Shown here: positions 1 through 64,000 of the stretch, piece by piece
Numbering within the stretch: the stretch's first letter is position 1
Layout of the letters: each line of letters starts with the position of its first letter
Sequence record: NC_054903.1
DNA from: Enterobacteria phage GiZh
Strand: one strand, 5' to 3'
DNA length: 64,000 nt
The notes under the pieces: generated by a model
Told to the model about the DNA's origin: nothing
What the model saw: the letters and a program-made list of their open reading frames with translations, nothing else
The model's database searches: none
Made by a program: the position numbers and the translations under genes

Positions 1-1
1 T

Positions 2-571
2 GTACCTTCTACATCATCTAATTGGATTCGTGGGGTTGATAATAAAGAAGCACTAACTACCGACGAAGAACGCGCAGCAGAAGAAGAAAAATTAAAGCAA
101 CTTTCACCTGAAGAAAGAAAAAATGCTTTAATGAAGGCTAATGAAGCCCGTGCCGCAATGATTCGCTTTGAAAAATATGCTGATTCAGCTGATATGAGTA
201 AAGACTCAACGGTTAAATCTGTTGAATCTGCCTATGAAGACCTTAAAAAACGGATGGATGACCCGGATTTAAATAATTCACCGGCGGTTAAAAAAGAACT
301 TGCTGCTAGATTTTCTAAAATTGATGCTACTTATCAAGAGCTCAAGAAGAATCAGCCTAATGCCAAACCTGAAACTTCTGCTAAATCGCCAGAAGCAAAA
401 CAAGTCCAGGTAATAGAAAAGAACAAAGCACAGCAAGCTCCTGTTCAACAAGCATCTCCTTCGATCAATAATACTAATAATGTTATTAAGAAAAATACTG
501 TCGTTCATAATATGACACCCGTAACGAGCACGACTGCTCCTGGTGTATTTGATGCGACTGGGGTTAATTAA
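2..571 (+). CDS. 29: C-terminal part of baseplate hub / tail-length protein gp29 (5' end cut by window edge)
   Basis: Reading frame is open from the window start (no stop codons 2..130) to the stop at 569-571, so the listed 131..571 ORF is a continuation; Ala/Lys/Glu/Gln-rich; directly upstream of gp48-gp54 as in T4 order 29-48-54. Confidence 0.55.
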   Translation, partial: VPSTSSNWIRGVDNKEALTTDEERAAEEEKLKQLSPEERKNALMKANEARAAMIRFEKYADSADMSKDSTVKSVESAYEDLKKRMDDPDLNNSPAVKKELAARFSKIDATYQELKKNQPNAKPETSAKSPEAKQVQVIEKNKAQQAPVQQASPSINNTNNVIKKNTVVHNMTPVTSTTAPGVFDATGVN

Positions 572-579
572 GGAATAAT

Positions 580-1674
580 ATGGCAATTGTTAAAGAAATA
601 ACTGCTGATTTAATTAAAAAGTCCGGTGAGAAAATTTCAGCCGGGCAGAGTACTAAATCAGAAGTAGGAACTAAAACATACACAGCCCAGTTTCCAACTG
701 GGCGTGCTAGTGGTAATGACACTACAGGGGACTTCCAGGTAACAGATCTATATAAGAATGGATTATTATTTACTGCATACAATATGTCATCTAGGGATTC
801 TGGAAGTCTTAGATCGATGAGATCTAACTACTCTTCTTCATCTTCGAGTATTTTACGTACAGCTAGAAACACTATTAGTAGTACAGTATCAAAACTATCA
901 AATGGATTAATATCAAATAATAATTCAGGAACAATAAGTAAAGCTCCTATCGCAAACATTCTTTTACCGAGATCTAAATCTGATGTTGATACATCATCAC
1001 ATAGATTTAATGATGTTCAAGAAAGCCTTATCAGTAGAGGCGGAGGTACTGCTACTGGAGTGCTAAGTAATATTGCTTCAACCGCAGTATTTGGGGCGTT
1101 GGAAAGTATAACACAAGGTATAATGGCTGATAATAATGAACAGATTTATACGACAGCCAGAAGTATGTATGGCGGTGCTGAAAATAGAACTAAAGTGTTT
1201 ACATGGGATTTGACTCCACGTTCAACAGAAGATTTAATGGCTATTATTAATATCTATCAATATTTTAACTATTTTTCTTATGGTGAAACAGGTAAATCTC
1301 AATATGCTGCTGAAATAAAGGGGTATTTAGATGATTGGTATCGTTCTACGTTAATTGAACCTTTATCTCCAGAAGACGCAGCTAAAAATAAAACACTATT
1401 TGAGAAAATGACATCGAGCTTAACTAACGTTCTAGTAGTTTCAAATCCGACAGTTTGGATGGTGAAAAACTTTGGTGCAACATCTAAGTTTGATGGAAAA
1501 ACGGAAATATTTGGTCCATGTCAAATACAGAGCATCAGATTTGATAAAACACCTAATGGTAACTTTAACGGATTAGCTATTGCTCCAAACCTCCCTAGTA
1601 CATTTACTCTCGAGATTACTATGAGAGAAATTATCACGTTAAACCGTGCTTCTTTATATGCGGGGACTTTTTAA
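580..1674 (+). CDS. 48: Baseplate-tail tube junction protein gp48
   Basis: 364 aa, same length as T4 gp48; position between 29 and 54; AGGA-type RBS before ATG. Confidence 0.8.
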   Translation: MAIVKEITADLIKKSGEKISAGQSTKSEVGTKTYTAQFPTGRASGNDTTGDFQVTDLYKNGLLFTAYNMSSRDSGSLRSMRSNYSSSSSSILRTARNTISSTVSKLSNGLISNNNSGTISKAPIANILLPRSKSDVDTSSHRFNDVQESLISRGGGTATGVLSNIASTAVFGALESITQGIMADNNEQIYTTARSMYGGAENRTKVFTWDLTPRSTEDLMAIINIYQYFNYFSYGETGKSQYAAEIKGYLDDWYRSTLIEPLSPEDAAKNKTLFEKMTSSLTNVLVVSNPTVWMVKNFGATSKFDGKTEIFGPCQIQSIRFDKTPNGNFNGLAIAPNLPSTFTLEITMREIITLNRASLYAGTF

Positions 1675-2639
1675 TGTATTCTTTAGAGGAATTTAATAAT
1701 CAAGCAATAAACGCAGATTTCCAACGTAATAATATGTTTAGCTGCGTTTTTGCAACAACTCCATCAACTAAAAGCTCTTCGTTGATAAGTTCAATTAGCA
1801 ACTTTTCTTATAATAACTTGGGCCTAAATTCAGATTGGTTAGGATTAACTCAAGGTGATATTAATCAGGGAATTACTACGCTAATTACAGCTGGCACACA
1901 AAAACTGATAAGAAAATCAGGGGTTAGTAAATATCTTATTGGTGCTATGAGTCAGCGTACTGTCCAGAGTTTATTAGGCTCATTTACAGTTGGTACATAT
2001 TTAATTGACTTCTTTAACATGGCATATAACTCATCTGGATTGATGATATACTCTGTAAAAATGCCAGAGAATAGATTATCTTATGAAACTGACTGGAACT
2101 ATAATTCTCCTAATATTCGTATAACCGGAAGAGAATTAGACCCTTTGGTTATTTCATTTAGAATGGATTCAGAAGCTTGTAACTATCGTGCAATGCAAGA
2201 CTGGGTTAACTCTGTTCAAGACCCAGTAACTGGATTGCGTGCTTTGCCACAAGATGTCGAGGCAGATATTCAGGTTAATCTTCATGCTCGTAATGGATTA
2301 CCTCATACTGCGGTGATGTTCACCGGATGCATTCCAGTGTCAGTGAGCGCTCCTGAGTTATCATATGATGGAGATAACCAAATAACTACATTTGATGTTA
2401 CTTTTGCGTATAGAGTCATGCAGGCTGGGTCGGTTGATAGACAAGCTGCGCTTGAGTGGCTTGAATCTGCTGCTATAAATGGCATTCAAAGTGTTCTCGG
2501 AAATAGTGGAGGTGTTACTGGATTATCTAATTCGCTTTCACGACTTAGTAGATTAGGAGGAACTGCGGGGAGCATTTCAAACATTAATACTATGACAGGA
2601 ATTGTCAATTCGCAAAGTAAAATATTAGGAGCAATATAA
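1674..2639 (+). CDS. 54: Baseplate tail tube initiator gp54
   Basis: 321 aa (T4 gp54 about 320 aa); start overlaps gp48 stop (TAATG); followed by hairpin terminator. Confidence 0.8.
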   Translation: MYSLEEFNNQAINADFQRNNMFSCVFATTPSTKSSSLISSISNFSYNNLGLNSDWLGLTQGDINQGITTLITAGTQKLIRKSGVSKYLIGAMSQRTVQSLLGSFTVGTYLIDFFNMAYNSSGLMIYSVKMPENRLSYETDWNYNSPNIRITGRELDPLVISFRMDSEACNYRAMQDWVNSVQDPVTGLRALPQDVEADIQVNLHARNGLPHTAVMFTGCIPVSVSAPELSYDGDNQITTFDVTFAYRVMQAGSVDRQAALEWLESAAINGIQSVLGNSGGVTGLSNSLSRLSRLGGTAGSISNINTMTGIVNSQSKILGAI

Positions 2640-2643
2640 CAAT

Positions 2644-2661
2644 GGGGACCTTTCGGTCCCC
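2644..2661 (+). terminator. Stem-loop ggggacc-tttc-ggtcccc followed by T-rich run, after gene 54
   Basis: Perfect 7-bp GC-rich inverted repeat then ATGTTTTTATTT; sits between convergent gene 54 and the 96-aa minus-strand ORF. Confidence 0.6.
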
Positions 2662-2667
2662 ATGTTT

Positions 2668-2958
2668 TTATTTACGGAATGAAATAAAAGCAGCAACTGA
2701 AGCAACTAAACTGTCTTCAATATAAACTTCAATTTTTACCGGAGCTTCTGACTCAAATTTACCTGTTACTACACCTTGGAAAATACTTTCAGTTTGTTCT
2801 GGCTTTGAAAAATTTTCAGAAGGAAAAATTCCGAACTTTTTATCTGTTCCAAAAATTTTAATAAATTCATCGTAAACTGCTTCATTAAAAGCATTATCAG
2901 CAGGAATAACGCCTTCAACTACAAGTTCTTGACCTAAAAAGCGCAAAGAAGATTTCAT
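2668..2958 (-). CDS. Hypothetical protein (96 aa), downstream of alt
   Basis: ORF with early-type promoter and GAGGA RBS upstream; no recognisable motif. Confidence 0.5.
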   Translation of the reverse strand: MKSSLRFLGQELVVEGVIPADNAFNEAVYDEFIKIFGTDKKFGIFPSENFSKPEQTESIFQGVVTGKFESEAPVKIEVYIEDSLVASVAAFISFRK

Positions 2959-2984
2959 TTTGTGTTCCTCATGTTATGTCAGTA

Positions 2985-3020
2985 AGATTACTATAACACA
3001 ACACGAGGGACTTGTAAACT
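2985..3020 (-). promoter_or_regulatory. T4 early-type promoter (-35 TTTACA, 17-bp spacer, -10 TATAGT on minus strand)
   Basis: Plus-strand tgtaaa at 3013-3018 and actata at 2990-2995; part of a 54-bp cassette nearly identical to 18248..18301. Confidence 0.5.
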
Positions 3021-5076
3021 ACATTTTGAACTTTTTAGACATTCCGTTAATGTTAACCAAAGAAGCTAAGATTTGAGAAACTTCGTTTTCCTCTTCTTTT
3101 GATTCTTCTACAAGGAATTGATTAAATCCAGCCATTGGACGAACTTCACCAGTTTCCATTAAATGGTCGCCATCATATACTGATTCTTCTAATTGTTCAG
3201 AAGGAGGAACGATTGTACCTTCGATTAGATACTTATTATAAGCAGTTTCTTTCATAAAGTACGTACTTACTTTATTAATCTTCAGTAAAATTCCACGTGG
3301 TAGAATAACTTCAGCTTCTGATGGAAATCCTGATAAATGACCTGGAACGATAACTTTGATTCGCTCAGCTCCTTTAATTACCATACCCACGCTAGTTTCA
3401 GCATCTTCATTAGCATATGTAGAATGACTACCCATATACATCAAATCTTCAGCATCAACAGAACCTTCTCCTTCACCAGAAAATACTGCGCCGGAATCAT
3501 CTAGAGCCATATAGTTTTTACCATGCTCACCGAAGATATTTGGTTTAAGCGATGTTGATACGAAGTTCTTGAAATAGAACATTTTATTTTCAATATTATG
3601 ACGTAAAGTTTTAAAGGTAACTTCTTGTCCACGGTAAAGTGTAGTTCCCGGAGGAAGAACTGATCCTTTGGCGAATGCAGAATCCAGCGTCTCGATGTGT
3701 TTAATAGCTCGTTCCATGTATTCTTCACGGGTAGAATCTGGTTTACCTAAAAGGAACGAGTTCATTTCAACATATGAATCTGCACAATAATCTTCAATTA
3801 CATCAGACTCAGCCTGAGTTAATCCTTTTGGAGTTACTTCAGTACTTGCATATTCATATGCCTGGGCAGCAGATTCATTAATCAATTTATAAATGCCATT
3901 CATGACAAATTGAATAATAGCTGTCTTTTCATCTGGTGTGGCTTTAGAACCTTTAACTAAATCATTGATAATTTTCTTAATAACATCAAAGCTATTAGAA
4001 ATATTAATATCAGCAAGATCGCTTAAAATTTTATCAGTTTTATAATCAAAGAATTCTTTATTCTTTAAATATTCTTGAGAACCTTGATATGTTATATCGC
4101 TCTGCAACTTGATGGATGGATCACGTAAACGTGCATGGGCTAATGCAATATGATTTCGGAAGTTTTCTAGTTCATAATCGCTAGATTTAAAACGAGAAGC
4201 ACTTCTCATACCACCGATAGCTCCTTTGCTGAAGTTTGAACCAATCTGAATAACGCCAGAGTTCATTGGTCCTTCTGCTTTATATACCGGAACTTTAGAT
4301 TCAAACTCTTGATATTTCTTGGCAGCGAAGCTATCACCCTGAAGTGAAGCATCGACAGTAGAATATTGAGCTTGTGCTGCTAATCGACGACTAATTTTAG
4401 TTTTCTGAATAACAGCTTGATCCGTGCGCTTATCATTTTCTAAGGCAATAGAAGCAGCAACAGCAACAGCTTTAGGAACAGCATTACCTGTTTTAACATC
4501 CACATAAACATCACCAACCTTTGATTCAACTTTTGTGAATAACTCAGTTGAAATAGGAGGTACACCTGGAATGTCTTCTAAATTGGCATTTTTACGGTAA
4601 ACCATAATATATGCATACTTTTTATCATAATCCCAGATTTCCTTTAAAAGAACATATCGACCTGCTCCTTTAGTACGTACTAAACGGTCAGCAATAACTT
4701 GCATTTGACGAGCTGCGCCATTTGTTTTACTTTTTAGTACGCGGAATAAGCATGCATCAATTTTATACTGTTTCATTGTTTGAAGAGCAGTATCAAAAAC
4801 GGCATTAATGACACCAATTGGATTTCCACCTAAGTTTTTAAGTTTAACTAATGATAGTTTCTCATTGACACCTATCATTACGATATGCATCATTTTATCG
4901 CCTGGCTTAACGTTTTTATTTGTATCACCACCAGAGGTGTATGTACAAAATCTAAATCCAGGAAGCACACTTTCTTCGCCGGCTTGAATAGCAAAAATTT
5001 GAGGTATTTTATGCTTAGGATTTAAGTTAACAACCGGCGCCGAAGCGCCGTCAAATAATTCTGTAATAAGTTCCAT
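3019..5076 (-). CDS. alt: Alt-like ADP-ribosyltransferase, paralogue A (685 aa)
   Basis: Length close to T4 Alt (682 aa); R-S-E ART motifs (YRGQ, FVSTSL, EAEVILPRG); position between 54 and DNA ligase. Confidence 0.8.
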   Translation of the reverse strand: MELITELFDGASAPVVNLNPKHKIPQIFAIQAGEESVLPGFRFCTYTSGGDTNKNVKPGDKMMHIVMIGVNEKLSLVKLKNLGGNPIGVINAVFDTALQTMKQYKIDACLFRVLKSKTNGAARQMQVIADRLVRTKGAGRYVLLKEIWDYDKKYAYIMVYRKNANLEDIPGVPPISTELFTKVESKVGDVYVDVKTGNAVPKAVAVAASIALENDKRTDQAVIQKTKISRRLAAQAQYSTVDASLQGDSFAAKKYQEFESKVPVYKAEGPMNSGVIQIGSNFSKGAIGGMRSASRFKSSDYELENFRNHIALAHARLRDPSIKLQSDITYQGSQEYLKNKEFFDYKTDKILSDLADINISNSFDVIKKIINDLVKGSKATPDEKTAIIQFVMNGIYKLINESAAQAYEYASTEVTPKGLTQAESDVIEDYCADSYVEMNSFLLGKPDSTREEYMERAIKHIETLDSAFAKGSVLPPGTTLYRGQEVTFKTLRHNIENKMFYFKNFVSTSLKPNIFGEHGKNYMALDDSGAVFSGEGEGSVDAEDLMYMGSHSTYANEDAETSVGMVIKGAERIKVIVPGHLSGFPSEAEVILPRGILLKINKVSTYFMKETAYNKYLIEGTIVPPSEQLEESVYDGDHLMETGEVRPMAGFNQFLVEESKEEENEVSQILASLVNINGMSKKFKM

Positions 5077-5079
5077 GAT

Positions 5080-7176
5080 TTATCCTTGAACGAACTTGTA
5101 AGGCATGTTTGTAATATCTATGCAAGACGCAATAATTCCAAGAGATGATTCTACTTTTTGTTTAACATTTGATGAAACAAATGATGCAAAGTCAACTCTG
5201 TCTTCTATTTCAATATCACCTGTCATTGCAACTACTTCGCCGGTTTCCATTAAATGGTCTCCGTCATAGATTACCGATTCGGTGAGTTCTTCGGTGGTCA
5301 TAACTTCAGCTTGAATGAGTTTTGTATTATTAGACGTGGTTCCGTCATTATTAGAAGCATCAGTTATTTTATTAACTTTGACCATCAATCCGCGCGGTAG
5401 AATAACTTCAGCTTCTGTTGCTATTCCGAGATTTCCTGGATATACAACATTAACTTTATGAGCTCCATCAATTGCCCATCCTATTTGAACTTTAACGTAT
5501 TCAGGATTTTCTTTATACGCTCTTATTTCGTTTGGATTAATAGTTATTCCTTCTTCATTTTTATCAACTGTCAATTCATTACGAGCTTCTGGTTCTAAAA
5601 GACCAATACCAGCATGTGTAATTCCAAAACGTCCAAAAATGATAGGAGTTAAAGAAGTAGATACAAAATTTCTGAAATAGAACACTTTATTTTTAACTAG
5701 TGCTTCGTATATAGGAGCAGTCATGCTTTGAGCACGATAAACTGTAATGCCTTCTGGTATACGGTCACCATTTTCAAAAGCTGAATCTAAGTTATTTATA
5801 GCAGATTCAATTTCTTTTTCACTCATTACATCATATCGTTCTGGATTGTAGCGTCCTAAAAGAAGATTATTGATGTCAGTATATCCTGAACCGCAATACT
5901 CTCTAATGCCACGCTTTTGTGATGGAGTATATTTAGAACCATCACGGGCAATAGTAATATCAATCATTGGACCTGCACCAATTCCAGAGAAACTATAAAT
6001 CATTCTTTTGAGGAATTTAGTTTTTGTCGCGTTCCAGGAATTTTTAGTTATTTCTTCCCAGACTTCATCTGGCTGTCCTTTACGTGTTTTATTATGTTTA
6101 TCAAGCCAATTATCTTTATATTCTTCAAAGAATTGATTAACAGCTGCTGCGTATTTCTCTAAACATTTTATTGAAGTAGTTGGTTCATTTTTAATCGCAT
6201 TAAGAATTACATCTTTAATTTTTTCAGAAACTTCATTAACCTCACTTTTTGAAAAGAATTTATAGTCATAATGAAGTTCATCTGCAGTTCCTTCAGCAAT
6301 AATTTTTGCTGCCTTAGTTTTAGAAGCTAATGAATTAATTCCAAGCTTCATTTCTTCTGCTTCGGGAATTAAAGGAGCCGTAGCAGGTTTATTGAAATTA
6401 GCTGCGGTAGATTCATACTTTTGGAATAATTCACTTTCAAATCTAGAAGATTCTAATGATTGACTTTGTGCAATTGCTCTACGGGAAATTTTAACTTTAA
6501 CGATTACAGCTTGGTCAGAACGTTTATCGTTTTCTTGCGCAATAGATGCAGCAATTGCCTCATTTTTAGTTACTTGAGCTCCAGTATCTTTATTGATATA
6601 AACATCACCAACCTTTGATTCAACTTTAGTAAAGAGCTCGGTACTAATTTCAGGAACTCCTGGAATGTCTTCTAATGATACATTTTTGCGATGTATAAGA
6701 ATATATGCATACTTTTTATCGTAATCCCAGAGTTCCTTAAGAAGGACGTATCTACCACCTGAACGACTACGGATAAGTCTATCAGCAATAAGTTGAATTT
6801 GTCGAGCTTGACCAGCAGTTTTAGACTTAAGAATACGGAGCATACAGGCATCAATTTTATACTGACGCATCGTTTGCATCGCAACAGTAAAAACTGAATT
6901 GATGTAATTAATTGGGCTTGGACCGAGACCTTTTAATTTAGCAATTGAACCTTTAGCAGTTAATGTAAAAGGAACAATATGCATCATTTTATCGCCCATC
7001 TTTAAATCGCGATTAGTATCACCTCCAGATGTATAGGTACACAAACGAAAGCCTGGTTGTTCAATTGCGTCATCAACATGAACTGAAAAAATTTGCGGTA
7101 TTTTCTTCTTTGGATTTAAGTTTGTAATCGGAAGAGTAGTATCTTCGTCAAATAATTCTGTAATGAGTTCCATCAT
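5080..7176 (-). CDS. Alt-like ADP-ribosyltransferase, paralogue B (698 aa)
   Basis: N-terminal 230 aa and C-terminal ART region align with paralogue A (MELITELFD..., YRAQ, FVSTSL, EAEVILPRG); central region divergent; TATAAATA late promoter upstream. Confidence 0.75.
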   Translation of the reverse strand: MMELITELFDEDTTLPITNLNPKKKIPQIFSVHVDDAIEQPGFRLCTYTSGGDTNRDLKMGDKMMHIVPFTLTAKGSIAKLKGLGPSPINYINSVFTVAMQTMRQYKIDACMLRILKSKTAGQARQIQLIADRLIRSRSGGRYVLLKELWDYDKKYAYILIHRKNVSLEDIPGVPEISTELFTKVESKVGDVYINKDTGAQVTKNEAIAASIAQENDKRSDQAVIVKVKISRRAIAQSQSLESSRFESELFQKYESTAANFNKPATAPLIPEAEEMKLGINSLASKTKAAKIIAEGTADELHYDYKFFSKSEVNEVSEKIKDVILNAIKNEPTTSIKCLEKYAAAVNQFFEEYKDNWLDKHNKTRKGQPDEVWEEITKNSWNATKTKFLKRMIYSFSGIGAGPMIDITIARDGSKYTPSQKRGIREYCGSGYTDINNLLLGRYNPERYDVMSEKEIESAINNLDSAFENGDRIPEGITVYRAQSMTAPIYEALVKNKVFYFRNFVSTSLTPIIFGRFGITHAGIGLLEPEARNELTVDKNEEGITINPNEIRAYKENPEYVKVQIGWAIDGAHKVNVVYPGNLGIATEAEVILPRGLMVKVNKITDASNNDGTTSNNTKLIQAEVMTTEELTESVIYDGDHLMETGEVVAMTGDIEIEDRVDFASFVSSNVKQKVESSLGIIASCIDITNMPYKFVQG

Positions 7177-7196
7177 ATCCTCTCTAGTGTTTATTC

Positions 7197-7204
7197 TATT
7201 TATA
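7197..7204 (-). promoter_or_regulatory. Late promoter TATAAATA (minus strand) upstream of Alt paralogue B
   Basis: Plus-strand tatttata at 7197-7204 is the reverse complement of the T4 late promoter consensus, 21 nt upstream of the ATG at 7176. Confidence 0.55.
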
Positions 7205-7209
7205 AAATT

Positions 7210-7227
7210 AAAGGCCCGAAGGCCTTT
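7210..7227 (-). terminator. Hairpin aaaggcc-cgaa-ggccttt (UUCG tetraloop in minus-sense RNA)
   Basis: Perfect 7-bp stem; identical hairpin recurs at 53856..53873. Confidence 0.5.
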
Positions 7228-7414
7228 AATAATCTATTGGTAAGAGAGTACGATATATTTCAAACTTTGGACCTTTTTCATAGGCATCAAATGTTTCTGT
7301 GAATTTATTATAAGCATATGCATCTATAAATTCAATCATAATTTGTGATACAGAAGTAGAAACATCTCCACCTTCTTTTTGAGCCACGACAATTGTTTCT
7401 AAGTAAGCTTTCAT
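7226..7414 (-). CDS. Hypothetical protein (62 aa)
   Basis: Small ORF whose start overlaps the ligase stop; no motif. Confidence 0.4.
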   Translation of the reverse strand: MKAYLETIVVAQKEGGDVSTSVSQIMIEFIDAYAYNKFTETFDAYEKGPKFEIYRTLLPIDY

Positions 7415-8874
7415 AGACCAGTTACCTCATGAAAATCACCAAATACATCCTCGAATGTATTAGCTTTAGTTTTATCTTCACGTAAACGAATCGCAATCGG
7501 AAGAAATAATTTAACGTAATCGGTGCGGCCATCAGATTTTAACCAACCATTGCATTCGCACTCTAGAATTTTTCCAATATAATAATTTTGGTTTTCCATA
7601 ATGCGAGTACGGTCAAGTTCATGCGATTTTACACCGGCTTTATCTTTTAAGCCTGAACCAGCATTTACTTTAATTTTTCCACACTCTGATTCAAGAATAA
7701 ATCCACCCGCTTTAGTAGGGTCTTTACGGTGAGGATAAATTCCTACAATTTTTAAATCAACATCAATTACTTCTTTAAATTTATAAAGATTTTTTGAACG
7801 AGCATTTTCCCATAATCCATCGATATTTTTGAGAATAATACCTTCAAGACCTTGGTCAATATACTTTTTATAAATTACCTTAGCTTCATCTAGGTTATTT
7901 ACTACCTGGTTTTCAATTAAAATTACTTTATCATATCCTGATGTCATTTGTTCTAGTTTAGAAAAACGTACATCATATTTTAAACGAAACGCCGGAAGAC
8001 CGTATATTTCTACCAACGGGACATAATCCCAAACCTGAAACTTCATGCATTGAGCTTCTTTTTCAGAAATGGTTCCTTTTAAGGATTTATTGGCGATTCC
8101 ATTAGAAGTAGTACGAGATTCCGCTACTTCGGCGAATTCTTTAGCTTTACTAATTTCAGGATAAGCATCAAAAAGAAAATCTAGGCCTTCTGGTTCCTTT
8201 TTAACTTGCTCATGGTATACCAATTCGCCATCAATTAACACACCTTCTGGATGAATCTGGCGGGCTTCAGCAGTCATTTTGATTAATTCTTCCTTAAGAA
8301 GATCTAATCCTAGATATTCATTACCAGCTCGTGATAAAAGACGAACATCATCTAATTCATCGCCTCGGACTTCAGCAAAACACCGGGCTCCATCTGCTTT
8401 TAACTGTGCAAAGGCTGGAAATTTGATATTCTTACTAATGCCTTTTTCATCATAAGAACTTGCCAGCATTTGAGGTTGTTCAGGAATTAAACCTGGCCAA
8501 ACTTTGTTTGCAATAGATACTGAAGCACCGCATTCAAGGTCTCGCATCATCACCCGACGCAAAACTTCAACATCATCTTTTTTACCGTCAGCAATATATC
8601 CAGTTAATTCCTCAATTGCCGCATTTCCGGTCAATTTCCGAGTAGCTAACGTGAATTCAATGAAGTCAAGCATATCGGTAAGAGTCAACATTCCAAAACT
8701 CTGGGTAGCAATACTAGGTTTAGGCCATTTCTTGATATAATACTGTAACCCACGAGAATAAGTCAGACGATATACTCGTTTAAGCAATTCATTATCTTTA
8801 TTCTTTTCAAGAATTGCTTGCTTCTGCTTAGTTGAACCAATAGATGCTATTTCGTTCAGAATTTTAAGAATCAT
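7411..8874 (-). CDS. 30: ATP-dependent DNA ligase gp30
   Basis: 487 aa, same as T4 DNA ligase; adenylation motif KADGAR (FAQLKADGARCF). Confidence 0.95.
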   Translation of the reverse strand: MILKILNEIASIGSTKQKQAILEKNKDNELLKRVYRLTYSRGLQYYIKKWPKPSIATQSFGMLTLTDMLDFIEFTLATRKLTGNAAIEELTGYIADGKKDDVEVLRRVMMRDLECGASVSIANKVWPGLIPEQPQMLASSYDEKGISKNIKFPAFAQLKADGARCFAEVRGDELDDVRLLSRAGNEYLGLDLLKEELIKMTAEARQIHPEGVLIDGELVYHEQVKKEPEGLDFLFDAYPEISKAKEFAEVAESRTTSNGIANKSLKGTISEKEAQCMKFQVWDYVPLVEIYGLPAFRLKYDVRFSKLEQMTSGYDKVILIENQVVNNLDEAKVIYKKYIDQGLEGIILKNIDGLWENARSKNLYKFKEVIDVDLKIVGIYPHRKDPTKAGGFILESECGKIKVNAGSGLKDKAGVKSHELDRTRIMENQNYYIGKILECECNGWLKSDGRTDYVKLFLPIAIRLREDKTKANTFEDVFGDFHEVTGL

Positions 8875-9140
8875 TGTTCATCCTTTAGAGTTTGGTTTAC
8901 AGCTCTATTATAAATCAATTCATCATTAAGCTCAGTCAAAGACTTGTGGTACGTGGTTCTAACTTTATTTCCTTTCATCCAGTGCTTGACGTAAATGAAA
9001 CCTTGCTCTACGCATTTTTTAAAAATTCGTTCGTCTTTTTGAGCTCGAAATTCTGGATTGCATCTAAAAAATTGATTTACGTGACCGTAATCACGTGTAG
9101 TATTACCTTCATTTTCATAAATAGTGTGAACGACAAACAT
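8871..9140 (-). CDS. Hypothetical protein (89 aa)
   Basis: ORF overlapping ligase start by 4 nt; no motif. Confidence 0.5.
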   Translation of the reverse strand: MFVVHTIYENEGNTTRDYGHVNQFFRCNPEFRAQKDERIFKKCVEQGFIYVKHWMKGNKVRTTYHKSLTELNDELIYNRAVNQTLKDEQ

Positions 9141-9976
9141 TAGAATGCTCCTTGGAAAATATTATCACCACTAGTAGGTCTATTATACAAATACTCTATG
9201 CCACCGGGTTTAATATAGTTCCATGTCTGAAAAGGATGCGTCTGATATGGATGATATAGATTATAAGGATTAAATCCAGGAGTTCTCCAGGTAGTGTTCC
9301 AAGGAAAAGAATCGTTTTTAATCATCTTCTCAATTACATCTTTTATAACTTTTTCACTATCAAAACTTTCTTTATTTTCCTTCGATGGAAAAAGCTTATT
9401 CTCTACATCATTCCATGTATAAACTCGCTGCGCAGTTTTTGGAATATTGTCACGCTCTCCTCGAGCCATCCAATAAACAGGAACATTTAATATTTCACTT
9501 GCATGATCGCAATGGTGAGCGAGATCGTCAATATAACAAATCACGTTATATTTCTCTTTTGCCTTTTTGAACAACTCTTCTTTTGAAGAATCATGACCAC
9601 ACATCAGTACTTCTGAGAAGGCACCAGGAAAAAGAGCGTTCAAATTAAATTGACGATTCAGCAGAGCGTCAATAGAATCACCCAATGCTGTAACAGCTAC
9701 AAAATTATAATCTTCTTTTAATTTGTTAATTACACATAGAGCATCTTTATATGGAGACAAGTAACGAATAAAATCTGATCGATTATATTTTTCAATTAAC
9801 TTGACACCAAGTTCTTCATCGCAATTAAAGAGCTTACCAGGAGAAATAAATTTTTCGTCCTGAATCATTTTTAAAATATGTTCTAATGGAAGATTATATT
9901 TTTGGGCAAAATAAGGAAGACCTGATTGCCAGCTTAAACATACACCATCAATATCAGTCAAAATAGTAGGCTTCAT
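9140..9976 (-). CDS. HAD-superfamily hydrolase-like protein (278 aa)
   Basis: N-terminal motif ILTDIDGV matches HAD motif I (DxDG[TV]); start overlaps upstream stop. Confidence 0.55.
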   Translation of the reverse strand: MKPTILTDIDGVCLSWQSGLPYFAQKYNLPLEHILKMIQDEKFISPGKLFNCDEELGVKLIEKYNRSDFIRYLSPYKDALCVINKLKEDYNFVAVTALGDSIDALLNRQFNLNALFPGAFSEVLMCGHDSSKEELFKKAKEKYNVICYIDDLAHHCDHASEILNVPVYWMARGERDNIPKTAQRVYTWNDVENKLFPSKENKESFDSEKVIKDVIEKMIKNDSFPWNTTWRTPGFNPYNLYHPYQTHPFQTWNYIKPGGIEYLYNRPTSGDNIFQGAF

Positions 9977-10437
9977 AGAGAGTCTCTTAGTAGGTTTAAC
10001 ACATCAATAAATTCAGCTTCGGTTAGTATTGTATCATCTTTTGTTAGACCACTAGCCATGCTGTGCTTCAAAACTTTTCCTTTTGAGGCTTGTAAGGCAT
10101 CACGAAACCCCTTGTTTTGAATCGCTGCTTCAAAATATGCATTTGTGTATAATTCTTTCCACGCCGGGGAGTATCTTGAAAACGGAACTCCAATCCAGAA
10201 GAGGGTCCCACGGTCCTGAGCTCTAGCATAAGACCTTCCAGCTTGTTGGGCGGCAAGCCCGGATAACCCAAATATACGACGTTGTTGTTCAACATTTTTC
10301 ACCTTACACCCTTGGAGGAATCCTTCAAGACCTCCAAATTGAATACCATCCATAACGAAAGGCCATTGGGCGAAATTACTTAATGCACATGATGGCCACC
10401 TAAAATTGCTTCTAATCTCTAACTCAGACATTTTCAA
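9973..10437 (-). CDS. NADAR / YbiA-like (DUF1768) protein (154 aa)
   Basis: Signature F..WPSCALSNFAQWPFVMDGIQF..LEGFLQGCK resembles YbiA/NADAR motif FSNFxxWP..DG..F.S.EHYFQAQK as I recall it. Confidence 0.55.
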   Translation of the reverse strand: MKMSELEIRSNFRWPSCALSNFAQWPFVMDGIQFGGLEGFLQGCKVKNVEQQRRIFGLSGLAAQQAGRSYARAQDRGTLFWIGVPFSRYSPAWKELYTNAYFEAAIQNKGFRDALQASKGKVLKHSMASGLTKDDTILTEAEFIDVLNLLRDSL

Positions 10438-10630
10438 TGCTTATAATTTCAACATCAGCCCAATGACCATAGCAAGGAAGACGAAATTCAACTGGCCAGT
10501 TAGGGTCCTTTTCTAATATAATAGACTCAACTCGTGGTTCTTCATGTTCATCAGTATATGGATTTTTATCTGTTACTTTATATGTGACCTTAATGTACTG
10601 AATTCCAAAAATCTTATTAATTATATTCAT
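10424..10630 (-). CDS. Hypothetical protein (68 aa)
   Basis: Small ORF in early operon, overlapping neighbours. Confidence 0.45.
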   Translation of the reverse strand: MNIINKIFGIQYIKVTYKVTDKNPYTDEHEEPRVESIILEKDPNWPVEFRLPCYGHWADVEIISIENV

Positions 10631-10824
10631 ACTAATTCCTTTAATCCGTAGATAGGAGATAATTCATCACCCATACGAAGGTCTTCATTTCCATCTACCC
10701 AGGAAACAATATAAGCCTCTTTTATTTGAATACCACTCCATTTAAATGGAGGTAGAACCTTAGAAATTAATCCAGGTATACCAACTCCCTTTAATTCAAC
10801 AGTTTGACCTAAAAAGAATTTCAT
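10627..10824 (-). CDS. Hypothetical protein (65 aa)
   Basis: Small ORF in early operon, ATGA-type overlaps. Confidence 0.45.
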   Translation of the reverse strand: MKFFLGQTVELKGVGIPGLISKVLPPFKWSGIQIKEAYIVSWVDGNEDLRMGDELSPIYGLKELV

Positions 10825-11111
10825 TAGAACCTCATCTGAAAACCGTGCGATTTAACATTACCGCCGCCAATATCAGAAATGTTAATTTCACGCGCAATTG
10901 AAGGGTCAATGTCAATTTCGCGATTGAGTTTAGTGATAGCTAAAGTATCACGCCCATTTACAGTACGAAACTCTAAAGGACAAACCACATCAACGTAGTT
11001 TTTAATCGATTCGCTAGTAGGTTGCAAATGTGCAGGAAGGTCTTTAGGCGACTTTGAGAAAACTACTTCGCAGAAGTTTTTACGGGTATCAAAATAAGTA
11101 GTCATAAACAT
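10824..11111 (-). CDS. Hypothetical protein (95 aa)
   Basis: ORF preceded by GAGGA RBS and hairpin 11129..11142. Confidence 0.5.
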   Translation of the reverse strand: MFMTTYFDTRKNFCEVVFSKSPKDLPAHLQPTSESIKNYVDVVCPLEFRTVNGRDTLAITKLNREIDIDPSIAREINISDIGGGNVKSHGFQMRF

Positions 11112-11152
11112 AGTATTTTCCTCAGTAAGGGGCCGAAGCCCCTCATTTTATT

Positions 11153-11518
11153 TTAAATATCAAATTCGTTAAGAACTACATCAAAGATTGCTTCAAGATG
11201 CTCAGGTTTAGCTCTGTTACTCAGAATATGGCGAATCCAAGTTTTAACCAGAAGCTTGCGATTAACGCCATTCCAGCAAGGATGAGTCCCTAAATCGCGT
11301 TGACGAAAATCATCATCCAAAGCGATTTTGAAGTTGGAACCTTCCATTGTGATTGAAACCGTGATGCCATTTTCAAATCGCATATAAACGTAGTTAGGAG
11401 TCATATACTGTTCAATTTCGCATACTGATCCATTTTGATGTTTCCAAAGGCAAATAGTATCAATAGAACCTGCAATACCATTAGAAACATATTTACGTTC
11501 AAAGTTGATGTAGTTCAT
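11153..11518 (-). CDS. Hypothetical protein (121 aa)
   Basis: ORF in early-gene orientation; no motif. Confidence 0.5.
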   Translation of the reverse strand: MNYINFERKYVSNGIAGSIDTICLWKHQNGSVCEIEQYMTPNYVYMRFENGITVSITMEGSNFKIALDDDFRQRDLGTHPCWNGVNRKLLVKTWIRHILSNRAKPEHLEAIFDVVLNEFDI

Positions 11519-11586
11519 TTTTATTCTCCGAGATGTTTAATTGCGGTACAGGTATATAATATCATATCCTGTACCAAAGTAAACAA

Positions 11587-11919
11587 TTATTTTACTACTT
11601 TCCAGTGCTGCATGTCAAGTTTACCAACTTTTTTCATCTTCTCAATTAAGCGTTCTGCGCGTTGGCGAGCTGTAACATAATGCCATTCACCTAATTCATT
11701 TTGTTCAATTTTTCCAACGATTACTGTGTTCAATTCATAAATCCAACCAGTAAAGAAATTATGAACTTGAATTGTAAAGGTGAAATCTGTTCCCATACCT
11801 TCTGTTGTTTCTACTTCAATAATATCACCTTCAACTGCCATTAAGAACCACATAGTTTCATCATATTTACCGTTGAAGCATTTAGTTTTAACTGTAGCGT
11901 TCAGATTAATCGTTTTCAT
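11587..11919 (-). CDS. Hypothetical protein (110 aa)
   Basis: ORF with early-type promoter (gtaaac at 11971-11976) upstream. Confidence 0.5.
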   Translation of the reverse strand: MKTINLNATVKTKCFNGKYDETMWFLMAVEGDIIEVETTEGMGTDFTFTIQVHNFFTGWIYELNTVIVGKIEQNELGEWHYVTARQRAERLIEKMKKVGKLDMQHWKVVK

Positions 11920-12006
11920 TTTATTCTCCTTTGTTTGTGTAAGATAATACTATCACAAAGGAACCATACTGTAAACAACTTTGTGCAATCTTTGGAAAAT
12001 AAAAAA

Positions 12007-12024
12007 GGACTCCCGAAGGAGTCC
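12007..12024 (-). terminator. Rho-independent terminator (ggactcc-cgaa-ggagtcc then U-run in minus sense)
   Basis: 7-bp perfect stem, UUCG loop in RNA, preceded on plus strand by A6 (U6 after the hairpin on the minus transcript). Confidence 0.65.
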
Positions 12025-12029
12025 TCAAC

Positions 12030-12206
12030 TTATGCTTTCTGCTTACCAAAACGAGAAGCATCATCTCGAAGAACCGCACGTGCTCGGCGCATGATCTTCT
12101 CAACAGTTTGATTGATACGAGAGTTCGACCCACGCTTGTAACCAGCGCGTTTAGAATCACCAACTTTCTTTTCAACTGCTTTCTTTGCTTTAGCTTGTTT
12201 TGCCAT
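12030..12206 (-). CDS. Small highly basic protein (58 aa from MAKQAKAKK)
   Basis: Lys/Arg-rich ORF; listed 72-aa ORF probably starts at internal Met 12206; followed by terminator. Confidence 0.45.
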   Translation of the reverse strand: MAKQAKAKKAVEKKVGDSKRAGYKRGSNSRINQTVEKIMRRARAVLRDDASRFGKQKA

Positions 12207-12451
12207 TATAAATTCTCTTTTAAATGAAAATGCAGGACTTATTGGCATTGCCTGCGCAAGCCCTCAAGGGGAACATAGGTTTTTGGATATTTAACGACCA
12301 GGATAACCATAAACCCGTCATCATTCACATTCAAGAGGTACACCATAAAACTGCCGGGGTCTTAAAACTATAATGATTCGCAAATCATTAATCAGACAGT
12401 TCGATGGCTCCTCGATTTTAGCTCACACTAAGGCAGTGAATCTCCAATAAA

Positions 12452-12700
12452 TTACTTCAGTGTTACCACAAAGTGACGAACTGCTTTTCGTGCAGCAGAA
12501 GCCAGAGGCTTAGCATACTTAAGTTCATCTTTTTCCTGGAGCTCAGCAGCTAATGCAGTTTGAGCAGGATTTAGATGTTTGAAATAACGCAGGATTTCAA
12601 GAGCTTCGGCCTCAACATCAATAGATGCGCCATAGTTTTCGTGACCATTATTCCATGCGTTTCGTTGCAGTTCAAGAGCGTGTTGTAATTGTTTAATCAT
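12452..12700 (-). CDS. rIII: Probable lysis-inhibition accessory protein RIII (82 aa)
   Basis: 82 aa and location between 30.x ORFs and gene 31 match T4 rIII as recalled; not confirmed by alignment. Confidence 0.5.
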   Translation of the reverse strand: MIKQLQHALELQRNAWNNGHENYGASIDVEAEALEILRYFKHLNPAQTALAAELQEKDELKYAKPLASAARKAVRHFVVTLK

Positions 12701-12847
12701 TTAAAAATTCTCGTTAGAGATTAAAACTCGGTAGTCACGTTCTTCTGAATTTCATCTTCTTTCGACAGATCTCTCAGTTGTAGACTACCACATAGAATTG
12801 TTCGGTTAACTTATTATTCCGACACCCAATTCATATTATTATTTATA

Positions 12848-13183
12848 TCACTTATAAAGACACGGAATAGCTTTATAGTGACAGGTAACAAATTTTTGTT
12901 TAATTTCTTTTGGCTGCTTAAGACCCAGAGCTACAAAAGGATGCGGAACGTTTCGAATTTGACCAACTGGAAGAGAAGTCAAATCACCAACTTCACAGAA
13001 ACCTTCAGGAACATCAGGACCAACAGAGTGAATTACACACAGTTCAGGAACTTCACCTTGAACACGTTTACCGATAATAAGTCCTGATTCTGTAACTTCT
13101 TCATCACCGGCTTGTGCAGGTTCAGAAACTAAAATAACATATTCACCGACAGCACGAATTGGTAGCTGTTGTACTTCAGACAT
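12848..13183 (-). CDS. 31: Capsid assembly co-chaperonin gp31 (GroES analogue)
   Basis: 111 aa, same as T4 gp31; [21 protein letters not shown]... recognisable. Confidence 0.9.
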
Positions 13184-13239
13184 CGTTTTTCCTTTTTGTT
13201 AACAGATGAATTAATAATAACAAATAATTCTTAAAGCAT

Positions 13240-13548
13240 TTATTTACCAATAAATTGGAGTAAATGCTCAACTTTCATACCATTAACGGAAATCAATTTG
13301 TCAATAGAAAAACCTCGCCATGCACCAAGCTCAACATCAAATACTGGAATCATGTCAGTAGATTCTTTCCGAGTAGATTCAGTCAATTTACCAGTTTGCA
13401 TGGTTGGCATAAAGTCTGCATCACGAGTACCTTTCATAGTACGAATAGTACCATCAGACTTTTCAAAAACTACGTTTGAAATACCCATGGACAATTTAGT
13501 TTTCAAAATTTCACGAATTGCTACTTTTTGTTCAGTCGTCAATTTCAT
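13240..13548 (-). CDS. Hypothetical protein (102 aa)
   Basis: ORF between cd and 31. Confidence 0.5.
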   Translation of the reverse strand: MKLTTEQKVAIREILKTKLSMGISNVVFEKSDGTIRTMKGTRDADFMPTMQTGKLTESTRKESTDMIPVFDVELGAWRGFSIDKLISVNGMKVEHLLQFIGK

Positions 13549-13785
13549 TTATTTACCTATTACAGTTTTAATATGAGTTGTTCCACGTTCTTTAAGAGTG
13601 GAAAGCAACTTTTGGCATTTTTCTAAATCAGATTTCCAACTATACGGCCTATCAATACAAACCCATTCTGACTTATAATACTGTTTCCATTTAGAGAAAA
13701 AATACTTCTTATACTCTACAGCAAATGAAATGTTCTCGTTAGAATAAGAACTAATTGCTGTGAGCTGTACCAAACGAAATTTCAT
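13549..13785 (-). CDS. Hypothetical protein (78 aa)
   Basis: ORF between cd and 31; start overlaps cd stop. Confidence 0.5.
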   Translation of the reverse strand: MKFRLVQLTAISSYSNENISFAVEYKKYFFSKWKQYYKSEWVCIDRPYSWKSDLEKCQKLLSTLKERGTTHIKTVIGK

Positions 13786-14366
13786 TATTCACCACAGAAT
13801 TCGTTGATGTTTTCCCAGTTTAACTTATTCAAGTTTTTCTTAGGAACATTAAACACTTCAATACCCGCATTTCGCAGAATATCATCCCAGCCAGGTTTAT
13901 TTTTATCGTATGTTTCACAATAAACCAGCTTTTTAATACCAGATTGAGCTATCGCTTTTGCACAATCTGGGCAAGGAGAAAGTGTTACATACATAGTAGC
14001 ACCTTCAATAGAAGAACCATTTCGTGCAGCAAACAAAATTGCATTTAGTTCAGCATGAATTTCATTTTTAGACGACCATTCAGAGTGAGCGCTCCGGTGT
14101 TCTTTTGCCAAGACAAAACGATCAGTTGAACCAAATGATACACATTCGGGCTTATGACCTTGGATGATAGTATGTTTAGGTTTATTCAGCAACCAACCTT
14201 GCTCGGCGGCATAATCACAACAGTTCACACCACCAGCAGGTGAACCATTATATCCGGTAGAAATAATACGTCCATTCTTTTCAATTACTGCTCCTACCTT
14301 CCAGGAGCAACATTTTGATTCTTGTGATACTAAATATGCAATTTGAAGTACTGTACTCGCTTTCAT
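13785..14366 (-). CDS. cd: dCMP deaminase
   Basis: 193 aa as in T4 Cd; zinc-binding deaminase motifs HAELNAI and PCPDCAKAI. Confidence 0.9.
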   Translation of the reverse strand: MKASTVLQIAYLVSQESKCCSWKVGAVIEKNGRIISTGYNGSPAGGVNCCDYAAEQGWLLNKPKHTIIQGHKPECVSFGSTDRFVLAKEHRSAHSEWSSKNEIHAELNAILFAARNGSSIEGATMYVTLSPCPDCAKAIAQSGIKKLVYCETYDKNKPGWDDILRNAGIEVFNVPKKNLNKLNWENINEFCGE

Positions 14367-14701
14367 TTCATAATCACCAGATAAGCAGATTTAGCAGTTT
14401 CAACACGATAAATTTCGTGACGAAGTTTAGTTATACTTTTAATAACAGAACTAATTATATTCTGCCCATCTTTAAAGCGGTTTTTCTTATCAATAAAAAT
14501 TGCGCCAACCATCTTTTTGTGAAGCTCAACTGGATACTTCGTCACAATAATAGCATCATACACAGAAGGATGAATACTATTCACTAGAGTGTCATTCATT
14601 AAAGTTATTCTAATGAACTGTGCTGTGTCAGAGTCAAGCGCTCTATGATCGCCAGTATCATTTTCAAGACAATTATCAATTATATCAGTTAAATTCATCA
14701 T
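14363..14701 (-). CDS. Hypothetical protein (112 aa)
   Basis: ORF in cd-pseT interval. Confidence 0.5.
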   Translation of the reverse strand: MMNLTDIIDNCLENDTGDHRALDSDTAQFIRITLMNDTLVNSIHPSVYDAIIVTKYPVELHKKMVGAIFIDKKNRFKDGQNIISSVIKSITKLRHEIYRVETAKSAYLVIMK

Positions 14702-14934
14702 AGTACGCCATACACCCTTTGTGCTTCAACTAATCCATCAAAATCCAATTTGAGATGTGTTATTTGGTCACCATCACCTGGATTCACAATTACTAATACT
14801 GAACGAGGAGTTTCGGTAATAACACGAACCGATGTTTCTGGAAATCGTTCAGAAACCTTATTTACCAATTCCTGAGCAAATAGTTTAACTTTTTCTTGGA
14901 ATTCTTTAACAGTAATTGGTTTTTCACTTAGCAT
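14698..14934 (-). CDS. Hypothetical protein (78 aa)
   Basis: ORF in cd-pseT interval. Confidence 0.5.
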   Translation of the reverse strand: MLSEKPITVKEFQEKVKLFAQELVNKVSERFPETSVRVITETPRSVLVIVNPGDGDQITHLKLDFDGLVEAQRVYGVL

Positions 14935-14997
14935 TTTGTTTTCCTCATTTGTTTTGGTAGAGCTATAATATCACAACTCTACCAAAAAGTAAAACTA

Positions 14998-15279
14998 TTA
15001 AATTGCCTTGAATTCTGATGTCTGTGATTCAAAGCGAATATCGCCTTTGATGACTAGCTCAGCATCAAGACCAAATACGACAATGATATGCGCGGAACCC
15101 GGATACAGCGTAATTGCAATAGAATCCACCTGGTCTGGAAGCAAAGTGTTCAATACATGAGTCACTTGAGCATGAATTCGAAGCTCGGCTGCGTTATCAA
15201 GCTTTTCAAACATATTATTAGCGATAATTTGACTAAACACTACTTCTACGATTTTAGAATAAGTCGGAAACATATTCAC
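14998..15279 (-). CDS. Hypothetical protein (93 aa)
   Basis: ORF in cd-pseT interval. Confidence 0.5.
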   Translation of the reverse strand: MNMFPTYSKIVEVVFSQIIANNMFEKLDNAAELRIHAQVTHVLNTLLPDQVDSIAITLYPGSAHIIVVFGLDAELVIKGDIRFESQTSEFKAI

Positions 15280-15468
15280 CTCACATAATTTTCTTCAAGC
15301 CAATTAATAACATCCAACGCATTATCAAAAGTTGAACCATCTACTATGTCTTCTGTTTCATAATCAAGAATATCTAAGTCTACTCTTCCATCAACAATAG
15401 GCCATAAACAAAATAGATATTTCTTTTCTTTTTCAATTTTATCACAAAGTCGATAAATCTTTTCTATG

Positions 15469-15476
<8 letters not shown>
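15276..15476 (-). CDS. Hypothetical protein (66 aa)
   Basis: ORF in cd-pseT interval. Confidence 0.45.
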
Positions 15477-16869
<1,393 letters not shown>

Positions 16870-16873
<4 letters not shown>

Positions 16874-17106
16874 TTATTTTTCTCAACCAATGATTGAATA
16901 TAATCATGTAGGTCTTTAGATGCTTTACCCCACTTATTTTGATATTCATTTTTGAGATTAGCACGTGATTGAGCTAATAAAACATCATTAGTTGGAGGTA
17001 AAGATTCTAACCGCTGAATCTGGCGTCCGTAAATCATTGCAGCCATCTCGGATTCATAAATCAATCCTTTGAGATGTTCAAATTGATGCCATGAAATCAT
17101 TTGCAT
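16870..17106 (-). CDS. Hypothetical protein (78 aa)
   Basis: ORF in pseT-alc interval. Confidence 0.5.
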
Positions 17107-17396
17107 TTATCCTCTTTTAACTCTTGACGATAATAACATATCATAGTTTTCTGATCATGTACATATCGTTTTACATCATTAAGCCAAATACGAAATTCCT
17201 GAGAATCTTCAAATGGCATACCGACCCAAGCTTTACCATCAATAACTTTAACTTGCCAAGATAGTTTAGCTTCGTCATATGACTTTATTTGCACAGGCCA
17301 ATTAGGATGAACTGTTTCTTTCTTTACTTCTAGAGGCTTTGTCGAACAACCAACTAGAAGACCAATAGATAATATTACTGCTGATAGTTTAATCAT
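17097..17396 (-). CDS. Predicted lipoprotein (99 aa)
   Basis: N-terminal signal peptide MIKLSAVILSIGLLVGC with lipobox L-V-G-C. Confidence 0.55.
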   Translation of the reverse strand: MIKLSAVILSIGLLVGCSTKPLEVKKETVHPNWPVQIKSYDEAKLSWQVKVIDGKAWVGMPFEDSQEFRIWLNDVKRYVHDQKTMICYYRQELKEDKCK

Positions 17397-17746
17397 TTAG
17401 AAAGGTCCTGGATGTCTTCTGCGAACTTGTTGAAGGAGTTGTTAATTTGTTTTTCAACCAATCCTGGCTTACGAGCCACCACATCCGCCTTCTTTGCATC
17501 TTTGCGCAGTTTTTCATTTTCACGCTCAATAGCAGCGATTGCCTCACGATTTTTAGTATTCATCGCATCAATATAATTATACTGAATTCGCAAATTATTT
17601 AATGCTAAAGCGTTTTCATTGGCTGTTTTTGTAATTTCAGTAACTGATGTTTCTAATCTTTCTACCTTATTTTTTAAAATAATAGATGTTCCGCCCAATG
17701 CTATTACAATTAATAGCAAACCTGCTGTCGTATTACTTAATTGCAT
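17393..17746 (-). CDS. Predicted membrane-anchored coiled-coil protein (117 aa)
   Basis: N-terminal hydrophobic helix (AGLLLIVIALGGTSIIL) followed by charged helical region. Confidence 0.5.
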   Translation of the reverse strand: MQLSNTTAGLLLIVIALGGTSIILKNKVERLETSVTEITKTANENALALNNLRIQYNYIDAMNTKNREAIAAIERENEKLRKDAKKADVVARKPGLVEKQINNSFNKFAEDIQDLSK

Positions 17747-18243
17747 AAAGTTTTAATAACCTCTATAATATCGTCTTGAGAAAGACCGTTAATTAAAATA
17801 TGATGTTCAGCTGGAGATTTAGAAATTTTAAAGCATGCCTCAACATCTTCTGCCATATCCGATGCACTACGATTTGGATTACTAATTCCAAGACGATGCT
17901 TTCCAGTCAAAGGATTAACGATGATATAGCATTTGCAGCTATTGATATGAACATTGGGCTGAGTCTGATTAATGAACACTTCGCAATCATACTTAGCGAG
18001 TTGATTTTCTAAAAAGACTTTCATCTCTTCAACCGCATCAGGAAGCATATCACGGGCTTGCTCAAGACGACGATTTCGATATTCTTTAATGGTCGTTTTC
18101 CGCTTGACTTGCTTAGCTAAATCTTTCTTAAGATCGGTGATATATCCAACTCGACGATTTCCTTTGAATACAGAAATCCCATCTGTAGTATCACCGTATG
18201 CTTCAACGACCATTTCAGTAGTAATAAGCTGCAAATCCATCAT
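17737..18243 (-). CDS. alc: Alc (inhibitor of host transcription on cytosine DNA)
   Basis: 167-168 aa as in T4 Alc; position between pseT cluster and rnlA. Confidence 0.8.
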   Translation of the reverse strand: MMDLQLITTEMVVEAYGDTTDGISVFKGNRRVGYITDLKKDLAKQVKRKTTIKEYRNRRLEQARDMLPDAVEEMKVFLENQLAKYDCEVFINQTQPNVHINSCKCYIIVNPLTGKHRLGISNPNRSASDMAEDVEACFKISKSPAEHHILINGLSQDDIIEVIKTLCN

Positions 18244-18263
18244 AAAGTCCTCATGTTATGTCA

Positions 18264-18302
18264 GTAAGACTACTATAACACAACACGAGGGACTTGTAAA
18301 CA
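18264..18302 (-). promoter_or_regulatory. T4 early-type promoter and leader upstream of alc
   Basis: gtaaac at 18296-18301 (rc TTTAC on minus), -10 TATAGT-like; 54-bp cassette nearly identical to 2966..3019. Confidence 0.5.
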
Positions 18303-18304
18303 GC

Positions 18305-19892
<1,588 letters not shown>

Positions 19893-19919
19893 AATAAAAT
19901 GGGCCTTGCGGCCCACTCC

Positions 19920-21098
19920 TTAAAAGTATTTTTTAAAACTCATCATAACTTTATCATCAACATCATTATCAATCTGTGCAACAAGGTAAGATGACAGTTC
20001 TACTTCTTGTGGCGCGGATTGAACATTATCAGAATTAAGATATTCACGAATCCAAGGATATGGATGTTTAACCGGAGCATCGGTAATTGGGCATGGAAGA
20101 CCGCACTGTTTCATACGAGATACAGTTAAGTAATCAATAAAGCTCCACATGCTATTTGTATTTAATCCAGGAACATCACCATCTTTAAATAAATGAACTG
20201 CCCAGTCTTTTTCCTGGCGGTTAACTTCCATGAAAATATCAACTGCTTCTTGTTCACACTCTTTAGCAATTTTAACCCATTCATCGCCGTCTGTTCCAAG
20301 CTGAAGCTGACGAATAATATATTGGGTGCCTTTAAGGTGAAGCTGTTCATCGCGTGCAATGAACTTCATAATCTTGGCATTACCTTCCATGATTTCCATG
20401 TTCTTATGGAAGTTAAATGTACATGCGAAAGATACATAAAAACGAATAGCTTCCAATGCATTGATTACATGCAAACAGAGGTAAAGAGATTTCATTAGCT
20501 CACGCTTCCAATATGTCTCATGCTCAATAGCATCTTCAATAACGTCTTCGTCTGCATTAATTTCTTTTTGGTATTCGATATCAGCTTTAGCGTTTTCCAA
20601 ATAACGAGTTTTAATCAGAACATCATCATAATAACGTCCAATGGATTCAGCACGTTTCATAATAGCTTCATCTAATACAATTTCATCAAATACCTTCGAT
20701 GGATCAGTATAAAGATTTCGCATGATATGAGTATATGAACGACTGTGAATGGTTTCACTAAAAGTCCATGTAGCAACCCATGTATCAAGGCTTGGGTCTG
20801 AAATCAATGACATAAGTACAGCAGACGGTGCACGACCCTGAATGCTATCTAGAAGTGATTGATACTTCAGATTATTAGTAAAAATATTCTGCTGATATTG
20901 AGGAAGCTTATTAAACTGTGCAGCATCCATCATTAAGTTTACTTCTTCAGGACGCCAGAAAAATGACAACTGCTTTTCGGTTAAATCTTCAAAAACTTTA
21001 TGACGTTGAATATCATAACGCGCAATACCAAGACCTGAACCAAAAAACATAGGTTCTTTTAAAACATCAACTGGATTTGTATTAAAAACTGTGCTCAT
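19920..21098 (-). CDS. nrdB: Ribonucleotide reductase small subunit (class Ia), uninterrupted
   Basis: 392 aa contiguous ORF of the expected size; no intron-sized interruption. Confidence 0.9.
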   Translation of the reverse strand: MSTVFNTNPVDVLKEPMFFGSGLGIARYDIQRHKVFEDLTEKQLSFFWRPEEVNLMMDAAQFNKLPQYQQNIFTNNLKYQSLLDSIQGRAPSAVLMSLISDPSLDTWVATWTFSETIHSRSYTHIMRNLYTDPSKVFDEIVLDEAIMKRAESIGRYYDDVLIKTRYLENAKADIEYQKEINADEDVIEDAIEHETYWKRELMKSLYLCLHVINALEAIRFYVSFACTFNFHKNMEIMEGNAKIMKFIARDEQLHLKGTQYIIRQLQLGTDGDEWVKIAKECEQEAVDIFMEVNRQEKDWAVHLFKDGDVPGLNTNSMWSFIDYLTVSRMKQCGLPCPITDAPVKHPYPWIREYLNSDNVQSAPQEVELSSYLVAQIDNDVDDKVMMSFKKYF

Positions 21099-21149
21099 AA
21101 ATTTTCCGCTTAGTTAATAGTTGGTGACTCGTCCGTGAGTCAAATTATA

Positions 21150-23414
21150 TCATAATTTACAGGATGAACAATCTTCAGCTTTTGGAGTTTCTATTTCATA
21201 ATCATCAGTACCAGAACCATCACGGGTATTATGATAATAGAAATTTTTTCCGCCAAAATACCAAAAATACAAAAGGTCATCAATCATTATTGACATTGGA
21301 ACCTTGCCTTTAGGGAAGATTTGGGGGTCATAGTATGTATTCGCCGAAGCTGATTGACAAACCCATTTCAGCATAATAGCTACCTGCGTAAGATAAGGTT
21401 TATTACCTTTCTTAGCTAATTTCCATGTATAATCATAAAGGTCTATGTTATGCTCAATATTGGGCACGACTTGATTAAAGGAGCCCTCTTTTGATTCTTT
21501 AACAGAGACTGGTCCACGTGGAGGCTCGATACCGTTTGTACTGTTAGAAACTTGGGAAGATGACTCACATGGCATAAGTGCTGATAATGTGCTATTACGG
21601 ATGCCAAAGAGCTTAAGGTCTTCCCGCAGCGACGACCAGTCACAAACGTATTTTGGAGCTGCGATTTGGTCAATCTTTTTATTGTACCAGTCGATAGGTA
21701 ATTCGCCTCGAGACCAACGAGTGTCTGAATAATATTCGCAAGGTCCTTTTTCTTTGGCGAGCTTAATGGATGCTTTAATGAGTCCATACTGTAATCTCTC
21801 AAATAGTTCATGTGTTAAATCGTTAGCATCTTCATAAGAAGCAAAGTTACTTGCCAGCCAAGCTGCATAGTTAGTAACACCTACACCAAGGTTTCGACGC
21901 TTTTTAGCTTTTTCTGCTTCAGGAACTGGATATCCTTGGTAATCCAAAAGATTATCAAGAGCACGAACTTGAACTTCTGCTAATTCATTAATTTTATCTT
22001 GGTCTTGCCAATCGAAGTTATCCAGCACAAATGCAGATAACGTGCACAATCCAATTTCAGCATCAGGACTATTCACATCATTTGTTGGAATAGCAATTTC
22101 ACAGCACAAGTTACTCTGACGAATAGGTGCCTTTTCACGAATAAACGGAGTGTAGTTATTCGTATTATCAATGAACTGCACATAAATCCTTGCTGTTCCT
22201 GAACGTTCAGTCATGAGCAATTCAAATAGTTCACGGGCTTTAATACGCTTTTTGCGAATATTAGGGTCTTTTTCTGCTGCTTCGTATAATTCACGGAAAC
22301 GGTCTTGGTCTTTAAAATAAGAATAATAAAGCTCTCCACCCATTTCGTGTGGACTGAACAAAGTAATGTAATCGTTCTTTCCGAATCGTTCCATCATCAA
22401 ATCATTCAGTTGAACACCATAATCCATATGACGGATACGGTTTTCTTCTACGCCTTTGTTATTTTTCAAAACGAGAAGATTTTCAACTTCCAAATGCCAA
22501 ATAGGATAATAAGCAGTAGCAGCGCCGCCACGAATTCCACCCTGTGAACATGATTTAACTGCAGTCTGAAAATGTTTCCAAAAAGGAATAACACCAGTAT
22601 GACGTACTTCACCCATGCCAATCTTAGAACCTTCGGCACGAATCATACCAACGTTAATACCAATTCCAGCACGTTTGGAGATATATTCAACAATTGAAGC
22701 GGAAGCCTTGTTGATAGACTTTAATGAATCACCTGCCTCAATAACAACGCATGAACTAAACTGTCTAGTCGGAGTACGACAACCAGCCATAATAGGAGTT
22801 GGCAGTGAAATCTGTCGAGTAGATACTGCTTCATAAAAACGGATAACATGTTTTAATCTATCAACAGGTTCATCTTGATGCAGTGCCATTCCAATAGCCA
22901 TAAATGCAAACTGTGGAGTTTCATAAATTTGACCAGTGGTTTTATCTTTAACTAGATATTTTTCTTTTAATTGCATCGCCCCGGAATAAGTAAATTCCAT
23001 ATCCCGTTCGTGCTTAATTTTTGATTCTAAAAATGTAATTTCTTCTGCTGAATATTTTGACAATAATTCAGGGTCGTATTTACCTTCATTTACGCAATAA
23101 GAAATATGGTCAATAAATGAACGTGGTTCATATTGTCCGTAAACATGCTTACGAAGAGCGAACATTAAACAACGTGCAGCTACATATTGATAATCAGGCT
23201 CTTCAACCGAAATAGAATTCGCAGCAGCCTTAATGACAATAGTCTGAATATCATCAGTTGTCATTCCATCACGGAGATAAGATTTAATATTTTCATATAA
23301 TTCATAAGGATCTACTGATGTTCCTTCAGCTGCCCAAGATAAAACTTTAATAATTTTTTGTGGGTCAAAGCTCTGAGAAACACCACTACTTTTGATAACA
23401 TTAATTAATTGCAT
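21150..23414 (-). CDS. nrdA: Ribonucleotide reductase large subunit (class Ia)
   Basis: 754 aa as in T4 NrdA; active-site NLCCEIA and C-terminal CSSCKL cysteine pair. Confidence 0.95.
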   Translation of the reverse strand: MQLINVIKSSGVSQSFDPQKIIKVLSWAAEGTSVDPYELYENIKSYLRDGMTTDDIQTIVIKAAANSISVEEPDYQYVAARCLMFALRKHVYGQYEPRSFIDHISYCVNEGKYDPELLSKYSAEEITFLESKIKHERDMEFTYSGAMQLKEKYLVKDKTTGQIYETPQFAFMAIGMALHQDEPVDRLKHVIRFYEAVSTRQISLPTPIMAGCRTPTRQFSSCVVIEAGDSLKSINKASASIVEYISKRAGIGINVGMIRAEGSKIGMGEVRHTGVIPFWKHFQTAVKSCSQGGIRGGAATAYYPIWHLEVENLLVLKNNKGVEENRIRHMDYGVQLNDLMMERFGKNDYITLFSPHEMGGELYYSYFKDQDRFRELYEAAEKDPNIRKKRIKARELFELLMTERSGTARIYVQFIDNTNNYTPFIREKAPIRQSNLCCEIAIPTNDVNSPDAEIGLCTLSAFVLDNFDWQDQDKINELAEVQVRALDNLLDYQGYPVPEAEKAKKRRNLGVGVTNYAAWLASNFASYEDANDLTHELFERLQYGLIKASIKLAKEKGPCEYYSDTRWSRGELPIDWYNKKIDQIAAPKYVCDWSSLREDLKLFGIRNSTLSALMPCESSSQVSNSTNGIEPPRGPVSVKESKEGSFNQVVPNIEHNIDLYDYTWKLAKKGNKPYLTQVAIMLKWVCQSASANTYYDPQIFPKGKVPMSIMIDDLLYFWYFGGKNFYYHNTRDGSGTDDYEIETPKAEDCSSCKL

Positions 23415-23731
23415 AAGTCCTCAACTTGAAAATCGTCTTTAAACAATCGGTTAACTATATGAGCTATTATATCACCATGACACGGCTTTGGTTTACATGT
23501 GCATCCTAGCCTCATTCCACGTAAAGGCTCTAAATGTGCTTTAGTTATTTCTCCGGATTTAATTCGACGTATAAAATCTTTTTTGAATAATTCAATGGCA
23601 GCCTCCCGGCTGCCAGCATCTTTACCGACGTAATTTCCCCAAAATGTACCACGGTGAATATTAACATCAAAGTCGGATTTATATTTATTCACTACCCGGC
23701 ATAGACGGCCCACGCTGGAATAATTCGTCAT
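23405..23731 (-). CDS. Hypothetical protein (108 aa)
   Basis: ORF overlapping nrdA start; Cys/His-containing ([12 protein letters not shown]). Confidence 0.5.
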
Positions 23732-23960
23732 ATTGTTTTTCCGTTAATACAGTAATATCATAGTAACAATCGGAAGAAGTTTTAACTGTGGAAATTTTAT
23801 TATCAAAATACTCACGAGTCATTTTATGAGTATAGTATTTTTTACCATAAATGGTAATAGGCTGTTCTGGTCCTGGAACTTCTAACTCGCTTGGGTTAGG
23901 AAGTGTAAAAAGAACAACGCCAGAAGTATCTTTAAATCGTAAAATCATATATCCTCGCAA
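23685..23960 (-). CDS. Hypothetical protein (91 aa)
   Basis: ORF between td and nrdA. Confidence 0.5.
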
Positions 23961-23968
23961 TAATAAAA

Positions 23969-24829
23969 TTACACCGCCATCTTTCCTTTAATAGGAGGGT
24001 GTGATTCATAGTTGTTAAGAACAAAATTATGTGGCTTTGCGAATTGACTCAGCCAAAATACCTGCGATTCTGTGTCCCATTCATCAAATTCATCTGGAAA
24101 TTTTAATTGCAATTCGCATAAATCCATAGGTTCACGACGTAAAATTTCTTTACATTGTTCTACGTGATTCATATAGATATGAGTATTACCACCAGAAAAT
24201 ATCAAATCTCCGGGAATAAGATTACACATCTTAGCTACAATATGCGTCAAGGCAGCGTACGAGGCAATGTTGAATGGCAAGCCCAAGAAAACATCTACAC
24301 TTCTTTGGTACCACTGCAAATCCAAATAGCCATTACGCACATTAAACTGATAGAACATATGACAAGGCGGTAATGCCATATATTTAAGTTCAGCTGGATT
24401 CCACGCAGAAACAATTTGACGCCTATCATTCGGCAGTTTTTTAATACGATCAATAACTTCTACAATTTGGTCTACACCGCCAAAATCACGCCATTGTTTT
24501 CCATAAATTGGACCAAGTTCACCGCTATGGTATCCTAAATCTTTTGCCTGATTTTCGTAATTTTCATCCCAAACTGTTTTGCCTTGGATTAATGAATCAT
24601 GCTGAATTAATCGTAAATCATTGACATTTGTGCTTCCTGACAAAAACCATATTAACTCAGCAATGCATGCATTCCAGGCGAGCTTTTTAGTTGTTACTGC
24701 AGGAAAACCTTTGGTTAAATCCCAACGCAATTTAGTACCGAACAAAGCAATTGTTCCTGTGCCTGTTCGGTCATCGGTTTCATAACCATTTTCAAAAATG
24801 TCTTTAATTAAATCTTGGTATTGTTTCAT
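23969..24829 (-). CDS. td: Thymidylate synthase, uninterrupted
   Basis: 286 aa contiguous; active-site PCH ([12 protein letters not shown]); no group I intron present. Confidence 0.95.
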
Positions 24830-24873
24830 TTAGTACCTTATATAAATTATAATACATTTTATGAAGCTAATAA

Positions 24874-25233
24874 TTAATACGGTTTAGCATCAAATTTTCT
24901 CTCAATTTCAGGCGTGAAATATAATTCTTTACCGCGTTTGGAAAAACGACCAATAATATGATAATTATTCTCATCAAACGTGATATTGCCGATATCCATA
25001 GCTTTCAACCAAATATCGATATTTCTGTCAAGCTTTATATCAAAATTCCAATACGGAGAACTATTACCAAAAATACTGCAAGCGGATTCAGTGAAACAAC
25101 TGCTATAAATCTTGTCTTTAGGAACTACTAATTGATAGACACCTTTAATAAACTGAGGACCCTGCCACTTTGGCTGTTTCGCGTCTTTTTCTAATAAAAT
25201 AGGGTAATAATTAAAATTCATATTTTCCGCCAC
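24874..25233 (-). CDS. Hypothetical protein (119 aa) between frd and td
   Basis: Complete ORF with no recognisable motif, in the interval where T4 frd and td abut as I recall. Confidence 0.5.
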   Translation of the reverse strand: MAENMNFNYYPILLEKDAKQPKWQGPQFIKGVYQLVVPKDKIYSSCFTESACSIFGNSSPYWNFDIKLDRNIDIWLKAMDIGNITFDENNYHIIGRFSKRGKELYFTPEIERKFDAKPY

Positions 25234-25241
25234 GCGTTATT

Positions 25242-26068
<827 letters not shown>

Positions 26069-26079
26069 ATTATCTCCTA

Positions 26080-26412
26080 TTAAAAAGGATCAGGAACATA
26101 TCCGCTAGCTTTAATCATTTTAATTAACGTTAACATTCCTTTGTTAACTGCTCGTGAGATTTCATCAAAAACTTCATCACTAAAAAGTTCTAACACGCCC
26201 TTCTGAACTTTTAATTTACAGCCAATAATTTCTTCATCGCCTATAGTAAATTCATTACCACCAATTCCACCGAAAAACTTAATTACGCCAGTTAACTGTC
26301 TTCCACGAGAATATGGATCATGTGATAAAGTAATATGAGTCACCCCAGGTACAGTTTTAAATTGACAGCGAATGTTTACTTGAGCAATTCCAGTTACATG
26401 AATGTCAGACAT
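26080..26412 (-). CDS. Hypothetical protein (110 aa)
   Basis: ORF in 32-frd interval. Confidence 0.5.
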   Translation of the reverse strand: MSDIHVTGIAQVNIRCQFKTVPGVTHITLSHDPYSRGRQLTGVIKFFGGIGGNEFTIGDEEIIGCKLKVQKGVLELFSDEVFDEISRAVNKGMLTLIKMIKASGYVPDPF

Positions 26413-26422
26413 AATATTTTCC

Positions 26423-26665
26423 TCAAACAGACTTTTTCACAGTTTTCCAATCAGCTTTAAACTGATCAACATCAGAATGGTAAATCCAGAATCCTGCGCT
26501 TTCTCCATCTTCATAAAGAGGACATCCATCGCATTCATCTTCCCATCCCATATCACGCAAAAGACGTTCAGCTTTTTCAACAAGTTCAGAATCTTTACCG
26601 ATGATATTAAAATACCATTTACCTCTAACTTCTGAATCTTTGATGCTTTGGCGTTGTAATCTCAT
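26423..26665 (-). CDS. Hypothetical protein (80 aa)
   Basis: ORF with early-type promoter (gtaaac 26717-26722) upstream. Confidence 0.5.
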   Translation of the reverse strand: MRLQRQSIKDSEVRGKWYFNIIGKDSELVEKAERLLRDMGWEDECDGCPLYEDGESAGFWIYHSDVDQFKADWKTVKKSV

Positions 26666-26725
26666 TTTATTCTCCTCAGTAGTTGATAGGGTAATAGTAT
26701 CACACTACTACCCTGTTGTAAACAA

Positions 26726-27028
26726 TTATTTTTGAATTTTATCGAGCCACTTACCAAGCTTAATCATTTCTTTAGTAGCCTTTTCCATACTTCTGAACTT
26801 AACCAATAGAGGATAGGTATCGACACCCATAACTAAACTGGTTACAAGACTGTGTTCACCCACAAGCCATAACGAATACGTTTGAATATCGAGCCCGTAA
26901 TTTCTGTCTTTATGGACCCGTACACCCATCACTTCAAATTTCTCACTAGCTTTTTCTACCGCATCCAGGAAATCATCTTTAGTCATATTAGGCCTTAAAA
27001 GTTTTTCGCAAAAGTTCAATGATTTCAT
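26726..27028 (-). CDS. Hypothetical protein (100 aa)
   Basis: ORF in 32-frd interval. Confidence 0.5.
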   Translation of the reverse strand: MKSLNFCEKLLRPNMTKDDFLDAVEKASEKFEVMGVRVHKDRNYGLDIQTYSLWLVGEHSLVTSLVMGVDTYPLLVKFRSMEKATKEMIKLGKWLDKIQK

Positions 27029-27425
27029 CTACATTGTTTTCGTCAACAATACAGTGAATTTTTGTTACGCCAGAAACCTTGTCTTTGACTTCATCTTTTT
27101 CAGAAGTCGGTTCTTTATACTCACGAAAACAATGAAATTCGTCTTCGCAAATTTCTAAAAGTCTATCTTTGAGGTAAAAATGCTTTCCATTTGCGCATTC
27201 AATGTGTTTTACTGCTTTATATCCATTAGCGACGGAAACTTCTTTAACTTCAAACCATCCGCCATTATCTCGAATCGCTTTAACTATTGATGAATTAGAA
27301 CGTGGGCTATAATTAATAAATGTATCAATAAGTCTTGGAACAAGCTCATACTTTTTACCGATATACATTACGGTTTCCTCATTTTGATAGGGGCTTGATA
27401 GAGCCCCTTGATAATTATTGTTCAA
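26988..27425 (-). CDS. Hypothetical protein (145 aa; possibly starts at internal Met 27368)
   Basis: ORF in 32-frd interval; several Cys/His. Confidence 0.45.
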
Positions 27426-27663
27426 TCAGTCCCATGTAAAATTCTGCGTCTTCAGAATCCATGCCATCACAATATTCATTAGCCATAAAGCGGGTGAGGT
27501 CTTCAAGAGGACCTTCAATAACGATTTGAATACTCCAAAACTTAGAATCTTGCACGCTTGTGATACTAAGTTCAGGATAACGATTACGAATAATTTCTTC
27601 GATATATTCAAAATCAACGATGTCAATATCAACTTTAGCCATATTATTTTCCTCTTTAATCAT
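27415..27663 (-). CDS. Hypothetical acidic protein (82 aa)
   Basis: ORF immediately downstream of the gene 32 terminator and early-type promoter. Confidence 0.5.
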
Positions 27664-27747
27664 CAGCAGTATTGCCGATAGTTGTATAGTACCATGGAAG
27701 AATAGGGATGTAAACAGTTTTGTGAAAAAATTTTTGAAATAAAAAAA

Positions 27748-27767
27748 GGGGGACCTCTAGGGTCCCC
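27748..27767 (-). terminator. Rho-independent terminator after gene 32
   Basis: GC-rich hairpin gggggacc-tcta-ggtcccc, preceded on plus strand by A7 (U7 after the hairpin on the minus transcript). Confidence 0.7.
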
Positions 27768-27789
27768 AATTAATTAGTAATATAATCTA

Positions 27790-28698
27790 TTAAAGGTCAT
27801 TCAAAAGGTCATCCAGGTCCGTGTCATCAGCACTAGATGAACTGCCAGAGCTTGAGCTCATAAAATCATCTTCAGTTTTTGTATTGAAGTCATCAACATT
27901 GAATGCATCCAAATCATCAGCAACTTTATCAGCTTTCTTAGCGGCAGTTGCTGCGGCACCGCCCATCACAGCAGTTCCCATAATTTGACCGAATTTAGTG
28001 CTCAGTTCTTCAAATGATTTGAATTTATCTTTAGAAGTCATTTCAGAAAGGTCAACCATTTGTTCGAACAGTTCTTTCTGGAAAGATTCATCATCAATGT
28101 TTGGAATCGCAGATTGATTCAGGAATTTAGATTCGTCGTAGTTACTAAATCCAGAAACCTGTTTAACTTTCAGTACAAAGTTAGCACCTTCCCACGGACA
28201 AGTTACATCAACTGGAGTTTCACCCATTTCAACATCAACTGCAATCATTGCATTGATTTTATCCCAGATTTTCTTACCAAAACGGTATTTAAATACTTTA
28301 CCTTCATTTTCTGGAGCAGCTGGGTCTTTTACAACAAGAATGTTAGCCCAGTAAGAAGTTTTACGTTTAACAAGACTGTACTCTTTATTGTCAGTGTTGT
28401 ACAGATCATTTTTACTGATGTATTGACATACTGGGCAAGAATCGTAATCACCGTGGGTAGATGAACAGTTTTCAATATACCATTTACCATTTTTCTTGAA
28501 ACCGTGATTTACAAGAATTGCGAATGGTGCTTGTTCATCATTTTTAGACGGAAGAAAACGAATTACTGCTTGACCGTTACCCGCATTGTCGAGTTTCAGT
28601 TTCCACTCGCCTTTATCTTCAGAAGAAAAACCACCTTTATTTCCAGCCAGTTTAGCCATTTGTGCAGCGAGTTCAGCAGTAGATTTACGTTTAAACAT
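27790..28698 (-). CDS. 32: Single-stranded DNA-binding protein gp32
   Basis: About 301 aa; [18 protein letters not shown]-terminus, Zn site C..H..CPVC, acidic Ser/Asp-rich C-terminus. Confidence 0.95.
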
Positions 28699-28797
28699 TT
28701 TTATTTCCTTTTTAATTTAATTAACAGTTGGTGCTATGACGATGTATGACCTCATAGCTGGTCAGTGAGATAATTATAATCTATTTATAATAAGCAA

Positions 28798-29451
28798 TTA
28801 ATACTTACAAGATTTCACAGTTTCAATGAAAACACTTTTAGCTTTCTGTGAATCAATATTTAAAATTTTTCTATAAGCCTTTAACTTTATAGAATAATTA
28901 TTCCAGACTAAATTATCAGTCTGTTCATCGTGTTTATCAATTATATTTAAAAATGAATCAAGCAAGATAAACGTCTCAAACGAAATTATGTTCGATTGCA
29001 GAAGTTTAAAAATATAACTTGACTGAACTTTTGGATTATACTCAAAAATTTCTTTAAAAGCAGAAACTTCAACTTTTTTACTAAAATAATAAATGTTGCG
29101 AATATCTTCTTCAAACTTAAATTTAATTTGCTTTAAGCGTCCGATATATTCACGATAAAACACAAGTGCATCAGCGTCAGAGATGTCACCAATCCAAGCA
29201 TCTTGGTTAGCAACCAAATTACTTATAAAGATTAAAGCAAGTTCCTTTAATTTATATTTTTCTGATAACTTCTGGAAAAAATACTTATCCCTTCGCTTTT
29301 GATAAGCGGCATCAGACACCCGCATGCACCAATTATACTTAATTACATCATACTTTCCATTCATATGTTGTTTTATCATTAAGTATAATTTATAAACTGA
29401 TTTACCATCAATGTATCTTTCACCACCAGCAGGCATGCGGAGTTTAATCAT
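28798..29451 (-). CDS. 59: Helicase loader gp59
   Basis: 217 aa as in T4 gp59; position between 32 and 33. Confidence 0.85.
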   Translation of the reverse strand: MIKLRMPAGGERYIDGKSVYKLYLMIKQHMNGKYDVIKYNWCMRVSDAAYQKRRDKYFFQKLSEKYKLKELALIFISNLVANQDAWIGDISDADALVFYREYIGRLKQIKFKFEEDIRNIYYFSKKVEVSAFKEIFEYNPKVQSSYIFKLLQSNIISFETFILLDSFLNIIDKHDEQTDNLVWNNYSIKLKAYRKILNIDSQKAKSVFIETVKSCKY

Positions 29452-29786
29452 AGTAGAAAATCTAATGTATTAGTTTTTTCACAACGAACAACAGAAGGAC
29501 GTAAAAGATTTTCGTCAATGGCTTCTGACTGAATTTTTTCAATTATACCCGAAGGAATAAATTTAGCAAATTGAGTTTCAGGAATAGAATTTTCTTCCAA
29601 GAATGCTGTCGTAGCTTCAAGATAACTCATTCCAAACTCTTCTACCATTTTTTCAATAATAAATCCATTTTCTTGACGATCAAGAAGCTTTGCTATTTCA
29701 TCCTTTTCTTTCTTAATTGAAAGTTCTTTTTCTGAAAGACCGGTCTCATCGACCGGACGAATATCATTTAGAGAAAACTGTGTCAT
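29448..29786 (-). CDS. 33: Late transcription co-activator gp33
   Basis: 112 aa from MTQFSLND; position between 59 and dsbA. Confidence 0.8.
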   Translation of the reverse strand: MTQFSLNDIRPVDETGLSEKELSIKKEKDEIAKLLDRQENGFIIEKMVEEFGMSYLEATTAFLEENSIPETQFAKFIPSGIIEKIQSEAIDENLLRPSVVRCEKTNTLDFLL

Positions 29787-30033
29787 AAAGTTCAACTACC
29801 TCTTCAGTTTCAGCTTCAAACACATCACGGTTATCTTTATGATACAAAGCTAATAGACGATTAAACATCTTACCATCAACGCCAAGTTCATCTTTGGCAC
29901 GAATTCGAATATCTTTAATCAGTTCATTATAACCGGAAATTTTCAGTTTATGATCAGATGCTTCTTTAATAAATTTAGCCAAGTCTTCGCCATGAATAGC
30001 TTCATCAAATTCAACCATTTCTTTTTTAGCCAT
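29764..30033 (-). CDS. dsbA: dsDNA-binding protein DsbA
   Basis: 89 aa as in T4 DsbA; position between 33 and rnh. Confidence 0.8.
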   Translation of the reverse strand: MAKKEMVEFDEAIHGEDLAKFIKEASDHKLKISGYNELIKDIRIRAKDELGVDGKMFNRLLALYHKDNRDVFEAETEEVVELYDTVFSK

Positions 30034-30041
30034 TATTCACC

Positions 30042-30959
30042 TCAAAATTCATTAATGCTATTAGTTAATTTAGAAAGACCCGCTTTTACAAAATATGAAT
30101 AAATTTTGCCACGCGGTGGTAATTTATATGAATTATAGTAATTCACAATGTTTGAAGCAATATTATCAGGAATATAATCAAAATCAATTAGAACTAAATT
30201 TTCTTTATAACGATTATATTCAGATTCTGTGAGAAGCACCTTAGCTTGCTCACGGTCATTAGCAATAGCTTCAACGATTGAAGTTTTCATTGAAGGAGTT
30301 CGTTCACCTTCAACTCTGGTAAACCAAAAGTCAGATCGTACTTTAACTGAAGCAACGTTATCCTTTTTGTCGCCTTTAAGGATTTTAGTCATACAGTCAA
30401 TTTCAGCAGAACCGCTTTTAATTTTAACCCATTTCTTATGCATCGGTGACCATTGCTTAACATTTGGGTATTTGTGAAGCTGTGTAAAGTCACCATCCGA
30501 TGAAATGATTAAAATCTTGTGTCCTTCTAAAGAGAACTTTTTAACAAGAACAGCAATGTGGTCATCCGCTTCATACTTATCAATATCCATAACAATGTAT
30601 GGCATATAAGCTTTCAATTCATCTATAACTTTATGGCTGGATTCAAAATAACCTTCCCAGTCCCAAGTAGATTCTTCTCGTGCTTTTCCACGGTTTTTCT
30701 TGTAATAATACGCAAAATCACGACGCCAGTATCCAGATTTCGCGTTATCAATACACAGTACAATTTTAGTGTATCCAAGAGCTTTTGCTTTTTTGACATT
30801 AAACTTAATTGAGTTCAATATCAAATGACGAACCATTGATAAATTAATTTTTTCTTTATCTGGGAAGTTTACCAAAGCAGTTGAAAGCGCAATTTGACTA
30901 AAGTCAATTAAGCAGATTCCTTCTTTGTAATCTTCATCCAGCATCATTTCTAAATCCAT
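30042..30959 (-). CDS. rnh: RNase H (5'-3' exonuclease, FEN family)
   Basis: 305 aa from MDLEMMLDEDYKEGICLIDFSQ; position adjacent to divergent gene 34. Confidence 0.9.
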   Translation of the reverse strand: MDLEMMLDEDYKEGICLIDFSQIALSTALVNFPDKEKINLSMVRHLILNSIKFNVKKAKALGYTKIVLCIDNAKSGYWRRDFAYYYKKNRGKAREESTWDWEGYFESSHKVIDELKAYMPYIVMDIDKYEADDHIAVLVKKFSLEGHKILIISSDGDFTQLHKYPNVKQWSPMHKKWVKIKSGSAEIDCMTKILKGDKKDNVASVKVRSDFWFTRVEGERTPSMKTSIVEAIANDREQAKVLLTESEYNRYKENLVLIDFDYIPDNIASNIVNYYNSYKLPPRGKIYSYFVKAGLSKLTNSINEF

Positions 30960-31021
30960 ATGAACCTCGTTCAATTAGTGAGATTTCTATTATATACCAT
31001 CCAAATCTTAAAGTAAACAAG

Positions 31022-31029
31022 TATAAATA
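31022..31029 (+). promoter_or_regulatory. Late promoter TATAAATA for gene 34
   Basis: Exact TATAAATA 35 nt upstream of the gene 34 ATG; GGAG RBS at 31051-31054. Confidence 0.75.
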
Positions 31030-31063
31030 CTTATTATTGAAAACACAATAGGAGCCCGGGAGA

Positions 31064-34000
31064 ATGGCCGAGATTAAAAGAAAGTTCAGAGCAGAAGATG
31101 GTCTGGACGCAGGTGGTGATAAAATAATCAACGTAGCTTTAGCTGATCGTACCGTAGGAACTGACGGTGTTAACGTTGATTACTTAATTCAAGAAAATAC
31201 AGTTCAACAATACGATCCAACTCGTGGATATTTAAAAGATTTTGTAATCATTTATGATAACCGCTTTTGGGCTGCTATAAATGATATTCCAAAACCAGCA
31301 GGAGCTTTTAATAGCGGACGCTGGAGAGCATTACGTACGGACGCAAACTGGATTACGGTTTCATCTGGTTCATATCAATTAAAATCCGGTGAAGCTATTT
31401 CGGTTAACACTGCAGCTGGTAATGATATTACATTTACTTTACCATCTACTCCAATTGACGGTGATACTATCGTTCTCCAAGATATTGGAGGAAAACCTGG
31501 AGTTAACCAAGTTTTAATTGTAGCTCCGGTGCAAAGTATTGTAAACTTTAGAGGTGAACAGGTACGCTCAGTACTAATGACTCATCCAAAGTCACAGCTA
31601 GTTTTAATTTTTAGTAATCGTCTGTGGCAAATGTATGTTGCTGATTATAGTAGAGAAGCTGTAATTGTAACACCAGCGAATACTTATCAAGCGCAATCAA
31701 ATGATTTTATCGTACGTAGATTTACTTCTGCTGCACCAATAAATATTAAACTTCCAAGATTTGCTAATCATGGCGATATTATTAATTTCGTCGATTTAGA
31801 TAAACTAAATCCGCTTTATCATACAATTGTTACTACATACGATGAAACGACTTCAGTACAAGAAGTTGGAACTCATTCCATTGAAGGCCGTACATCGATT
31901 GACGGTTTCTTGATGTTTGATGATAATGAGAAATTGTGGAGATTGTTTGACGGGGATAGTAAAGCGCGTTTACGCATTATAACGACTAATTCTAATATTC
32001 GTCCAAACGAAGAAGTTATGGTATTTGGTGCGAATAACGGAACAACCCAAACAATTGAGCTTCAGCTTCCAACTAATATTTCTGTTGGTGATACTGTTAA
32101 AATTTCCATGAATTACATGAGAAAAGGACAAACAGTTAAAATCAAAGCTGCCGGTGAAGATAAAATTGCTTCTTCAGTTCAATTACTGCAATTCCCAAAA
32201 CGCTCAGAATATCCGCCTGAAGCTGAATGGGTTACAGTCCAAGAATTAGTTTTTAACGGTGAAACTAATTATGTTCCAGTTTTGCAACTTGCTTACATAG
32301 AAGATTCTGATGGAAAATATTGGGTTGTACAGCAAAACGTTCCAACCGTAGAAAGAGTAGACTCTTTAAATGATTCTACTAGAGCAAGATTAGGCGTAAT
32401 TGCTTTAGCTACACAAGCTCAAGCTAATGTCGATTTAGAAAATTCTCCACAAAAAGAATTAGCAATTACTCCAGAAACATTAGCTAACCGTACTGCTACT
32501 GAAACTCGTAGAGGTATTGCAAGAATAGCAACTACTGCTCAAGTGAATCAGAACACCACATTCTCTTTTGCTGATGATATTATCATCACTCCTAAAAAGC
32601 TGAATGAAAGAACTGCTACAGAAACTCGCAGAGGTGTCGCAGAAATTGCTACGCAGCAAGAAACTAATACAGGTACTGATGATACTACAATCATTACTCC
32701 TAAAAAGCTTCAAGCTCGTCAAGGTTCTGAATCATTATCTGGTATTGTAACTTTTGTATCTACTGCAGGAGCTACTCCAGCTTCTAGTCGTGAATTAAAT
32801 GGTACAAATGTTTATAATAAAAACACTAATAATTTAGTTGTTTCGCCTAAAGCTCTGGATCAGTATAAAGCTACTCCAACACAACAAGGTGCAGTAATTT
32901 TAGCAGTTGAAAGTGAAGTAATTGCTGGAAAAAGTCAAGAAGGATGGGCAAATGCTGTTGTAACGCCAGAAACGTTACATAAAAAGACATCAACTGATGG
33001 AAGAATTGGTTTAATTGAAATTGCTACACAAAGTGAAGTTAATACAGGAACTGATTATACTCGTGCAGTCACTCCTAAAACTTTAAATGACCGTAAAGCA
33101 ACTGAAAGTTTAAGTGGTATAGCTGAAATTGCTACACAAGTTGAATTCGACGCAGGCGTCGACGATACTCGTATCTCTACACCATTAAAAATTAAAACTA
33201 GATTTAATAGTACTGATCGTACTTCTGTTGTTGCTCTATCTGGATTAGTTGAATCAGGAACTCTCTGGGACCATTATACCCTTAATATTCTTGAAGCAAA
33301 TGAGACGCAACGTGGTACACTTCGTGTAGCTACACAAGTTGAAGCTGCTGCAGGAACATTAGATAATGTTTTAATAACTCCTAAAAAGCTTTTAGGTACT
33401 AAATCTACCGAATCGCAAGAAGGTGTTATTAAAGTTGCAACTCAAGCTGAAACCGTAGCTGGAACATCAGCAAATACTGCTGTATCTCCAAAAAATTTAA
33501 AATGGATTGTGCAGAGTGAACCTACCTGGGCAGCTACTACTGCAATAAGAGGTTTTGTTAAAACTTCATCTGGTTCAATTACATTCGTTGGTAATGATAC
33601 AGTCGGTTCTACCCAAGATTTAGAACTGTATGAGAAAAATAGCTATGCGGTATCACCGTATGAATTAAACCGTGTATTAGCAAATTATTTGCCATTAAAA
33701 GCAAAAGCTGCTGATACAAATTTATTGGATGGTCTAGATTCATCTCAGTTCATTCGTAGGGATATCGCACAGACGGTTAATGGTTCACTAACCTTAACAC
33801 AACAAACGAATCTGAGTGCCCCTCTTGTATCATCTAGTACTGCTACGTTTGGTGGTTCAGTTTCGGCAAATAGTACATTAACTATTTCTAATACTGGAAC
33901 GGTAACTCGTCTGATTTTTGAGAAAGGACCTCAAACTGGAACTAACCCAGCGCAGACGATGACTATTAGAGTTTGGGGAAATCAGTTTGGTGGCGGATCA

Positions 34001-34933
34001 GATACAACACGTTCTACTGTATTTGAAGTTGGTGATGAAACATCTAATCACTTTTATTCTCAACGTAATAAAGCTGGTAATATTACGTTTAGCATTAATG
34101 GTACTGTGATGCCAATAAATGTTAACGCTTCCGGTTCATTGAATGCGAATGGCGTAGCAACATTTGGTAGTTCAGTTACAGCCAATGGTGAATTCATTAG
34201 CAAGTCTGCAAATGCTTTCAGAGCAATAAACGGTGATTATGGATTCTTTATCAGGAATGATGGCGGCAGCACATATTTTATGCTTACTGCATCGGGTGAT
34301 CAGACTGGCGGATTTAATGGATTACGTCCTTTAGCTATTAATAATGCATCTGGTCAAGTAACTATTGGTGAAAGCTTAATCATTGCCAAAGGTGCTACTA
34401 TAAATTCAGGTGGTTTAACTGTTAACTCGAGAATTCGTTCTCAGGGCACTAAAACTTCTGACTTATATACCCGTGCGCCAACATCTGATACTGTAGGATT
34501 CTGGTCAATCGATATTAATGATTCAGCTACTTATAACCAATTCCCGGGTTATTTTAAAATGGTTGAAAAAACTAATGAAGTGACTGGACTTCCATACTTA
34601 GAACGTGGCGAAGAAGTTAAATCTCCTGGTACATTGACTCAGTTTGGTAACACACTTGATTCGCTTTACCAAGATTGGATTACTTATCCAACGACTCCAG
34701 AAGCACGTACCACTCGCTGGACACGTACATGGCAGAAAACCAAAAATTCTTGGTCGAGTTTTGTTCAGGTATTTGATGGAGGTAACCCTCCTCAGCCGTC
34801 TGATATCGGTGCTTTGCCATCTGATAATGCTACAATGGGGAATCTTACTATTCGTGATTTCTTACGAATTGGTAATGTTCGCATTATTCCTGACCCAGTG
34901 AATAAATCTGTTAAATTTGAATGGATTGAATAA
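31064..34933 (+). CDS. 34: Long tail fibre proximal subunit gp34
   Basis: 1289 aa, same as T4 gp34; first gene of the 34-35-36-37 block. Confidence 0.95.
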   Translation: MAEIKRKFRAEDGLDAGGDKIINVALADRTVGTDGVNVDYLIQENTVQQYDPTRGYLKDFVIIYDNRFWAAINDIPKPAGAFNSGRWRALRTDANWITVSSGSYQLKSGEAISVNTAAGNDITFTLPSTPIDGDTIVLQDIGGKPGVNQVLIVAPVQSIVNFRGEQVRSVLMTHPKSQLVLIFSNRLWQMYVADYSREAVIVTPANTYQAQSNDFIVRRFTSAAPINIKLPRFANHGDIINFVDLDKLNPLYHTIVTTYDETTSVQEVGTHSIEGRTSIDGFLMFDDNEKLWRLFDGDSKARLRIITTNSNIRPNEEVMVFGANNGTTQTIELQLPTNISVGDTVKISMNYMRKGQTVKIKAAGEDKIASSVQLLQFPKRSEYPPEAEWVTVQELVFNGETNYVPVLQLAYIEDSDGKYWVVQQNVPTVERVDSLNDSTRARLGVIALATQAQANVDLENSPQKELAITPETLANRTATETRRGIARIATTAQVNQNTTFSFADDIIITPKKLNERTATETRRGVAEIATQQETNTGTDDTTIITPKKLQARQGSESLSGIVTFVSTAGATPASSRELNGTNVYNKNTNNLVVSPKALDQYKATPTQQGAVILAVESEVIAGKSQEGWANAVVTPETLHKKTSTDGRIGLIEIATQSEVNTGTDYTRAVTPKTLNDRKATESLSGIAEIATQVEFDAGVDDTRISTPLKIKTRFNSTDRTSVVALSGLVESGTLWDHYTLNILEANETQRGTLRVATQVEAAAGTLDNVLITPKKLLGTKSTESQEGVIKVATQAETVAGTSANTAVSPKNLKWIVQSEPTWAATTAIRGFVKTSSGSITFVGNDTVGSTQDLELYEKNSYAVSPYELNRVLANYLPLKAKAADTNLLDGLDSSQFIRRDIAQTVNGSLTLTQQTNLSAPLVSSSTATFGGSVSANSTLTISNTGTVTRLIFEKGPQTGTNPAQTMTIRVWGNQFGGGSDTTRSTVFEVGDETSNHFYSQRNKAGNITFSINGTVMPINVNASGSLNANGVATFGSSVTANGEFISKSANAFRAINGDYGFFIRNDGGSTYFMLTASGDQTGGFNGLRPLAINNASGQVTIGESLIIAKGATINSGGLTVNSRIRSQGTKTSDLYTRAPTSDTVGFWSIDINDSATYNQFPGYFKMVEKTNEVTGLPYLERGEEVKSPGTLTQFGNTLDSLYQDWITYPTTPEARTTRWTRTWQKTKNSWSSFVQVFDGGNPPQPSDIGALPSDNATMGNLTIRDFLRIGNVRIIPDPVNKSVKFEWIE

Positions 34934-34941
34934 GAGGTATT

Positions 34942-36057
34942 ATGGAAAAATTTATGGCAGAGTTTGGACAAGGATATGTCCAAACGCCATTTTTATCGGA
35001 AAGCAATTCAGTAAGATATAAAATAAGCATAGCGGGTTCTTGCCCGCTTTCTACAGCAGGACCATATGTTAAATTTCAGGATAATCCTGTAGGAAGTCAA
35101 ACATTTAGCGCAGGTCTTCATTTAAGAGTTTTTGATCCTTCTACAGGAGCATTAGTTGATAGTAAGTCATATGCTTTTTCGACTTCAAATGATACTACAT
35201 CAGCTGCTTTTGTTAGTTTCATGAATTCTTTGACAAATAATAGAATTGTTGCTATATTAACTAGTGGAAAGGTTAATTTTCCTCCTGAAGTAGTATCTTG
35301 GTTAAGAACCGCAGGAACGTCTGCTTTTCCATCTGACTCTATATTGTCAAGATTCGACGTATCATATGCTGCTTTTTATACTTCTTCTAAAAGAGCTATC
35401 GCATTAGAGCATGTTAAATTAAGTAATAGAAAAAGCACAGATGATTATCAAACTATTTTAGATGTTGTATTTGACAGTTTAGAAGATGTCGGAGCTACCG
35501 GGTTTCCAAGAAGAACGTATGAAAGCGTTGAGCAATTCATGTCAGCGGTTGGTGGAACTAATAACGAAATTGCGCGTTTACCGACTTCATCCGCGATAAG
35601 TAAACTATCTGACTACAATTTAATTCCTGGTGATGTTCTTTATCTTAAAGCACAGCTATACGCCGATGCTGATTTACTTGCTCTTGGAACTACAAATATA
35701 TCTATCCGTTTTTATAATGCATCTAATGGATATATTTCCTCGACACAAGCTGAATTTACTGGGCAAGCTGGGTCATGGGAATTAAAGGAAGATTATGTAG
35801 TTGTTCCAGAAAACGCAGTAGGATTTACGATATACGCACAGAGAACTGCTCAAGCGGGACAAGGCGGTATGCGAAATTTAAGCTTTTCTGAAGTATCAAG
35901 AAATGGCGGCATTTCAAAACCTGCTGAATTTGGCGTCAATGGTATTCGTGTTAATTATATCTGTGAATCTGCTTCACCTCCGGATATAATGGTACTTCCT
36001 ACGCAAGCATCGTCTAAAACTGGTAAAGTGTTTGGGCAAGAATTTAGAGAAGTATAA
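34942..36057 (+). CDS. 35: Long tail fibre hinge connector gp35
   Basis: 371 aa (T4 gp35 about 372 aa). Confidence 0.9.
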   Translation: MEKFMAEFGQGYVQTPFLSESNSVRYKISIAGSCPLSTAGPYVKFQDNPVGSQTFSAGLHLRVFDPSTGALVDSKSYAFSTSNDTTSAAFVSFMNSLTNNRIVAILTSGKVNFPPEVVSWLRTAGTSAFPSDSILSRFDVSYAAFYTSSKRAIALEHVKLSNRKSTDDYQTILDVVFDSLEDVGATGFPRRTYESVEQFMSAVGGTNNEIARLPTSSAISKLSDYNLIPGDVLYLKAQLYADADLLALGTTNISIRFYNASNGYISSTQAEFTGQAGSWELKEDYVVVPENAVGFTIYAQRTAQAGQGGMRNLSFSEVSRNGGISKPAEFGVNGIRVNYICESASPPDIMVLPTQASSKTGKVFGQEFREV

Positions 36058-36061
36058 ATTG

Positions 36062-36086
36062 AGGGAGCCTTCGGGTTCCCTTTTTC
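36062..36086 (+). terminator. Hairpin gggagcc-ttcg-ggttccc followed by TTTTT after gene 35
   Basis: UUCG-loop stem then T-run; next gene has its own late promoter. Confidence 0.6.
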
Positions 36087-36088
36087 TT

Positions 36089-36096
36089 TATAAATA
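36089..36096 (+). promoter_or_regulatory. Late promoter TATAAATA for gene 36
   Basis: Exact TATAAATA 24 nt upstream of the gene 36 ATG. Confidence 0.75.
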
Positions 36097-36119
36097 CTAT
36101 TAAAATAAAGGGGCATACA

Positions 36120-36785
36120 ATGGCTGATTTAAAAGTAGGTTCAACAACTGGAGGCTCTGTCATTTGGCATCAAGGAAATTTTCCATTGAATCCAGCCGGT
36201 GACGATGTACTCTATAAATCATTTAAAATATATTCAGAATATAACAAACCACAGGCTGCTGATAACGATTTCGTTTCTAAAGCTAATGGTGGTACTTATG
36301 CATCAAAGGTAACATTTAACGGTGGAGTTCAAGTTCCGTATGCTGTAAACAACACAAACCTATGCGGTGTTTATCCAGGTAACGGTGATAATGCTACTTT
36401 TGCTGTAGCAAATATCGATATTGTTTCGTGGAATGGTATTGGTTTTAAATCATCACAAGGTTCAGCAGCTCGAACTGTTGTAATTAATGCACGTAATGGT
36501 GATATTAGTACAAAAGGCGTTGTGTCGGCAGCAGGTCAAGTAAGAAGTGATGCGGCTGCTCCTATAGCAGCGAATGACCTTACTAGAAAGGACTATGTTG
36601 ATGGAGCAATAAATACTGTTACGGCAAATGCAAACTCTAGGGTGCTACGGTCTGGTGACACCATGATAGGTAATTTAACAGCGCCAAACTTTTTCTCGCA
36701 GAATCCTGCATCTCAACCTTCACACGTTCCACGATTTGACCAAATCGTAATTAAGGATTCTGTTCAAGATTTCGGCTATTATTAA
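36120..36785 (+). CDS. 36: Long tail fibre distal connector gp36
   Basis: 221 aa as in T4 gp36. Confidence 0.9.
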
Positions 36786-36793
36786 GAGGACTT

Positions 36794-39700
36794 ATGGCTA
36801 CTTTAAAACAAATACAATTTAAAAGAAGCAAAACCGCAGGTGCACGTCCTGCTGCTTCAGTATTAGCCGAAGGTGAATTGGCTATAAACTTAAAAGATAG
36901 AACAATTTTTACTAAAGATGATTCAGGAAATATCATCGATTTAAGCATTTCTGCTGGTGGTAATATCAGTGGTAATATTACTCAAACTGGTGATTATACA
37001 CAGACTGGAAAATTTAATTTAATTGGTCCGCAAATTGTAGAAAGCGGTGGATATATTGAGTTTAATTATCGTACTACTGGAAGTGGGGCTTGGTCCGGTC
37101 AACATACTGCGAAAGCTCCAATTTTTGTAGATTTAAGCTCAGCTACTTCCACATCTGAATATAATCCTATAATTAAACAGCGCTTTAAAGATGGAACTTT
37201 TTCATTAGGTACTTTAGTTTCTGAAGGTTCGTTGAAGATTCATTATATCAATGAATCTGGCGATTCGAAATATTGGACGTTTCGACGTGACGGCGGATTT
37301 ACTGTTGACGGTGGAGGTTTAGGAGTATCAGGAGGTAGTATAACTACATCTGGAAATATTGCAGCTCTCGGAAATATTACTTCGCCTCAGATTAATACTA
37401 AAAATATTATTTTAGATACAAAAGCATTTGGACAATACGATTCGCAGTCATTAGTTCAATATGTTTATCCTGGAACCGGTGAAGAAAACGGTATAAACTA
37501 TCTTCGTAAAGTTCGAGCTAAATCAGGCGGAACTATTTACCATGAAATCGCTTCAGCTCAAACCGGTAAAAATGATGAAATTTCTTGGTGGACCGGAAAT
37601 ACACTTACTACTAAATTAATGGGTCTTCGTAATGATGGCGCAATGGTATTACGTCGTTCACTTGCTATTGGCACAATTACCACTGACGAAAATACTAACA
37701 ACTATGGTTCTCCTACTCCAATGGGAGAAAGATATATTGCTTTGGGCGATGCTGCCACTGGTTTAAAATACATTAAGCAGGGCGTTTATGATTTAGTAGG
37801 TAATTGGAATTCTGTTGCGTCTATTACTCCTGATAGTTTCCGTAGTACTCGTAAAGCGATATTTGGACGTTCAGAAGACCAAGGCGGAACCTGGACAATG
37901 CCTGGAACGAACGCTGCCTTTTTATCAGTTCAAACACAGGCTGATGAAAACACTGCTGGAGACGGCCAGACGCATATTGGCTATAACTCAGGCGGAAAAA
38001 TGAACCACTATTTCCGTGGTAAAGGCAAAACTAATATTAATACTCAGGAAGGTATGGAAGTTAATCCGGGTATTTTGAAATTGGTAACTGGCTCTAATAA
38101 TGTAATGTTTTATGCTGATGGCGGTATTACATCTGTTAAGCAGCTTTCAATATATAATGGCATATATTTAGCAGCTAATAATTCTACTGCTGGGCTAACA
38201 TTCGCTCCAACTACTACAATTGATGGCACTAAGCAAATTTTGTGGGAAGGCGGTACTCGTGCTGGTCAGAATAAAAGCTATGTAACTGTTAAAGCATGGG
38301 GTAATTCATTTAACGCATCTGGCGATCGTAATCGTGAAACGGTTTTTGAAGTAGCTGATGGACAAGGATATTATTTTTATTCACAGCGTGTGGCTCCAAG
38401 TGGCTCTGAAACTACTGGGCCTGTTGTAACCCAGTTCAATGGACAAGTTAATGCTAGAGGAAGTATTATTACTGACGGAAGTTTTAAAGTTAATGGATTA
38501 AGCACTTTAGTCGGTAATGTTACCATGTCTAATGGTTTGTTTGTCCAAGGTGGTTCTTCTATTACTGGACAAGTAAAAATTGGTGGAACTGCTGATGCAT
38601 TAAGAATTTGGAATGCCGAATACGGTGCTATTTTCCGTCGCTCAGAAACAGCATTACATATTATCCCGACTCCTAAAGATGCCGGTGAAAGTGGTGGAAT
38701 AAGTAATCTCCGCCCACTTAGTATTAGTCTTAATAATGGTATGGTACAAATGCGCCATTCTGTTACGTTAGGCGATGATGGCGCTGGCGGTAATATGATT
38801 ACTGTGGACAACGATACCAAACTTGTTGTTGTTACTAGTCATAGTCGTATTTCTCCTAATTACCGTATGCAGGTAGGACAAGCAGCTTATATTGATGCTG
38901 AATGTACTGACACCGTTCGCCCGGCTGGCGCAGGGTCTTTTGCTTCACAAAATAATGAAAACGTTCGTGCTCCGTTCTATATGAATATTAATCGCACAGA
39001 TACAAGTACTTACGTTCCTATTTTAAAACAACGTTATGTTCAAGGAAATAGCTGTTATTCTTTAGGTACTTTAATAAATGGCGGTAACTTCAGAGTTCAT
39101 TATCATGAAGGTGGAGACGGAAGTTCAACAGGCGCAATTATAAAAGATTTAGGCTGGGAATTTACACGTTCTGGTGATTTTATATCTCCTAAGCGCATTT
39201 CTGCTGGGGGTTCAGTTTATTTAGGTACAGACGGTAACATTACTGGTGGTTCTGGTAATTTTGCCAACTTAAATAGTACAATTGAATCACTTAAAACTGA
39301 TATTGTTTCAAGTTATCCTATTGGAGCTCCGATTCCTTGGCCTACTGATACACCTCCTGAAGGTTATGCCATAATGGAAGGTCAAACATTTGATGTTGGC
39401 TTGTATCCTAAGTTAGCTGCGGTGTATCCTTCCGGCTCTCTGCCTGATATGCGCGGGCAAACTATCAAGGGTAAACCATCTGGGCGTGCTGTATTAAGTA
39501 CAGAAGCAGACGGTGTTAAGTCACATAGTCATAGTGCAAGTGCATCAAGCACGGATTTGGGTACTAAGACCACATCAAGCTTTGACTATGGTACTAAGAC
39601 GACAAGTAGTTTCGACTATGGTACTAAGACCAGTAATAATACTGGTGCTCATACGCATAGTTTGAGCGGTTCCACAAACACCGCCGGTGCGCACAGCCAC

Positions 39701-40015
39701 ACAAGCGCTCTTTATGCGGGAAGTAACAACTCTCCTGGTACTGGTTCTATAAGAGGATCCGCCGGTGGTGGTAATACGCTTGGAACTTCTTCTTCTGGGG
39801 CACATTCGCACTCTATATCTGGTACTGCTGCAAGCGCAGGCGCTCACGCGCATACTGTTGGTATTGGTGCTCATACCCATACTGTAGGTATCGGTGCTCA
39901 TACCCACACGGTAGCAATTGGCTCGCATGGTCATACTATCACTGTAAATAGTACAGGTAATACAGAAAACACGGTTAAAAACATTGCTTTTAACTATATT
40001 GTTCGTTTAGCATAA
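36794..40015 (+). CDS. 37: Long tail fibre distal subunit / receptor-binding protein gp37
   Basis: 1073 aa; C-terminal Gly/His-rich HxH boxes ([16 protein letters not shown]...) and C-terminus ...[11 protein letters not shown] typical of T4-type gp37. Confidence 0.9.
39853..39940 (+). repeat. In-frame tandem His-box repeats within gene 37
   Basis: About three copies of a 27-nt unit ggtgctcatacccatactgtaggtatc encoding GAHTHTVGI; a second repeat ([10 protein letters not shown] x2-3) lies at 39560..39640. Confidence 0.8.
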
Positions 40016-40020
40016 GGAGA

Positions 40021-40034
40021 GGGGCTTCGGCCCC
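40021..40034 (+). terminator. Hairpin ggggc-ttcg-gcccc after gene 37
   Basis: Perfect 5-bp GC stem with UUCG loop then TTCT; gene 38 starts 9 nt later so it may act as attenuator or stability element. Confidence 0.45.
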
Positions 40035-40042
40035 TTCTAAAT

Positions 40043-40594
40043 ATGAAAATCTATCATTATTATTTTGACACTAAAGAATTTTACAAAGAAGAAAATTACA
40101 AACCTGTTAAAGGTCTCGGTCTTCCTGCTCATTCAACAATTAAAAAACCTTTAGAACCTAAAGAAGGATACGCAGTTGTATTTGATGAACGTATTCAGGA
40201 TTGGATTTATGAAGAAGACCATCGCGGTAAACGGGCTTGGACTTTTAATAAAGAAGAAATCTTAATAACTGACATAGGAAGCCCGGTTGGTATAACTTTT
40301 GATGAACCCGGCGAATTTGATATATGGACTGATGATGGTTGGAAAGAAGACGAAACATATAAACGCGTTTTAATTCGCAATAGAAAAATTGAAGAATTAT
40401 ACAAAGAATTCCAAGTTTTAAATAATATGATTGAAGCTTCTGTCGCGAATAAAAAGGAAAAATTCTATTATAAAAACCTTAAGCGGTTCTTTGCTCTTTT
40501 AGAAAAGCATGAGCATTTAGGTGGTGAATTTCCTAAATGGCCTGAAAAAGAACAGAAGCCTTGGTATAAGCGTTTATTCAAGCATTACGTATAA
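40043..40594 (+). CDS. 38: Tail fibre assembly chaperone gp38 (T4 type)
   Basis: 183 aa as in T4 gp38 (not the longer T2-type adhesin); follows gp37. Confidence 0.85.
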   Translation: MKIYHYYFDTKEFYKEENYKPVKGLGLPAHSTIKKPLEPKEGYAVVFDERIQDWIYEEDHRGKRAWTFNKEEILITDIGSPVGITFDEPGEFDIWTDDGWKEDETYKRVLIRNRKIEELYKEFQVLNNMIEASVANKKEKFYYKNLKRFFALLEKHEHLGGEFPKWPEKEQKPWYKRLFKHYV

Positions 40595-40597
40595 ATA
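40590..40597 (+). promoter_or_regulatory. Late promoter TATAAATA for holin gene t
   Basis: Exact TATAAATA 18 nt upstream of the t ATG; AGGAGG RBS. Confidence 0.75.
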
Positions 40598-40614
40598 TCT
40601 TAAAAGGAGGGTCT

Positions 40615-41271
40615 ATGGCAGCACCTAGAATATCATTTTCGCCCTCTGATATTCTATTTGGTGTTCTAGATCGCTTGTTCAAAGATAACGCTACCGGGAA
40701 AGTTCTTGCTTCCCGGGTAGCTGTCGTAATTCTTTTATTTATGATGGCGATTGTTTGGTATAGGGGAGATAGTTTCTTTGAGTACTATAAGCAATCAAAG
40801 TATGAAACATACAGTGAAATTATTGAAAAGGAAAGAAATGCACGCTTTGAATCTGTCGCCCTGGAACAACTCCAGATAGTTCATATATCATCTGAGGCAG
40901 ACTTTAGTGCGGTGTATTCTTTCCGCCCTAAAAACTTAAACTATTTTGTTGATATTATAGCATACGAAGGAAGATTACCTTCAACAATAACTGAAAAATC
41001 ACTTGGAGGATATCCTGTTGATAAAACTATGGATGAATATACAGTTCATTTAAATGGACGTCATTATTATTCTGACTCAAAATTTGCTTTTTTACCAACT
41101 AAAAAGCCTACTCCCGAAATAAACTACATGTACAGTTGTCCATATTTTAATTTGGATAATATCTATGCTGGAACGATAACCATGTACTGGTATAGAAATG
41201 ATCATATAAGTAATGACCGCCTTGAATCAATATGTGCTCAGGCGGCCAGAATATTAGGAAGGGCTAAATAA
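40615..41271 (+). CDS. t: Holin T
   Basis: 218 aa as in T4 T holin; N-terminal TM segment (VAVVILLFMMAIVWY) and large periplasmic domain. Confidence 0.9.
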   Translation: MAAPRISFSPSDILFGVLDRLFKDNATGKVLASRVAVVILLFMMAIVWYRGDSFFEYYKQSKYETYSEIIEKERNARFESVALEQLQIVHISSEADFSAVYSFRPKNLNYFVDIIAYEGRLPSTITEKSLGGYPVDKTMDEYTVHLNGRHYYSDSKFAFLPTKKPTPEINYMYSCPYFNLDNIYAGTITMYWYRNDHISNDRLESICAQAARILGRAK

Positions 41272-41544
41272 TTATTTGTTCGTATACATCTCTAGATATC
41301 GATATACACCCTCAAAACCCTCGTTGAATTCGTCGATGAGGGTTTTCTTATCTTCTTGGGTTAATTCAGAAACAATTTTACGGAATGAATTTTGATTTAA
41401 CTTTCTACCTTCATGCGTTACTCCAATCTCATTCAGAAATGCAATAAAATTAGCACGATTTTCAACAATATCTTCTCTGGAAAATTTAATCAAAATAGAC
41501 GCAACAGTAATAATTTCACGAACTGTATCAATGTTTTTATTCAT
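41272..41544 (-). CDS. asiA: Anti-sigma-70 factor AsiA
   Basis: 90 aa; MNKNIDTVREIITVASILIKFSREDIVENRANFIAFLNEIGVTHEGRKLNQNSF matches AsiA as recalled. Confidence 0.9.
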   Translation of the reverse strand: MNKNIDTVREIITVASILIKFSREDIVENRANFIAFLNEIGVTHEGRKLNQNSFRKIVSELTQEDKKTLIDEFNEGFEGVYRYLEMYTNK

Positions 41545-41556
41545 TAACTATACCAC

Positions 41557-41709
41557 TCAATTAGTTGACTTTGTTATAATATCATCAGACGTTTGATTTG
41601 TAAACTGGTCTGTATTATTTTCTTCAAAAATTTTTTCTACGAATTCTTTGAACGACTCACGTTCCTGAGCTACATTATGCTCGATTACTTTTTCAAGATT
41701 ATGACTCAT
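41557..41709 (-). CDS. Small acidic hypothetical protein (50 aa)
   Basis: Unlisted ORF (below 60 aa) MSHNLEKVIEHNVAQERESFKEF...; start overlaps arn stop (ATGA). Confidence 0.35.
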   Translation of the reverse strand: MSHNLEKVIEHNVAQERESFKEFVEKIFEENNTDQFTNQTSDDIITKSTN

Positions 41710-41984
41710 TCGAAATAATCTTCAATTTCATAATCATGGACATAAATCATTATAGTTTTTAATACATCATCGATACTTTTTCCTGGAGCTGGAATTACGT
41801 AAAAATATCCTGCTTTTGAGAGGTCTTTATAAGTTCCAATCAAGAAATCATTATTCTCAAGATGCAGTTCTTCAACTAATTCATTGACAATTGAATGGTA
41901 TAAATTTGGTAGAAACTTATATAGCTTTTCTAGAATATCAATTTTGATTGTGTATTGAACCACGGACTGAGAATCAATAATCAT
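41706..41984 (-). CDS. arn: Probable anti-restriction nuclease Arn (McrBC inhibitor, DNA mimic)
   Basis: 92 aa acidic protein between asiA and motA, size and location as T4 Arn. Confidence 0.6.
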   Translation of the reverse strand: MIIDSQSVVQYTIKIDILEKLYKFLPNLYHSIVNELVEELHLENNDFLIGTYKDLSKAGYFYVIPAPGKSIDDVLKTIMIYVHDYEIEDYFE

Positions 41985-42067
41985 AGACCTTCCCCTTATG
42001 TTTCTGTTTGCGATTAGATTCTTTAAACGCTTTCTTCTTATCCTTATGAACAGAAGCTTTATTAAAA

Positions 42068-42286
42068 TTATGTTTTGCGACTAAATTGTTCATAGTGCTG
42101 AATTACCTCTCTCAAACATTTGCATGTGAATGAAAACTTTTTAGCTACACCACATTCAAATATATGTTCTCTTAAATCACGTGTATCGGTATATCCCATC
42201 TCAACAATAAAATGCCGTATTAGATTTTTATCTTTATCATTGAGAGAATTAAAATAATCAGATTTTGAATTAATTTCCCTGGCCAA
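42068..42286 (-). CDS. Hypothetical protein (72 aa)
   Basis: ORF in arn-motA interval; four Cys. Confidence 0.45.
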   Translation of the reverse strand: MAREINSKSDYFNSLNDKDKNLIRHFIVEMGYTDTRDLREHIFECGVAKKFSFTCKCLREVIQHYEQFSRKT

Positions 42287-42566
42287 ATTGAATCACCTTC
42301 AGTTGACGTTTTAGTTCTTTTATCATCTCTTCGTTCATCGCAATATAAAGATCGCGTAAAGCAGGCTTTAGCATTCCATTTATTGGGGAACTAAATGGAC
42401 ATACATAATCTTTTCCTACGAGCTTTTTAGTGAATTCCATATTACAGAACTGAAATGCCGGTTCATTGGCATAAATTCCCCATTTGGTTGACATCATTTT
42501 ATTGGCATATTCCAATGCCTGGATTTGATTCATAATTCCATCAATTTGAAACTTTTTAATATTCAT
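42270..42566 (-). CDS. Hypothetical protein (98 aa)
   Basis: ORF in arn-motA interval. Confidence 0.5.
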   Translation of the reverse strand: MNIKKFQIDGIMNQIQALEYANKMMSTKWGIYANEPAFQFCNMEFTKKLVGKDYVCPFSSPINGMLKPALRDLYIAMNEEMIKELKRQLKVIQFGQGN

Positions 42567-43027
42567 TAGTAAAGGTCCTCAGAGTAAAGTTCTTTTTCAC
42601 TACCACCGCGTTCAATACGTACTTGTCCAGCGTAAGTTGCAATAATCATTGCTTCTTCACGTGTCCAATAATTACTATATTGGTCAATAAACCCTTGGTC
42701 ATCATCACAAACTTGTTGAGTAACTAATTGAGGTTTAACTACATCTAAAACTGCTGCCATATCTTTAGAATAATGACGAGCACCCGGAATAACAAGAATT
42801 CGTCCATCTTTTAATTTAAAACGGTTGGCTGCGCAAACAATCCGTCGTTGGTACTTTTGGTTTTCATCCCAGTATGCAGACTGCCAACAGATTTCCGGAA
42901 CTTCTGCAAGAATATCTTCTTCTGTGCATTTATAACCATGTGCTTTAAACTTTTGAACAAGACTTTCTGGAGTCTCACGAGATAAAGGAATATTCAACAT
43001 TTTTAAACGATTAATAAATGGGTTCAT
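42566..43027 (-). CDS. Hypothetical protein (153 aa)
   Basis: ORF in arn-motA interval. Confidence 0.5.
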
Positions 43028-43353
43028 TTAAACCATCCTTTAATACGCTGCCACAAAGTTTTCTGTTGAGCTTTGTTAACACCAATTGAGCGAATAACTG
43101 GTTGAGATTCCTGGAATTCTTTATAATCGGCAAGGTAAATTTCGTAAGCTGCATCCGTAAATGAACTTATCGCTGCCATAAAATTATTGCGAATACCTAC
43201 TGGAGCATCTTTACTTTCACGAATAATCATGTATTTACCAGTCTTAATCTTTACAATAGTTCCAAGATAAGCTCCATGGTACCAAATATCCCAGCCCTCT
43301 TGAGTAGGTTCTGCGCAACGACGAAGTTCATTGACAATTTCTAACTTGTTCAT
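43024..43353 (-). CDS. Hypothetical protein (109 aa)
   Basis: ORF immediately downstream of motA. Confidence 0.5.
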
Positions 43354-43363
43354 TATTTATTCC

Positions 43364-43999
43364 TCACAGTTCAGATGCTACAGTGATTACAGCTTCAATG
43401 TTTTCTACTGAGCGTTTAATGTCAAGATACACATTACCGTTTTTAGCGATTTTACATGACATTCCGATATCAGTAAATTTCTGAATATGATGTTCCATCA
43501 TTTTGTATCCAAAAATTCGCATGTTTCCATTGTTGTTAATTTCAAAATTACGAATTCCGTGAGTGCGTTTTTCTAAAATAGCGAGATAGTTACTGCGATA
43601 AGTTTCGACCTTTTTAAGAACAAATCCATTTTCATCTAAAAGTTTTAACATGAGGTCTTTATCTTCTTCCATATCAGAAGTAATCTCACGAGCTTTACGA
43701 GTTGCTCGTTTTTTCAGCAGTTCCGGAGCATTTTCCTGCGCGTATAAAGTTGCTGCGTTTGAAATAATATCCTGAGCTTCACCTGTAATGATTAATCCAT
43801 CACCAGATTTCTCCACCAGGCCTTTTTTAATCAATACCCCAATATTACTATTAACTACTGCGTTACCTAAATCTGGATGCACCTCACGAACTTCTGCAGC
43901 TGTAATGAAATCTTTCTTAGCAATGGTAATTAAAATCGCAGCAGTTTTTTCATTCAGAACATCGTTAGAAGCTTTGATGATGTAAGTTACTTTAGACAT
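43364..43999 (-). CDS. motA: Middle-transcription activator MotA
   Basis: 211 aa as in T4 MotA; early-type promoter at 44030-44070 upstream. Confidence 0.85.
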   Translation of the reverse strand: MSKVTYIIKASNDVLNEKTAAILITIAKKDFITAAEVREVHPDLGNAVVNSNIGVLIKKGLVEKSGDGLIITGEAQDIISNAATLYAQENAPELLKKRATRKAREITSDMEEDKDLMLKLLDENGFVLKKVETYRSNYLAILEKRTHGIRNFEINNNGNMRIFGYKMMEHHIQKFTDIGMSCKIAKNGNVYLDIKRSVENIEAVITVASEL

Positions 44000-44029
44000 T
44001 TTCTAATCTCCGTAATTCTGTATCAGTAG

Positions 44030-44070
44030 TTGATAGTTGTATAGTACCACAGTATGCTTTGGTTGTAAAC
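44030..44070 (-). promoter_or_regulatory. T4 early-type promoter upstream of motA
   Basis: Conserved cassette ...cagtagttgatagttgtatagtaccac...ggttgtaaac (rc gives -35 TTTACA and -10 region). Confidence 0.5.
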
Positions 44071-44100
44071 CGTTTTGTGAAAAAATTTTAAAATAAAAAA

Positions 44101-44120
44101 GGGAGAGCCTCGGCTCTCCC
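44101..44120 (-). terminator. Rho-independent terminator downstream of gene 52 cluster
   Basis: GC-rich hairpin gggagagcc/ggctctccc with A8 on plus strand (U-run after the hairpin on the minus transcript). Confidence 0.65.
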
Positions 44121-44125
44121 TAAAA

Positions 44126-44275
44126 TTACTGCATGACAGTTATCACAGTCATGATAACACGTTGAATTCCGAACGCAAGAAGACCTCCTGCTATGGCTGG
44201 AACAACGCCTAAACCCGCCAGTAAAATGCTACCAGATACTAATGCAGCGCTTGTAATACCAATGAATGGACTCAT
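44126..44275 (-). CDS. Small hydrophobic glycine-zipper peptide (49 aa)
   Basis: Unlisted ORF MSPFIGITSAALVSGSILLAGLGVVPAIAGGLLAFGIQ...; ATGA overlap with gene 52 stop. Confidence 0.4.
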   Translation of the reverse strand: MSPFIGITSAALVSGSILLAGLGVVPAIAGGLLAFGIQRVIMTVITVMQ

Positions 44276-45600
44276 TTGATTTCCTCTAAATCTTTGGTGT
44301 ATTCGGTAACTACATCAGTAGTTTTCCAATATTCGTTTTCTTCTTTTTTAGCTTTAGCTTCTTCAGCAAGTTTCTTTGCTTCATCGGAAGTCATATGAAA
44401 AATATTCATTCCAACTAGTTTATCAACATAAGAAGAATACATATCGATTTTCGAAAGTTCTTCGGTCAGTTCTTTACGAGTTTTACCCTGTACAACAATT
44501 TCACCTGAAATTACTTTCTTAATGAAATGTGCCTTGGCAAAGGCTAAACGAAAAGCTGACTCAGTTTCTTTGATTTTGTTATCAATTCGTTTTTGGACAT
44601 AAGTTTTACGAACTTCAACAAAGTCTTTAATTAAATCGACTACGTTATCGTAAACTTGTAGTTTTCCTTTCTCATTAATAACCGTAATATTCTGAGAACG
44701 ACGCTCAATCAACCCAAAGTCTTTCATAATTTTTGCATGGCGTTCTTCTTCATTATCGCTCAAAGAATATTCTTTACGGAATTTAACTTTAAAGCCAAAA
44801 CCATGCTCACCACAAGCATCATCCCATGTAATGAAGCCTTTATCTTCAAGTGGGTCTAAGATTTTACTCACATAAGTTTCACGATCATACTTATACGGAA
44901 TCTCAGTGATATGCATTTGAGTTCGTGAAGTAAACTTATATGTTCCACGAATTTCATATTGCCCATCAATTTCAACGACTTCACCACGAAATTCTGGGAA
45001 TTCTACCTTCGGTTTAGTTACTTTCTTTCCTTGAAGAGCTTGCAGTACAGCTTTCTTAACAGAAGAAACACTATGAGGAAGAATGTAAGTTGCATAACCA
45101 GTTGCAATACCGGAAACGCCATTAAGAAGAACAGTAGGAATAATAGGCAAATAGAAAGCAGGCGGAATGTGTTCTTTATCTTGATGTACCGGAGCATATT
45201 CAGTATCTTTATATACGTTATAGAAATTTTTACTTACACGAGCAAAAATATAACGACTTGCTGCTGCTTTTTGGACGGTACGAGAACCAAAGTTTCCTTG
45301 ACCATCTAACAGAGGAAAATTATTATTCCAAGTGTTAGCCATCAAAGCACCTGCGTCTTGCGCAGAGTTTTCACCATGATGATATCCAAGGTCCGCTACA
45401 CCACCTGCAATAGAAGCGAGTTTGTGAAATTTATCTTTATTTCCTCGTGCCAAATCAAGAGCTCGAGCAATAACAAATCGTTGAACTGGCTTAAATCCGT
45501 CAATCATGTTTGGGATAGCACGATTTTCAACCGTGTACATAGCATAAGCCAATGCTTCATTATCAATGATACTTTTTAAATCGCGATTATTCAGTTGCAT
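44272..45600 (-). CDS. 52: DNA topoisomerase II medium subunit gp52
   Basis: 442 aa as in T4 gp52; GyrA-like cleavage-religation domain. Confidence 0.9.
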   Translation of the reverse strand: MQLNNRDLKSIIDNEALAYAMYTVENRAIPNMIDGFKPVQRFVIARALDLARGNKDKFHKLASIAGGVADLGYHHGENSAQDAGALMANTWNNNFPLLDGQGNFGSRTVQKAAASRYIFARVSKNFYNVYKDTEYAPVHQDKEHIPPAFYLPIIPTVLLNGVSGIATGYATYILPHSVSSVKKAVLQALQGKKVTKPKVEFPEFRGEVVEIDGQYEIRGTYKFTSRTQMHITEIPYKYDRETYVSKILDPLEDKGFITWDDACGEHGFGFKVKFRKEYSLSDNEEERHAKIMKDFGLIERRSQNITVINEKGKLQVYDNVVDLIKDFVEVRKTYVQKRIDNKIKETESAFRLAFAKAHFIKKVISGEIVVQGKTRKELTEELSKIDMYSSYVDKLVGMNIFHMTSDEAKKLAEEAKAKKEENEYWKTTDVVTEYTKDLEEIK

Positions 45601-45604
45601 AAAT

Positions 45605-45745
45605 TTACCATACTAGTGAATGTAGTGCCATAATAACATCAGAAATGAAAAGCACGACTTGAATTAATCCGAACATTACTCCATAATATAGTGCTACTAA
45701 TAAAGTAGCAAGGGCTAATGAATAGCCCAAGATTTTCTTAATCAT
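45605..45745 (-). CDS. Small hydrophobic peptide (46 aa)
   Basis: Unlisted ORF MIKKILGYSLALATLLVALYYGVMFGLIQVV... Confidence 0.35.
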   Translation of the reverse strand: MIKKILGYSLALATLLVALYYGVMFGLIQVVLFISDVIMALHSLVW

Positions 45746-45896
45746 TAGTAGATAACAACACAAATGTTAAATATGCACACATACCCTGGGCTAAAGCTTG
45801 TGAAAACACACTGCTAGCATCGATACAGATAGTTAAAACACATGCTACTATCCAACAAATAAATGAAATAACTCCTAATAATTTTGCGATATTCAT
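45738..45896 (-). CDS. ac: Small membrane protein, probable Ac (acridine sensitivity)
   Basis: Unlisted 52-aa hydrophobic ORF between 52 and stp, as T4 ac (about 51 aa). Confidence 0.45.
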   Translation of the reverse strand: MNIAKLLGVISFICWIVACVLTICIDASSVFSQALAQGMCAYLTFVLLSTND

Positions 45897-45903
45897 ATTT
45901 TCC

Positions 45904-45984
45904 TCACTGGCGTCCGAAGACGCCTTTAGTTTTAAGATTGTTACGATAAAACTGCATCACATGTTCGTTGTGGAAATTACTCAT
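45904..45984 (-). CDS. stp: Stp peptide (suppressor of three-prime phosphatase; activator of PrrC anticodon nuclease)
   Basis: Unlisted 26-codon ORF translating to [26 protein letters not shown], which matches T4 Stp as recalled; start overlaps ndd stop. Confidence 0.85.
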
Positions 45985-46427
45985 TAATATGCCTGCAAAA
46001 CGAATTTAAAGTTATCAGCCAACATACGGTTCATTTCTTCAAGTGTTTGATACTCAGAATGATGATTACGAGTAAACGCCAAAGCTAACTGACCTTTACC
46101 AAATCCTGTCGTCAGAGGTTTCATCTTAGAAGCAGGCAGATAAAATACTGTGTATGGAACATTGTTATTTGCAATAGTACGCGCAAGTTGAGACCGGCGT
46201 TGACGAATATGACTTAGAACTGCGCTGAATCCTTGCTTAGAACGCTGATTACCCACATAAAATCGTGCGGATACGCATGAACCATCGAATTCATTTACTA
46301 AAAAGTAAAATCCAGGTTTAGATAAAATATCTTTATGCGGAGTTCCCAAAAACCACTCACCGCCCTTGATTGTACCAATAACAGTAGCGCCTGCGTTGTT
46401 CAGATCAGTAACAGCCATATATTTCAT
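45984..46427 (-). CDS. ndd: Nucleoid disruption protein Ndd
   Basis: About 147 aa from [28 protein letters not shown]; position between stp and denB. Confidence 0.8.
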
Positions 46428-46487
46428 TTTAATTTCCTCTAAATTATTTTCTACTCCAAGGCCGCATGAATACATACGGCCGATAAA

Positions 46488-46703
46488 TTAATCGTCGCAG
46501 TCGACGCTCAATTCCCAAAACTCTTCTACAGTATAAGTTTCAGTATCATTTTCAATACAGAAACGTTCATTACTATTATTTGCTAAAGTAGCATTAACTG
46601 TCGGTTTCTCGCTAGTGCTCTTAAGAGGTGAAATACGAATTAACTGATCACCATTATCTAAACAGAAAATTTCACCAACTTTTACATCTTTAAAACTTTT
46701 CAT
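46488..46703 (-). CDS. Hypothetical protein (71 aa)
   Basis: ORF in ndd-denB interval. Confidence 0.45.
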   Translation of the reverse strand: MKSFKDVKVGEIFCLDNGDQLIRISPLKSTSEKPTVNATLANNSNERFCIENDTETYTVEEFWELSVDCDD

Positions 46704-46818
46704 AATTCACCTCAAGGAGTATAAAATCCAAATGCAGTTGTTGACCATCCCATCCAATATGGGAAATTTGCACCAATGTAAAACATGAGAATATAAAACC
46801 AACCACTCAGCAAATTCA

Positions 46819-47037
46819 TCATTTTACACCATTCCAAATTGTTTCAACCACAGATTTTAAACCATTTTGATGAATATCCATTCCGACTACCGCCATCAAA
46901 TAGATTCCAACTACAACTGAACCTAAGGCAAAAATCAGCATGAAAATGAATAAAGCCGGAAAAATATTATCGAAAAACCATTCAATAAATGTAAAAGCAC
47001 TACGTTTACGCTTCATATTTTCCTCACATAAATCCAA
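46819..47037 (-). CDS. Small membrane protein (72 aa or shorter)
   Basis: Hydrophobic core FPALFIFMLIFALGSVVVGIYLMAVVG. Confidence 0.45.
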   Translation of the reverse strand: MDLCEENMKRKRSAFTFIEWFFDNIFPALFIFMLIFALGSVVVGIYLMAVVGMDIHQNGLKSVVETIWNGVK

Positions 47038-47136
47038 AATAAGCGTTTAATACATCAATCATTAAAACGATTGGGAATATACTCAAAACTACTAGTATTA
47101 TAACTACATTCCATATAGCTTTAATAATCTTTTTCA
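47024..47136 (-). CDS. Small membrane peptide (about 37 aa from MKKIIKAIWNVV)
   Basis: Listed 69-aa ORF reads through the promoter cassette; likely true start is the internal Met. Confidence 0.35.
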
Positions 47137-47379
47137 TTTTCTGTTCCTCCGTAGTTGATAGGGTAATAGTACCACGGAAGAACAGTCTTGTAAACAACTT
47201 TTTAAAAATATTCGTAATAAATGTGAATACCAACTACTACCGCTGAAACCTGTGCAACCCACCACGCACAAGCAATAAGTACAGAATTCAAAATTTTCAT
47301 AATAACCTCATCACAAAAGTAAATGTTAAACAAATTACTGGAATACTAATTAACCAAACAAAACACCACCATAATGAAC

Positions 47380-47643
47380 TCATAGCTCAATCTCAGCGAT
47401 TTTCATTTCATTACTATTAATAGCCTCTTTAAGACTATCTGAAAGAATTACATTCCAGTGGTCATTCATATGACCATTAACTAAGCGTGTAATTTCTTCA
47501 GGAGTTGAAAAATAAGGCTGATCAGACTCCCAATGCGATAATCCTAAGCGAGTATAAATCATGCCTTCATCATCGCTCGAATATTCAACTGACACAAACT
47601 CATCAGTTATTTTATGCTTAGCATAATAAAATTTAAATTTCAT
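47380..47643 (-). CDS. Hypothetical protein (about 87 aa from MKFKFYYAKHK)
   Basis: Listed 120-aa ORF reads through early-promoter cassette 47662-47707; internal Met preceded by GGAG. Confidence 0.45.
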   Translation of the reverse strand: MKFKFYYAKHKITDEFVSVEYSSDDEGMIYTRLGLSHWESDQPYFSTPEEITRLVNGHMNDHWNVILSDSLKEAINSNEMKIAEIEL

Positions 47644-47723
47644 TTTACTCTCCAAATCCGTATCAGTTGATAGTTGTATAGTACCACGGTCCTTGTGGTA
47701 TGTAAACCGTTTTGTGAAAATTT

Positions 47724-48281
47724 TTAAATGGAAAGATACCATCCGTTGTAGTTGCTTTTTCTTACAACCTTACGAAGGTCTTCTCTGTCACCGATGAACT
47801 TCGGAGTGTACTGGATGACACCTGGATGAATTTCTTTAGTGTTGAATATAATTATACAGTCGGCGACTTGATGATTTAGAATGGGCCCTAGATTTATTCC
47901 AGAACCATATGGATACTCTCCGCTGCATCCTGTTGTTACCGAAATCCAACGTGAGTCAGTTTGATGTGTCTTAACTTCTACACGAAGCCCACAGTATTTT
48001 GGATGCGCCAATACATCCCATGCGTATGTATACGGGTCATTAACATCCTCTTGGCCTTTATTAACATACCCGCTTAGCCAATCTGCTACAAAAAATTCTG
48101 CGTACACAGCGATACGGCATCTTTCGATAACTTCTGCCTTATCCTGATTTGGATTTTGTTTTAAAGAGTATCTTGCTGTATCAGCAATTTTGACCTTCAT
48201 TTCACTAGTCAAGTCACTGTTCGATAGGGTAAATGTCGGAATCTGAAATAGTCTCTGTAAACCCGGATTCGTTTTCTGCAT
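47724..48281 (-). CDS. denB: Endonuclease IV
   Basis: 185 aa as in T4 DenB; position between ndd cluster and rIIB. Confidence 0.8.
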   Translation of the reverse strand: MQKTNPGLQRLFQIPTFTLSNSDLTSEMKVKIADTARYSLKQNPNQDKAEVIERCRIAVYAEFFVADWLSGYVNKGQEDVNDPYTYAWDVLAHPKYCGLRVEVKTHQTDSRWISVTTGCSGEYPYGSGINLGPILNHQVADCIIIFNTKEIHPGVIQYTPKFIGDREDLRKVVRKSNYNGWYLSI

Positions 48282-48367
48282 TAAACTTTCCTTTTACGTC
48301 GGAATCACTGATATTCATACAATAAATCATAGTTTCCCTTAAAACAAAAGGGCCGAAGCCCCTTATT

Positions 48368-48562
48368 TTATTTGAATTGTGCAATTCTTTTTTCTAAACA
48401 CTCTGCGTAAGATTTCATTGAGATGAACTGTGAAAGTAGAAGTTCTTGCTCAACTGCACTAACTGTTAGAAACTTTGTGCTTTCTAAAAATTTGCTCAGT
48501 GCATTAATTTTGAGCATTAATTGATCGTATTCTTCTTTTACTCGTGCTTGATAACCTAACAT
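48368..48562 (-). CDS. Hypothetical protein (64 aa)
   Basis: ORF flanked by two tetraloop hairpins (48343-48358, 48573-48588). Confidence 0.45.
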   Translation of the reverse strand: MLGYQARVKEEYDQLMLKINALSKFLESTKFLTVSAVEQELLLSQFISMKSYAECLEKRIAQFK

Positions 48563-48590
48563 AATTTTCCTTAGTTAAGGGCCAAAGCCC

Positions 48591-49529
48591 TTATTTAAAT
48601 TGTTCAGTAACGTCTTCAACTACTTCGTATTGGCAGGTACGCATTTTAGCATCGTTGTAATCAATCGGAATTGATACTACATCACGTGGATGTACTTTAA
48701 CTTTTACAACTCGGCTGGTTGAACTGCCAAAGTGACGAATATAAGATTTAGAACACACATGCAGACCACGAGAACAAGTTTGTGTATCATCGTCATTCAC
48801 ACGAGTACGCGGCATTTTAACTACTTTACCAGGACTGTTATCAAAGGTGTTTGAGTGACAGTCAAAGTAGTTGTCACGAACTACTTTCCAAGCATAGAAG
48901 TAACCATCTTCTGTAATTTCAATATCGTTTGCTACCAAGAAATCAAAGAGTCGAGATACCGCTTTCTGGCTTGGGTTTTCCAGCAGATTTTCCAAGAACG
49001 GAAAATAAAATTCAAAGTTTTCACCTTTTTCCATCGAATCGAGAATACGATCAACTAAACCAGACCGTAATTCGATATTTTGATAGAACAAGCTTCCGCC
49101 TTCAATTCGAACATCGCCGGAAATATATTTTTCAACAGCGCGACGAACATTAATTTTTTGTGCCGCTTCTTCCAACTTATCTGCTACAAGCAGATTAAGA
49201 ATTTCCTGGAAGTTTGAATGAGTATTAGGAGTTGCGTTATAAGTTACACCGTCAACAGTAATTGAAATGAATTTTTTAGATGCATTCCAAATAATGTCAG
49301 ATTTAGCAACTGGAGCAATAACTGCATCGCTATTAACTTTAATTGTAATATCACCGCTAATAGTAACTTTAGAGCGTTTAGCTTCTTCAGCATTTTTCAA
49401 AACACGACGAATTGTGTCAACCGATACACCTTGCCAATCAGCCAATTCCTGTTGGGTGTAATTACCACTTGAATACAGCTTAACAATTTCAGCTTGTTCG
49501 TTTTTGGTCAGGCATTTAATATTGTACAT
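48591..49529 (-). CDS. rIIB: RIIB
   Basis: 312 aa as in T4 rIIB; immediately downstream of rIIA. Confidence 0.9.
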   Translation of the reverse strand: MYNIKCLTKNEQAEIVKLYSSGNYTQQELADWQGVSVDTIRRVLKNAEEAKRSKVTISGDITIKVNSDAVIAPVAKSDIIWNASKKFISITVDGVTYNATPNTHSNFQEILNLLVADKLEEAAQKINVRRAVEKYISGDVRIEGGSLFYQNIELRSGLVDRILDSMEKGENFEFYFPFLENLLENPSQKAVSRLFDFLVANDIEITEDGYFYAWKVVRDNYFDCHSNTFDNSPGKVVKMPRTRVNDDDTQTCSRGLHVCSKSYIRHFGSSTSRVVKVKVHPRDVVSIPIDYNDAKMRTCQYEVVEDVTEQFK

Positions 49530-49540
49530 AATTTTCCTTA

Positions 49541-51718
49541 TTAGGCCGCAAGGGCCTTCATAGTTTTAGCGATTTGGGAAACTTCATCATCACTTAAAGA
49601 GTTGCGATAACCGATGAAGTCGGAAACAATACGGAATTTCTTGGTAAACTCAGCAACCATTTTATCACTATTTTTTGAAGCATTACGTGATAATTCATCA
49701 AAGAGATTAGTTACTGTCCAGATATCATGACCGATGGTATCTTTTCCACCATTGAAATACACACCGCGTAATGAACTAACCATATTACCAAGTCGTGTAT
49801 ATTCTTCAGAAACTTCATCTGTACTGAAGTACTTCATCATAAAATCTAGTTCAGGATACTTGATAATTTTATCAATATATCGTTGAGCTGAACTTGAATA
49901 ACCTACATACTTATCATAATCTACATCATCAAAAGCATCTACATATAAATCACGCAAAGCTTCAAAAATACATTGGCACTGACCGAGTTCTTTTACCTTT
50001 TTCTGTAAAAGCGGACGAATAACATAAAATTCATTAATGCCAATAAGATTAGCCATACGAATCAAAATATTCATAGATGGATGACAAAGTGATGTAGTAC
50101 CATCCATAGAGAAAATATCAGAACGATGCATATACGCTACATAACCAGTAATTTCATCTGCTTCTGACGTAAGTGTAAATAATTCCTCTTTTTCCCAACG
50201 CCCATCTTTAATTTCAAACTTAAATGCTGTAGCAGCTTTAGGACGAGGAGCTTTACTTTTAACTACCTTTGGAATATAGCTTTTAACTAAAGCTTCAATT
50301 TCTGACAAATAATGAATGTTAACTTCATCACTTTCAAACATTGCCATAATATCAGGTAGTAAATCAATCTGCGATTCTACTTCCGGATTAATAAACAGAA
50401 GACGCTCATTGTGATGAATATTTAAAGTGTTATTAAATTCACTATCATCTAGCGCATGTGCTAATCCACGGACAATATTAACACGATTTTTAATATTATC
50501 AATAACGATATTAATTTTTGTTGTATTAATACCAAACAGACGATAACTTGACGCAACGGCTGATGTTTCATGACTTTGCTTAATGCGCTTCAGTCGAGGG
50601 TCAAGATTTACTTCATACACAACTCCTGCATTACATAACTTACTGTCAGGTTCAAACATGCTCTGCATTTTCTTATATGACAGATTTTTAGTCGTGAATT
50701 TGACTGAATTACTAATCATATAATCTCGAGCAGAATACCCCATCTTCATCAATTCACGATATGTGTGACGAGGAGATGTAGATTCTTTAAATCGTTTTAC
50801 ATCTTCATTAAATGCTTTCTCACTAAGCTCTTTAACTCGTTCAATGATATTTTTACGAGTGCGATCATCTAGTGAAAGAGCCTCGCGAGATGGAGCAATA
50901 TCAAGTGAACCCATTGGAAACTTAATGTAATTCACTTCATTGCGAATGCTTAGCCAGTTACGGTCTCTAATAACACCATCGATAGGATAAACAATACCGC
51001 CATAGATAGCATATAATCCACCACGATCAGGCCAGTATCTTTCTGGATTTACACCATAATAATCATCAAAATCAGGAAAATAATCAATTTCGCGGTCAAG
51101 ACCATTAATGATAGCCAAATCTTTGAACGGTCGCATGATATAAGAAACTTCATAAGCAAAGTTTCTAAAGTCTTTTTCTTCAACTGGAACTACGATTTCA
51201 ATACCAGTTTTATCATCTGGACCCATTTCTTTTACGAATGTAGGTTTAATCTGTGGGCCATCACCATCCATGTAAGCTACATAACCACGAATTTCACCTT
51301 TATGATACGAAGTAATACTAAACGTATCAGTATAACTAAACGGAGATTTAGAACCTAAACCAAATCCGCCAATAAAGTCATTAGATTCAGCCTTAGATGA
51401 ACTGAAGTATGAATTATACAGCCCAGGAGAATTATCATCACCCTGAATATCAAAATCACTCATACCCGGACCAAAATCTCGACAAACAAATCGTGGATCT
51501 AATCGTCCTGGAACTTGAATGATAAATTTTTCAGGATTTCCATTAAGTGCATGAGCATCAATCATGTTAGTAATCAATTCACGGACTACTGCGCGAATCT
51601 TGTTTGTATACAAATCAGATGACAGAATTTTAAATACTTTAGGATTTGCTGCGATGCTAAATGCTTTTGATTTAGAACCATTGCCAAGAATTGTTTCTTT
51701 TTCAGTGGTGATAATCAT
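49541..51718 (-). CDS. rIIA: RIIA
   Basis: 725 aa as in T4 rIIA; GHKL-ATPase-like N-terminal region. Confidence 0.9.
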
Positions 51719-51728
51719 AATTTCCTCA

Positions 51729-52001
51729 TTAATTCATATTACGTTTAATAACTTCAGCAACTTCTAGTAGTTCATCTTTAGTTGCGGTGTCGGATTGAAT
51801 TTTATCTCTAATATCTTTAAAGCGGTTTTTAAATTCTTCGGCTTCTCCCATATCGAAAAAGCGTTGAATGATTCTATATTCTCGATGAACTGCTTTATCA
51901 AAAAGTTCTAAATTTACTCTATATGATTTCATTTCAATATCCTCATTTGCCCAATTAATTATACCACATCCTTGTGTAAAGTAAACTACTGGCTCATCCA
52001 T
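51729..52001 (-). CDS. Hypothetical protein (90 aa)
   Basis: ORF between gene 39 and rIIA. Confidence 0.5.
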
Positions 52002-53806
52002 TCTTTACGAAGGTCAGCATTATCTCCCATGAGCATTTCAAAAAGCTCTTTCCAATTCTCAGGAAGTTTAACAACATCATATACTGGATTTTGAATCATC
52101 TCACGATATTCAGATTTTTCCAAAGAGCCAAGTCCCTTAATATAACGGATGCTATGTTTAGGTAGAGCATCTTTGGCACTCTCATATTCAGCGACTGTAT
52201 AAAACCATTCTTGTTTTTTACCGACCTGAGCGATGATTACAGGAGTTTTGACAAAGCGAATTCGTCCTTGCTCAAACAATTCTGGCCAATTACTAAAAAA
52301 TCCGAGCAGAGAAGGATAAATGCTTCCTAGACCATCATGGTCAGCATCAGTCATAATAGCAATATTGCGATAATTCAAGTTTTCAGCTTTTTCACCAAGA
52401 ACTAGACCAGTGATTGCGCAAATATCAAATAGTTCTTTGTTTTTAAGCATATCGGCATATGACATACCCCAGCTATTAAGAACTTTACCGCGCAATGGAT
52501 AACCACCATGAAGTTCTTTATCGCGAACATCAATAAGATATCCGATAGCTGAATCACCCTCAGTCAAGAACAATGTAGTGTCAGCATCTTTACCGCAAAG
52601 ATTCGCTTTAATATGTTTATGAACCTTAGCTTTAGAAGCCTTTTTAGCTGCTTTAGTTTCTGCTGCTTTTTCTGCCGCCAATTTACGAGCCAAAGCAGCT
52701 TCAATAATCGGCATCAGAATTGCTTCATTATTTAGAATAGCGCGTGAAATCTTTTTAGCGTCAAGTTGAATATGACTACGAATTTCGCCAAATGGAGAAG
52801 TCAAACGCTCTTTAGTTTGAGAATCAAATCGCATGTTTTTCATATCACGAACAAACATAACGATAGTCAAACATTCTTTAACGCGTGCTTTAGTTACATC
52901 AATTTTGAACTTACGTTTGATTTGTGGAATAAGGTCTTCACAAATATCATCCATAACACAGTCAATGTGATGGCCACCATTCTTAGTATGAATGTTATTG
53001 ACGTATGTTAATTGACGAAAACCATCCGGTGAACGACCAACCGCAATAGAACAATTTTCTTGTTCTTGAACGATAGCATGTTCATCATATTGGCGTGCGT
53101 ATTTCTTAAAATTACCCTGAACCTTTTTACCATTAAAGGTAAATTGAATATCAGGATAAACAACAGCAAGTGTTTGGAGACGATCTAGTGTAATGTCAAG
53201 ATAAACTTGGGACAGCTCATTAGTTTCAAATGACATAAAATCAGGAATGAAAGTAACACGGGTTCCTTTCCATTTTCCAGGAATATCTTCCCATGATTTA
53301 TTTTCCATGCCGTTTGAACAACGAACTACAATATTATTTTGACCATCACCAGTTTCACCGACAAACATCACAGAAAAAATGTTTGTCAAACTAGAACCAA
53401 CACCATTCATACCACCGGTGACGCGTTCTTTATCATCACCGAAGTTACCACCTGCTTTTGGAATAGTCCACGCAGCAACAGGACCAGGAATTTCTTCACC
53501 GGTAGGTGTTTTAACCATCGCCTGTGGAATACCACGACCGTTATCTTCAACTGTTACTTGATTATTTTTAATAGTAACATTAATTTTATTCGCGAATTTA
53601 AACTTAGTACGAATACCTTCATCTACTGAGTTATCGATAATTTCATCAATAAGCTTAACAAGACCAGGTACATACTGAACACTTTCCCATTTACCAAACA
53701 GAAAGCGCTCATGCATTTCATTAGCTGAAGAGCCAATGTACATGCCGCTACGCTTTTTGATATGTTCAATATCGCTCAGAATTTTAATTTCATTCTTAAT
53801 CATCAC
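51986..53806 (-). CDS. 39: DNA topoisomerase II large subunit, unsplit gene 39 (ATPase plus Toprim)
   Basis: 606 aa; GHKL ATPase motifs (EDNGRGIP, GGMNGVGSS) and complete Toprim (LFLTEGDSA ... IMTDADHDG) in one ORF; C-terminal part corresponds to T4 gp60. Confidence 0.9.
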   Translation of the reverse strand: MMIKNEIKILSDIEHIKKRSGMYIGSSANEMHERFLFGKWESVQYVPGLVKLIDEIIDNSVDEGIRTKFKFANKINVTIKNNQVTVEDNGRGIPQAMVKTPTGEEIPGPVAAWTIPKAGGNFGDDKERVTGGMNGVGSSLTNIFSVMFVGETGDGQNNIVVRCSNGMENKSWEDIPGKWKGTRVTFIPDFMSFETNELSQVYLDITLDRLQTLAVVYPDIQFTFNGKKVQGNFKKYARQYDEHAIVQEQENCSIAVGRSPDGFRQLTYVNNIHTKNGGHHIDCVMDDICEDLIPQIKRKFKIDVTKARVKECLTIVMFVRDMKNMRFDSQTKERLTSPFGEIRSHIQLDAKKISRAILNNEAILMPIIEAALARKLAAEKAAETKAAKKASKAKVHKHIKANLCGKDADTTLFLTEGDSAIGYLIDVRDKELHGGYPLRGKVLNSWGMSYADMLKNKELFDICAITGLVLGEKAENLNYRNIAIMTDADHDGLGSIYPSLLGFFSNWPELFEQGRIRFVKTPVIIAQVGKKQEWFYTVAEYESAKDALPKHSIRYIKGLGSLEKSEYREMIQNPVYDVVKLPENWKELFEMLMGDNADLRKEWMSQ

Positions 53807-53855
53807 TTATCCTCGTTTGGTTTCGGGAATATTATACTCCGGTAATCATAAAGCT

Positions 53856-53873
53856 AAAGGCCCGAAGGCCTTT
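53856..53873. other. Hairpin aaaggcc-cgaa-ggccttt (second copy)
   Basis: Identical to hairpin at 7210..7227; between lipoprotein ORF stop and gene 39 start. Confidence 0.5.
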
Positions 53874-54142
53874 TATTTAAAACGAATAGTTGAATCCTTA
53901 AAGAACAGCCCAGAACATACTGTTCCTTCTACTTTCTGCCCGGTAGGTCCAATAGCACGAAATCCAGTATGTTGGAAATCATTTTCAGAACAACCGAACC
54001 AGTTATATCCAGTGATTTCAATATTAGTAAAACCGCTTGAAGATAAAACTTTGGTTGCATTATCAGCATCAGTACATCCTACTAAAGACACTGTTAATAC
54101 TAATGCTGCAATAGAACGATTAATATATTTCATAATTTTCAC
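53873..54142 (-). CDS. Predicted lipoprotein (89 aa)
   Basis: Signal peptide with lipobox SLVGC (MKIMKYINRSIAALVLTVSLVGC). Confidence 0.55.
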   Translation of the reverse strand: MKIMKYINRSIAALVLTVSLVGCTDADNATKVLSSSGFTNIEITGYNWFGCSENDFQHTGFRAIGPTGQKVEGTVCSGLFFKDSTIRFK

Positions 54143-54510
54143 TTAAATTTAATGGCTTGAAGAAGACTAATAATTCTCAAGCGACTTCTTTCATCTTTAA
54201 CTGTAAAAGAAAGAGGGTCACCAGATTTCATAGTAATAGTACATTCAAAATCAAAATCTTCGGAAACTTCTTTGAAGAAGTCAAATTCTTCATCATAAAT
54301 TAGAACATTACTCTGACAACTATGAAGAATTTTTCCATCATTTCCAGATGCTGTACTAATCATTGTAACATTATGACCTTTCATATCTTCAATGATAAAT
54401 TCACTAGTCAATATTACAGCATTAATAGAACTATTCCTATTACTAGCAGAAAGTAGATATTTCTGTTCTTCACCTTCACGAATGCAATATTTCTTACCGA
54501 TTTTAAACAT
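54139..54510 (-). CDS. Hypothetical protein (123 aa)
   Basis: ORF upstream of the lipoprotein gene. Confidence 0.5.
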   Translation of the reverse strand: MFKIGKKYCIREGEEQKYLLSASNRNSSINAVILTSEFIIEDMKGHNVTMISTASGNDGKILHSCQSNVLIYDEEFDFFKEVSEDFDFECTITMKSGDPLSFTVKDERSRLRIISLLQAIKFK

Positions 54511-54512
54511 AA

Positions 54513-54689
54513 TTATCCTTTAAGTAAGTCGTAAAATCCGCCATTCACATGCTTAGGAGCAGAAGGCCGACGAGTAGACAAACGATGACATTTAGGGCAA
54601 ACATCATTTTCTCGTTCAGAAATCTTTTTAATTTTTTCATATTCATGCCCGCAATCTTCGGATTGGCATTTATAATCATACATTGGCAT
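54513..54689 (-). CDS. FmdB-like zinc-ribbon protein (58 aa)
   Basis: Unlisted ORF MPMYDYKCQSEDCGHEYEKIKKISERENDVCPKCHRLS...; CxxC...CxxC zinc ribbon with MPxYxYxC start. Confidence 0.45.
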   Translation of the reverse strand: MPMYDYKCQSEDCGHEYEKIKKISERENDVCPKCHRLSTRRPSAPKHVNGGFYDLLKG

Positions 54690-54691
54690 AA

Positions 54692-55117
54692 TTATTCCTT
54701 AAAGTGTGCTTTCAGCATTTGATACAAGGACCATGCCTGTTCATTATTTTCAATAGTAACTTTCATGACAGGAAATTCTGTGAAATCTTCTATTTGTTCT
54801 TGCTCTTTCTCTTCCTGCTCTTGCTCTTCAGCTGCCTGATATGGATTTTCCACTTCATCAAAGAACTCGGCTTCGTTAGTAGAGAGCCAGATAAAGTTTT
54901 CGTCAAGGATATCACCATGTGTTGCATATCCAATTGTGCCAGTAAATGACATAATTTTAGTAGGACGACCAAGATGGTCAACATCTAAAATTTTAAAAGG
55001 ATGCATACCTAAACGGCGTGCATAGATTCCGTTATCAGTATGATCTTTAATAAAATTTTCTTGAGCTTGTTTATTTTTAAATTGATACCATTTATTAACT
55101 TCAAATCTAATAGCCAT
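54692..55117 (-). CDS. Hypothetical acidic protein (141 aa), possibly goF
   Basis: Glu/Gln-rich central tract ([16 protein letters not shown]); T4 goF assignment is by position and recalled size only. Confidence 0.45.
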
Positions 55118-55332
55118 TAATAAATTTCCTTCCAGTAAGTTGTGCCATCTTCAGTAATTTCACGAAATACACCGTAAATTGGTTGTTTATCACCAACCTT
55201 TTCATACACATAAACCGAAGTCAAGTGAGTAAACTTAACGGTATGTTCCTTTTGAACCACTACCAAATCTGGATCAAATAATACATCTTCAAATTCGTCA
55301 TTAGTGCAATTCTGAACAATTTTACGTTTCAT
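55117..55332 (-). CDS. Hypothetical protein (71 aa), possibly cef
   Basis: Size and position suggest T4 cef; not verified. Confidence 0.4.
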
Positions 55333-55345
55333 TACAATTTCCTCA

Positions 55346-55615
55346 TTAATTAAACATTGGAGCGATACGTTTCAGAAGAGTAGCAGCACCTTTAGCGAAT
55401 TTTACATCATGAAAAACAGTTTCTTCTTCTGTAACAACTCGAACTTTAATATTTTCACAATCCCAATTTTTACGAACAATCTTCAAAAGCTGCAGTAAAT
55501 CTTTACATTCAGCAATATCGATAACACATCCACGAGAATCTTCCATTATCGCACGATAACCGTAAGCCATACCATAATCATTAAAAGATTGCTCGATGAT
55601 AATTAAGTTTTCCAT
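55346..55615 (-). CDS. Hypothetical protein (about 89 aa from MENLIIIEQ)
   Basis: Listed 108-aa ORF reads into the promoter cassette; internal Met likely start. Confidence 0.45.
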   Translation of the reverse strand: MENLIIIEQSFNDYGMAYGYRAIMEDSRGCVIDIAECKDLLQLLKIVRKNWDCENIKVRVVTEEETVFHDVKFAKGAATLLKRIAPMFN

Positions 55616-55725
55616 TTTATTCTCCAAGTTTTTCTGTATCAGTAGTTGATATTGATATAGTACCATAATCAACTACTGATGTATATAGTTTTATGAAAAA
55701 AAAAAAATTTAAACTTTATGCAAAT

Positions 55726-56145
55726 TTATGCTAAAGCTGCTTCGCACCATTTTTTAATTTGGAATTCAGGAACTACCATGAACTGGCCTGCAAAAACAAT
55801 ATTGTAGAGCTTGACACCATCTTCTACCCAACGGTCCGAAATAAAACCAGCGACTTGATTCGTTGTCCATGGAGTTCCATCTGTTGCCGCCGCAATTGTG
55901 AATTTATGGTCTTTTACAACTAAAACTGAAGAACAAAGTTTCCATTTAAATGCGCGTTCTTCTGGCTCAATGAACTGACTTGAGACATAACCAATGTTAC
56001 CATCAGCGTCACGAACTTTAACCTCGTTACGACCAAAAACTGGATCACTTACAGAAAGAACTTCAACCAGCTTTCCTGCAACTTTAGAACGAGAAGCAAC
56101 GGATACATATACGTAATCACCAGTAGAGAGATTTACAATATTCAT
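55726..56145 (-). CDS. Paralogue family member 1 (139 aa)
   Basis: Shares N-terminal SVASRSKVAGKLVEV and C-terminal WVEDGVKLYNIVFAGQFMVVPE with the next two ORFs. Confidence 0.55.
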   Translation of the reverse strand: MNIVNLSTGDYVYVSVASRSKVAGKLVEVLSVSDPVFGRNEVKVRDADGNIGYVSSQFIEPEERAFKWKLCSSVLVVKDHKFTIAAATDGTPWTTNQVAGFISDRWVEDGVKLYNIVFAGQFMVVPEFQIKKWCEAALA

Positions 56146-56154
56146 AATAATTCC

Positions 56155-56673
56155 TTAAGCTTTACGAGGAGAAGCATAACGAGTGATTTCAGATTCTTCA
56201 ACAACCCGGAAGTCACCTAAGAATACGATATTGTAGAGCTTTTCACCATCTTCAACCCATTGGTCTGTGATGAAGCCACACATCCTATCAGTTTTACTTG
56301 GACCAGCGAAATCATCAATATAATCGAATTCTTCATCAGTTACAAATTCAACGCCTTTACACAACGCCCATTTAAATTGTGTATTAGACTCAGTGGATTC
56401 AACTTCTTCAACAGAAGCAAAATGAGAGCTAACACGAGTTTCCAGAAATTTAGGACTTACGTAAGCGTACTGAGTTTCAGTTTTTCCAGAACTAGGAATG
56501 ATTCGAACTTTAACTTCTTTAACACGACCAGTACCATTAGTACGAAGTCCTACCACTTCAACTAGACGACCTGCAGCTTTAGAACGAGATGCAGACGATA
56601 CACGCTTAATTTCACCGATAGTAATCATAATTTTTCTCTCTTTGTTGTTAAGATTTATACTCCGCAGGACCAT
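56155..56673 (-). CDS. Paralogue family member 2 (172 aa), possibly MotB-like
   Basis: SSASRSKAAGRLVEV ... QWVEDGEKLYNIVFLGDFRVVEE; size near T4 MotB but identity unverified. Confidence 0.5.
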   Translation of the reverse strand: MVLRSINLNNKERKIMITIGEIKRVSSASRSKAAGRLVEVVGLRTNGTGRVKEVKVRIIPSSGKTETQYAYVSPKFLETRVSSHFASVEEVESTESNTQFKWALCKGVEFVTDEEFDYIDDFAGPSKTDRMCGFITDQWVEDGEKLYNIVFLGDFRVVEESEITRYASPRKA

Positions 56674-56700
56674 TATACTCTGGTCCCAAGAGTTTGTAAA

Positions 56701-57138
56701 CTAGCTTACACGAACATTAATCACTGCGCTGCGAGGAACTACAGAGTACTCTCCAGCATGAACTACGTTCAGAAGTTCAACACCATCTTCAATCCACTGA
56801 TCAGTCACCCATCCACCCACAGGATTCGCGAATGGACGACGAATATAAACTGCCTTACACAGCAGATCAGTTGGATCTTCAGGTTTTTCAATTTCTGTCA
56901 ATAGACTAAAATCTTTTTCATAAATAATAAGCGGTGATACCATTCCATAATAGTTTCTAATTTCAATATACATCATACCGATAAGAATTCCGCTATTAAC
57001 ACTAATAACAGTAAAAGGATATCCGCCAGTTAAACCAAGAAGTTCACAAAACTTATTATGAGCTGTATTAGACAGTACCGAAAAATTCTTAATTTCATCA
57101 AATTTTTTCAATTGATAAACAGCATTATTTTTAATCAT
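56701..57138 (-). CDS. Paralogue family member 3 (145 aa)
   Basis: C-terminal DQWIEDGVELLNVVHAGEYSVVPRS shared with members 1 and 2; N-terminus divergent. Confidence 0.5.
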   Translation of the reverse strand: MIKNNAVYQLKKFDEIKNFSVLSNTAHNKFCELLGLTGGYPFTVISVNSGILIGMMYIEIRNYYGMVSPLIIYEKDFSLLTEIEKPEDPTDLLCKAVYIRRPFANPVGGWVTDQWIEDGVELLNVVHAGEYSVVPRSAVINVRVS

Positions 57139-57148
57139 AATTTTCTCT

Positions 57149-57652
57149 TTAATCTAAGGTAATAAAGCCTTTTAATTCGGCATGGGATTTACGGAACATT
57201 ACTTGGTGCCCGCCAATGATAACTTGATCATCTGGAACTTCGTATACAGCAAGATAAAATCCTTTAGAAGATAATTCTTCACGCTCTTCTCGTGTGAACC
57301 ATCTCATCATATCATATTCACTAGCAAAAGCAAAATGATAAAGAGCTATAAACCATCCGGGAATATAATGATCTACGCCTACATATTCTTCTTTCTCAAA
57401 GTTAGTATTAATTGCTATATTAGCATTTTTAACTAATAATTTGTCTTCGTGTGGAAGAGGAATTCTTTTATTATCATTACTATGATGCATAAAATTAGGT
57501 CTGTCATAACCTACGTGTAATAACCACTCTTCGCTCCATGAATCTATTATACTCCTGTATGGCGTTATTTGAACACAAAGATCTCGACGTATTGTTATAG
57601 CATCTTCATAATTAAGAATACTAAACGATGATTCAACACGATAAATTTTCAT
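57149..57652 (-). CDS. Hypothetical protein (about 168 aa from MKIYRVESS)
   Basis: Listed 180-aa ORF reads into promoter cassette 57670-57709. Confidence 0.5.
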   Translation of the reverse strand: MKIYRVESSFSILNYEDAITIRRDLCVQITPYRSIIDSWSEEWLLHVGYDRPNFMHHSNDNKRIPLPHEDKLLVKNANIAINTNFEKEEYVGVDHYIPGWFIALYHFAFASEYDMMRWFTREEREELSSKGFYLAVYEVPDDQVIIGGHQVMFRKSHAELKGFITLD

Positions 57653-57715
57653 TTTATTATCCTCAGTAGCTATGGTGTTATAGTACCACAACTAACCGAG
57701 GAAGTAAACAACTTT

Positions 57716-58399
57716 TTATCGTTTTGTTGGAAGAGATAGAGGATCGCAATCTTCCTCTGATGGAGCATCTTCAAGACCCATAGCATATCGCAAAGCATAC
57801 TTCATCATCAGGATGTCTTTCGCACAGTCATGAATAGAATCATGTGCAACGAATCCATCTAAAGTTCCCTTTGGAAGAGGACATGTGGTCATATCACGAA
57901 CAAGCAAAAGTGCTTCAATTCTAGTACGAATATCACGTTGATTCCAGAATTTACATGGTTCTAACTTAAATGTGTCAAGTTCATTCTCGGAAACGCCGTT
58001 AAGACGCTGAATATCGCGAATGAGATCGACTAAAATTGGAAAATCAAACGACATTCCACGGCACCAGCCTTGAGATTTCCAAGGATCGATGTTATGTGCA
58101 TTGATGTAATCATTAAATTTTGCAATACCATCGATAGTGCTTACATCTTCATCTGATGGCGCAATATTTTTTCGAGCTTCAGGAGATTGATTCTTCCACC
58201 ATTCGATAGTGCTTTTAGTAAAAAGACGATGTCCTTTTTGGCTTTTTAAATCAAATTTGATTTTAATGCCACGTGAAACTAATTCATCAAATGTTTCAAC
58301 GACTTCTGGGTTAGGGTCAAAAGCAATTACAGCCAAATCAATAACAGCTGCTTTTTCACCGCTTCCCATTGTTTCAAAATCTATAATAAAATCAAACAT
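57716..58399 (-). CDS. dexA: Exonuclease A (DEDD-family 3'-5' exonuclease)
   Basis: 227 aa as in T4 DexA; Exo motif I DFETMG near N-terminus. Confidence 0.85.
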   Translation of the reverse strand: MFDFIIDFETMGSGEKAAVIDLAVIAFDPNPEVVETFDELVSRGIKIKFDLKSQKGHRLFTKSTIEWWKNQSPEARKNIAPSDEDVSTIDGIAKFNDYINAHNIDPWKSQGWCRGMSFDFPILVDLIRDIQRLNGVSENELDTFKLEPCKFWNQRDIRTRIEALLLVRDMTTCPLPKGTLDGFVAHDSIHDCAKDILMMKYALRYAMGLEDAPSEEDCDPLSLPTKR

Positions 58400-58656
58400 T
58401 AAATTTTCCTCGCTAAATCACGAATTTGACCTACAGTATAGTCTTGAATATAAACTTTATTAATAGGCTCATCAATAAATTTTGCCATAGATTCAATGTC
58501 TTTTTGTATCTCTTCAAGACTGTATACTATCTTTAAAGCTTTTTCGCGAATAGTAACATTATCAGGTCCTGAATTTTCTTGAATGACAGCTTTAACATTT
58601 GCCATAAGAGATTTAAACTGGTACCAACTTAATTCAATCATTAATAATCGCCTCAT
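58399..58656 (-). CDS. Small paralogue A (85 aa)
   Basis: MRRLLMIELSWYQF...LEEIQKDIES; tandem with the next two ORFs. Confidence 0.5.
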   Translation of the reverse strand: MRRLLMIELSWYQFKSLMANVKAVIQENSGPDNVTIREKALKIVYSLEEIQKDIESMAKFIDEPINKVYIQDYTVGQIRDLARKI

Positions 58657-58894
58657 AAAGATAGCTAATTTCGCCTAAAACGTAATCATTGATTGTAACA
58701 GTTTTCACTTCACCACAAAAGAATTCTAACGCAATTAAATCTCGTTCAATTTCTTCTAATTGAAGCATCAACTTACTAGATTCAATTTTTACAGTTTCAC
58801 GATTTTTACCATGAGCAATTTCATAAATTTCGCTAACTTTATCCTGAAGAAGATAAAACTGGTCTTTAGTTATTTCCACGAATAGCTTCCTCAA
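58634..58894 (-). CDS. Small paralogue B (86 aa)
   Basis: MRKLFVEITKDQF...LEEIERDLIA, clearly related to paralogue A; 23-nt overlap. Confidence 0.5.
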   Translation of the reverse strand: MRKLFVEITKDQFYLLQDKVSEIYEIAHGKNRETVKIESSKLMLQLEEIERDLIALEFFCGEVKTVTINDYVLGEISYLYEAIIND

Positions 58895-59126
58895 ATTTAA
58901 TTAGTAATTTACAGACACTTTCATCTAGTGTAATTACCGTATCTGTATTACTGTGATATGATTGTTTTTCAATTCGTTTAATTGCTAATATAGTATCACT
59001 TATAAGATAAAGCTTATGAAGGAGCTCAGCTCCTGTTACCATAACATCGAGATTATCTTGCTTATTAGTATGCTTCCTTATACCATCTATTAGACGATTT
59101 AAATATTTTGAATTGATGTTAATCAT
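58866..59126 (-). CDS. Small paralogue C (86 aa)
   Basis: Same size and arrangement, more divergent sequence; 29-nt overlap with B. Confidence 0.45.
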   Translation of the reverse strand: MININSKYLNRLIDGIRKHTNKQDNLDVMVTGAELLHKLYLISDTILAIKRIEKQSYHSNTDTVITLDESVCKLLIKFEEAIRGNN

Positions 59127-59132
59127 ATAGCC

Positions 59133-60452
59133 TCACACATAAAACACATCATAACGACCACGTGTTACACCAACATAAAGAAGTTGTTGAGCTAATTCAG
59201 CATCTGCATAATGAATACAAGGCGTATAAATGAAAGCACGGTCTACAGACATACCCTGTGCTTTATGGAATGTTGATGCAGGAAGTGCTTTCACTTTACT
59301 AAACTGTGATTTAGCATCCCAAAAATCACTCCATGGAGCTTTTCCGCCTTTGTTCCAATTTTTATAAGTTTCTGCTGTTTTACCTAAAAATAGGTTAAAC
59401 TTATACAATTCTTCATCAGATGAAATTATTTTAATCTTTTCACGATAATATTCATCATCGCCGTAAGTTTCTACTGTTAAATCCCAATGACGAATTAAGT
59501 ATTCTCCTGGAACACCACGAGCTTTAACAAACGTTGATGTATACTCTGCTTCTATAATACGAACTAATTGTCCGTTATTAAAAATAATTTCTGACACAGG
59601 CTTTCCATCAATTTTATATGTTTTAATTAATGGTTCCTGCATTACAATAATTTCACCGACAATAAAATCTTTATCAGTTTCAAAAATCTTTTTACGAATA
59701 ATGCTATTTAACTTGTCAACAGATTTATTCGTAAATGCCATTACGCGATTTTCAAACAAATCATCTAGTGATTTGACGATTGAAAAATAATTTACCATAA
59801 AATCGCGTAAAGCGGTATCACCAGTAAATCCACGTACTCCATGCCCGTCAACAACTTTATCATAAATCCACTTACCGTTGCGAACATCAGTAGCTACATC
59901 AATAATAGGAGCATTACTGCGTTTAACTTCAGTGAGTTCACACTGATAAAAATCTTTATGTGTAAAGAATGGACTGATATAAGCAGTGTTTTCTCCTGGG
60001 TCAACAGGTCTAATTTGCTTATTATCACCTATTCCAATTATAGTACACCACGGCGGGATAGTTGAAAGCAGAATTTTAAATAGCTTTCTATCATACATTG
60101 ACACTTCATCGCAGATTAATACTCTGCATTTAGCTAAATCTGGTACTTCCTTCTGCTCAAAGAGGACATTTTCTTCATATGTTACCGGGTTAATTTTGAG
60201 AATACTGTGAATAGTACTCGCTTCTTTCCCTGATAGTTTTGAAAGAATCTTTTTAGCTGCATGAGTAGGAGCTGCTAAAATAATGCCAGTTTCGCCCGTA
60301 GATATTAAGGCTTCAATGATGAACTTAGTAAGAGTAGTCTTACCAGTACCAGCAGGTCCATTAATAGTTACATGATGTTTCTTTTCTTTAATAGCCCTCA
60401 TAACGATGTTAAAGGCATTTTTCTGGCCTTCTGTCAAATCATCAAATGTCAT
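59133..60452 (-). CDS. dda: Dda DNA helicase (SF1B)
   Basis: 439 aa as in T4 Dda; Walker A GPAGTGKT. Confidence 0.9.
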   Translation of the reverse strand: MTFDDLTEGQKNAFNIVMRAIKEKKHHVTINGPAGTGKTTLTKFIIEALISTGETGIILAAPTHAAKKILSKLSGKEASTIHSILKINPVTYEENVLFEQKEVPDLAKCRVLICDEVSMYDRKLFKILLSTIPPWCTIIGIGDNKQIRPVDPGENTAYISPFFTHKDFYQCELTEVKRSNAPIIDVATDVRNGKWIYDKVVDGHGVRGFTGDTALRDFMVNYFSIVKSLDDLFENRVMAFTNKSVDKLNSIIRKKIFETDKDFIVGEIIVMQEPLIKTYKIDGKPVSEIIFNNGQLVRIIEAEYTSTFVKARGVPGEYLIRHWDLTVETYGDDEYYREKIKIISSDEELYKFNLFLGKTAETYKNWNKGGKAPWSDFWDAKSQFSKVKALPASTFHKAQGMSVDRAFIYTPCIHYADAELAQQLLYVGVTRGRYDVFYV

Positions 60453-60760
60453 CGGAAAGTCCCTGCAATTGGAATACTAACAATACGCCCAGTATCTAGA
60501 ATTCGTTGATATAATCTTTGTGTATCTACATCAGGCTTAACATGTTTAACTTCTATTTTATTAAACCAAAACTTACGTGGAGTCTCAACTAATCTTGGAA
60601 TTCCTTTACCTAAAGCTAGTTTATATTGGTCTTTGAGAGTAGTAAAAACTCTATCAGCAATCTCTCTTTCAAAAAACACAGCAGGACGATGTTCATCAAG
60701 TGGAACTGGCGCCGTAAATCCGTCTTTGTCTCGGTAAACTATCGCATATACATAAACCAT
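60449..60760 (-). CDS. Hypothetical protein (103 aa)
   Basis: ORF overlapping dda start (ATGA); between srd and dda. Confidence 0.5.
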   Translation of the reverse strand: MVYVYAIVYRDKDGFTAPVPLDEHRPAVFFEREIADRVFTTLKDQYKLALGKGIPRLVETPRKFWFNKIEVKHVKPDVDTQRLYQRILDTGRIVSIPIAGTFR

Positions 60761-60761
60761 A

Positions 60762-61508
60762 TTATCCTCGGATAAGTTTAAAAATTGAACAATTTAGCGG
60801 GTATCCTCTTTTCAGTTTAAGTTTATCAATAAAAGACAAGTTTTGATACCGCTCTACACCTTGAATAATTTTATCACACATATCATATTGCATTTCTGCT
60901 TCTGACAACTTTTTCACAATTTTCCAATCCGAGCCTTTAAGAAGAACGTTCAGTTTAACAACTTCAGCGCCTTCTGCTATGCGAGAACCATCAATACGAG
61001 CTTTAAGTGCTATAATCCTTAGCTTAATGTCAGAGGTCTGTTTTGATTTAGAAAGCTGAGAAATATGTTCAATTCGATTTTCACGCTTTTTCTGTATAGC
61101 TTTAATTTGATTATAAGTCTTTTTGATTTTAGCCCATTTCTTTTCATCTAAATTTAGTTTATGAACTTTTTTCGCAGATGAACGACCAATTCGCAAAGCA
61201 AATAAATCCCGTTTTTCAATCAACTCTTCTAAAGTATAATCAGAACGAAATGTATTATACTTTTTCTTTACTGCAATAACATTCCCTTTAATGTATCCAA
61301 TGTTATTATCAAAACGTTCTAATGATAATTTCTCTCCTTCAATACGATTATCAAAAGGTTCTCCCGAGTAAGCACAAACTTTTTGATCTAAAATGTTCTT
61401 AATGTAATTGAAGTCTAAGTTAAAATCTTTAGAACGTCTTTTTGCAGATGCCTGAGTATGCTCTAAACGACGTTTAATTTTACGAATTTGGTTATTAGAC
61501 AGCTTCAT
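60762..61508 (-). CDS. srd: Srd (sigma-70/sigma-38 similarity protein)
   Basis: 248 aa, Lys/Arg-rich; position between modA and dda as in T4. Confidence 0.7.
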   Translation of the reverse strand: MKLSNNQIRKIKRRLEHTQASAKRRSKDFNLDFNYIKNILDQKVCAYSGEPFDNRIEGEKLSLERFDNNIGYIKGNVIAVKKKYNTFRSDYTLEELIEKRDLFALRIGRSSAKKVHKLNLDEKKWAKIKKTYNQIKAIQKKRENRIEHISQLSKSKQTSDIKLRIIALKARIDGSRIAEGAEVVKLNVLLKGSDWKIVKKLSEAEMQYDMCDKIIQGVERYQNLSFIDKLKLKRGYPLNCSIFKLIRG

Positions 61509-61631
61509 ATTTTTCTCACATCTTACGGACGGTTAACTACTTATACTATAACATTTTTACTTTAACTTGTAAACAACTTTATGTAAAAATGCTTTAAAAA
61601 TTTCATGGTATAATGAATCTAAGTCCTTCCA

Positions 61632-62234
61632 TTATAGATTAAATCCTTCAAAATCAAGAGTATAGATAGTGTATGTTGAATACTTTTTGTACTCATATCT
61701 ATCTGCAATTCTAAATACACTTCCAGCTGGTATCATTACTTCTTGTTCATCTGAAACTAATTCCATATTACGATAACGATGGCTATCCGGAAACTTAAAG
61801 TTTGGATTGTATTCTTTACAGCGTAGAGCTTTTATAGCATACTCCTGGAAATTGAATACCATAGGAGCTTTGAATTCAAAAATAACTTGTGTGTTATACT
61901 CTAAACCGGAAGCAAAATGTAGAGCTATATTTTTATCATATGAAGCTGATACGACTTTATCAAATGTAATAATATCAATTCCTTGATTTAATACTTGCTT
62001 AGTCTCAGCTGGAACACCTCTCCAAAGAGGTTTATCGTTTGGAACCAAACGAGATTTGATTATTTCATTTAACCAAGTATGGTCATCTGGTTTATTAGTA
62101 ATACAATGAATTAAAAGTTCAATTTCAGATAAATTAAACCCTTCAGAAAGTAATTCTTCACGAATAGAAGCACGCACCGATGCATCCATTGATTTTATTT
62201 TAAAATCTTTTAGTTGCATTACTGAGTATTTCAT
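61632..62234 (-). CDS. modA: ADP-ribosyltransferase ModA
   Basis: 200 aa; R-S-EXE motifs (LWRGV, ASYDK..FASG, EQEVMIPAG); adjacent paralogue modB. Confidence 0.8.
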   Translation of the reverse strand: MKYSVMQLKDFKIKSMDASVRASIREELLSEGFNLSEIELLIHCITNKPDDHTWLNEIIKSRLVPNDKPLWRGVPAETKQVLNQGIDIITFDKVVSASYDKNIALHFASGLEYNTQVIFEFKAPMVFNFQEYAIKALRCKEYNPNFKFPDSHRYRNMELVSDEQEVMIPAGSVFRIADRYEYKKYSTYTIYTLDFEGFNL

Positions 62235-62854
62235 TCAACTACCTCAATATCATAAACTTTAAATGTTCCAAATGAATCGTGTAATTTTTCTTTTGAAATA
62301 GAAGTTATTCTATACTTTCCAATTGGAATCATCCATTCTTGTTCATGTACAATCATCATTAAGTTATCAGTTCTTTCTGAATCTAACCCATCAGTATCTT
62401 CATACGTGTACTTAAACTCAGTATTAGGAGAAGAAAGTATAATATCGCTGATATGGTCAGAATAATTAAAAGCTTTATCAGTTTTTAAGCGAAGTACTAT
62501 TTCAGTGAAATATTCATCATAAGAAAAAGAACACGCTGTATGCAAACTAGTAGTAAATGAATCTACCCTGTTCGTTGAAAACACTTCTCCAACTTGCAAA
62601 TCTTTAATAAGTTCTTTTGTCGATTTTGATATACCACGATATAATTGATAAGGCGATTTAGTTAAATGCTTTTTAATGATTTTATTCAACTGTCTGTGAA
62701 GAGCTTCATTCTTTTTGGCTTCCATACATTGCCAAAGAACAGACTGCTCAAAGTCAGTAAATTTTTCACAGACTTTTTTATACATATCATATTGAAAATC
62801 AACGCTTTCAGCTTTTATAGATAACTGTTCAACATCTACAGGATTAATAATCAT
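62231..62854 (-). CDS. modB: ADP-ribosyltransferase ModB
   Basis: 207 aa; LYRGIS, STNR, EQEWMIPIG; start preceded by early-type promoter (gtaaac 62905-62910). Confidence 0.8.
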   Translation of the reverse strand: MIINPVDVEQLSIKAESVDFQYDMYKKVCEKFTDFEQSVLWQCMEAKKNEALHRQLNKIIKKHLTKSPYQLYRGISKSTKELIKDLQVGEVFSTNRVDSFTTSLHTACSFSYDEYFTEIVLRLKTDKAFNYSDHISDIILSSPNTEFKYTYEDTDGLDSERTDNLMMIVHEQEWMIPIGKYRITSISKEKLHDSFGTFKVYDIEVVE

Positions 62855-62879
62855 GATAGCCTCCGTATACTTCAGAAGC

Positions 62880-62912
62880 TATCATATCATCGTTAGAAAG
62901 GAAAGTAAACAA
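62880..62912 (-). promoter_or_regulatory. T4 early-type promoter upstream of modB
   Basis: gtaaacaactttttga cassette shared with other early promoters in the window. Confidence 0.45.
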
Positions 62913-62921
62913 CTTTTTGAA

Positions 62922-63104
62922 TTATTTTGCCCAGGGAGCCCAAGGCGGAGGGTCAAGATGGTATGAAGCTAGTTCTTCTAGAAGAGCATCTGGGGCTTCA
63001 ATTCCATAATTCTGTAATACTATACGGTACTCTTTCTTATAATCACTAGAATCATTCTGGTTATTCGTAGAATGATTATCTTCTAACATCTCAAATAAAT
63101 CCAT
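62922..63104 (-). CDS. Hypothetical protein (60 aa)
   Basis: Small ORF upstream of modB. Confidence 0.4.
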   Translation of the reverse strand: MDLFEMLEDNHSTNNQNDSSDYKKEYRIVLQNYGIEAPDALLEELASYHLDPPPWAPWAK

Positions 63105-63112
63105 ATTAATTC

Positions 63113-63583
63113 CTAGCGATAAAAACCAAAGTGACGATTAGCTTCAATGATCTTTCTTTCTTCTTCGGACATTCTCCAGCGTAGTCCAACATCAAAATGA
63201 GCCCAGACCATCCTAACAAATGCATTTATATCTTTAATATCTTCAATAATGAATGTTTTACTTTTAGAAGGTTGACTCGCTAATTTAACTTTATCGTCTT
63301 CAAACATGTCAAAAAGACCATATTCATGAGCTCTTTTATAGCCTTTAATAGTTAAAGCTTCAGAAGAAGAAAATGGTGAATCTGTATTCTGCAAAATATC
63401 TTCAGTATGCTTTATAATTAGAATAACATTTTCTGGATATTTTCTTTCTTTTATATCTTTAATTAAAATATCCGGATTTTCTGCTAAAGGAATAATTAAC
63501 GAGCATTTTTTATCAAGTGTATTTACTGATTTACCTTCTTTAGACATAAATTCTATTGAATATAATTTTGCTACTTCAATCAT
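63113..63583 (-). CDS. Hypothetical protein (156 aa)
   Basis: ORF upstream of modB cluster. Confidence 0.5.
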
Positions 63584-63740
63584 GTGATTTCCTTTTGCCT
63601 ACTAATGGACCGTCAGGAATTTTGTTTTCCTGAATGTATTTCTCATTTTCTTCCATCATTTTACTACCGATTTTAAGAAGCAAATCCATTGCTTCATTTG
63701 CTTTAGCCTTTGCCTCTTCTAACGTCATATCTTTGGTCAT
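63576..63740 (-). CDS. Small hypothetical protein (54 aa)
   Basis: Unlisted [29 protein letters not shown]...; ATGA overlap with upstream ORF stop. Confidence 0.35.
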
Positions 63741-63940
63741 GATTTATCACCATAGATGTCTCTCATCAATTTAAGCGCTGAGCGTTCTAATTTCTTTTCT
63801 TTCTCAGCACTAATCATTGATTTCATCCATTCTTCTGACTCGTTCTGTATTTCTTTATTTGCCTGTTCAACCCAACCATCATCAATATACATTGAGTTTG
63901 GTCTATTGAACCATTCAAGCATTTTCTTCAGAACTTTCAT
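63737..63940 (-). CDS. Hypothetical protein (67 aa)
   Basis: Small ORF at the window end. Confidence 0.45.
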
Positions 63941-64000
63941 TTGTTTTACCTAAAACAATAGTAGGAGCATCGTCAAATTCATGAATTTTTAGCAATTTTG

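Follow-up and report, generated by a model that had tools for sequence, protein, structure and literature searches.

The closest described relative of the structure considered here is the tip of the long tail fibre of phage T4, formed by the C-terminal part of gp37 (PDB ID: 2XGF, residues 785-1026). In the passages devoted to it in PMC6957217, PMC12609058 and PMC9603124, the T4 needle is six-stranded and its chain doubles back, and seven iron ions are assigned to seven HxH motifs in the corresponding passages of PMC6957217, PMC11705849 and PMC12609058, all of them citing Bartual 2010. The section of PMC6957217 on this domain places the two arms of the stem at residues 882-931 and 960-1009, 50 amino acids each, and names contacts between G921 and F970 and between G964 and H929. 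It also assigns receptor contact to a tip of 28 amino acids, residues 932-959, the residues of the stem being described there and in part of PMC9603124 as important for folding. The C-terminus of T4 gene 37 together with gene 38 is held to derive from a phage resembling lambda (PMC3157838). For such tips, the needle of His boxes, the iron sites, the lambda ancestry and the mosaic evolution are already established.

Outside the T4 type, the same stem as in the protein described below is found in Stf of phage lambda (orf-314, NC_001416), with successive HxH motifs spaced 42, 14, 48, 14, 9, 9 and 9 amino acids apart, two repeats of 10 amino acids (FDY units) and four His units of 9 amino acids. 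Lambda Stf differs in its longer, unrelated tip (spacing of 48 versus 37 amino acids), in its N-terminal shaft, in its siphovirus context and in the presence of Tfa instead of gp38. An eight-site stem is therefore no novelty, as lambda Stf and the records of many T4-like phages already contain one. More distant in sequence are the long and short tail fibre tips of Bas63 (Felixounavirus), which also consist of collar, six-stranded HxH needle and head, with 6 and 7 motifs; in the sections of the Bas63 source that deal with these tips, the rule of paired repeats reported below is not stated.

The window, i.e. the whole stretch of DNA that was analysed, comprises 64,000 nucleotides of Enterobacteria phage GiZh (NC_054903.1). 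Gene 37 (36794..40015, plus strand) codes for the distal subunit of the long tail fibre, a T4-type protein with C-terminal adhesin domain, and its open reading frame agrees with the length of 1073 amino acids given in an earlier, sequence-only reading of the same DNA. That reading had taken the gene for gp37 of a T4-like phage, which is borne out by the 96-97% identity of Tequatrovirus genomes to the window and by the end-to-end match of the C-terminal 260 amino acids to 2XGF, the T4 gp37 tip (phmmer, E 8.9e-99, query residues 12-271 against chain residues 2-242). Identity to T4 gp37 is 63% over the full length; the gp37 gene of Escherichia phage vB_EcoM-S1P5QW (OL956808) is 94% identical in DNA, and its product differs from that of the window by one residue in the C-terminal domain. 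Gene 38 (40043..40594, plus strand) lies directly downstream, as in tip systems of the gp38/Tfa type, and codes for a T4-type tail-fibre assembly chaperone, 98% identical to T4 gp38 (PHROG 105 'tail fiber assembly', E 3.5e-44). A system of the T2/T6 type, with a separate gp38 adhesin of about 260 amino acids and a gp37 devoid of the HxH needle, can be ruled out, since gp38 is here a chaperone of 183 amino acids and gp37 possesses the needle.

The layout of the C-terminal domain was mapped from the T4 limits (PMC6957217) by alignment; all parts lie on the plus strand. The N-terminal part of the collar (knob, D10), amino acids 839-909 (39308..39520), corresponds to T4 residues 811-881 and contains a match to Pfam Collar, PF07484, at amino acids 844-891 (E 1.2e-10, 41.6 bits, curated cut-off 24). 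It is followed by the ascending, or outgoing, strand of the stem, amino acids 910-969 (39521..39700), 60 residues long, which carries HxH motifs 1 to 3 and equals T4 882-931 plus an insertion of 10 amino acids. The tip (head) subdomain, amino acids 970-997 (39701..39784), equals T4 932-959 and is presumed to contact the receptor. The descending, or returning, strand, amino acids 998-1056 (39785..39961), has 59 residues and HxH motifs 4 to 8 and equals T4 960-1009 plus an insertion of 9 amino acids; the C-terminal part of the collar, amino acids 1057-1073 (39962..40012), is identical to T4 1010-1026 according to BLASTP. The first histidines of the eight HxH motifs are located at amino acids 911, 953, 967, 1004, 1018, 1027, 1036 and 1045, which gives spacings of 42, 14, 37, 14, 9, 9 and 9, and the histidines are invariant in an alignment of 38 sequences. 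Sequence of the tip is unrelated to that of the T4 tip, yet its length is equal, with 37 amino acids between HxH3 and HxH4 in both proteins; the same tip recurs in Stf of the siphovirus vB_EcoM_PD328 (ON922918) and in P0001. Pfam Phage_fiber repeat, PF03335 (14 positions), reaches 24.6 bits and so exceeds its curated threshold of 20, but its best stretch covers only the 14-amino-acid-spaced unit of the GAHTHS type at amino acids 948-961, and neither the FDY units nor the array with 9-amino-acid spacing were matched.

Two arrays of tandem repeats are embedded in this stem. The first, with a period of 30 nucleotides (39560..39632, plus strand), consists of two full FDY units (39560-39589 and 39590-39619) and a partial GTKT unit, and it occupies the part of the ascending strand that is free of His. 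The second, with a period of 27 nucleotides (39839..39946, plus strand), consists of four His-box units: GAHAHTVGI (39839-39865), GAHTHTVGI (39866-39892), GAHTHTVAI (39893-39919) and the degenerate GSHGHTITV (39920-39946). Tandem Repeats Finder reported 2.4 copies at 39560-39632 (83% matches, score 104) and 2.7 copies at 39842-39914 (84% matches, score 90), and the units were delimited with a repeat-family search, codon comparison for the FDY array and unit comparison across 17 phages for the His array. Chance or low complexity as a source of the repeats was ruled out by codon shuffling: the best window of 45 nucleotides has 38 matches for the period of 27 and 36 for that of 30, while in 500 codon shuffles of gene 37 the highest value at any period had a mean of 26.2 (sd 1.2) and was at most 31. 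The tandem coding repeats that the sequence-only reading had noticed at the gp37 C-terminus are therefore real. So is the synonymous variation it had seen between units, for the two full FDY units differ in 6 of 30 nucleotides and all four changed codons are synonymous, including a serine switch from TCA to AGT. The equivalent of the 27-nucleotide array in phage teqhad (MN895434) is already annotated as a repeat_region.

Alignment with T4 gp37 revealed the same motif order, tip length and gp38 chaperone and an identical stretch of 30 C-terminal amino acids. Against 2XGF, the only insertions or deletions in the stem are 10 additional amino acids in the outgoing strand, corresponding to the second FDY unit, and 9 in the returning strand, corresponding to one extra GAHxHTVGI unit, so that GiZh has eight HxH motifs versus seven in T4. 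The unit missing from T4, and from PhiZZ23 as well, is the second His unit (39866-39892), as seen in the unit-by-unit comparison across 17 phages; the single FDY unit of T4 equals unit 1 of the window in DNA. Repeat numbers of the two phages are thus unequal. The sequence-only reading had found the gap of 47 amino acids between the two proteins to fit a difference in repeat copy number, which holds for only 19 of the 47 residues. The other 28 lie elsewhere: 16 within amino acids 1-230, 11 as an insertion at amino acids 652-662 and one at amino acid 805; besides this insertion, further differences from T4 are found in amino acids 61-200. The placement of the repeats in the receptor-binding part has to be corrected, as they belong to the stem, a structural part of the needle, and lie outside the tip of 28 amino acids.

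To follow copy number beyond T4, homologues were assembled from 226 database proteins, 80 IMG/VR loci and 17 phage records, which provided 319 usable sequences, 93 of them unique. The protein search yielded no full-length gp37 of about 1000 amino acids; its matches, at most 808 amino acids long, consisted largely of prophage Stf or P2-like fibres, and the IMG/VR loci were likewise prophage-like. The T4-like set was taken from GenBank and consisted of 14 phage records, to which teqhad, T4 and lambda were added. In all 319 homologues the numbers of FDY and His units are matched, at 1/3, 2/4 or 3/5: a spacing of 32, 42 or 52 amino acids between HxH1 and HxH2 is always paired with three, four or five terminal HxH units, respectively, placed 9 amino acids apart, and no mismatched stem was found among the 319 sequences (93 unique). 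The units with 14-amino-acid spacing that flank the tip are matched too (1/1, 2/2 or 3/3), and the total number of HxH levels varies from 6 to 10. Five tip families each occur on two stem lengths, and the changes are always matched; PhiZZ23 and P0006, for example, are 98.3% identical over 181 amino acids and differ by exactly the FDY and His unit indels. The copy number 2/4 is present in 13 of the 15 T4-like gp37 proteins sampled (GiZh and T4 being counted among the 15) as well as in lambda Stf. It is thus the common state, and T4 is a short exception, which is better not used as the reference for length.

These comparisons indicate that the two arrays are coupled and make up a single structural feature, and that they are not loci varying independently of each other. 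We consider it very probable that they represent two halves of a single modular "rung" in the needle stem of the T4-gp37/lambda-Stf tip. Each chain of the trimer would leave the collar, run to the tip along the stem and return, resulting in a six-stranded antiparallel needle stapled by metal ions, and, by analogy with T4, each of the three chains would contribute one HxH motif to the octahedral coordination of every ion. The 10-amino-acid FDY unit of the outgoing strand would directly face the 9-amino-acid GAHTHTV(A/G)I unit of the returning strand, and one added pair of units would lengthen both strands and provide one more HxH site. The facing register proposed for GiZh is transferred from T4, where i+j of about 1891 follows from the limits of the domain and the two contacts in the literature rather than from measurement of coordinates; with this register, T4 FDY unit G895-Y904 faces G987-G996. 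The numbering used here reproduces T4 H929/H931, G921, F970 and G964. The stem of GiZh is then predicted to be of the eight-site and that of T4 of the seven-site type, one rung shorter, the eighth metal site being putative, and the extra rung would add an estimated 2.5-3 nm. Arms of 60 and 59 amino acids here, versus 50 and 50 in T4, and the co-variation of arm lengths in all 319 homologues are indirect evidence, from sequence, for an out-and-back topology; one residue must be absorbed somewhere in the stem. An AlphaFold2 monomer of amino acids 803-1073, based on the alignment of 38 sequences, was of low confidence (mean pLDDT 56.9, pTM 0.30), contained strands only at the hairpin adjacent to the tip and is uninformative as to the register of the stem.

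In-frame tandem duplication is the presumed source of the extra units. Of these, the His unit is chimeric, its 5' half matching the following unit and its 3' half the preceding one, and this fits a register-shifted tandem duplication of 27 nucleotides. Selection at the protein level would then keep the units while their synonymous sites drift, and the conserved units would double as patches of homology for exchange of tips between phages. In agreement with the recombination that the sequence-only reading had supposed at HxH boxes, the junctions of mosaic segments shared with other phages coincide with His boxes and FDY units. Nucleotides 39650-39849, which span His boxes 2 to 5, form a tip cassette near-identical to that of PD328 Stf, a protein from another phage family whose flanks are diverged, nucleotides 39860-39999 are identical to Ozark, and nucleotides 39617-40015 are identical to S1P5QW. 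Together with the presence of the same stem in lambda Stf and the lambda-like origin held for the gene 37 C-terminus and gene 38 of T4, this mosaic structure raises the alternative that there was no local duplication in this lineage and that recombination brought in stem and tip from a gene already endowed with eight sites, either a different gp37 or the Stf of a lambdoid phage or siphovirus. We give import about even odds. It does not really compete with the paired-rung model, however, as it accounts for the acquisition of the stem here and not for the first origin of the rung, and the chimeric His unit still points to an ancestral tandem duplication. The perfect coupling itself could partly reflect shared ancestry and the exchange of cassettes between stems that were already matched.

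Two further readings would give the repeats a more dynamic role. Should the arrays be slippage-prone contingency loci, copy number would change frequently within a population and alter host range; both stem lengths do occur on one type of tip, the two DNA-identical 30-nucleotide units of phage VR7 point to recent duplication or conversion, and T4 host-range mutants with duplications in the C-terminal region of gp37 were reportedly described by Tetart et al. in 1996. In the window, however, the units are only about 78-83% identical in DNA, with longest exact repeats of 17 and 14 nucleotides. The His units are base-for-base identical in S1P5QW, the closest relative, whose FDY units differ from those of the window at synonymous sites, and the last three His units are identical in Ozark, KAW1E185, ESh18 and teqhad. 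Neither near-perfect DNA repeats nor polymorphism among near-identical genomes, by which contingency repeats are recognized, were thus found for these arrays. The prevalence of 2/4 stems among T4-like phages speaks against such instability as well, and a single slippage event would produce a mismatched stem, of which the homologues contain none. Divergence of synonymous sites between units indicates that they are old and not prone to slippage; as the units have diverged in DNA and the His units of S1P5QW are identical, high-frequency variation of copy number within a population appears unlikely, and we consider the contingency reading highly improbable. Equally improbable is the idea that the repeats themselves are determinants of receptor binding, their copy number setting the receptor. 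They do lie within the C-terminal adhesin domain, and gp38 is here only a chaperone, but the published T4 receptor contacts cited above map to the tip, with a folding role for the stem, and high conservation of the repeats is seen even between phages with unrelated tips, which is the opposite of the pattern of a specificity determinant.

The useful point is a modest one, namely that repeats of the outgoing and returning strands change in number strictly together. This pairing can serve in annotation, in detection of assembly or frameshift errors and in design of chimeric or length-altered fibres. It is also conceivable, though rather unlikely, that needles evolve in length by discrete steps, being built of paired rungs of 10/9 and 14/14 amino acids, and that whole rungs are gained or lost to set the depth of the tip in the envelope. 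If this were true, access to a porin or to the inner LPS core under longer outer-core or O-antigen chains might, for example, be gained with a longer needle, and strict pairing would become a design rule for fibres of chosen length; any effect of stem length on host range is at this stage presumptive.

Two minor features accompany the locus. An antisense open reading frame of 119 amino acids at 39575-39934 was discarded as a mechanical by-product of the repeats, having no PHROG match. Between the stop codon of gene 37 and the start of gene 38 lies a hairpin, GGGGCUUCGGCCCC (40021..40034, plus strand); the RNA fold of the 46-nucleotide region 40005-40050 has an energy of -15.6 kcal/mol (z -3.1). 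In the terminator scan this hairpin was not called an intrinsic terminator, as it has no T-run. It is kept 3' of gene 37 in T4, Ozark and PhiZZ23.

The repeats lie within the final 500 nt of gene 37 (36794-40015, + strand), an open reading frame (ORF) of 1073 amino acids (aa). Tandem Repeats Finder places a 30-nt array of 2.4 copies at 39560-39632 and a 27-nt array of 2.7 copies at 39842-39914, and a second repeat search of the window returned the same two repeat families. At the protein level, the 30-nt array comprises two exact 10-aa units, termed FDY units, and a partial third, and the 27-nt array comprises four consecutive 9-aa His units, the last of which reads GSHGHTITV. FDY units 1 and 2 differ at 6 of their 30 nt; every change is synonymous, and among them is a change of serine codon from TCA to AGT. 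The best 45-nt windows in the gene contain 38 matches at period 27 and 36 at period 30, against a maximum averaging 26.2 (sd 1.2), with highest values of 31 or below, in 500 codon shuffles. The paired arrays are thus real and not a product of chance, and the tandem coding repeats that a sequence-only reading had noticed in the gp37 C-terminus are borne out.

Over 22 kb around gene 37, the window is 96-97% identical to Tequatrovirus genomes including S1P5QW, ESh18 and ESh33; gene 37 shares about 94% DNA identity with its S1P5QW counterpart. Downstream lie gene 38 (40043-40594, + strand, 183 aa) and then a 218-aa ORF. The gene 38 product is 98% identical to the T4 assembly chaperone gp38 and matches PHROG 105, which indicates a T4-type fibre, with the gp37 C-terminus itself as the adhesin, rather than one of T2 type, where that role falls to a separate gp38.

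Compared with T4 gp37, the protein is 63% identical over its full length, and the alignment of its last 260 aa to the solved tip structure of T4 (2XGF) has an E value of 9e-99. It contains eight HxH motifs versus seven in T4. In a global alignment, the 47-aa excess over T4 is composed of 16 aa within aa 1-230, an 11-aa insertion at aa 652-662, one residue at aa 805 and 19 aa in the needle, the last being the sum of a second FDY unit (10 aa) and an extra His unit (9 aa); differences of -3 and +3 in the tip cancel. The repeat number therefore does not equal that of T4, and the proposal that the excess reflects repeat copy number holds for these 19 aa; it fails for the remaining 60%, located outside the needle, the repeats accounting for only 40% of the difference. 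Most of the length difference resides in the 11-aa shaft insertion (38747-38779), absent from T4 gp37, and in aa 61-200 (36974-37390), an N-terminal segment strongly diverged from T4 and carrying several small insertions.

Published descriptions of T4 gp37 assign residues 811-881 and 1010-1026 to the collar, 882-931 and 960-1009 to the two stem arms and 932-959 to the tip; the chain goes out to the tip and returns, forming a six-stranded needle with seven iron ions, each held by HxH motifs from three chains (PMC6957217, PMC9603124, PMC12609058, PMC11705849). By sequence numbering, the T4 motifs are found at 883/885, 915/917, 929/931, 966/968, 980/982, 989/991 and 998/1000, in agreement with the published residues H929, H931, G921, F970 and G964. 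Because the arms are equal in length and the contacts G921-F970 and G964-H929 have been described (PMC6957217), the antiparallel register of the T4 stem would correspond to i+j of about 1891. This register sets the T4 FDY unit, G895-Y904, opposite G987-G996, so that a His-free outgoing stretch would run alongside the 9-aa His units of the returning strand. By extension from T4, an FDY unit and a 9-aa His unit are probably partners within one structural rung. An AlphaFold2 monomer model (pLDDT 57) was too poor for reading the stem.

A partnership between the units demands that their copy numbers vary together. The spacing between consecutive HxH motifs was tabulated for each sequence in 226 homologous proteins, 80 IMG/VR loci, 15 further phage records, T4 and lambda. 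HxH motifs 1 and 2 are 32, 42 or 52 aa apart, which equates to one, two or three FDY-type units, and this distance is always paired with three, four or five terminal His units at 9-aa spacing; the 14-aa-spaced units flanking the tip are likewise matched (1/1, 2/2 or 3/3). None of the 319 usable sequences, which comprise 93 unique combinations and 30 tip families, has a mismatched stem; owing to their relatedness, and to the possibility of tip swaps between already matched stems, they represent fewer independent events. Deviations are confined to histidine point substitutions and a single spacing of 41 aa. Each of five tip families is found on two stem lengths, both arms being changed in match every time; in the clearest pair, PhiZZ23 gp37 and the homologue P0006, proteins 98.3% identical over 181 aa differ by exactly a 10-aa and a 9-aa indel. 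Such a complete lack of mismatched forms is what the structural partner model would require. The large protein database search yielded no full-length gp37 (about 1000 aa): its hits were fragments and prophage fibres no longer than 808 aa, although full-length proteins do exist in GenBank phage records.

The stem with two FDY units and four terminal His units is present in 13 of 15 T4-like gp37 proteins (window and T4 counted), and the 1/3 stem only in T4 and PhiZZ23; T4 is the short variant, and the window is typical. Lambda Stf (orf-314), with HxH spacings of 42, 14, 48, 14, 9, 9 and 9, has a stem equal to that of the window. Longer prophage-fibre stems carry nine HxH motifs, that is three FDY-type and five 9-aa units (homologue P0021, locus L021), or ten, with an extra 14-aa unit pair each side of the tip (P0032, P0018 and P0066). 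Shorter stems with six motifs are found in P0090 and L039.

T4 and PhiZZ23 lack the second His unit (39866-39892). This unit matches the following one exactly in its 5' half (GGTGCTCATACCCA) and resembles the unit before in its 3' half, as would be expected of a register-shifted 27-nt tandem duplication or unequal exchange. FDY unit 1 is identical in DNA to the single T4 unit, and unit 2 differs at synonymous sites. The longest exact direct repeats measure 17 nt (39584 and 39614) and 14 nt (39866 and 39893); all His units are base-for-base identical in S1P5QW, and the last three are identical in Ozark, KAW1E185, ESh18 and teqhad. Exact repeats this short, together with His units identical in relatives, speak for a long-standing feature under selection and against a locus prone to slippage. 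Variation of copy number within phage populations is unlikely, since the units have diverged from each other at the DNA level. In VR7 (HM563683), unlike every other phage examined, both 30-nt FDY units are identical in DNA, which suggests that a duplication or gene conversion took place recently; such events therefore still happen occasionally.

Block-wise identity reveals the gp37 C-terminal region as a mosaic. The tip cassette at 39650-39849, which opens with the first base of His box 2 and closes inside His box 5 (boxes numbered by HxH motif), is almost identical to its counterpart in the side tail fibre gene carried by PD328 (ON922918), a Nonagvirus siphovirus, with stretches of 81 and 103 nt free of mismatches; the flanks fall below 75-90% identity. 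It looks as though a T4-like myovirus and a siphovirus have exchanged a receptor-binding tip. Mismatch-free matches begin just past His box 5 in Ozark (39860-39999) and where FDY unit 2 ends in S1P5QW (39617-40015), the ECO07P2 match extends from within FDY unit 1 (39569) as far as 39849 and is interrupted once (about 39721-39750), and the upstream match of ESh33 and S1P5QW ends at His box 1 (39528). These junctions fit the earlier suggestion that the motifs serve as exchange points, though in a small sample, and exchange points within conserved motifs are the hardest to place precisely.

By all sequence-level membership tests, the domain belongs to the T4 gp37/lambda Stf tip family, with trimer formation and metal binding predicted. 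The record of phage teqhad already carries an equivalent 27-nt array as an annotated repeat region, and PF03335 already models a related 14-aa repeat. The repeats, rightly recognised in outline from sequence, are therefore already known; the sole addition is an explicit pairing rule linking the repeats of the two stem strands.

A 119-aa antisense ORF (39575-39934, minus strand) spans the repeat region; it has no match among PHROG families, and the codon pattern probably generates it mechanically. The gap separating the stop codon of gene 37 from the start of gene 38 holds a GGGGCUUCGGCCCC hairpin (40021-40034) without a T-run, which is conserved in T4, Ozark and PhiZZ23; in T4, intercistronic regions are known to carry CUUCGG hairpins.

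Follow-up and report, generated by a model that had tools for sequence, protein, structure and literature searches.

In T-even phages, the stretch from rIIB/denB to gene 52 is the classical non-essential region. By inhibiting EcoprrI, one of its small products, T4 Stp, sets free the PrrC anticodon nuclease. Another, Ac, has been proposed to block AcrAB-TolC (bioRxiv 10.1101/2025.06.30.662393; PMC13250531). When it is expressed, cells become more sensitive to acriflavine and ampicillin, a Gly38 to Arg change (G38R) gives acriflavine resistance, and a form with an extra Thr is a common variant, the PP01-type being reported to behave like T4 Ac (bioRxiv 10.1101/2025.06.30.662393). The abstract of that preprint presents Ac expression solely as making cells more susceptible to acriflavine, and not as killing by itself. 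Small inner-membrane regulators are also known in bacteria: AcrZ and Gp11 of phage PhiNM1 (PMC11237401) are shorter than 70 aa, consist of one or two helices and bind larger membrane proteins. Apart from a weak resemblance of 52.1 to AcrZ, treated below, they have no sequence relationship with the peptides described here, and the likeness is one of functional analogy only. Finally, ndd.4 and ndd.5 are exchanged for other ORFs via promoter-stem-loop (PeSL) cassettes (Comeau, Arbiol and Krisch 2014, PMC4122927, Fig. 6A).

The window, meaning the whole 64-kb stretch of DNA analysed here, is a Tequatrovirus (T4-like) genome, and the interval under study is this classical region. Every gene within 43364-48281 lies on the minus strand, as do the promoters, hairpins and terminator described below. 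Comparison with the annotations of RB14, Kha5h and T4 identified the small genes as motA.1, 52.1, ac, stp, ndd.2, ndd.4, ndd.5 and ndd.6, plus an intact 65-aa gene corresponding to ndd.3 and ndd.2a. Gene order, strand and overlaps are those of the T4 denB-motA region. Stp, Ndd.5 and Ndd.6 are identical to their T4 counterparts, MotA.1, 52.1 and Ndd.2 differ by one residue each, and Ndd.4 by two. In contrast, the 65-aa gene is frameshifted in T4, where a 1-nt deletion after the ATG splits it, and orf87 is missing from T4. Each small peptide matches a PHROG family of its own. In a Pfam profile search, DUF7396 (52.1), DUF7248 (65-aa gene) and Nuclease_act (stp) scored above cut-off, and no family was returned for motA.1, ac, ndd.2, ndd.4, ndd.5 or ndd.6.

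The cluster consists of real, conserved genes, already annotated and dispensable in T4. A sequence-only reading of this DNA had proposed a cluster of tiny hydrophobic peptide genes around 52, ac, stp and ndd. All of these ORFs are indeed present on the minus strand and conserved, but they are not unlisted as it supposed, since all are named in T4 and RB14 and have PHROG or Pfam families. Two of its intervals, 44126-44275 and 45605-45745, coincide with single genes. A third, 46819-47136, is one base short and holds two genes, the 65-aa gene and ndd.4; a fourth, 47201-47376, does hold ndd.5, which begins at 47202, and ndd.6, but ends 7 bases short of the latter (47383). Most peptides fall in the proposed range of 28-52 aa, which the 65-aa product exceeds. 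The ndd.2 gene lies just outside these intervals.

Nearly all cistrons start on, or a few bases from, the preceding stop codon, and we propose that they form two transcription units. The first would run from a T4-type early promoter at 47678..47707 (GTTTACA, N17, extended -10 GTGGTACTAT) through orf87, ndd.6 and ndd.5. The second would start from another such promoter at 47166..47195, kept in 8 Tequatroviruses, and proceed through ndd.4, the 65-aa gene, ndd.2, ndd.1, ndd, stp, ac, 52.1, gene 52 and motA.1 to an intrinsic terminator at 44100..44121 (9-bp stem with 6 GC pairs, then T6; -17.6 kcal/mol, z = -4.5), annotated as such in Kha5h. The early promoter cassette occurs a third time at 44041..44070, in front of motA. 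The exact pattern GTTTAC-N(14-16)-GTGGTACTAT was found 4 times in the 64-kb window versus 0 times in 100 shuffles, and three of the four matches bound small-peptide genes; the promoter scan also lists early promoters before orf87, ndd.4 and motA. A stable RNA hairpin between ndd.1 and ndd (46460..46481; -17 kcal/mol, z = -3.4) has no U tract, and is therefore not a classical terminator.

Several genes of these units do not encode membrane peptides. The first cistron of the ndd.6-ndd.5 unit, orf87 (47380..47643; RB14ncORF269c, phrog_2390), is found in RB14 and encodes a soluble 87-aa protein with no hydrophobic window (dN/dS 0.31). In the other unit, ndd.1 (46488..46703) encodes a soluble, acidic 71-aa protein. 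The nucleoid disruption gene ndd (45984..46427) is a conserved core gene of the region, present at 42 of 45 loci, and gene 52 (44272..45600), for the topoisomerase II medium subunit, is an essential core gene with peptide genes on either side.

Chance open frames in AT/T-rich DNA would be rich in Phe, Leu and Ile by composition, without being genes. Many spurious hydrophobic ORFs do occur in alternative frames, for instance one of 59 aa within gene 52, and the knockouts are without phenotype. In T4, the transcripts of these genes are without exception classed as early, Ndd.1 protein is detected early, and none of the small membrane peptides was seen in that mass spectrometry study (PMC9697503 Table S2). 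Such a missing signal is expected for small hydrophobic peptides and is uninformative either way; our literature search found no published ribosome profiling of T4. A chance origin is contradicted by the substitution pattern. Median dN/dS values of the small peptide genes range from 0.07 to 0.44, with ndd at 0.26 and motA at 0.28 for comparison; the strength of purifying selection matches that on proven neighbour genes. Frames and lengths are intact in phages with about 60-80% gp52 identity, the small ORFs cover the coding strand end to end and have either Shine-Dalgarno sequences or ATGA/TAATG overlaps, and ac mutants show a phenotype. We consider it hardly credible that these are fortuitous ORFs; judged by their substitutions, they are genuine genes under purifying selection.

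Hydropathy was measured over 19-residue Kyte-Doolittle windows with a threshold of 1.6. Seven peptides, those of motA.1, 52.1, ac, the 65-aa gene, ndd.4, ndd.5 and ndd.6, exceed it (2.2-3.05), and no such window is present in stp, ndd.1, ndd.2 or orf87. Basic N-termini (KK, KRKR, KKxxK) precede the helix in the peptides. The transmembrane-like segments announced by the sequence-only reading are consistent with these values, keeping in mind that hydropathy and AlphaFold models are weak evidence of topology for short hydrophobic sequences. We also scanned the whole 64-kb window for coding-strand ORFs filling the gaps between long ORFs and having a 17-residue hydropathy above 2.0. Just these seven passed, all within a 3.3-kb stretch, the sole exception being a doubtful overlapping ORF at 54545-54679. 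The AT-rich DNA here yields many hydrophobic ORFs.

Upstream of ndd, the peptides are encoded as follows. The 28-aa, single-helix hydrophobic product of ndd.6 (47297..47383; phrog_8851, E 1.6e-17) starts on an ATG overlapping the orf87 stop (ATGA), reaches 2.33 in window 7-25, and is present at 22 of the 45 loci, with a dN/dS of 0.40 family-wide and a pN/pS of 0.135 within Tequatrovirus (8 phages). The ndd.5 ATG, with GAGG 5 nt upstream, overlaps in turn the ndd.6 stop; its 32-aa single-helix product (47202..47300; phrog_5011; 2.17 in window 7-25) is confined to close T4 relatives. A manual alignment count gave 9 synonymous versus 3 conservative replacement sites for ndd.5, and pN/pS was 0.08 among 8 Tequatroviruses. 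With ndd.5 and ndd.6 together as query, 498 phage records matched, 494 of them with at least 90% identity. Preceded by GGAGGA 7 nt upstream, ndd.4 (47024..47137; phrog_3098) encodes an N-terminal MKKIIK followed by one very hydrophobic helix (3.05 in window 11-29); it is found at 24 of 45 loci, with a dN/dS of 0.26. Its conserved start gives 37 aa, whereas the T4 annotation has 42. The 65-aa gene (46819..47016; PF23906, phrog_2401) matches the DUF7248 (Ndd.2a) profile over residues 6-63 with 71.9 bits (cut-off 27), and is present at 17 of the 45 loci (dN/dS 0.44). The encoded protein has an N-terminal MKRKRS, a single long helix and a polar tail, GLKSVVETIWNG, that is conserved and still present in distant orthologues. 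Finally, ndd.2 (46712..46822; phrog_4135) starts on an ATG that overlaps the 65-aa gene's stop codon. Its 36-aa product is aromatic-rich and moderately hydrophobic, below the transmembrane threshold, and the gene is present at 15 of the 45 loci (dN/dS 0.29).

Between ndd and ac lies stp (45904..45984; phrog_6763), whose start overlaps the ndd stop (TAATG) and whose 3' end carries a UUCG-tetraloop hairpin (45909-45924, -11.5 kcal/mol). It encodes a soluble basic peptide matching PF08133, 'Anticodon nuclease activator', over its full length 1-26 with 75.3 bits (cut-off 25). As proposed in the sequence-only reading, it is identical to T4 Stp across 26/26 aa, and for this reason it very likely has the same EcoprrI/PrrC activity.

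The other peptides might likewise counter, or trigger, abortive-infection or exclusion systems that certain hosts carry in their membranes. Their genes adjoin stp and are near rIIB, the neighbouring rII genes counter RexAB, the gene content is accessory and differs between phages, and all are dispensable on laboratory K-12. Indeed, all peptide genes are scored Non-essential by HIDEN-SEQ and 'Not Fit' by CRISPRi-ART, while gene 52 is essential in the former and 'Fit' in the latter. Against a role in defence, the HIDEN-SEQ fitness rows retrieved, for 52.1, motA.1, ndd.2a to ndd.6 and stp, contain no significant change (q = 1.0) and no conditional phenotype, and no sequence similarity connects the peptides with known anti-defence proteins. 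We regard this as unlikely to be the main role of the peptides; it overlaps with the explanation that we favour, given below, and does not exclude it.

Downstream of stp, ac (45738..45896) encodes the 52-aa 'acridine resistance' membrane peptide (phrog_2501, E 3.7e-25 over residues 1-51; 2.74 in hydropathy window 7-25; dN/dS 0.27). It equals T4 Ac except for an extra Thr near the C-terminus, and is thus the common Thr-containing variant, with Gly38 retained. Acriflavine sensitisation is predicted for this form from its sequence, the efflux mechanism itself being a proposal only. Among the membrane peptides of the cluster, Ac alone has a phenotype; by analogy it may serve as a model for how the others work.

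The 46-aa product of 52.1 (45605..45745; Pfam PF24129, DUF7396) scores 81.9 bits against the DUF7396 (gp52.1) profile, over residues 1-46 (cut-off 27). Its ATG is 8 nt inside ac. The family comprises 38 database clusters, all with PF24129, and is found only in T4-like phages of enterobacteria. The AlphaFold2 model is one helix over residues 2-45 (pLDDT 96), and dN/dS is 0.31. The N-terminal half of the helix is variable and the C-terminal half (YYGVxYGLIxIVLFISDV...W) highly conserved, with an invariant terminal Trp.

A weak resemblance links 52.1 to AcrZ, an AcrB-binding peptide of 49 aa from the E. coli inner membrane (PDB 4C48, 5NC5). AcrZ is of similar size and also a single long helix, and the two have a G-x-x-Y-G-[LI]-x-E-[VI] stretch in common. 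Aligned with hhalign, they gave a probability of 36-47% (P 2e-4 to 4e-4), with a score of 21.6, above all 600 column shuffles, while unrelated decoy peptides reach 18.7. The comparison also gave 10.2 bits, E = 6 at PDB size, and the 52.1 of the window matched the AcrZ profile weakly, at just 2.3 bits. No AcrZ (PF10766) match to 52.1 was found in Pfam or NCBIfam, and AcrZ was absent at E <= 10 from a profile search of the PDB. The predicted topology differs as well. In AcrZ the N-terminus is periplasmic and a basic C-terminal tail is cytoplasmic, whereas in 52.1 the N-terminus is basic and conserved (MIKK/MKR) and the C-terminus is not basic. From this basic N-terminus we infer, by the positive-inside rule, a membrane orientation opposite to that of AcrZ.

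The last cistron ahead of the terminator, motA.1 (44126..44275; phrog_3487, E 1e-30), has an ATG overlapping the gene 52 stop (ATGA) with GAGG 7 nt upstream. Its 49-aa product is hydrophobic and rich in Gly, Ala and Ser, and is modelled by AlphaFold2 as two helices, 3-19 and 24-48 (pLDDT 91). A precomputed Pfam family, PF26886, covers it, with 21 clusters that have phage-type names only or are unnamed. The glycine-zipper segments expected by the sequence-only reading apply only loosely, because motA.1 has small-xxx-small-xxx-small runs and no strict GxxxG.

The close packing around gene 52 raises another explanation, in which the small ORFs are translated spacers setting or coupling the expression of their neighbours, gene 52 above all, and the peptides are incidental. 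Gene 52 has no obvious Shine-Dalgarno sequence and its ATG is 4 nt past the stop of 52.1, which is present at 30 of the 45 loci and adjoins gene 52 every time. Start/stop overlaps occur along the entire operon, and at 27 loci the gene 52 stop codon is overlapped by the start of some small ORF, from six unrelated families. However, the amino acids themselves are conserved: dN/dS is 0.07 for motA.1, 52.1 is strongly kept in its C-terminal half, and a 34-aa replacement family has a pN/pS of 0.08. Moreover, the phage tolerates transposon insertions in 52.1 (16/16 TA sites) as well as a knockdown aimed at the 52.1 start, despite gene 52 being essential, and motA.1, being downstream, cannot drive gene 52 translation. 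A mainly spacing role therefore seems very unlikely.

The reading that we favour, and think somewhat probable, is that these are early accessory peptides of the inner membrane, each with a host membrane-protein partner. Eight cistrons (motA.1, 52.1, ac, ndd.2, the 65-aa ndd.3/2a gene, ndd.4, ndd.5 and ndd.6) encode unrelated hydrophobic peptides of 28-65 aa, which would be made from the first minutes of infection and enter the inner membrane of the host, either as one helix or as a helical hairpin. Each would bind a particular inner-membrane protein complex and tune it for the phage, the putative targets being transport or efflux, envelope functions and possibly membrane-bound defence systems. 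Ac would be the worked example: it makes infected cells accumulate acridines, and a block of the AcrAB-TolC pump has been proposed for it. The earlier idea of modulators of host transporters fits the proposal for Ac (bioRxiv 10.1101/2025.06.30.662393; PMC13250531). Because conservation is concentrated in particular segments, such as the C-terminal half of 52.1 and the tail GLKSVVETIWNG of the 65-aa protein, specific partners are suggested rather than bulk lipid effects. The peptides would be host- or niche-specific accessory factors, and neither general membrane poisons nor replication components.

The sequence-only reading had also suggested membrane-targeting toxins. Membrane-damaging, holin-like or exclusion peptides would depolarise or permeabilise the host membrane; in size and hydrophobicity the peptides do resemble type I toxins and small holins, and the sensitisation to acriflavine and ampicillin by Ac could reflect leakiness. 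Yet no NCBIfam or PADLOC family scored above cut-off for any of them, and their conservation is segment-specific, not merely hydrophobic. Until it lyses the cell, T4 depends on an energised membrane, for some 25 minutes or, with lysis inhibition, for longer, and these genes lie behind immediate-early promoters. Ac is not described as lethal alone in the abstract of its preprint. We judge general membrane damage to be quite unlikely, and return to accessory peptides with specific partners as the preferred reading.

Mapping gene presence and absence across the 45 loci revealed that the peptide genes are gained, lost and replaced between related phages. Of 41 related loci, 39 have nothing but small hydrophobic ORFs between ndd and gene 52, and this is so also when the ORFs belong to different families. 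Near-identical early promoter cassettes recur in the window before motA, ndd.4 and orf87, flanking the variable small genes as in the hyperplastic regions with PeSL cassettes (PMC4122927); such cassettes account for shuffling, and not for peptide function.

The suspicion that some of these genes are mislabelled proved correct in the databases. The 28-32-aa helical peptides are given as 'outer membrane protein', and motA.1 is called 'transcriptional regulator' and 'flagellar motor protein MotA'. The ndd.4 homologue of T6, a CDS abutting the ndd.5/ndd.6 match, is named 'naphthalene 1,2-dioxygenase', as are two CDSs under the ndd.5/ndd.6 match in JLBYU22.

The 5.5 kb around the cluster matched 946 phage records, the best of which were Escherichia phages FL08, Kha5h and RB14, with ~97% identity. 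As these are all Tequatrovirus, the window is the genome of a T4-like phage; it differs slightly from each record in the collection compared. The minus strand, which carries every gene in 43364-48281, was read, translated and compared with the annotation of RB14, Kha5h and T4. Taken in coding direction, the genes are denB (47724-48281), orf87 (47380-47643, absent from T4), ndd.6 (47297-47383, 28 aa), ndd.5 (47202-47300, 32 aa), ndd.4 (47024-47137, 37 aa), a 65-aa gene in which ndd.3 and ndd.2a are fused (46819-47016), ndd.2 (46712-46822, 36 aa), ndd.1 (46488-46703, 71 aa), ndd (45984-46427), stp (45904-45984, 26 aa, its product identical to T4 Stp), ac (45738-45896, 52 aa), 52.1 (45605-45745, 46 aa), gene 52 (44272-45600), motA.1 (44126-44275, 49 aa) and motA (43364-43999). 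The four intervals in which the sequence-only reading had placed unlisted or mislabelled peptides contain six of them, two interval ends being slightly off.

Against PHROG, every peptide gave a full-length match to a separate family. In Pfam, 52.1 (DUF7396), the 65-aa protein (DUF7248) and Stp (PF08133) scored far above the cut-offs, and for motA.1 homologues the precomputed database domain is PF26886. Hence these are genes already listed under names, and the initial observation was correct except for the word “unlisted”: all are known, annotated T4 genes, to which no function is assigned. “Mislabelled” was apt, as implausible database labels were seen (“outer membrane protein”, “periplasmic protein”, “transcriptional regulator”, “flagellar motor protein MotA”, “naphthalene 1,2-dioxygenase”). 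Such names have propagated: a motA.1 homologue is entered as “flagellar motor protein MotA [Shigella flexneri]” and named “transcriptional regulator” in Kha5h, while “naphthalene 1,2-dioxygenase” designates the T6 ndd.4 homologue and JLBYU22 coding sequences under the ndd.5/ndd.6 match.

Two gene models need correction. In T4 (locus L003 of the comparison set, 4933-5130), the 65-aa gene is split by a 1-nt deletion directly after its ATG (ATGAA-CGT, versus ATGAAGCGT in the window), giving the annotated pair “ndd.3” (26 aa) and “ndd.2a” (40 aa); T4 “ndd.3” is a wrong-frame remnant, a singleton with no PHROG. T4 ndd.4 is annotated with 42 aa, from an ATG that arose by a C-to-T change within the GGAGG ribosome-binding site (ACTATGGAGG in T4, about 5260-5265 of L003, versus ACTACGGAGG at 47137-47152 of the window); from the conserved start it has 37 aa. 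Apart from these models, the analysis adds only a positional pattern at gene 52 and a lead concerning ac and 52.1. As it stands, annotated genes have been re-identified, and the practical value lies in the corrected models and in pointers for experiments.

Kyte-Doolittle 19-residue windows reached 2.2-3.05 in the products of motA.1, 52.1, ac, the 65-aa gene, ndd.4, ndd.5 and ndd.6. The ndd.2 peptide is aromatic-rich with a hydropathy below threshold, and the stp, ndd.1 and orf87 products are soluble by hydropathy. A basic N-terminus (MIKK, MKRKRS, MKKIIK) precedes the helix. Using AlphaFold2 with family alignments, 52.1 was modelled as one continuous helix (residues 2-45, pLDDT 96), and motA.1 as helices 3-19 and 24-48 with a break at a conserved AG-(LG/QP) turn (pLDDT 91); motA.1 has small-xxx-small repeats, and strict GxxxG is absent. 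Among gap-filling small ORFs of the coding strand in the whole 64-kb window, a 17-residue hydropathy above 2.0 was found in these seven and in one doubtful overlapping ORF. With such a near-exclusive location, the “dense cluster” proposed at the outset is real. The peptides are not one duplicated family, since all-against-all profile-profile probabilities were all below 8%. A phmmer link of motA.1 to a 57-60-aa family was not accepted, as it involved one sequence only (E about 3e-4). Elsewhere, at 54513-54689 on the minus strand, two small ORFs overlap in different frames, one of 58 aa that is Cys-rich (CxxC...CxxC) and zinc-ribbon-like, the other of 44 aa, hydrophobic and probably spurious.

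Hydrophobic ORFs are abundant in the AT-rich DNA of this region, many in wrong frames. Because chance ORFs of this kind are easy to find, a comparative test was made on 41 IMG/VR loci around gp52 homologues (gp52 identity 47-100%), in which peptide families were located by iterated profile searches. Orthologues at 60-80% gp52 identity kept their length and frame. Median pairwise dN/dS was 0.07 for motA.1, 0.26 for ndd.4, 0.27 for ac, 0.29 for ndd.2, 0.31 for 52.1, 0.40 for ndd.6 and 0.44 for the 65-aa gene, compared with 0.26, 0.28 and 0.14 for the larger neighbours ndd, motA and gp52. ndd.5 is confined to close T4 relatives (an ndd.5 plus ndd.6 query returned 498 records, 494 at 90% identity or more); in eight of them we counted 9 synonymous and 3 conservative replacement sites (pN/pS 0.08), and ndd.6 had a pN/pS of 0.135. 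Two exceptions, the T4 65-aa gene with its 1-nt deletion and the read-through ndd.6 of one metagenomic phage, support the rule.

Three near-identical early promoter cassettes of the T4 type, GTTTAC-N-GTGGTACTAT, are present at 47707-47678, 47195-47166 and 44070-44041, for a chance expectation of 0, and a strong terminator (44121-44100) lies 3' of motA.1. Within transcription units, cistrons abut or overlap. ATGA overlaps join orf87 to ndd.6, ndd.6 to ndd.5, the 65-aa gene to ndd.2 and gene 52 to motA.1, and a TAATG overlap joins ndd to stp; the 52.1 ATG lies 8 nt within ac, its stop 4 nt upstream of the gene 52 ATG. The stops of ndd.4 and stp are overlapped by GAGGA, that of ndd.2 by GAGGTG. 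A tetraloop hairpin (GGCGUC-UUCG-GACGCC, 45909-45924, -11.5 kcal/mol) occupies the last stp codons, directly upstream of the ac ribosome-binding site, so that the conserved Stp C-terminus (KGVFGRQ) may be constrained at the RNA level too. Another hairpin (46460-46481, -17 kcal/mol, without U tract), between ndd.1 and ndd, could be a processing or stabilising element of the early operon. An Rfam search of the whole window returned no RNA family. Outside the region, a fourth exact GTTTAC...GTGGTACTAT cassette is found at 57680-57709, minus strand.

This part of the genome is a hyperplastic region according to Comeau et al. 2014 (PMC4122927), where replacement of ndd.4/.5 by other ORFs exemplifies recombination at promoter-stem-loop cassettes. 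orf87 (87 aa, soluble, phrog_2390) and its own early promoter cassette (47380-47707) are present in the window and RB14, and not in T4; motA has almost the same promoter and leader (GTGGTACTATACAACTATCAACT), and this pattern fits a cassette-mediated insertion or loss.

Nearly every one of the 45 loci has denB, ndd, gene 52 and motA. The peptides are patchier: 52.1 is present in 30, ndd.4 in 24, ndd.6 in 22, the 65-aa gene in 17, ac and ndd.2 in 15 each, stp in 14, motA.1 in 12 and ndd.5 in 9. With looser clustering, the ac-containing family, possibly together with a related 52-54-aa family, reaches 26 loci. The interval from ndd to gene 52 contains small hydrophobic ORFs alone in 39 of 41 T4-like loci (L004-L044), from differing families: ac-like, 52.1, a two-helix family of 57-60 aa in which an E-R motif is conserved, and two others in distant phages. 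Where present, 52.1 always adjoins gene 52. On the other side, a small hydrophobic ORF starts on the gene 52 stop codon in 27 loci (44272-44275 in the window; the same site in L008-L028, L034, L040, L043 and L044). Six unrelated families share this position, namely motA.1, a 34-aa family (pN/pS 0.08), a 45-aa family (0.62) and ORFs of 23, 22 and 77 aa, and this is non-homologous replacement at one site. For those of 22-23 aa, the shortest, chance is a possible origin, as an ATG arises at the end of every gene that terminates in NNA-TGA. The stop-codon ORF is absent from the more distant phages, where gp52 identity falls under about 65%.

Published T4 data bear on expression and dispensability. 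motA.1, 52.1, ac, stp, ndd.2, ndd.2a, ndd.3, ndd.4, ndd.5 and ndd.6 are “early” transcripts in a time-resolved transcriptome and proteome; no protein was detected for these ten, while Ndd and Ndd.1 were detected (PMC9697503 Table S2). By transposon sequencing all peptide genes are non-essential (TA sites hit: 16/16 in 52.1, 11/11 in motA.1, 18/18 in ndd.4), and the fitness comparison rows examined for 52.1, motA.1, ndd.2a-ndd.6 and stp give no significant change (bioRxiv 10.1101/2025.11.20.689424). In a CRISPRi-ART knock-down, all were “Not Fit” and gene 52 was “Fit” (PMC11879866). Literature searched under the names of the small genes yielded nothing beyond unrelated medical “NDD” papers, and a search for T4 ribosome profiling found none. 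The peptide genes are real, driven by early promoters, hydrophobic, dispensable and shuffled.

The interpretation given with the sequence-only reading, that such peptides can act as membrane toxins or modulators, stands in part: the membrane-peptide genes are real and conserved, but the peptides are less likely to be general toxins, because the genes are immediate-early, searches of known toxin, defence and bacterial families (NCBIfam, PADLOC) gave nothing above cut-off, and T4 needs an energised cell. A pure translated spacer is contradicted by the conserved amino-acid sequences and by 52.1 itself, which tolerates insertions although the essential gene 52 lies downstream. The close coupling with gene 52 prompted the idea of a membrane anchor for the topoisomerase. 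gp39 and gp52 have been regarded as membrane-associated, for which a literature search found no support; we rate the anchor unlikely, since the phage can do without motA.1 and 52.1 but needs gene 52, and since, from our reading of the locus map, the more distant T4-like phages have no peptide gene after gene 52.

We favour instead that the peptides insert in the host inner membrane, where each would bind a host membrane protein, because conservation concentrates in defined stretches and does not simply follow hydrophobicity (in 52.1 the C-terminal half, closed by an invariant Trp; in the 65-aa protein the polar tail) and because Ac provides a precedent. Among the membrane peptides, a phenotype is known for Ac only: T4 with an ac deletion or G38R is acriflavine-resistant, Ac expressed in E. 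coli sensitises to acriflavine and ampicillin (bioRxiv 10.1101/2025.06.30.662393), and a block of AcrAB-TolC is those authors' proposal (repeated in PMC13250531). In the best-studied lytic phage a large set of accessory genes is unexplained, and these peptides are part of it. Should each of them act on a host membrane machine, in the way proposed for Ac and drug efflux, they would offer ready-made probes or inhibitors for the transporters and envelope systems of bacteria, and could explain host-range differences among therapeutic T4-like phages.

52.1 is translationally coupled to ac. AcrZ is a host peptide that binds AcrB, and it shares with 52.1 a G-x-x-Y-G-[LI]-x-E-[VI] stretch (AcrZ sequence confirmed against PDB 4C48). 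This suggests a lead, in our opinion very improbable, in which an AcrZ-like 52.1 would join Ac against AcrB. By hhalign profile-profile comparison the pair scored 21.6 (P = 2e-4), all of 600 column shuffles being lower (maximum 18.3), while unrelated decoy peptides of the same cluster reached up to 18.7 against AcrZ, versus 20.9-21.6 for 52.1. With reciprocal HMMs, AcrZ against the 42-sequence 52.1 profile gave E = 6 at PDB size, and a PDB profile search with 52.1 did not return AcrZ at E <= 10. Most of the signal comes from one 52.1 subfamily (L024/26/27), the window copy giving 2.3 bits, and the basic N-terminus of 52.1 predicts an orientation that would be opposite to that of AcrZ. We regard as a long shot the fuller proposal, that ac and 52.1 might form a conserved coupled module aimed at AcrB, 52.1 docking as an AcrZ-like helix and Ac inhibiting, within slots flanking gene 52 that would be selected for some small membrane peptide, unrelated families interchanging. 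Window Ac differs from T4 Ac by a common extra Thr, reported as without effect (bioRxiv 10.1101/2025.06.30.662393).

Follow-up and report, generated by a model that had tools for sequence, protein, structure and literature searches.

A one-piece topoisomerase gene 39 and an empty MobA-element site in Enterobacteria phage GiZh

We analyzed a 64,000-nucleotide stretch of the Enterobacteria phage GiZh genome (NC_054903.1; hereafter, the window) and found, with very little room for doubt, that the open reading frame (ORF) at 51986..53803 is the standard one-piece Tequatrovirus gene 39, encoding the large subunit of DNA topoisomerase II. The absence of the T4 split, of the mobA insertion and of the gene 60 bypass, which had been predicted from the sequence, was borne out by BLASTN alignment with T4 and by a MobA probe that was negative in the window while its controls were recovered. 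The importance of this result goes little beyond correct annotation: the locus should be recorded as gene 39, DNA topoisomerase II large subunit, 605 aa, starting at ATG 53803 on the minus strand, and gene 60, mobA and a bypass are not to be sought in the GiZh gene 39 annotation.

Reading frame, upstream signals and product of gene 39

In the program-made ORF list, an uninterrupted ORF of 606 codons extended over 51986..53806 on the minus strand, counted from GTG 53806, and the peptide quoted in the original prediction, IMTDADHDGLGSIYPSLLGFFSNW, was found within its translation. Given the base composition of the window, the probability of a stop-free run of 606 codons is ~5e-21, so the ORF did not arise by chance. 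No internal stop or frameshift was found in gene 39 by BLASTP and BLASTN against T4. The GC skew was negative throughout the region, consistent with minus-strand coding, and the plus-strand ORFs overlapping gene 39 were short and overlapped real genes.

The second codon of this ORF is ATG 53803, which is preceded by a GAGG Shine-Dalgarno sequence at a distance of 7 nt (vs 4 nt for GTG 53806), and the matching ATG is the annotated gp39 start in T4, T2, T6 and RB51. Because of this spacing and these annotated starts, translation almost certainly begins at ATG 53803, giving a product of 605 aa rather than 606. The interval originally predicted for a single 606-aa ORF (51986-53806), free of stops and frameshifts, was thus correct, while the real product is 605 aa long; the strand, which had not been named, is the minus strand.

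The 121 nt upstream of gene 39 were 100% identical to T4 5305-5425. The order of elements in this region is the 39.1 stop, the hairpin, the GCTTTA box, the 12-nt spacer, TATAAT, GAGG and ATG (Table 1). Judging by its layout, the GCTTTA-12-TATAAT element is a candidate T4 middle (MotA-dependent) promoter. A scan for the sigma-70 consensus around gene 39 returned 8 promoter-like sites vs 12.6 expected from shuffles, and this element was not listed among them. A terminator scan of the same surroundings called none, and the hairpin after 39.1 is without a T-run of 5 in 8. Downstream of gene 39, a promoter-like TTTACT-16-TGgTATAAT sequence lies after the TAG stop and before rIIA.1.

The upstream gene 39.1 (window 53873-54142, minus strand) encodes 89 aa when read mechanically from a GTG, and is annotated as 65 aa in T4 and 86 aa in RB51. 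The N-terminus of gp39.1 resembles a lipoprotein signal, with a putative LVGC lipobox read from the sequence.

Table 1. Positions of gene 39, its domains and signals, and related loci in the window (residues in the 605-aa numbering)
Feature	Position	Strand	Details
Gene 39, one-piece GyrB-like large subunit of T-even DNA topoisomerase II	51986..53803	-	605 aa
TAG stop of gene 39	51988-51986	-	
Toprim-associated C-terminal domain	51992..52249	-	aa 519-604; PF16898, 30.6 bits vs cut-off 29
Toprim domain	52328..52576	-	aa 410-492
Empty MobA-element site	52331..52384	-	gene nt 1420-1473, codons E474-G491 (ENLNYRNIAIMTDADHDG)
Transducer (Pfam DNA_gyraseB)	52652..53056	-	aa 250-384; PF00204, 51.1 bits vs cut-off 27
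GHKL ATPase core (Pfam HATPase_c)	53357..53665	-	aa 47-149; PF02518, 38.3 bits vs cut-off 26.4
Shine-Dalgarno sequence GAGG	53811..53814	-	same as T4
Promoter-like element	53831..53854	-	GCTTTA (53854-53849), 12-nt spacer, TATAAT (53836-53831)
Hairpin AAAGGCC-UUCG-GGCCUUU	53856..53873	-	directly after 39.1 stop, upstream of gene 39; same in T4
Gene 52, GyrA-like partner subunit	44272..45600	-	442 aa, intact
td (thymidylate synthase)	23969..24829	-	single 286-aa ORF
nrdB	19920..21098	-	single 392-aa ORF

The gene 39 product matched PHROG 543 ('DNA topoisomerase II large subunit') with an E-value of 1e-295, and the Pfam families HATPase_c, DNA_gyraseB and TOPRIM_C scored above their cut-offs. 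The GHKL motifs are present as the N-box E54-IIDN58, the G1 box D87-NGRG and the G2 box G131-MNGVG, and the QTK loop of the transducer is found at residues 329-331. The Toprim motifs comprise the catalytic E415 in EGDSA, PLRGK at 436 and the acidic cluster D486-A-D-H-D-G491. The Pfam Toprim family (PF01751) scored 16.8 bits, below its cut-off of 23.1, as this diverged phage domain usually does, and the Toprim assignment is accordingly based on the motifs and on the full-length identity to T6 gp39 rather than on this score. With EGDSA at 415 and DADHDG at 486 in the same ORF, the complete Toprim domain is carried on one polypeptide, and the C-terminal domain that follows corresponds to the C-terminal bulk of T4 gp60. 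Pfam, the motifs and BLASTP against T4 thus agreed with the predicted combination of a GHKL ATPase and a complete Toprim domain, including the gp60-encoded part, in a single ORF.

The gene 39 product, gp39, is the GyrB-like subunit of the phage type IIA topoisomerase, with an N-terminal GHKL ATPase gate, a QTK-loop transducer and a metal-binding Toprim domain. Together with gp52 it would form an A2B2 enzyme, which would use ATP to drive the passage of one duplex through a transient break in another during phage replication. The gene 52 block was collinear with the T4 gene 52 region, with 96.9% DNA identity.

Among structures in the PDB, chain 8ylu_C (611 residues) and five more entries matched residues 1-605 of the gene 39 product. 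The entry 8yo3 is an engineered T4 gp39-gp60 fusion. At gene 39 codons 326-328, the T4 reference (NC_000866) reads MRLIRQTK, while the window, T2, T6, RB51 and T4T read MRFDSQTK. Two frameshifts, -1 and +1, that compensate each other over 8 nt immediately ahead of the QTK loop account for this difference, which is confined to the T4 reference record (NP_049621.1); the 8yo3 construct was built on that sequence.

The split gene of T4 and the empty MobA-element site

Aligned with gp39 and gp60 of T4, as the original prediction had proposed, the product was collinear and gapless. Residues 1-473 corresponded to T4 gp39 1-473 with 98.5% identity, and residues 472-605 to T4 gp60 27-160 with 95.5% identity (BLASTP, 605-aa numbering). 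The element-derived extensions of the T4 proteins, namely the 43-aa C-terminal tail of gp39 (474-516) and residues 1-26 of gp60, were not found in the window protein, and the Toprim domain, which T4 divides between gp39 and gp60, is whole in the window gene.

At the DNA level, BLASTN aligned the locus with T4 in three blocks: window 54124-52386 with T4 5650-3911 (96.2%), window 52377-52332 with T4 2899-2854 (76% only), and window 52321-51700 with T4 2793-2171 (99.0%). From these blocks, both the ~1.0-kb T4 insert and the 50-nt bypass gap are missing here, as T4 ~2900-3910 (the 3' tail of 39, mobA, 60.1 and the 5' end of 60) has no window counterpart and the gap at T4 2803-2852 is absent. In T4, the insert starts after codon A473, and the 54-nt stretch of codons E474-G491 is replaced by a diverged element copy, 'homR', which is 76% identical. 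The T4 bypass gap directly follows the Gly codon: T4 reads GAT GGA TAG...(gap)...GGA TTA GGT, with the take-off codon GGA followed by TAG, whereas the window reads GAT GGT CTA GGA AGC continuously, with GGT followed by CTA.

Further remains of the element were likewise lacking in the window gene 39. We found neither a 50-nt coding gap flanked by matched GGA codons for take-off and landing, with a stop after take-off, nor an HNH endonuclease gene or remnant inserted after codon ~466-473. RNA folding at the bypass-equivalent site revealed no unusual or stable local structure (z = 0.20 vs shuffled sequence). An intact MobA protein (from T4T) used as a probe gave no match in the window (best E 3.5), and the same probing recovered its controls, the T4 mobA pseudogene (E 7e-133) and mobE (E 3e-22). 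A 'hit-and-run' scar was also considered and rejected: element-derived residues or homR-type sequence were sought in gene 39, and none were found.

Manning and Atkins (bioRxiv 10.1101/2022.08.31.505936) describe a MobA element of 1097-1106 nt, which enters the 'parental Topo2L' at nt 1399-1419, ends just after D490 or G491, and swaps 55-75 nt for its own diverged 'homR' (67-81% identical). In their account, the bypass cassette is part of the element and shields an invaded genome against renewed nicking; the MobA nick is placed ~20 nt upstream of the point at which the bypass is inserted (here a secondary source), and homing into T2 has been reported (bioRxiv 10.1101/2022.08.31.505936). The breakpoints between T4 and the window fit this published map exactly, with the start after A473 (nt 1419), the end after G491 and a homR identity of 76%, and the window therefore holds an uninvaded site, spanning 52331-52384. 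Compared with T2 over gene nt 1390-1500, around the target region at nt 1399-1473, the window sequence differed at two adjacent bases only (CGC vs CAT, R479/H479). These features suggest that the gene 39 site is a MobA-sensitive empty homing target. In T4, the MobA element splits the gene into 39 and 60 and adds the 50-nt translational bypass. In a mixed infection of GiZh with a MobA-positive phage, a nick ~20 nt upstream of the Gly491 codon (in the window, about 20 nt upstream of 52331) would be expected to lead to conversion to the split form. In experiments on MobA homing, the gene could serve as a naturally occurring recipient allele.

The locus has either never received the MobA element or no longer holds it. 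The latter case would be a secondary reversion, in which an ancestor had the element and lost it cleanly (e.g., by recombination with an uninvaded relative), so that the one-piece gene was restored. The literature contains accounts of MobA elements being lost progressively and, in Aeromonas phages, of a 'hit and run' event (bioRxiv 10.1101/2022.08.31.505936), and T-even genomes are mosaics, the window being ~97% identical to its nearest relatives (vB_EcoM-S1P5QW, TH09 and ESh33) and identical to none. However, the 54-nt segment matches the T2 type (2 nt differences) rather than the T4 homR type (76%), and the window gene has an identity profile against T4 similar to those of the T2, T6 and RB51 genes, without a local irregularity. 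There is also no trace of the element, including residues of its C-terminal or N-terminal extensions (CTE, NTE), although none would be left by a clean loss through recombination. We consider reversion improbable and retain the interpretation of a standard one-piece gene with an uninvaded site.

There is a very slim chance that either a clean secondary loss of MobA occurred or the R479 (CGC) variant, which lies ~15-20 nt upstream of the reported nick, alters MobA sensitivity. If so, the allele would be informative on the cycle of gain and loss of the bypass cassette. To our knowledge, the MobA/gene 60 cassette is the only known phage translational-bypass cassette.

Other T4 mobile-element sites and further features of the window

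The original prediction also described td and nrdB as intron-free and the phage as carrying fewer selfish elements than T4. Neither the ~1020-nt T4 td intron with I-TevI nor the ~600-nt T4 nrdB intron with I-TevIII has a counterpart in the window genes, each of which is a single ORF. In the whole-window alignment, five T4 mobile elements were without a counterpart: the nrdB intron, nrdB.1 with mobE (~700 nt, between nrdB and nrdA), the td intron, segG (~624 nt) and the mobA element. The window covers 5 of the 15 T4 endonuclease sites, and all five are empty; the other ten lie outside it. When T4 I-TevI, I-TevIII, MobE, SegG, SegF, MobA and 60.1 were used in tblastn against the window segments that do not align to T4, none gave E <0.3. 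No homing endonuclease was found among the window-specific extra ORFs, which matched only families of unknown function and a MotB-like domain (Pfam, PHROG). Both statements thus held inside the window, with no replacement endonuclease found in the segments that do not align to T4.

The assignment of td and nrdB as intron-free is based on the T4 alignment and the single ORFs. A whole-window Rfam scan for group I introns gave no match, but neither did T4's own td-nrdB stretch (18000-27000), and this negative result was not used. At the gathering threshold, Rfam fails to pick up the ORF-containing group I introns that T4 td and nrdB do carry, and its negatives are therefore unusable for calling phage genes intron-free.

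T4 has been called 'an oddity', with 15 homing endonucleases, a number unmatched by any relative (Edgell, Gibb and Belfort, PMC2988022). The empty state of the five covered sites is usual for T4 relatives, and T4 is the outlier. GiZh belongs to the large majority of Tequatrovirus phages, which are without the T4 mobile elements at the td, nrdB, nrdA/nrdB, 32/59 and 39 sites.

In nrdB, identity to T4 was 97.3% on the 3'-exon side (window 16867-20422) vs 84.0% on the 5'-exon side (20425-21098). The drop (20422/20425) falls exactly at the position of the T4 nrdB intron, next to the mobE site, and could mark the boundary of a co-conversion tract linked to MobE/I-TevIII homing in the T4 lineage.

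Several other differences from T4 were observed in the window. A 404-nt insertion (window 24832-25237) separates td from frd, genes that overlap in T4; it contains a minus-strand ORF (24874-25233) of 119 aa, which belongs to PHROG 1928 (function unknown), has no Pfam match and is not recognizable as a homing endonuclease. Two small minus-strand genes absent from T4 lie between frd and frd.1 (25823-26068 and 26080-26412); they encode 81 aa (PHROG 3183) and 110 aa (DUF7247, PHROG 3566), both from families of unknown function. A 123-aa ORF between 39.1 and 39.2 (54139-54510, minus strand) is absent from T4 and present in T6 and RB51 ('RB32ORF005c'). This ORF belongs to PHROG 622 and gave a weak match to a GoF-type family (E 6.5e-6), possibly reflecting a relationship to the N-terminal region of the neighboring goF.

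Two full-length tandem alt paralogues (RNA polymerase ADP-ribosyltransferase) of 685 and 698 aa were found at 3019-5076 and 5080-7176, respectively, both on the minus strand; T4 has one alt and the short remnants alt.-1 and alt.-2, and a pair of Alt-like genes is likewise annotated in relatives such as RB18 and Aplg8. An extra MotB-like paralogue of 139 aa (55726-56145, minus strand; Pfam motB, E 8e-20) lies beside motB and motB.1 (56155-56673 and 56701-57138). The three MotB-like proteins share a C-terminal W(V/I)EDG..L.N(I/V)V motif, and RB51 annotates the same extra copy. The central part of gene 37 (window 36943-39872) was only 75-78% identical to T4, while the gene 37 tip and gene 38 are T4-type and lie in a block 96.9% identical to T4. 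Such mosaicism is usual for the receptor-binding region.

Frequency of the one-piece gene and comparison with known topoisomerases

Gene 39 of T2, T6 and RB51 consists of 605 codons in each case, as in the window, with 96.5-97.6% nucleotide and 99.5-99.8% amino acid identity; the comparison with T2 and T6 had been proposed in the original prediction. The alignments with T2 and T6 gp39 were gapless and collinear. The window protein differs from T2 gp39 by F70L and R479H, from T6 gp39 by D173T, R479H and Q526H, and from RB51 gp39 by D173T only, and none of these one to three differences lies in a motif.

To count split and unsplit genes, we used a 161-nt junction query spanning both T4 insertion points together with the T4 insert, because a whole-gene search (492 records at ≥80% coverage) joined pieces ≤1.9 kb apart and could not separate the two states. 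The junction was contiguous in about 451 of the 492 matching phage records, and in 28 of them it was at least 99% identical over the 161-nt query. The records without a contiguous junction numbered 41, the same number as those holding the full insert. The T4 insert itself matched 43 phage records, most of them T4 isolates and a few of them relatives. Reviews likewise describe the one-piece topoisomerase gene as the rule. The one-piece gene 39 is thus already known and is the majority state, found in about nine in ten close relatives, with the T4 split as the exception, and the window is that of an ordinary Tequatrovirus.

These comparisons also bear on two further explanations. It is hardly conceivable that an error in assembly or sequencing conceals a true split or frameshift, as the contiguous junction recurs in about 451 independent phage records (in 28 of them at ≥99%), and the gene is exactly equal in length to those of T2, T6 and RB51. 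That gene 39 is intact in frame and encodes an enzymatically dead or repurposed protein is equally far-fetched, given that 3 residues differ from the active T6 gp39 and 1 from RB51, none of them in a catalytic motif. By analogy, the standard one-piece gp39 of GiZh is presumably active as an enzyme.

The closest known systems are gene 39 of T2, T6, RB51, RB32 and RB14 (parental Topo2L), the one-piece form that the RB51 annotation names 'gp60plus39'. The window shares with the T2/T6/RB51-type loci the neighbors rIIA and rIIA.1 downstream and 39.1 upstream, and in both the MobA target region is uninterrupted. In T2 and T6, gp39 and gp52 are the sole Topo II subunits, and for the two-subunit T6 enzyme, structures and relaxation activity have been reported in the paper that goes with the PDB entries above (PMC11461880).

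The gene 39 product has its domains in the order GHKL ATPase, transducer, Toprim and carries the same catalytic motifs as GyrB and ParE of bacteria and the N-terminal half of Topo II of eukaryotes, and its PDB matches included human Topo II (E 1e-59) and E. coli GyrB (E 4e-35). It is only distantly related to these proteins and is shorter, and the matches to E. coli GyrB (about 800 aa) cover query residues 5-534 only. The phage enzyme relaxes rather than supercoils DNA (PMC11461880).

Follow-up and report, generated by a model that had tools for sequence, protein, structure and literature searches.

The window, by which we mean the whole 64,000-nucleotide (64-kb) stretch of DNA analysed, is a segment of a T4-like phage genome of about 35% GC, and the genes of the region considered here all lie on its minus strand. 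By megablast, positions 55300-57800 are 98.3-98.4% identical to the Escherichia phages RB3, RB5, RB27 and JLBYU31 (Tequatrovirus), and the gene order in RB3, read in the direction of transcription, is dexA, motB.2, motB.1, motB, a gene for a MotB-like protein, a gene for a hypothetical protein, and cef. A preliminary description of this DNA had listed three adjacent ORFs of 139, 172 and 145 aa, and these were found, consecutive and on the minus strand, at the positions that follow. ORF1 (55726..56145, 139 aa) is a second MotB-like copy, corresponds to RB3_010 (annotated there as a MotB-like transcriptional regulator), and joins a KOW/SH3-like N-terminal domain (NTD) to a C-terminal domain (CTD) that all three proteins share. 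ORF2 is motB, and ORF3 (56701..57138, 145 aa) is the intact equivalent of the RB3 gene carrying the note 'motB.1', with a different NTD and a diverged form of the shared CTD. Phage T4 has motB.1 and motB and lacks both ORF1 and the small gene that follows it. The ORFs that overlap the region on the plus strand, all short, were rejected as genes, and no Rfam families were found in 53500-60500.

In the case of ORF2, two minus-strand readings compete, one of 172 aa from ATG 56673 (56155..56673) and one of 157 aa from ATG 56628 (56155..56628). A sigma-70 promoter of the T4 early type (56672..56700, minus strand; GTTTACA and TATAAT separated by 17 nt, 11/12 matches) sits between the motB.1 stop and motB; it is the same, base for base, as the T4 promoter, and its -10 box overlaps ATG 56673. 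Because the promoter overlaps the upstream ATG, the 157-aa protein is the likelier of the two, and ATG 56628, which has a GAGAG ribosome-binding site, is also the start annotated in RB3, where motB measures 474 nt. The 172-aa ORF of the preliminary description is thus present as an open reading frame, but it is probably an over-extension of the gene by 15 codons. Only 9 nt separate the motB stop from the start of ORF1. This gene lacks a separate promoter and is preceded by an AAGGA ribosome-binding site, and in view of the early promoter, the short gap and this site, motB and ORF1 most likely form a single early transcription unit.

The C-terminal block reads SDRWVEDGVKLYNIVFAGQFMVV in ORF1, TDQWVEDGEKLYNIVFLGDFRVV in ORF2 and TDQWIEDGVELLNVVHAGEYSVV in ORF3. 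The motif TDQWVEDGxKLYNIVFxGxFxVV, which had been ascribed to all three, is exact in ORF2 and nearly exact in ORF1, whereas ORF3 has a diverged variant with I for V, LL for LY and H for F (WIEDGVELLNVVHAGEYSVV). An N-terminal block, SxASRSKxAGxLVEV, said to be common to the first two ORFs, is indeed seen near the N terminus of ORF1 and ORF2, and an HMM of this block matches those two alone in the window. BLASTP aligns ORF1 with ORF2 over the full length at 39% identity (E 7e-29), ORF1 with ORF3 at 55% over a 31-aa core (E 2e-11), and ORF2 with ORF3 at E 3e-13. The Pfam model PF17613 ('motB'), for which the gathering cutoff is 25 bits, scores above it with each protein, namely 141.7 bits for ORF2 (E 2.5e-41, end to end), 71.8 bits for ORF1 (E 7.6e-20, both halves) and 32.7 bits for ORF3 (E 8.5e-08, residues 104-139 against model positions 118-153 only). 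Among the PHROG profiles, number 1671 (MotB-like) matches ORF2 with E 2.4e-68 over profile positions 2-166 and ORF1 with E 1.2e-50, while ORF3 matches PHROG 2333 along its full length (E 9.3e-68) and has a secondary, CTD-only match to PHROG 1671.

The shared CTD occupies 55729..55962 in ORF1 (aa 62-139; CTD HMM score 114.6), 56158..56388 in ORF2 (the last 77 aa) and 56704..56886 in ORF3 (aa 85-145; score 84.2), all on the minus strand, with the limits in ORF1 and ORF3 taken from an alignment (A2) of 15 diverse CTDs. Eleven columns of that alignment are invariant, and the domain carries the invariant signature D-x-W-x-E-x-G..L-x-N-x-V..G...V. In MotB.1 the CTD is shorter, the hairpin insert of strands 1-2 being absent. 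Run against the six-frame translation of the window, the CTD HMM found exactly ORF1, ORF2 and ORF3, with no fourth paralogue anywhere in the 64 kb. The shortness of the ORF1-ORF3 alignment, which spans just 31 residues, is the one feature that would suit a chance or compositional likeness of unrelated small ORFs, but with E values from 2e-11 to 7e-29, a curated Pfam model that matches 3/3 proteins, and 11 invariant columns across 15 CTDs, such an explanation has next to no likelihood. The three-member paralogue family proposed earlier is therefore real. It had been foreseen at the same time that the motif might prove insignificant or the trio be already annotated with a known fold; the motif is significant, and the trio is indeed largely annotated already, within one Pfam family and PHROGs 1671 and 2333.

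The earlier suggestion that one member may be MotB holds for ORF2, which carries the strongest PF17613 match, is motB in RB3, and is 85% identical to RB69 MotB and 46% identical to T4 MotB. T4 MotB (NP_049626, 162 aa; PF17613) has in common with ORF2 the two-domain layout of a KOW-like NTD followed by the CTD, the cef-dexA locus, and the identical early promoter upstream, though its pI is 9.3 compared with 5.4 for ORF2, which is an RB69/Mosigvirus-type allele with an acidic linker and CTD. ORF1 shares about 39-46% identity with ORF2 and 37-44% with T4-type MotB; it is an extra copy with no counterpart in T4, distinguished by a linker of 7 aa and by an NTD with next to no net charge. ORF3 is the orthologue of T4 MotB.1 (NP_049627), likewise encoded upstream of motB, and is 78% identical to it over the part kept in T4; the T4 protein stops after 119 aa, whereas ORF3 runs intact to 145 aa and includes the whole C-terminal barrel. 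We consider it very likely that the trio represents, in identity, architecture and MotB-type function taken jointly, the motB-like, motB and motB.1 early genes of an RB3-like Tequatrovirus. By tblastn, a MotB-family match is present in 772 phage records and an ORF1-type copy of at least 80% identity in 206, Mosigvirus included, and Mosigvirus LF82-7 has the genes arranged as dexA, motB.1 (164 aa), motB, an ORF1-type gene, a motB.2-like gene, and cef.

The early end of T4 MotB.1 traces to a single nucleotide. The 3' part of T4 motB.1 has one extra G relative to the window (GGATTGGAAGATGG against GGATTGAAGATGG), located within the codons for W-I-E-D-G, and as a result the annotated T4 protein ends in '...TDQWIGRWR' at 119 aa where the window protein has 145 aa. 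Past the frameshift the T4 DNA is still about 95% identical, and its other frame would encode EDGVELLNVVHAGEYSVVPRSAV. The 119-aa form of MotB.1 belongs to a small cluster with 5 member sequences, and IMG/VR contains 0 exact matches to the frameshifted string and 8 to the intact one. It follows from the frameshift that the published tests of T4 MotB.1 (a 13.8-kDa protein with no phenotype; PMC12152347) used an allele without most of the shared barrel, the mutants concerned having been deletions of the truncated gene (PMC12152347). An intact allele, for example that of the window, would be the better choice for functional studies of MotB.1.

The absence of ORF1 from T4, the loss from the ORF1 NTD of the net positive charge seen in MotB, and the fact that T4 tolerates a MotB.1 CTD cut short by a frameshift could be read together as signs of decay, with ORF1 an incipient pseudogene left by duplication and the shared block of ORF3 a functionless remnant. 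The dN/dS values against Mosigvirus LF82-7 are 0.15 for ORF1 and 0.21 for ORF2; they indicate purifying selection on both genes, and hence that ORF1 is not a decaying duplicate. ORF1 is also found in those 206 phage records, almost all of its near relatives have a length of precisely 139 aa, in clusters down to 83% identity, and it keeps its own ribosome-binding site. As for ORF3, the MotB.1-type CTD is the best-conserved part of proteins that have at least four NTD arrangements, and its core is invariant in alignment A2. Taken with these observations, decay of either gene is very improbable.

The NTD of MotB, together with the acidic linker, occupies 56389..56628 on the minus strand, and its core (aa 1-62) has a pI of 10.7 and a net charge of +8; that of ORF1 occupies 55963..56145 (minus strand; NTD HMM score 69.6) and has a net charge of about zero. 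A feature proper to MotB NTDs, VSxxSRSKxAG, goes with a full-length family match in ORF1 and ORF2, which places these two in category 1 of PMC7827196 (MotB proper); ORF3, of category 2 (MotB.1), matches in the CTD only. When the MotB NTD profile was compared with PDB sequences, weak KOW matches were obtained (Spt5, E 4.7e-05; NusG, 0.056; uL24, 0.13), in line with the published KOW assignment (PMC7827196) at the level of sequence profiles. The ORF1 NTD gives a weak match to Pfam SH3_3 (E 0.015), and its AlphaFold2 model has NTD strands at residues 11-14, 26-32, 41-46 and 51-55. The NTD of MotB.1 (56887..57138, minus strand) has no Pfam match; going by work on the T4 orthologue, which has been modelled, it would be LSm-like, a member of the LSm/SH3-like family that includes GoF and Frd.2 and is marked by a bent antiparallel sheet of five strands (Kim 2025, PMC12152347). 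A GoF-like ORF at 54139-54510 in the window matches the NTD region of the MotB.1 PHROG weakly (E 0.003), which lends slight support to this assignment. An internal duplication relating NTD to CTD was rejected, hhalign giving a probability of 0.5% between the two profiles.

The AlphaFold2 model of the CTD alone, built from the last 77 aa of ORF2 with alignment A2, has a mean pLDDT of 92.6 and contains five strands, of which the fourth and fifth are linked by a short helical turn. The ORF1 model (pLDDT 89.1, pTM 0.78) places the CTD strands at residues 73-84, 93-108, 111-118, 121-126 and 130-133. By the criteria used for small barrels, the CTD models class as SH3-like, of the Tudor/KOW type; the best structural matches are SH3-like as well, and none of the cold-shock, eIF5A or SSB-type OB-folds is among the best 60 structural matches of either list. 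In topology, small barrels of the OB and SH3-like kinds lie near each other, and this nearness lends some plausibility to an alternative in which the CTD is an OB-fold of the cold-shock/eIF5A kind, through which all three paralogues would bind DNA or RNA. An OB-fold was in fact the published prediction for the MotB CTD, made with HHpred alongside the KOW assignment of the NTD (PMC7827196), where the CTD matched archaeal eIF5A (1BKB, 2EIF; SCOPe b.40.4.5), and it would suit the tight DNA binding by T4 MotB (PMC6070864, PMC7827196). The predicted CTD models, however, show neither OB topology nor best structural matches to proteins of that fold, and we regard OB-mediated nucleic-acid binding by all three proteins as unlikely. 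The fold of the CTD is predicted to be SH3-like or Tudor-like rather than OB, and the models give no support to the published assignment.

Sequence comparisons place the CTD in no wider superfamily. A PDB sequence search with MotB returned no match, and the CTD profile returned chance matches only (E about 1); with the isolated domains as queries against Pfam, at E values up to 10, the only matches were PF17613 and weak ones to SH3_3 and XtrA. Tudor, chromo and PWWP domains in particular gave no Pfam match to the CTD at E 10 and no match in the PDB profile search, and in a Foldseek search of BFVD the significant matches were family members only. The modelled likeness to Tudor domains would accordingly be one of fold and not of Royal-family membership. 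From other SH3-like small barrels, such as the 53BP1 tandem Tudor, PHF19 Tudor and Spt5/NusG KOW domains, the MotB-type proteins differ in that the tandem arrangement cannot be superposed (no more than 79 of 139 residues align). A comparator with a similar order of domains is eIF5A/EF-P, in which, as in MotB, a KOW/SH3-like barrel stands at the N terminus and another small barrel comes after it (the HHpred analogy of PMC7827196), although that second barrel is an OB-fold in eIF5A/EF-P and is predicted to be SH3-like in MotB.

The range of the CTD was assessed with a profile of the 15 sequences of A2, which HMMER compared with 1.84 billion cluster representatives at E values up to 1e-3. This yielded 33 proteins, of which the traceable ones belong to T4-like phages that infect Escherichia, Shigella, Klebsiella and Pectobacterium or lie on contigs of about 165-175 kb; four long proteins matched the profile through short repeats (E 2e-05 to 7e-04). 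No member outside T4-like phages was present among the traceable matches of this exhaustive HMM search, so the family, going by its traceable members, appears to be restricted to these phages. Most of the distant members combine a KOW-like NTD with the CTD, and in the most distant the NTD motif is a plain KOW (VISGKHAGRTALVIG), which suggests an ancestral layout of KOW plus CTD, from which MotB.1 arose through replacement of the NTD. Other proteins with a MotB.1-type CTD (categories 2-4 of PMC7827196) have the same core as ORF3, DPTDLLC...GWVTDQWIEDGVELLNVVHAG.FSVVPRSAV, though with N-terminal arrangements of about 180 aa and 250 aa that comprise one or two extra modules, and in Klebsiella-phage forms a KOW-like NTD is joined to the MotB.1-type CTD.

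The distribution of charge also differs between the domains and classes. In the MotB class (n=111) the median net charge is +5 for the KOW-like core and -3 for the CTD, and in the window MotB the CTD stands at -7 against the strongly basic core. Both domains are close to neutral in ORF1-type proteins (CTD median -1), and both are acidic in MotB.1-type proteins (CTD median -2). The contrast between a CTD that is acidic or neutral across the classes and the basic NTD of MotB suggests that the NTD binds DNA and that the CTD is an interaction module. Since the CTD is the sole module present in all three proteins and is not obviously DNA-attracting, we propose the NTDs as the nucleic-acid-specific part. 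The T4 MotB CTD is mildly basic (+2), and DNA contact by the CTD is compatible with this charge.

MotB compaction was reportedly treated by Son et al. in NAR in 2021. T4 MotB itself, made early and in abundance, binds DNA tightly and nonspecifically and remodels H-NS-DNA complexes (PMC6070864, PMC7827196). It is toxic to E. coli, it doubles the burst size, it binds unmodified and GHme-C-modified DNA without sequence specificity, and H-NS and StpA co-purify with it (Patterson-West 2018, PMC6070864). It also alters the footprint of H-NS (Patterson-West 2021, PMC7827196) and up-regulates 75 host genes, about one-third of them in the H-NS regulon, and the authors deemed DNA binding possible by either of its domains (PMC7827196). 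In the reading that we favour, ORF2 and likewise ORF1 are two-domain proteins with a KOW-like N-terminal barrel and a C-terminal barrel of about 75 aa, and MotB.1 has at its N terminus a different, probably LSm-like, barrel joined to a shorter copy of the C-terminal one. Transcribed jointly from the T4-type early promoter, motB and ORF1 would be expressed right after infection. By homology with T4 MotB, ORF2 should coat DNA without sequence preference, shift H-NS and StpA on the DNA, de-repress H-NS-silenced genes and raise burst size modestly, and DNA would be bound by its basic KOW-like NTD, just as the LSm-like NTD of MotB.1 might bind RNA. An affinity of ORF2 for DNA equal to that of T4 MotB is not guaranteed, because the two proteins are 46% identical and differ in pI (5.4 versus 9.3), and the functions of ORF1 and MotB.1 we can only infer.

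The surface formed by the invariant D, W, E, G, L, N, V, G and V residues of the CTD could serve self-association, association between paralogues, or the binding of a common partner, and association through the CTD would fit the reported cooperative coating of DNA by MotB. We put forward an interaction role of this kind, whether protein-protein or self-association, as a tentative assignment that may well be wrong. A particular partner is suggested by the Tudor-like modules with which UvrD/PcrA, Mfd and CarD bind RNA polymerase, in which case the paralogues would dock on the host enzyme as genuine modifiers of transcription. Yet UvrD is matched in structure only as well as dozens of unrelated SH3-like barrels are and shows no link in sequence, the co-purifying proteins reported are H-NS and StpA (PMC6070864, PMC7827196), and knock-down of motB has no effect on early or middle T4 RNA and impairs just a few late genes, mildly (PMC6070864), so that docking on RNA polymerase seems quite improbable. 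The broader form of the interaction role, in which the CTD would be a phage-specific Tudor-like docking module that lets early proteins with different NTDs co-assemble or bind a common host target, is a conjecture that we would offer at rather long odds.

The family, the sharing of its CTD and the variation in copy number are already published, and no new family is described here: the CTD was known to be common to MotB and MotB.1 with differing NTDs, homologues had been sorted into four categories, and two motB copies had been noted in some phages, such as RB69 (PMC7827196). The present results are refinements of that picture, consisting of the prediction of an SH3-like rather than an OB fold for the CTD, the argument from charge, the family's restricted range among phages and the frameshift in T4 motB.1.

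The predicted SH3-like CTD and its charge would change which domain should be mutated for separating DNA binding from the other anti-H-NS activities of MotB. If the CTD were indeed a docking module, the missing phenotype of T4 motB.1 would be uninformative, the T4 allele lacking most of the module, and the three proteins of this locus, elsewhere up to four or more, would constitute one modular system that remodels the host nucleoid or RNA metabolism, instead of working independently.

In the window motB.1 is an intact gene of 145 aa, whereas the T4 reference gene is frameshifted by one extra G within its WIEDG codons (NC_000866.4, ~3300-3330, minus strand; equivalent to ~56785-56800 in the window), which cuts MotB.1 to 119 aa, and the remainder of the conserved barrel is still encoded 3' of the extra G in a different frame. 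When exact matches were sought in IMG/VR, the intact motB.1 string was found eight times and the frameshifted string not at all. The truncated allele is the one used in published work on T4 MotB.1 (PMC12152347).

Upstream of motB there is a near-consensus T4 early promoter (GTTTACA-17-TATAAT; 56672-56700, minus strand) in which every base is the same in T4, and the ATG of the over-long 172-aa reading of motB sits inside its -10 box. On the other side of motB, the extra MotB-like copy (ORF1) occurs together with a small gene at 55346-55615 (minus strand; 89 aa by the annotation of the closely related Escherichia phage RB3; phrog_3720), and both are missing from T4; the two look like a single insertion/deletion cassette relative to that phage. 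The spacer of 50-110 nt between the ORF1 stop and the annotated start of the next small gene (~55615) contains a run of ~13 T at ~55695-55712 (minus strand), and no terminator-like hairpin was called at this site. The cluster order in Mosigvirus LF82-7 (1449-3504) is unlike that of the window, running dexA, motB.1 (164 aa), motB, an ORF1-type gene, a motB.2-like gene and cef, so that the motB.2-like gene lies on the opposite side of the motB genes.

Between dexA and dda, three overlapping tandem ORFs of ~85 aa (58399-58656, 58634-58894, and 58866-59126, all minus strand) each match phrog_5263, which suggests a second small paralogue trio; the window has one more ORF of the dexA.1/dexA.2 type than is annotated in T4. 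A 123-aa ORF at 54139-54510 (minus strand), corresponding to RB3_005, is missing from T4. It shares PHROG 622 with GoF (54692-55117) and weakly matches the N-terminal part of the MotB.1 family PHROG 2333 (E 0.003), and it is probably a further member of the GoF/Frd.2/MotB.1 family of LSm-like proteins.
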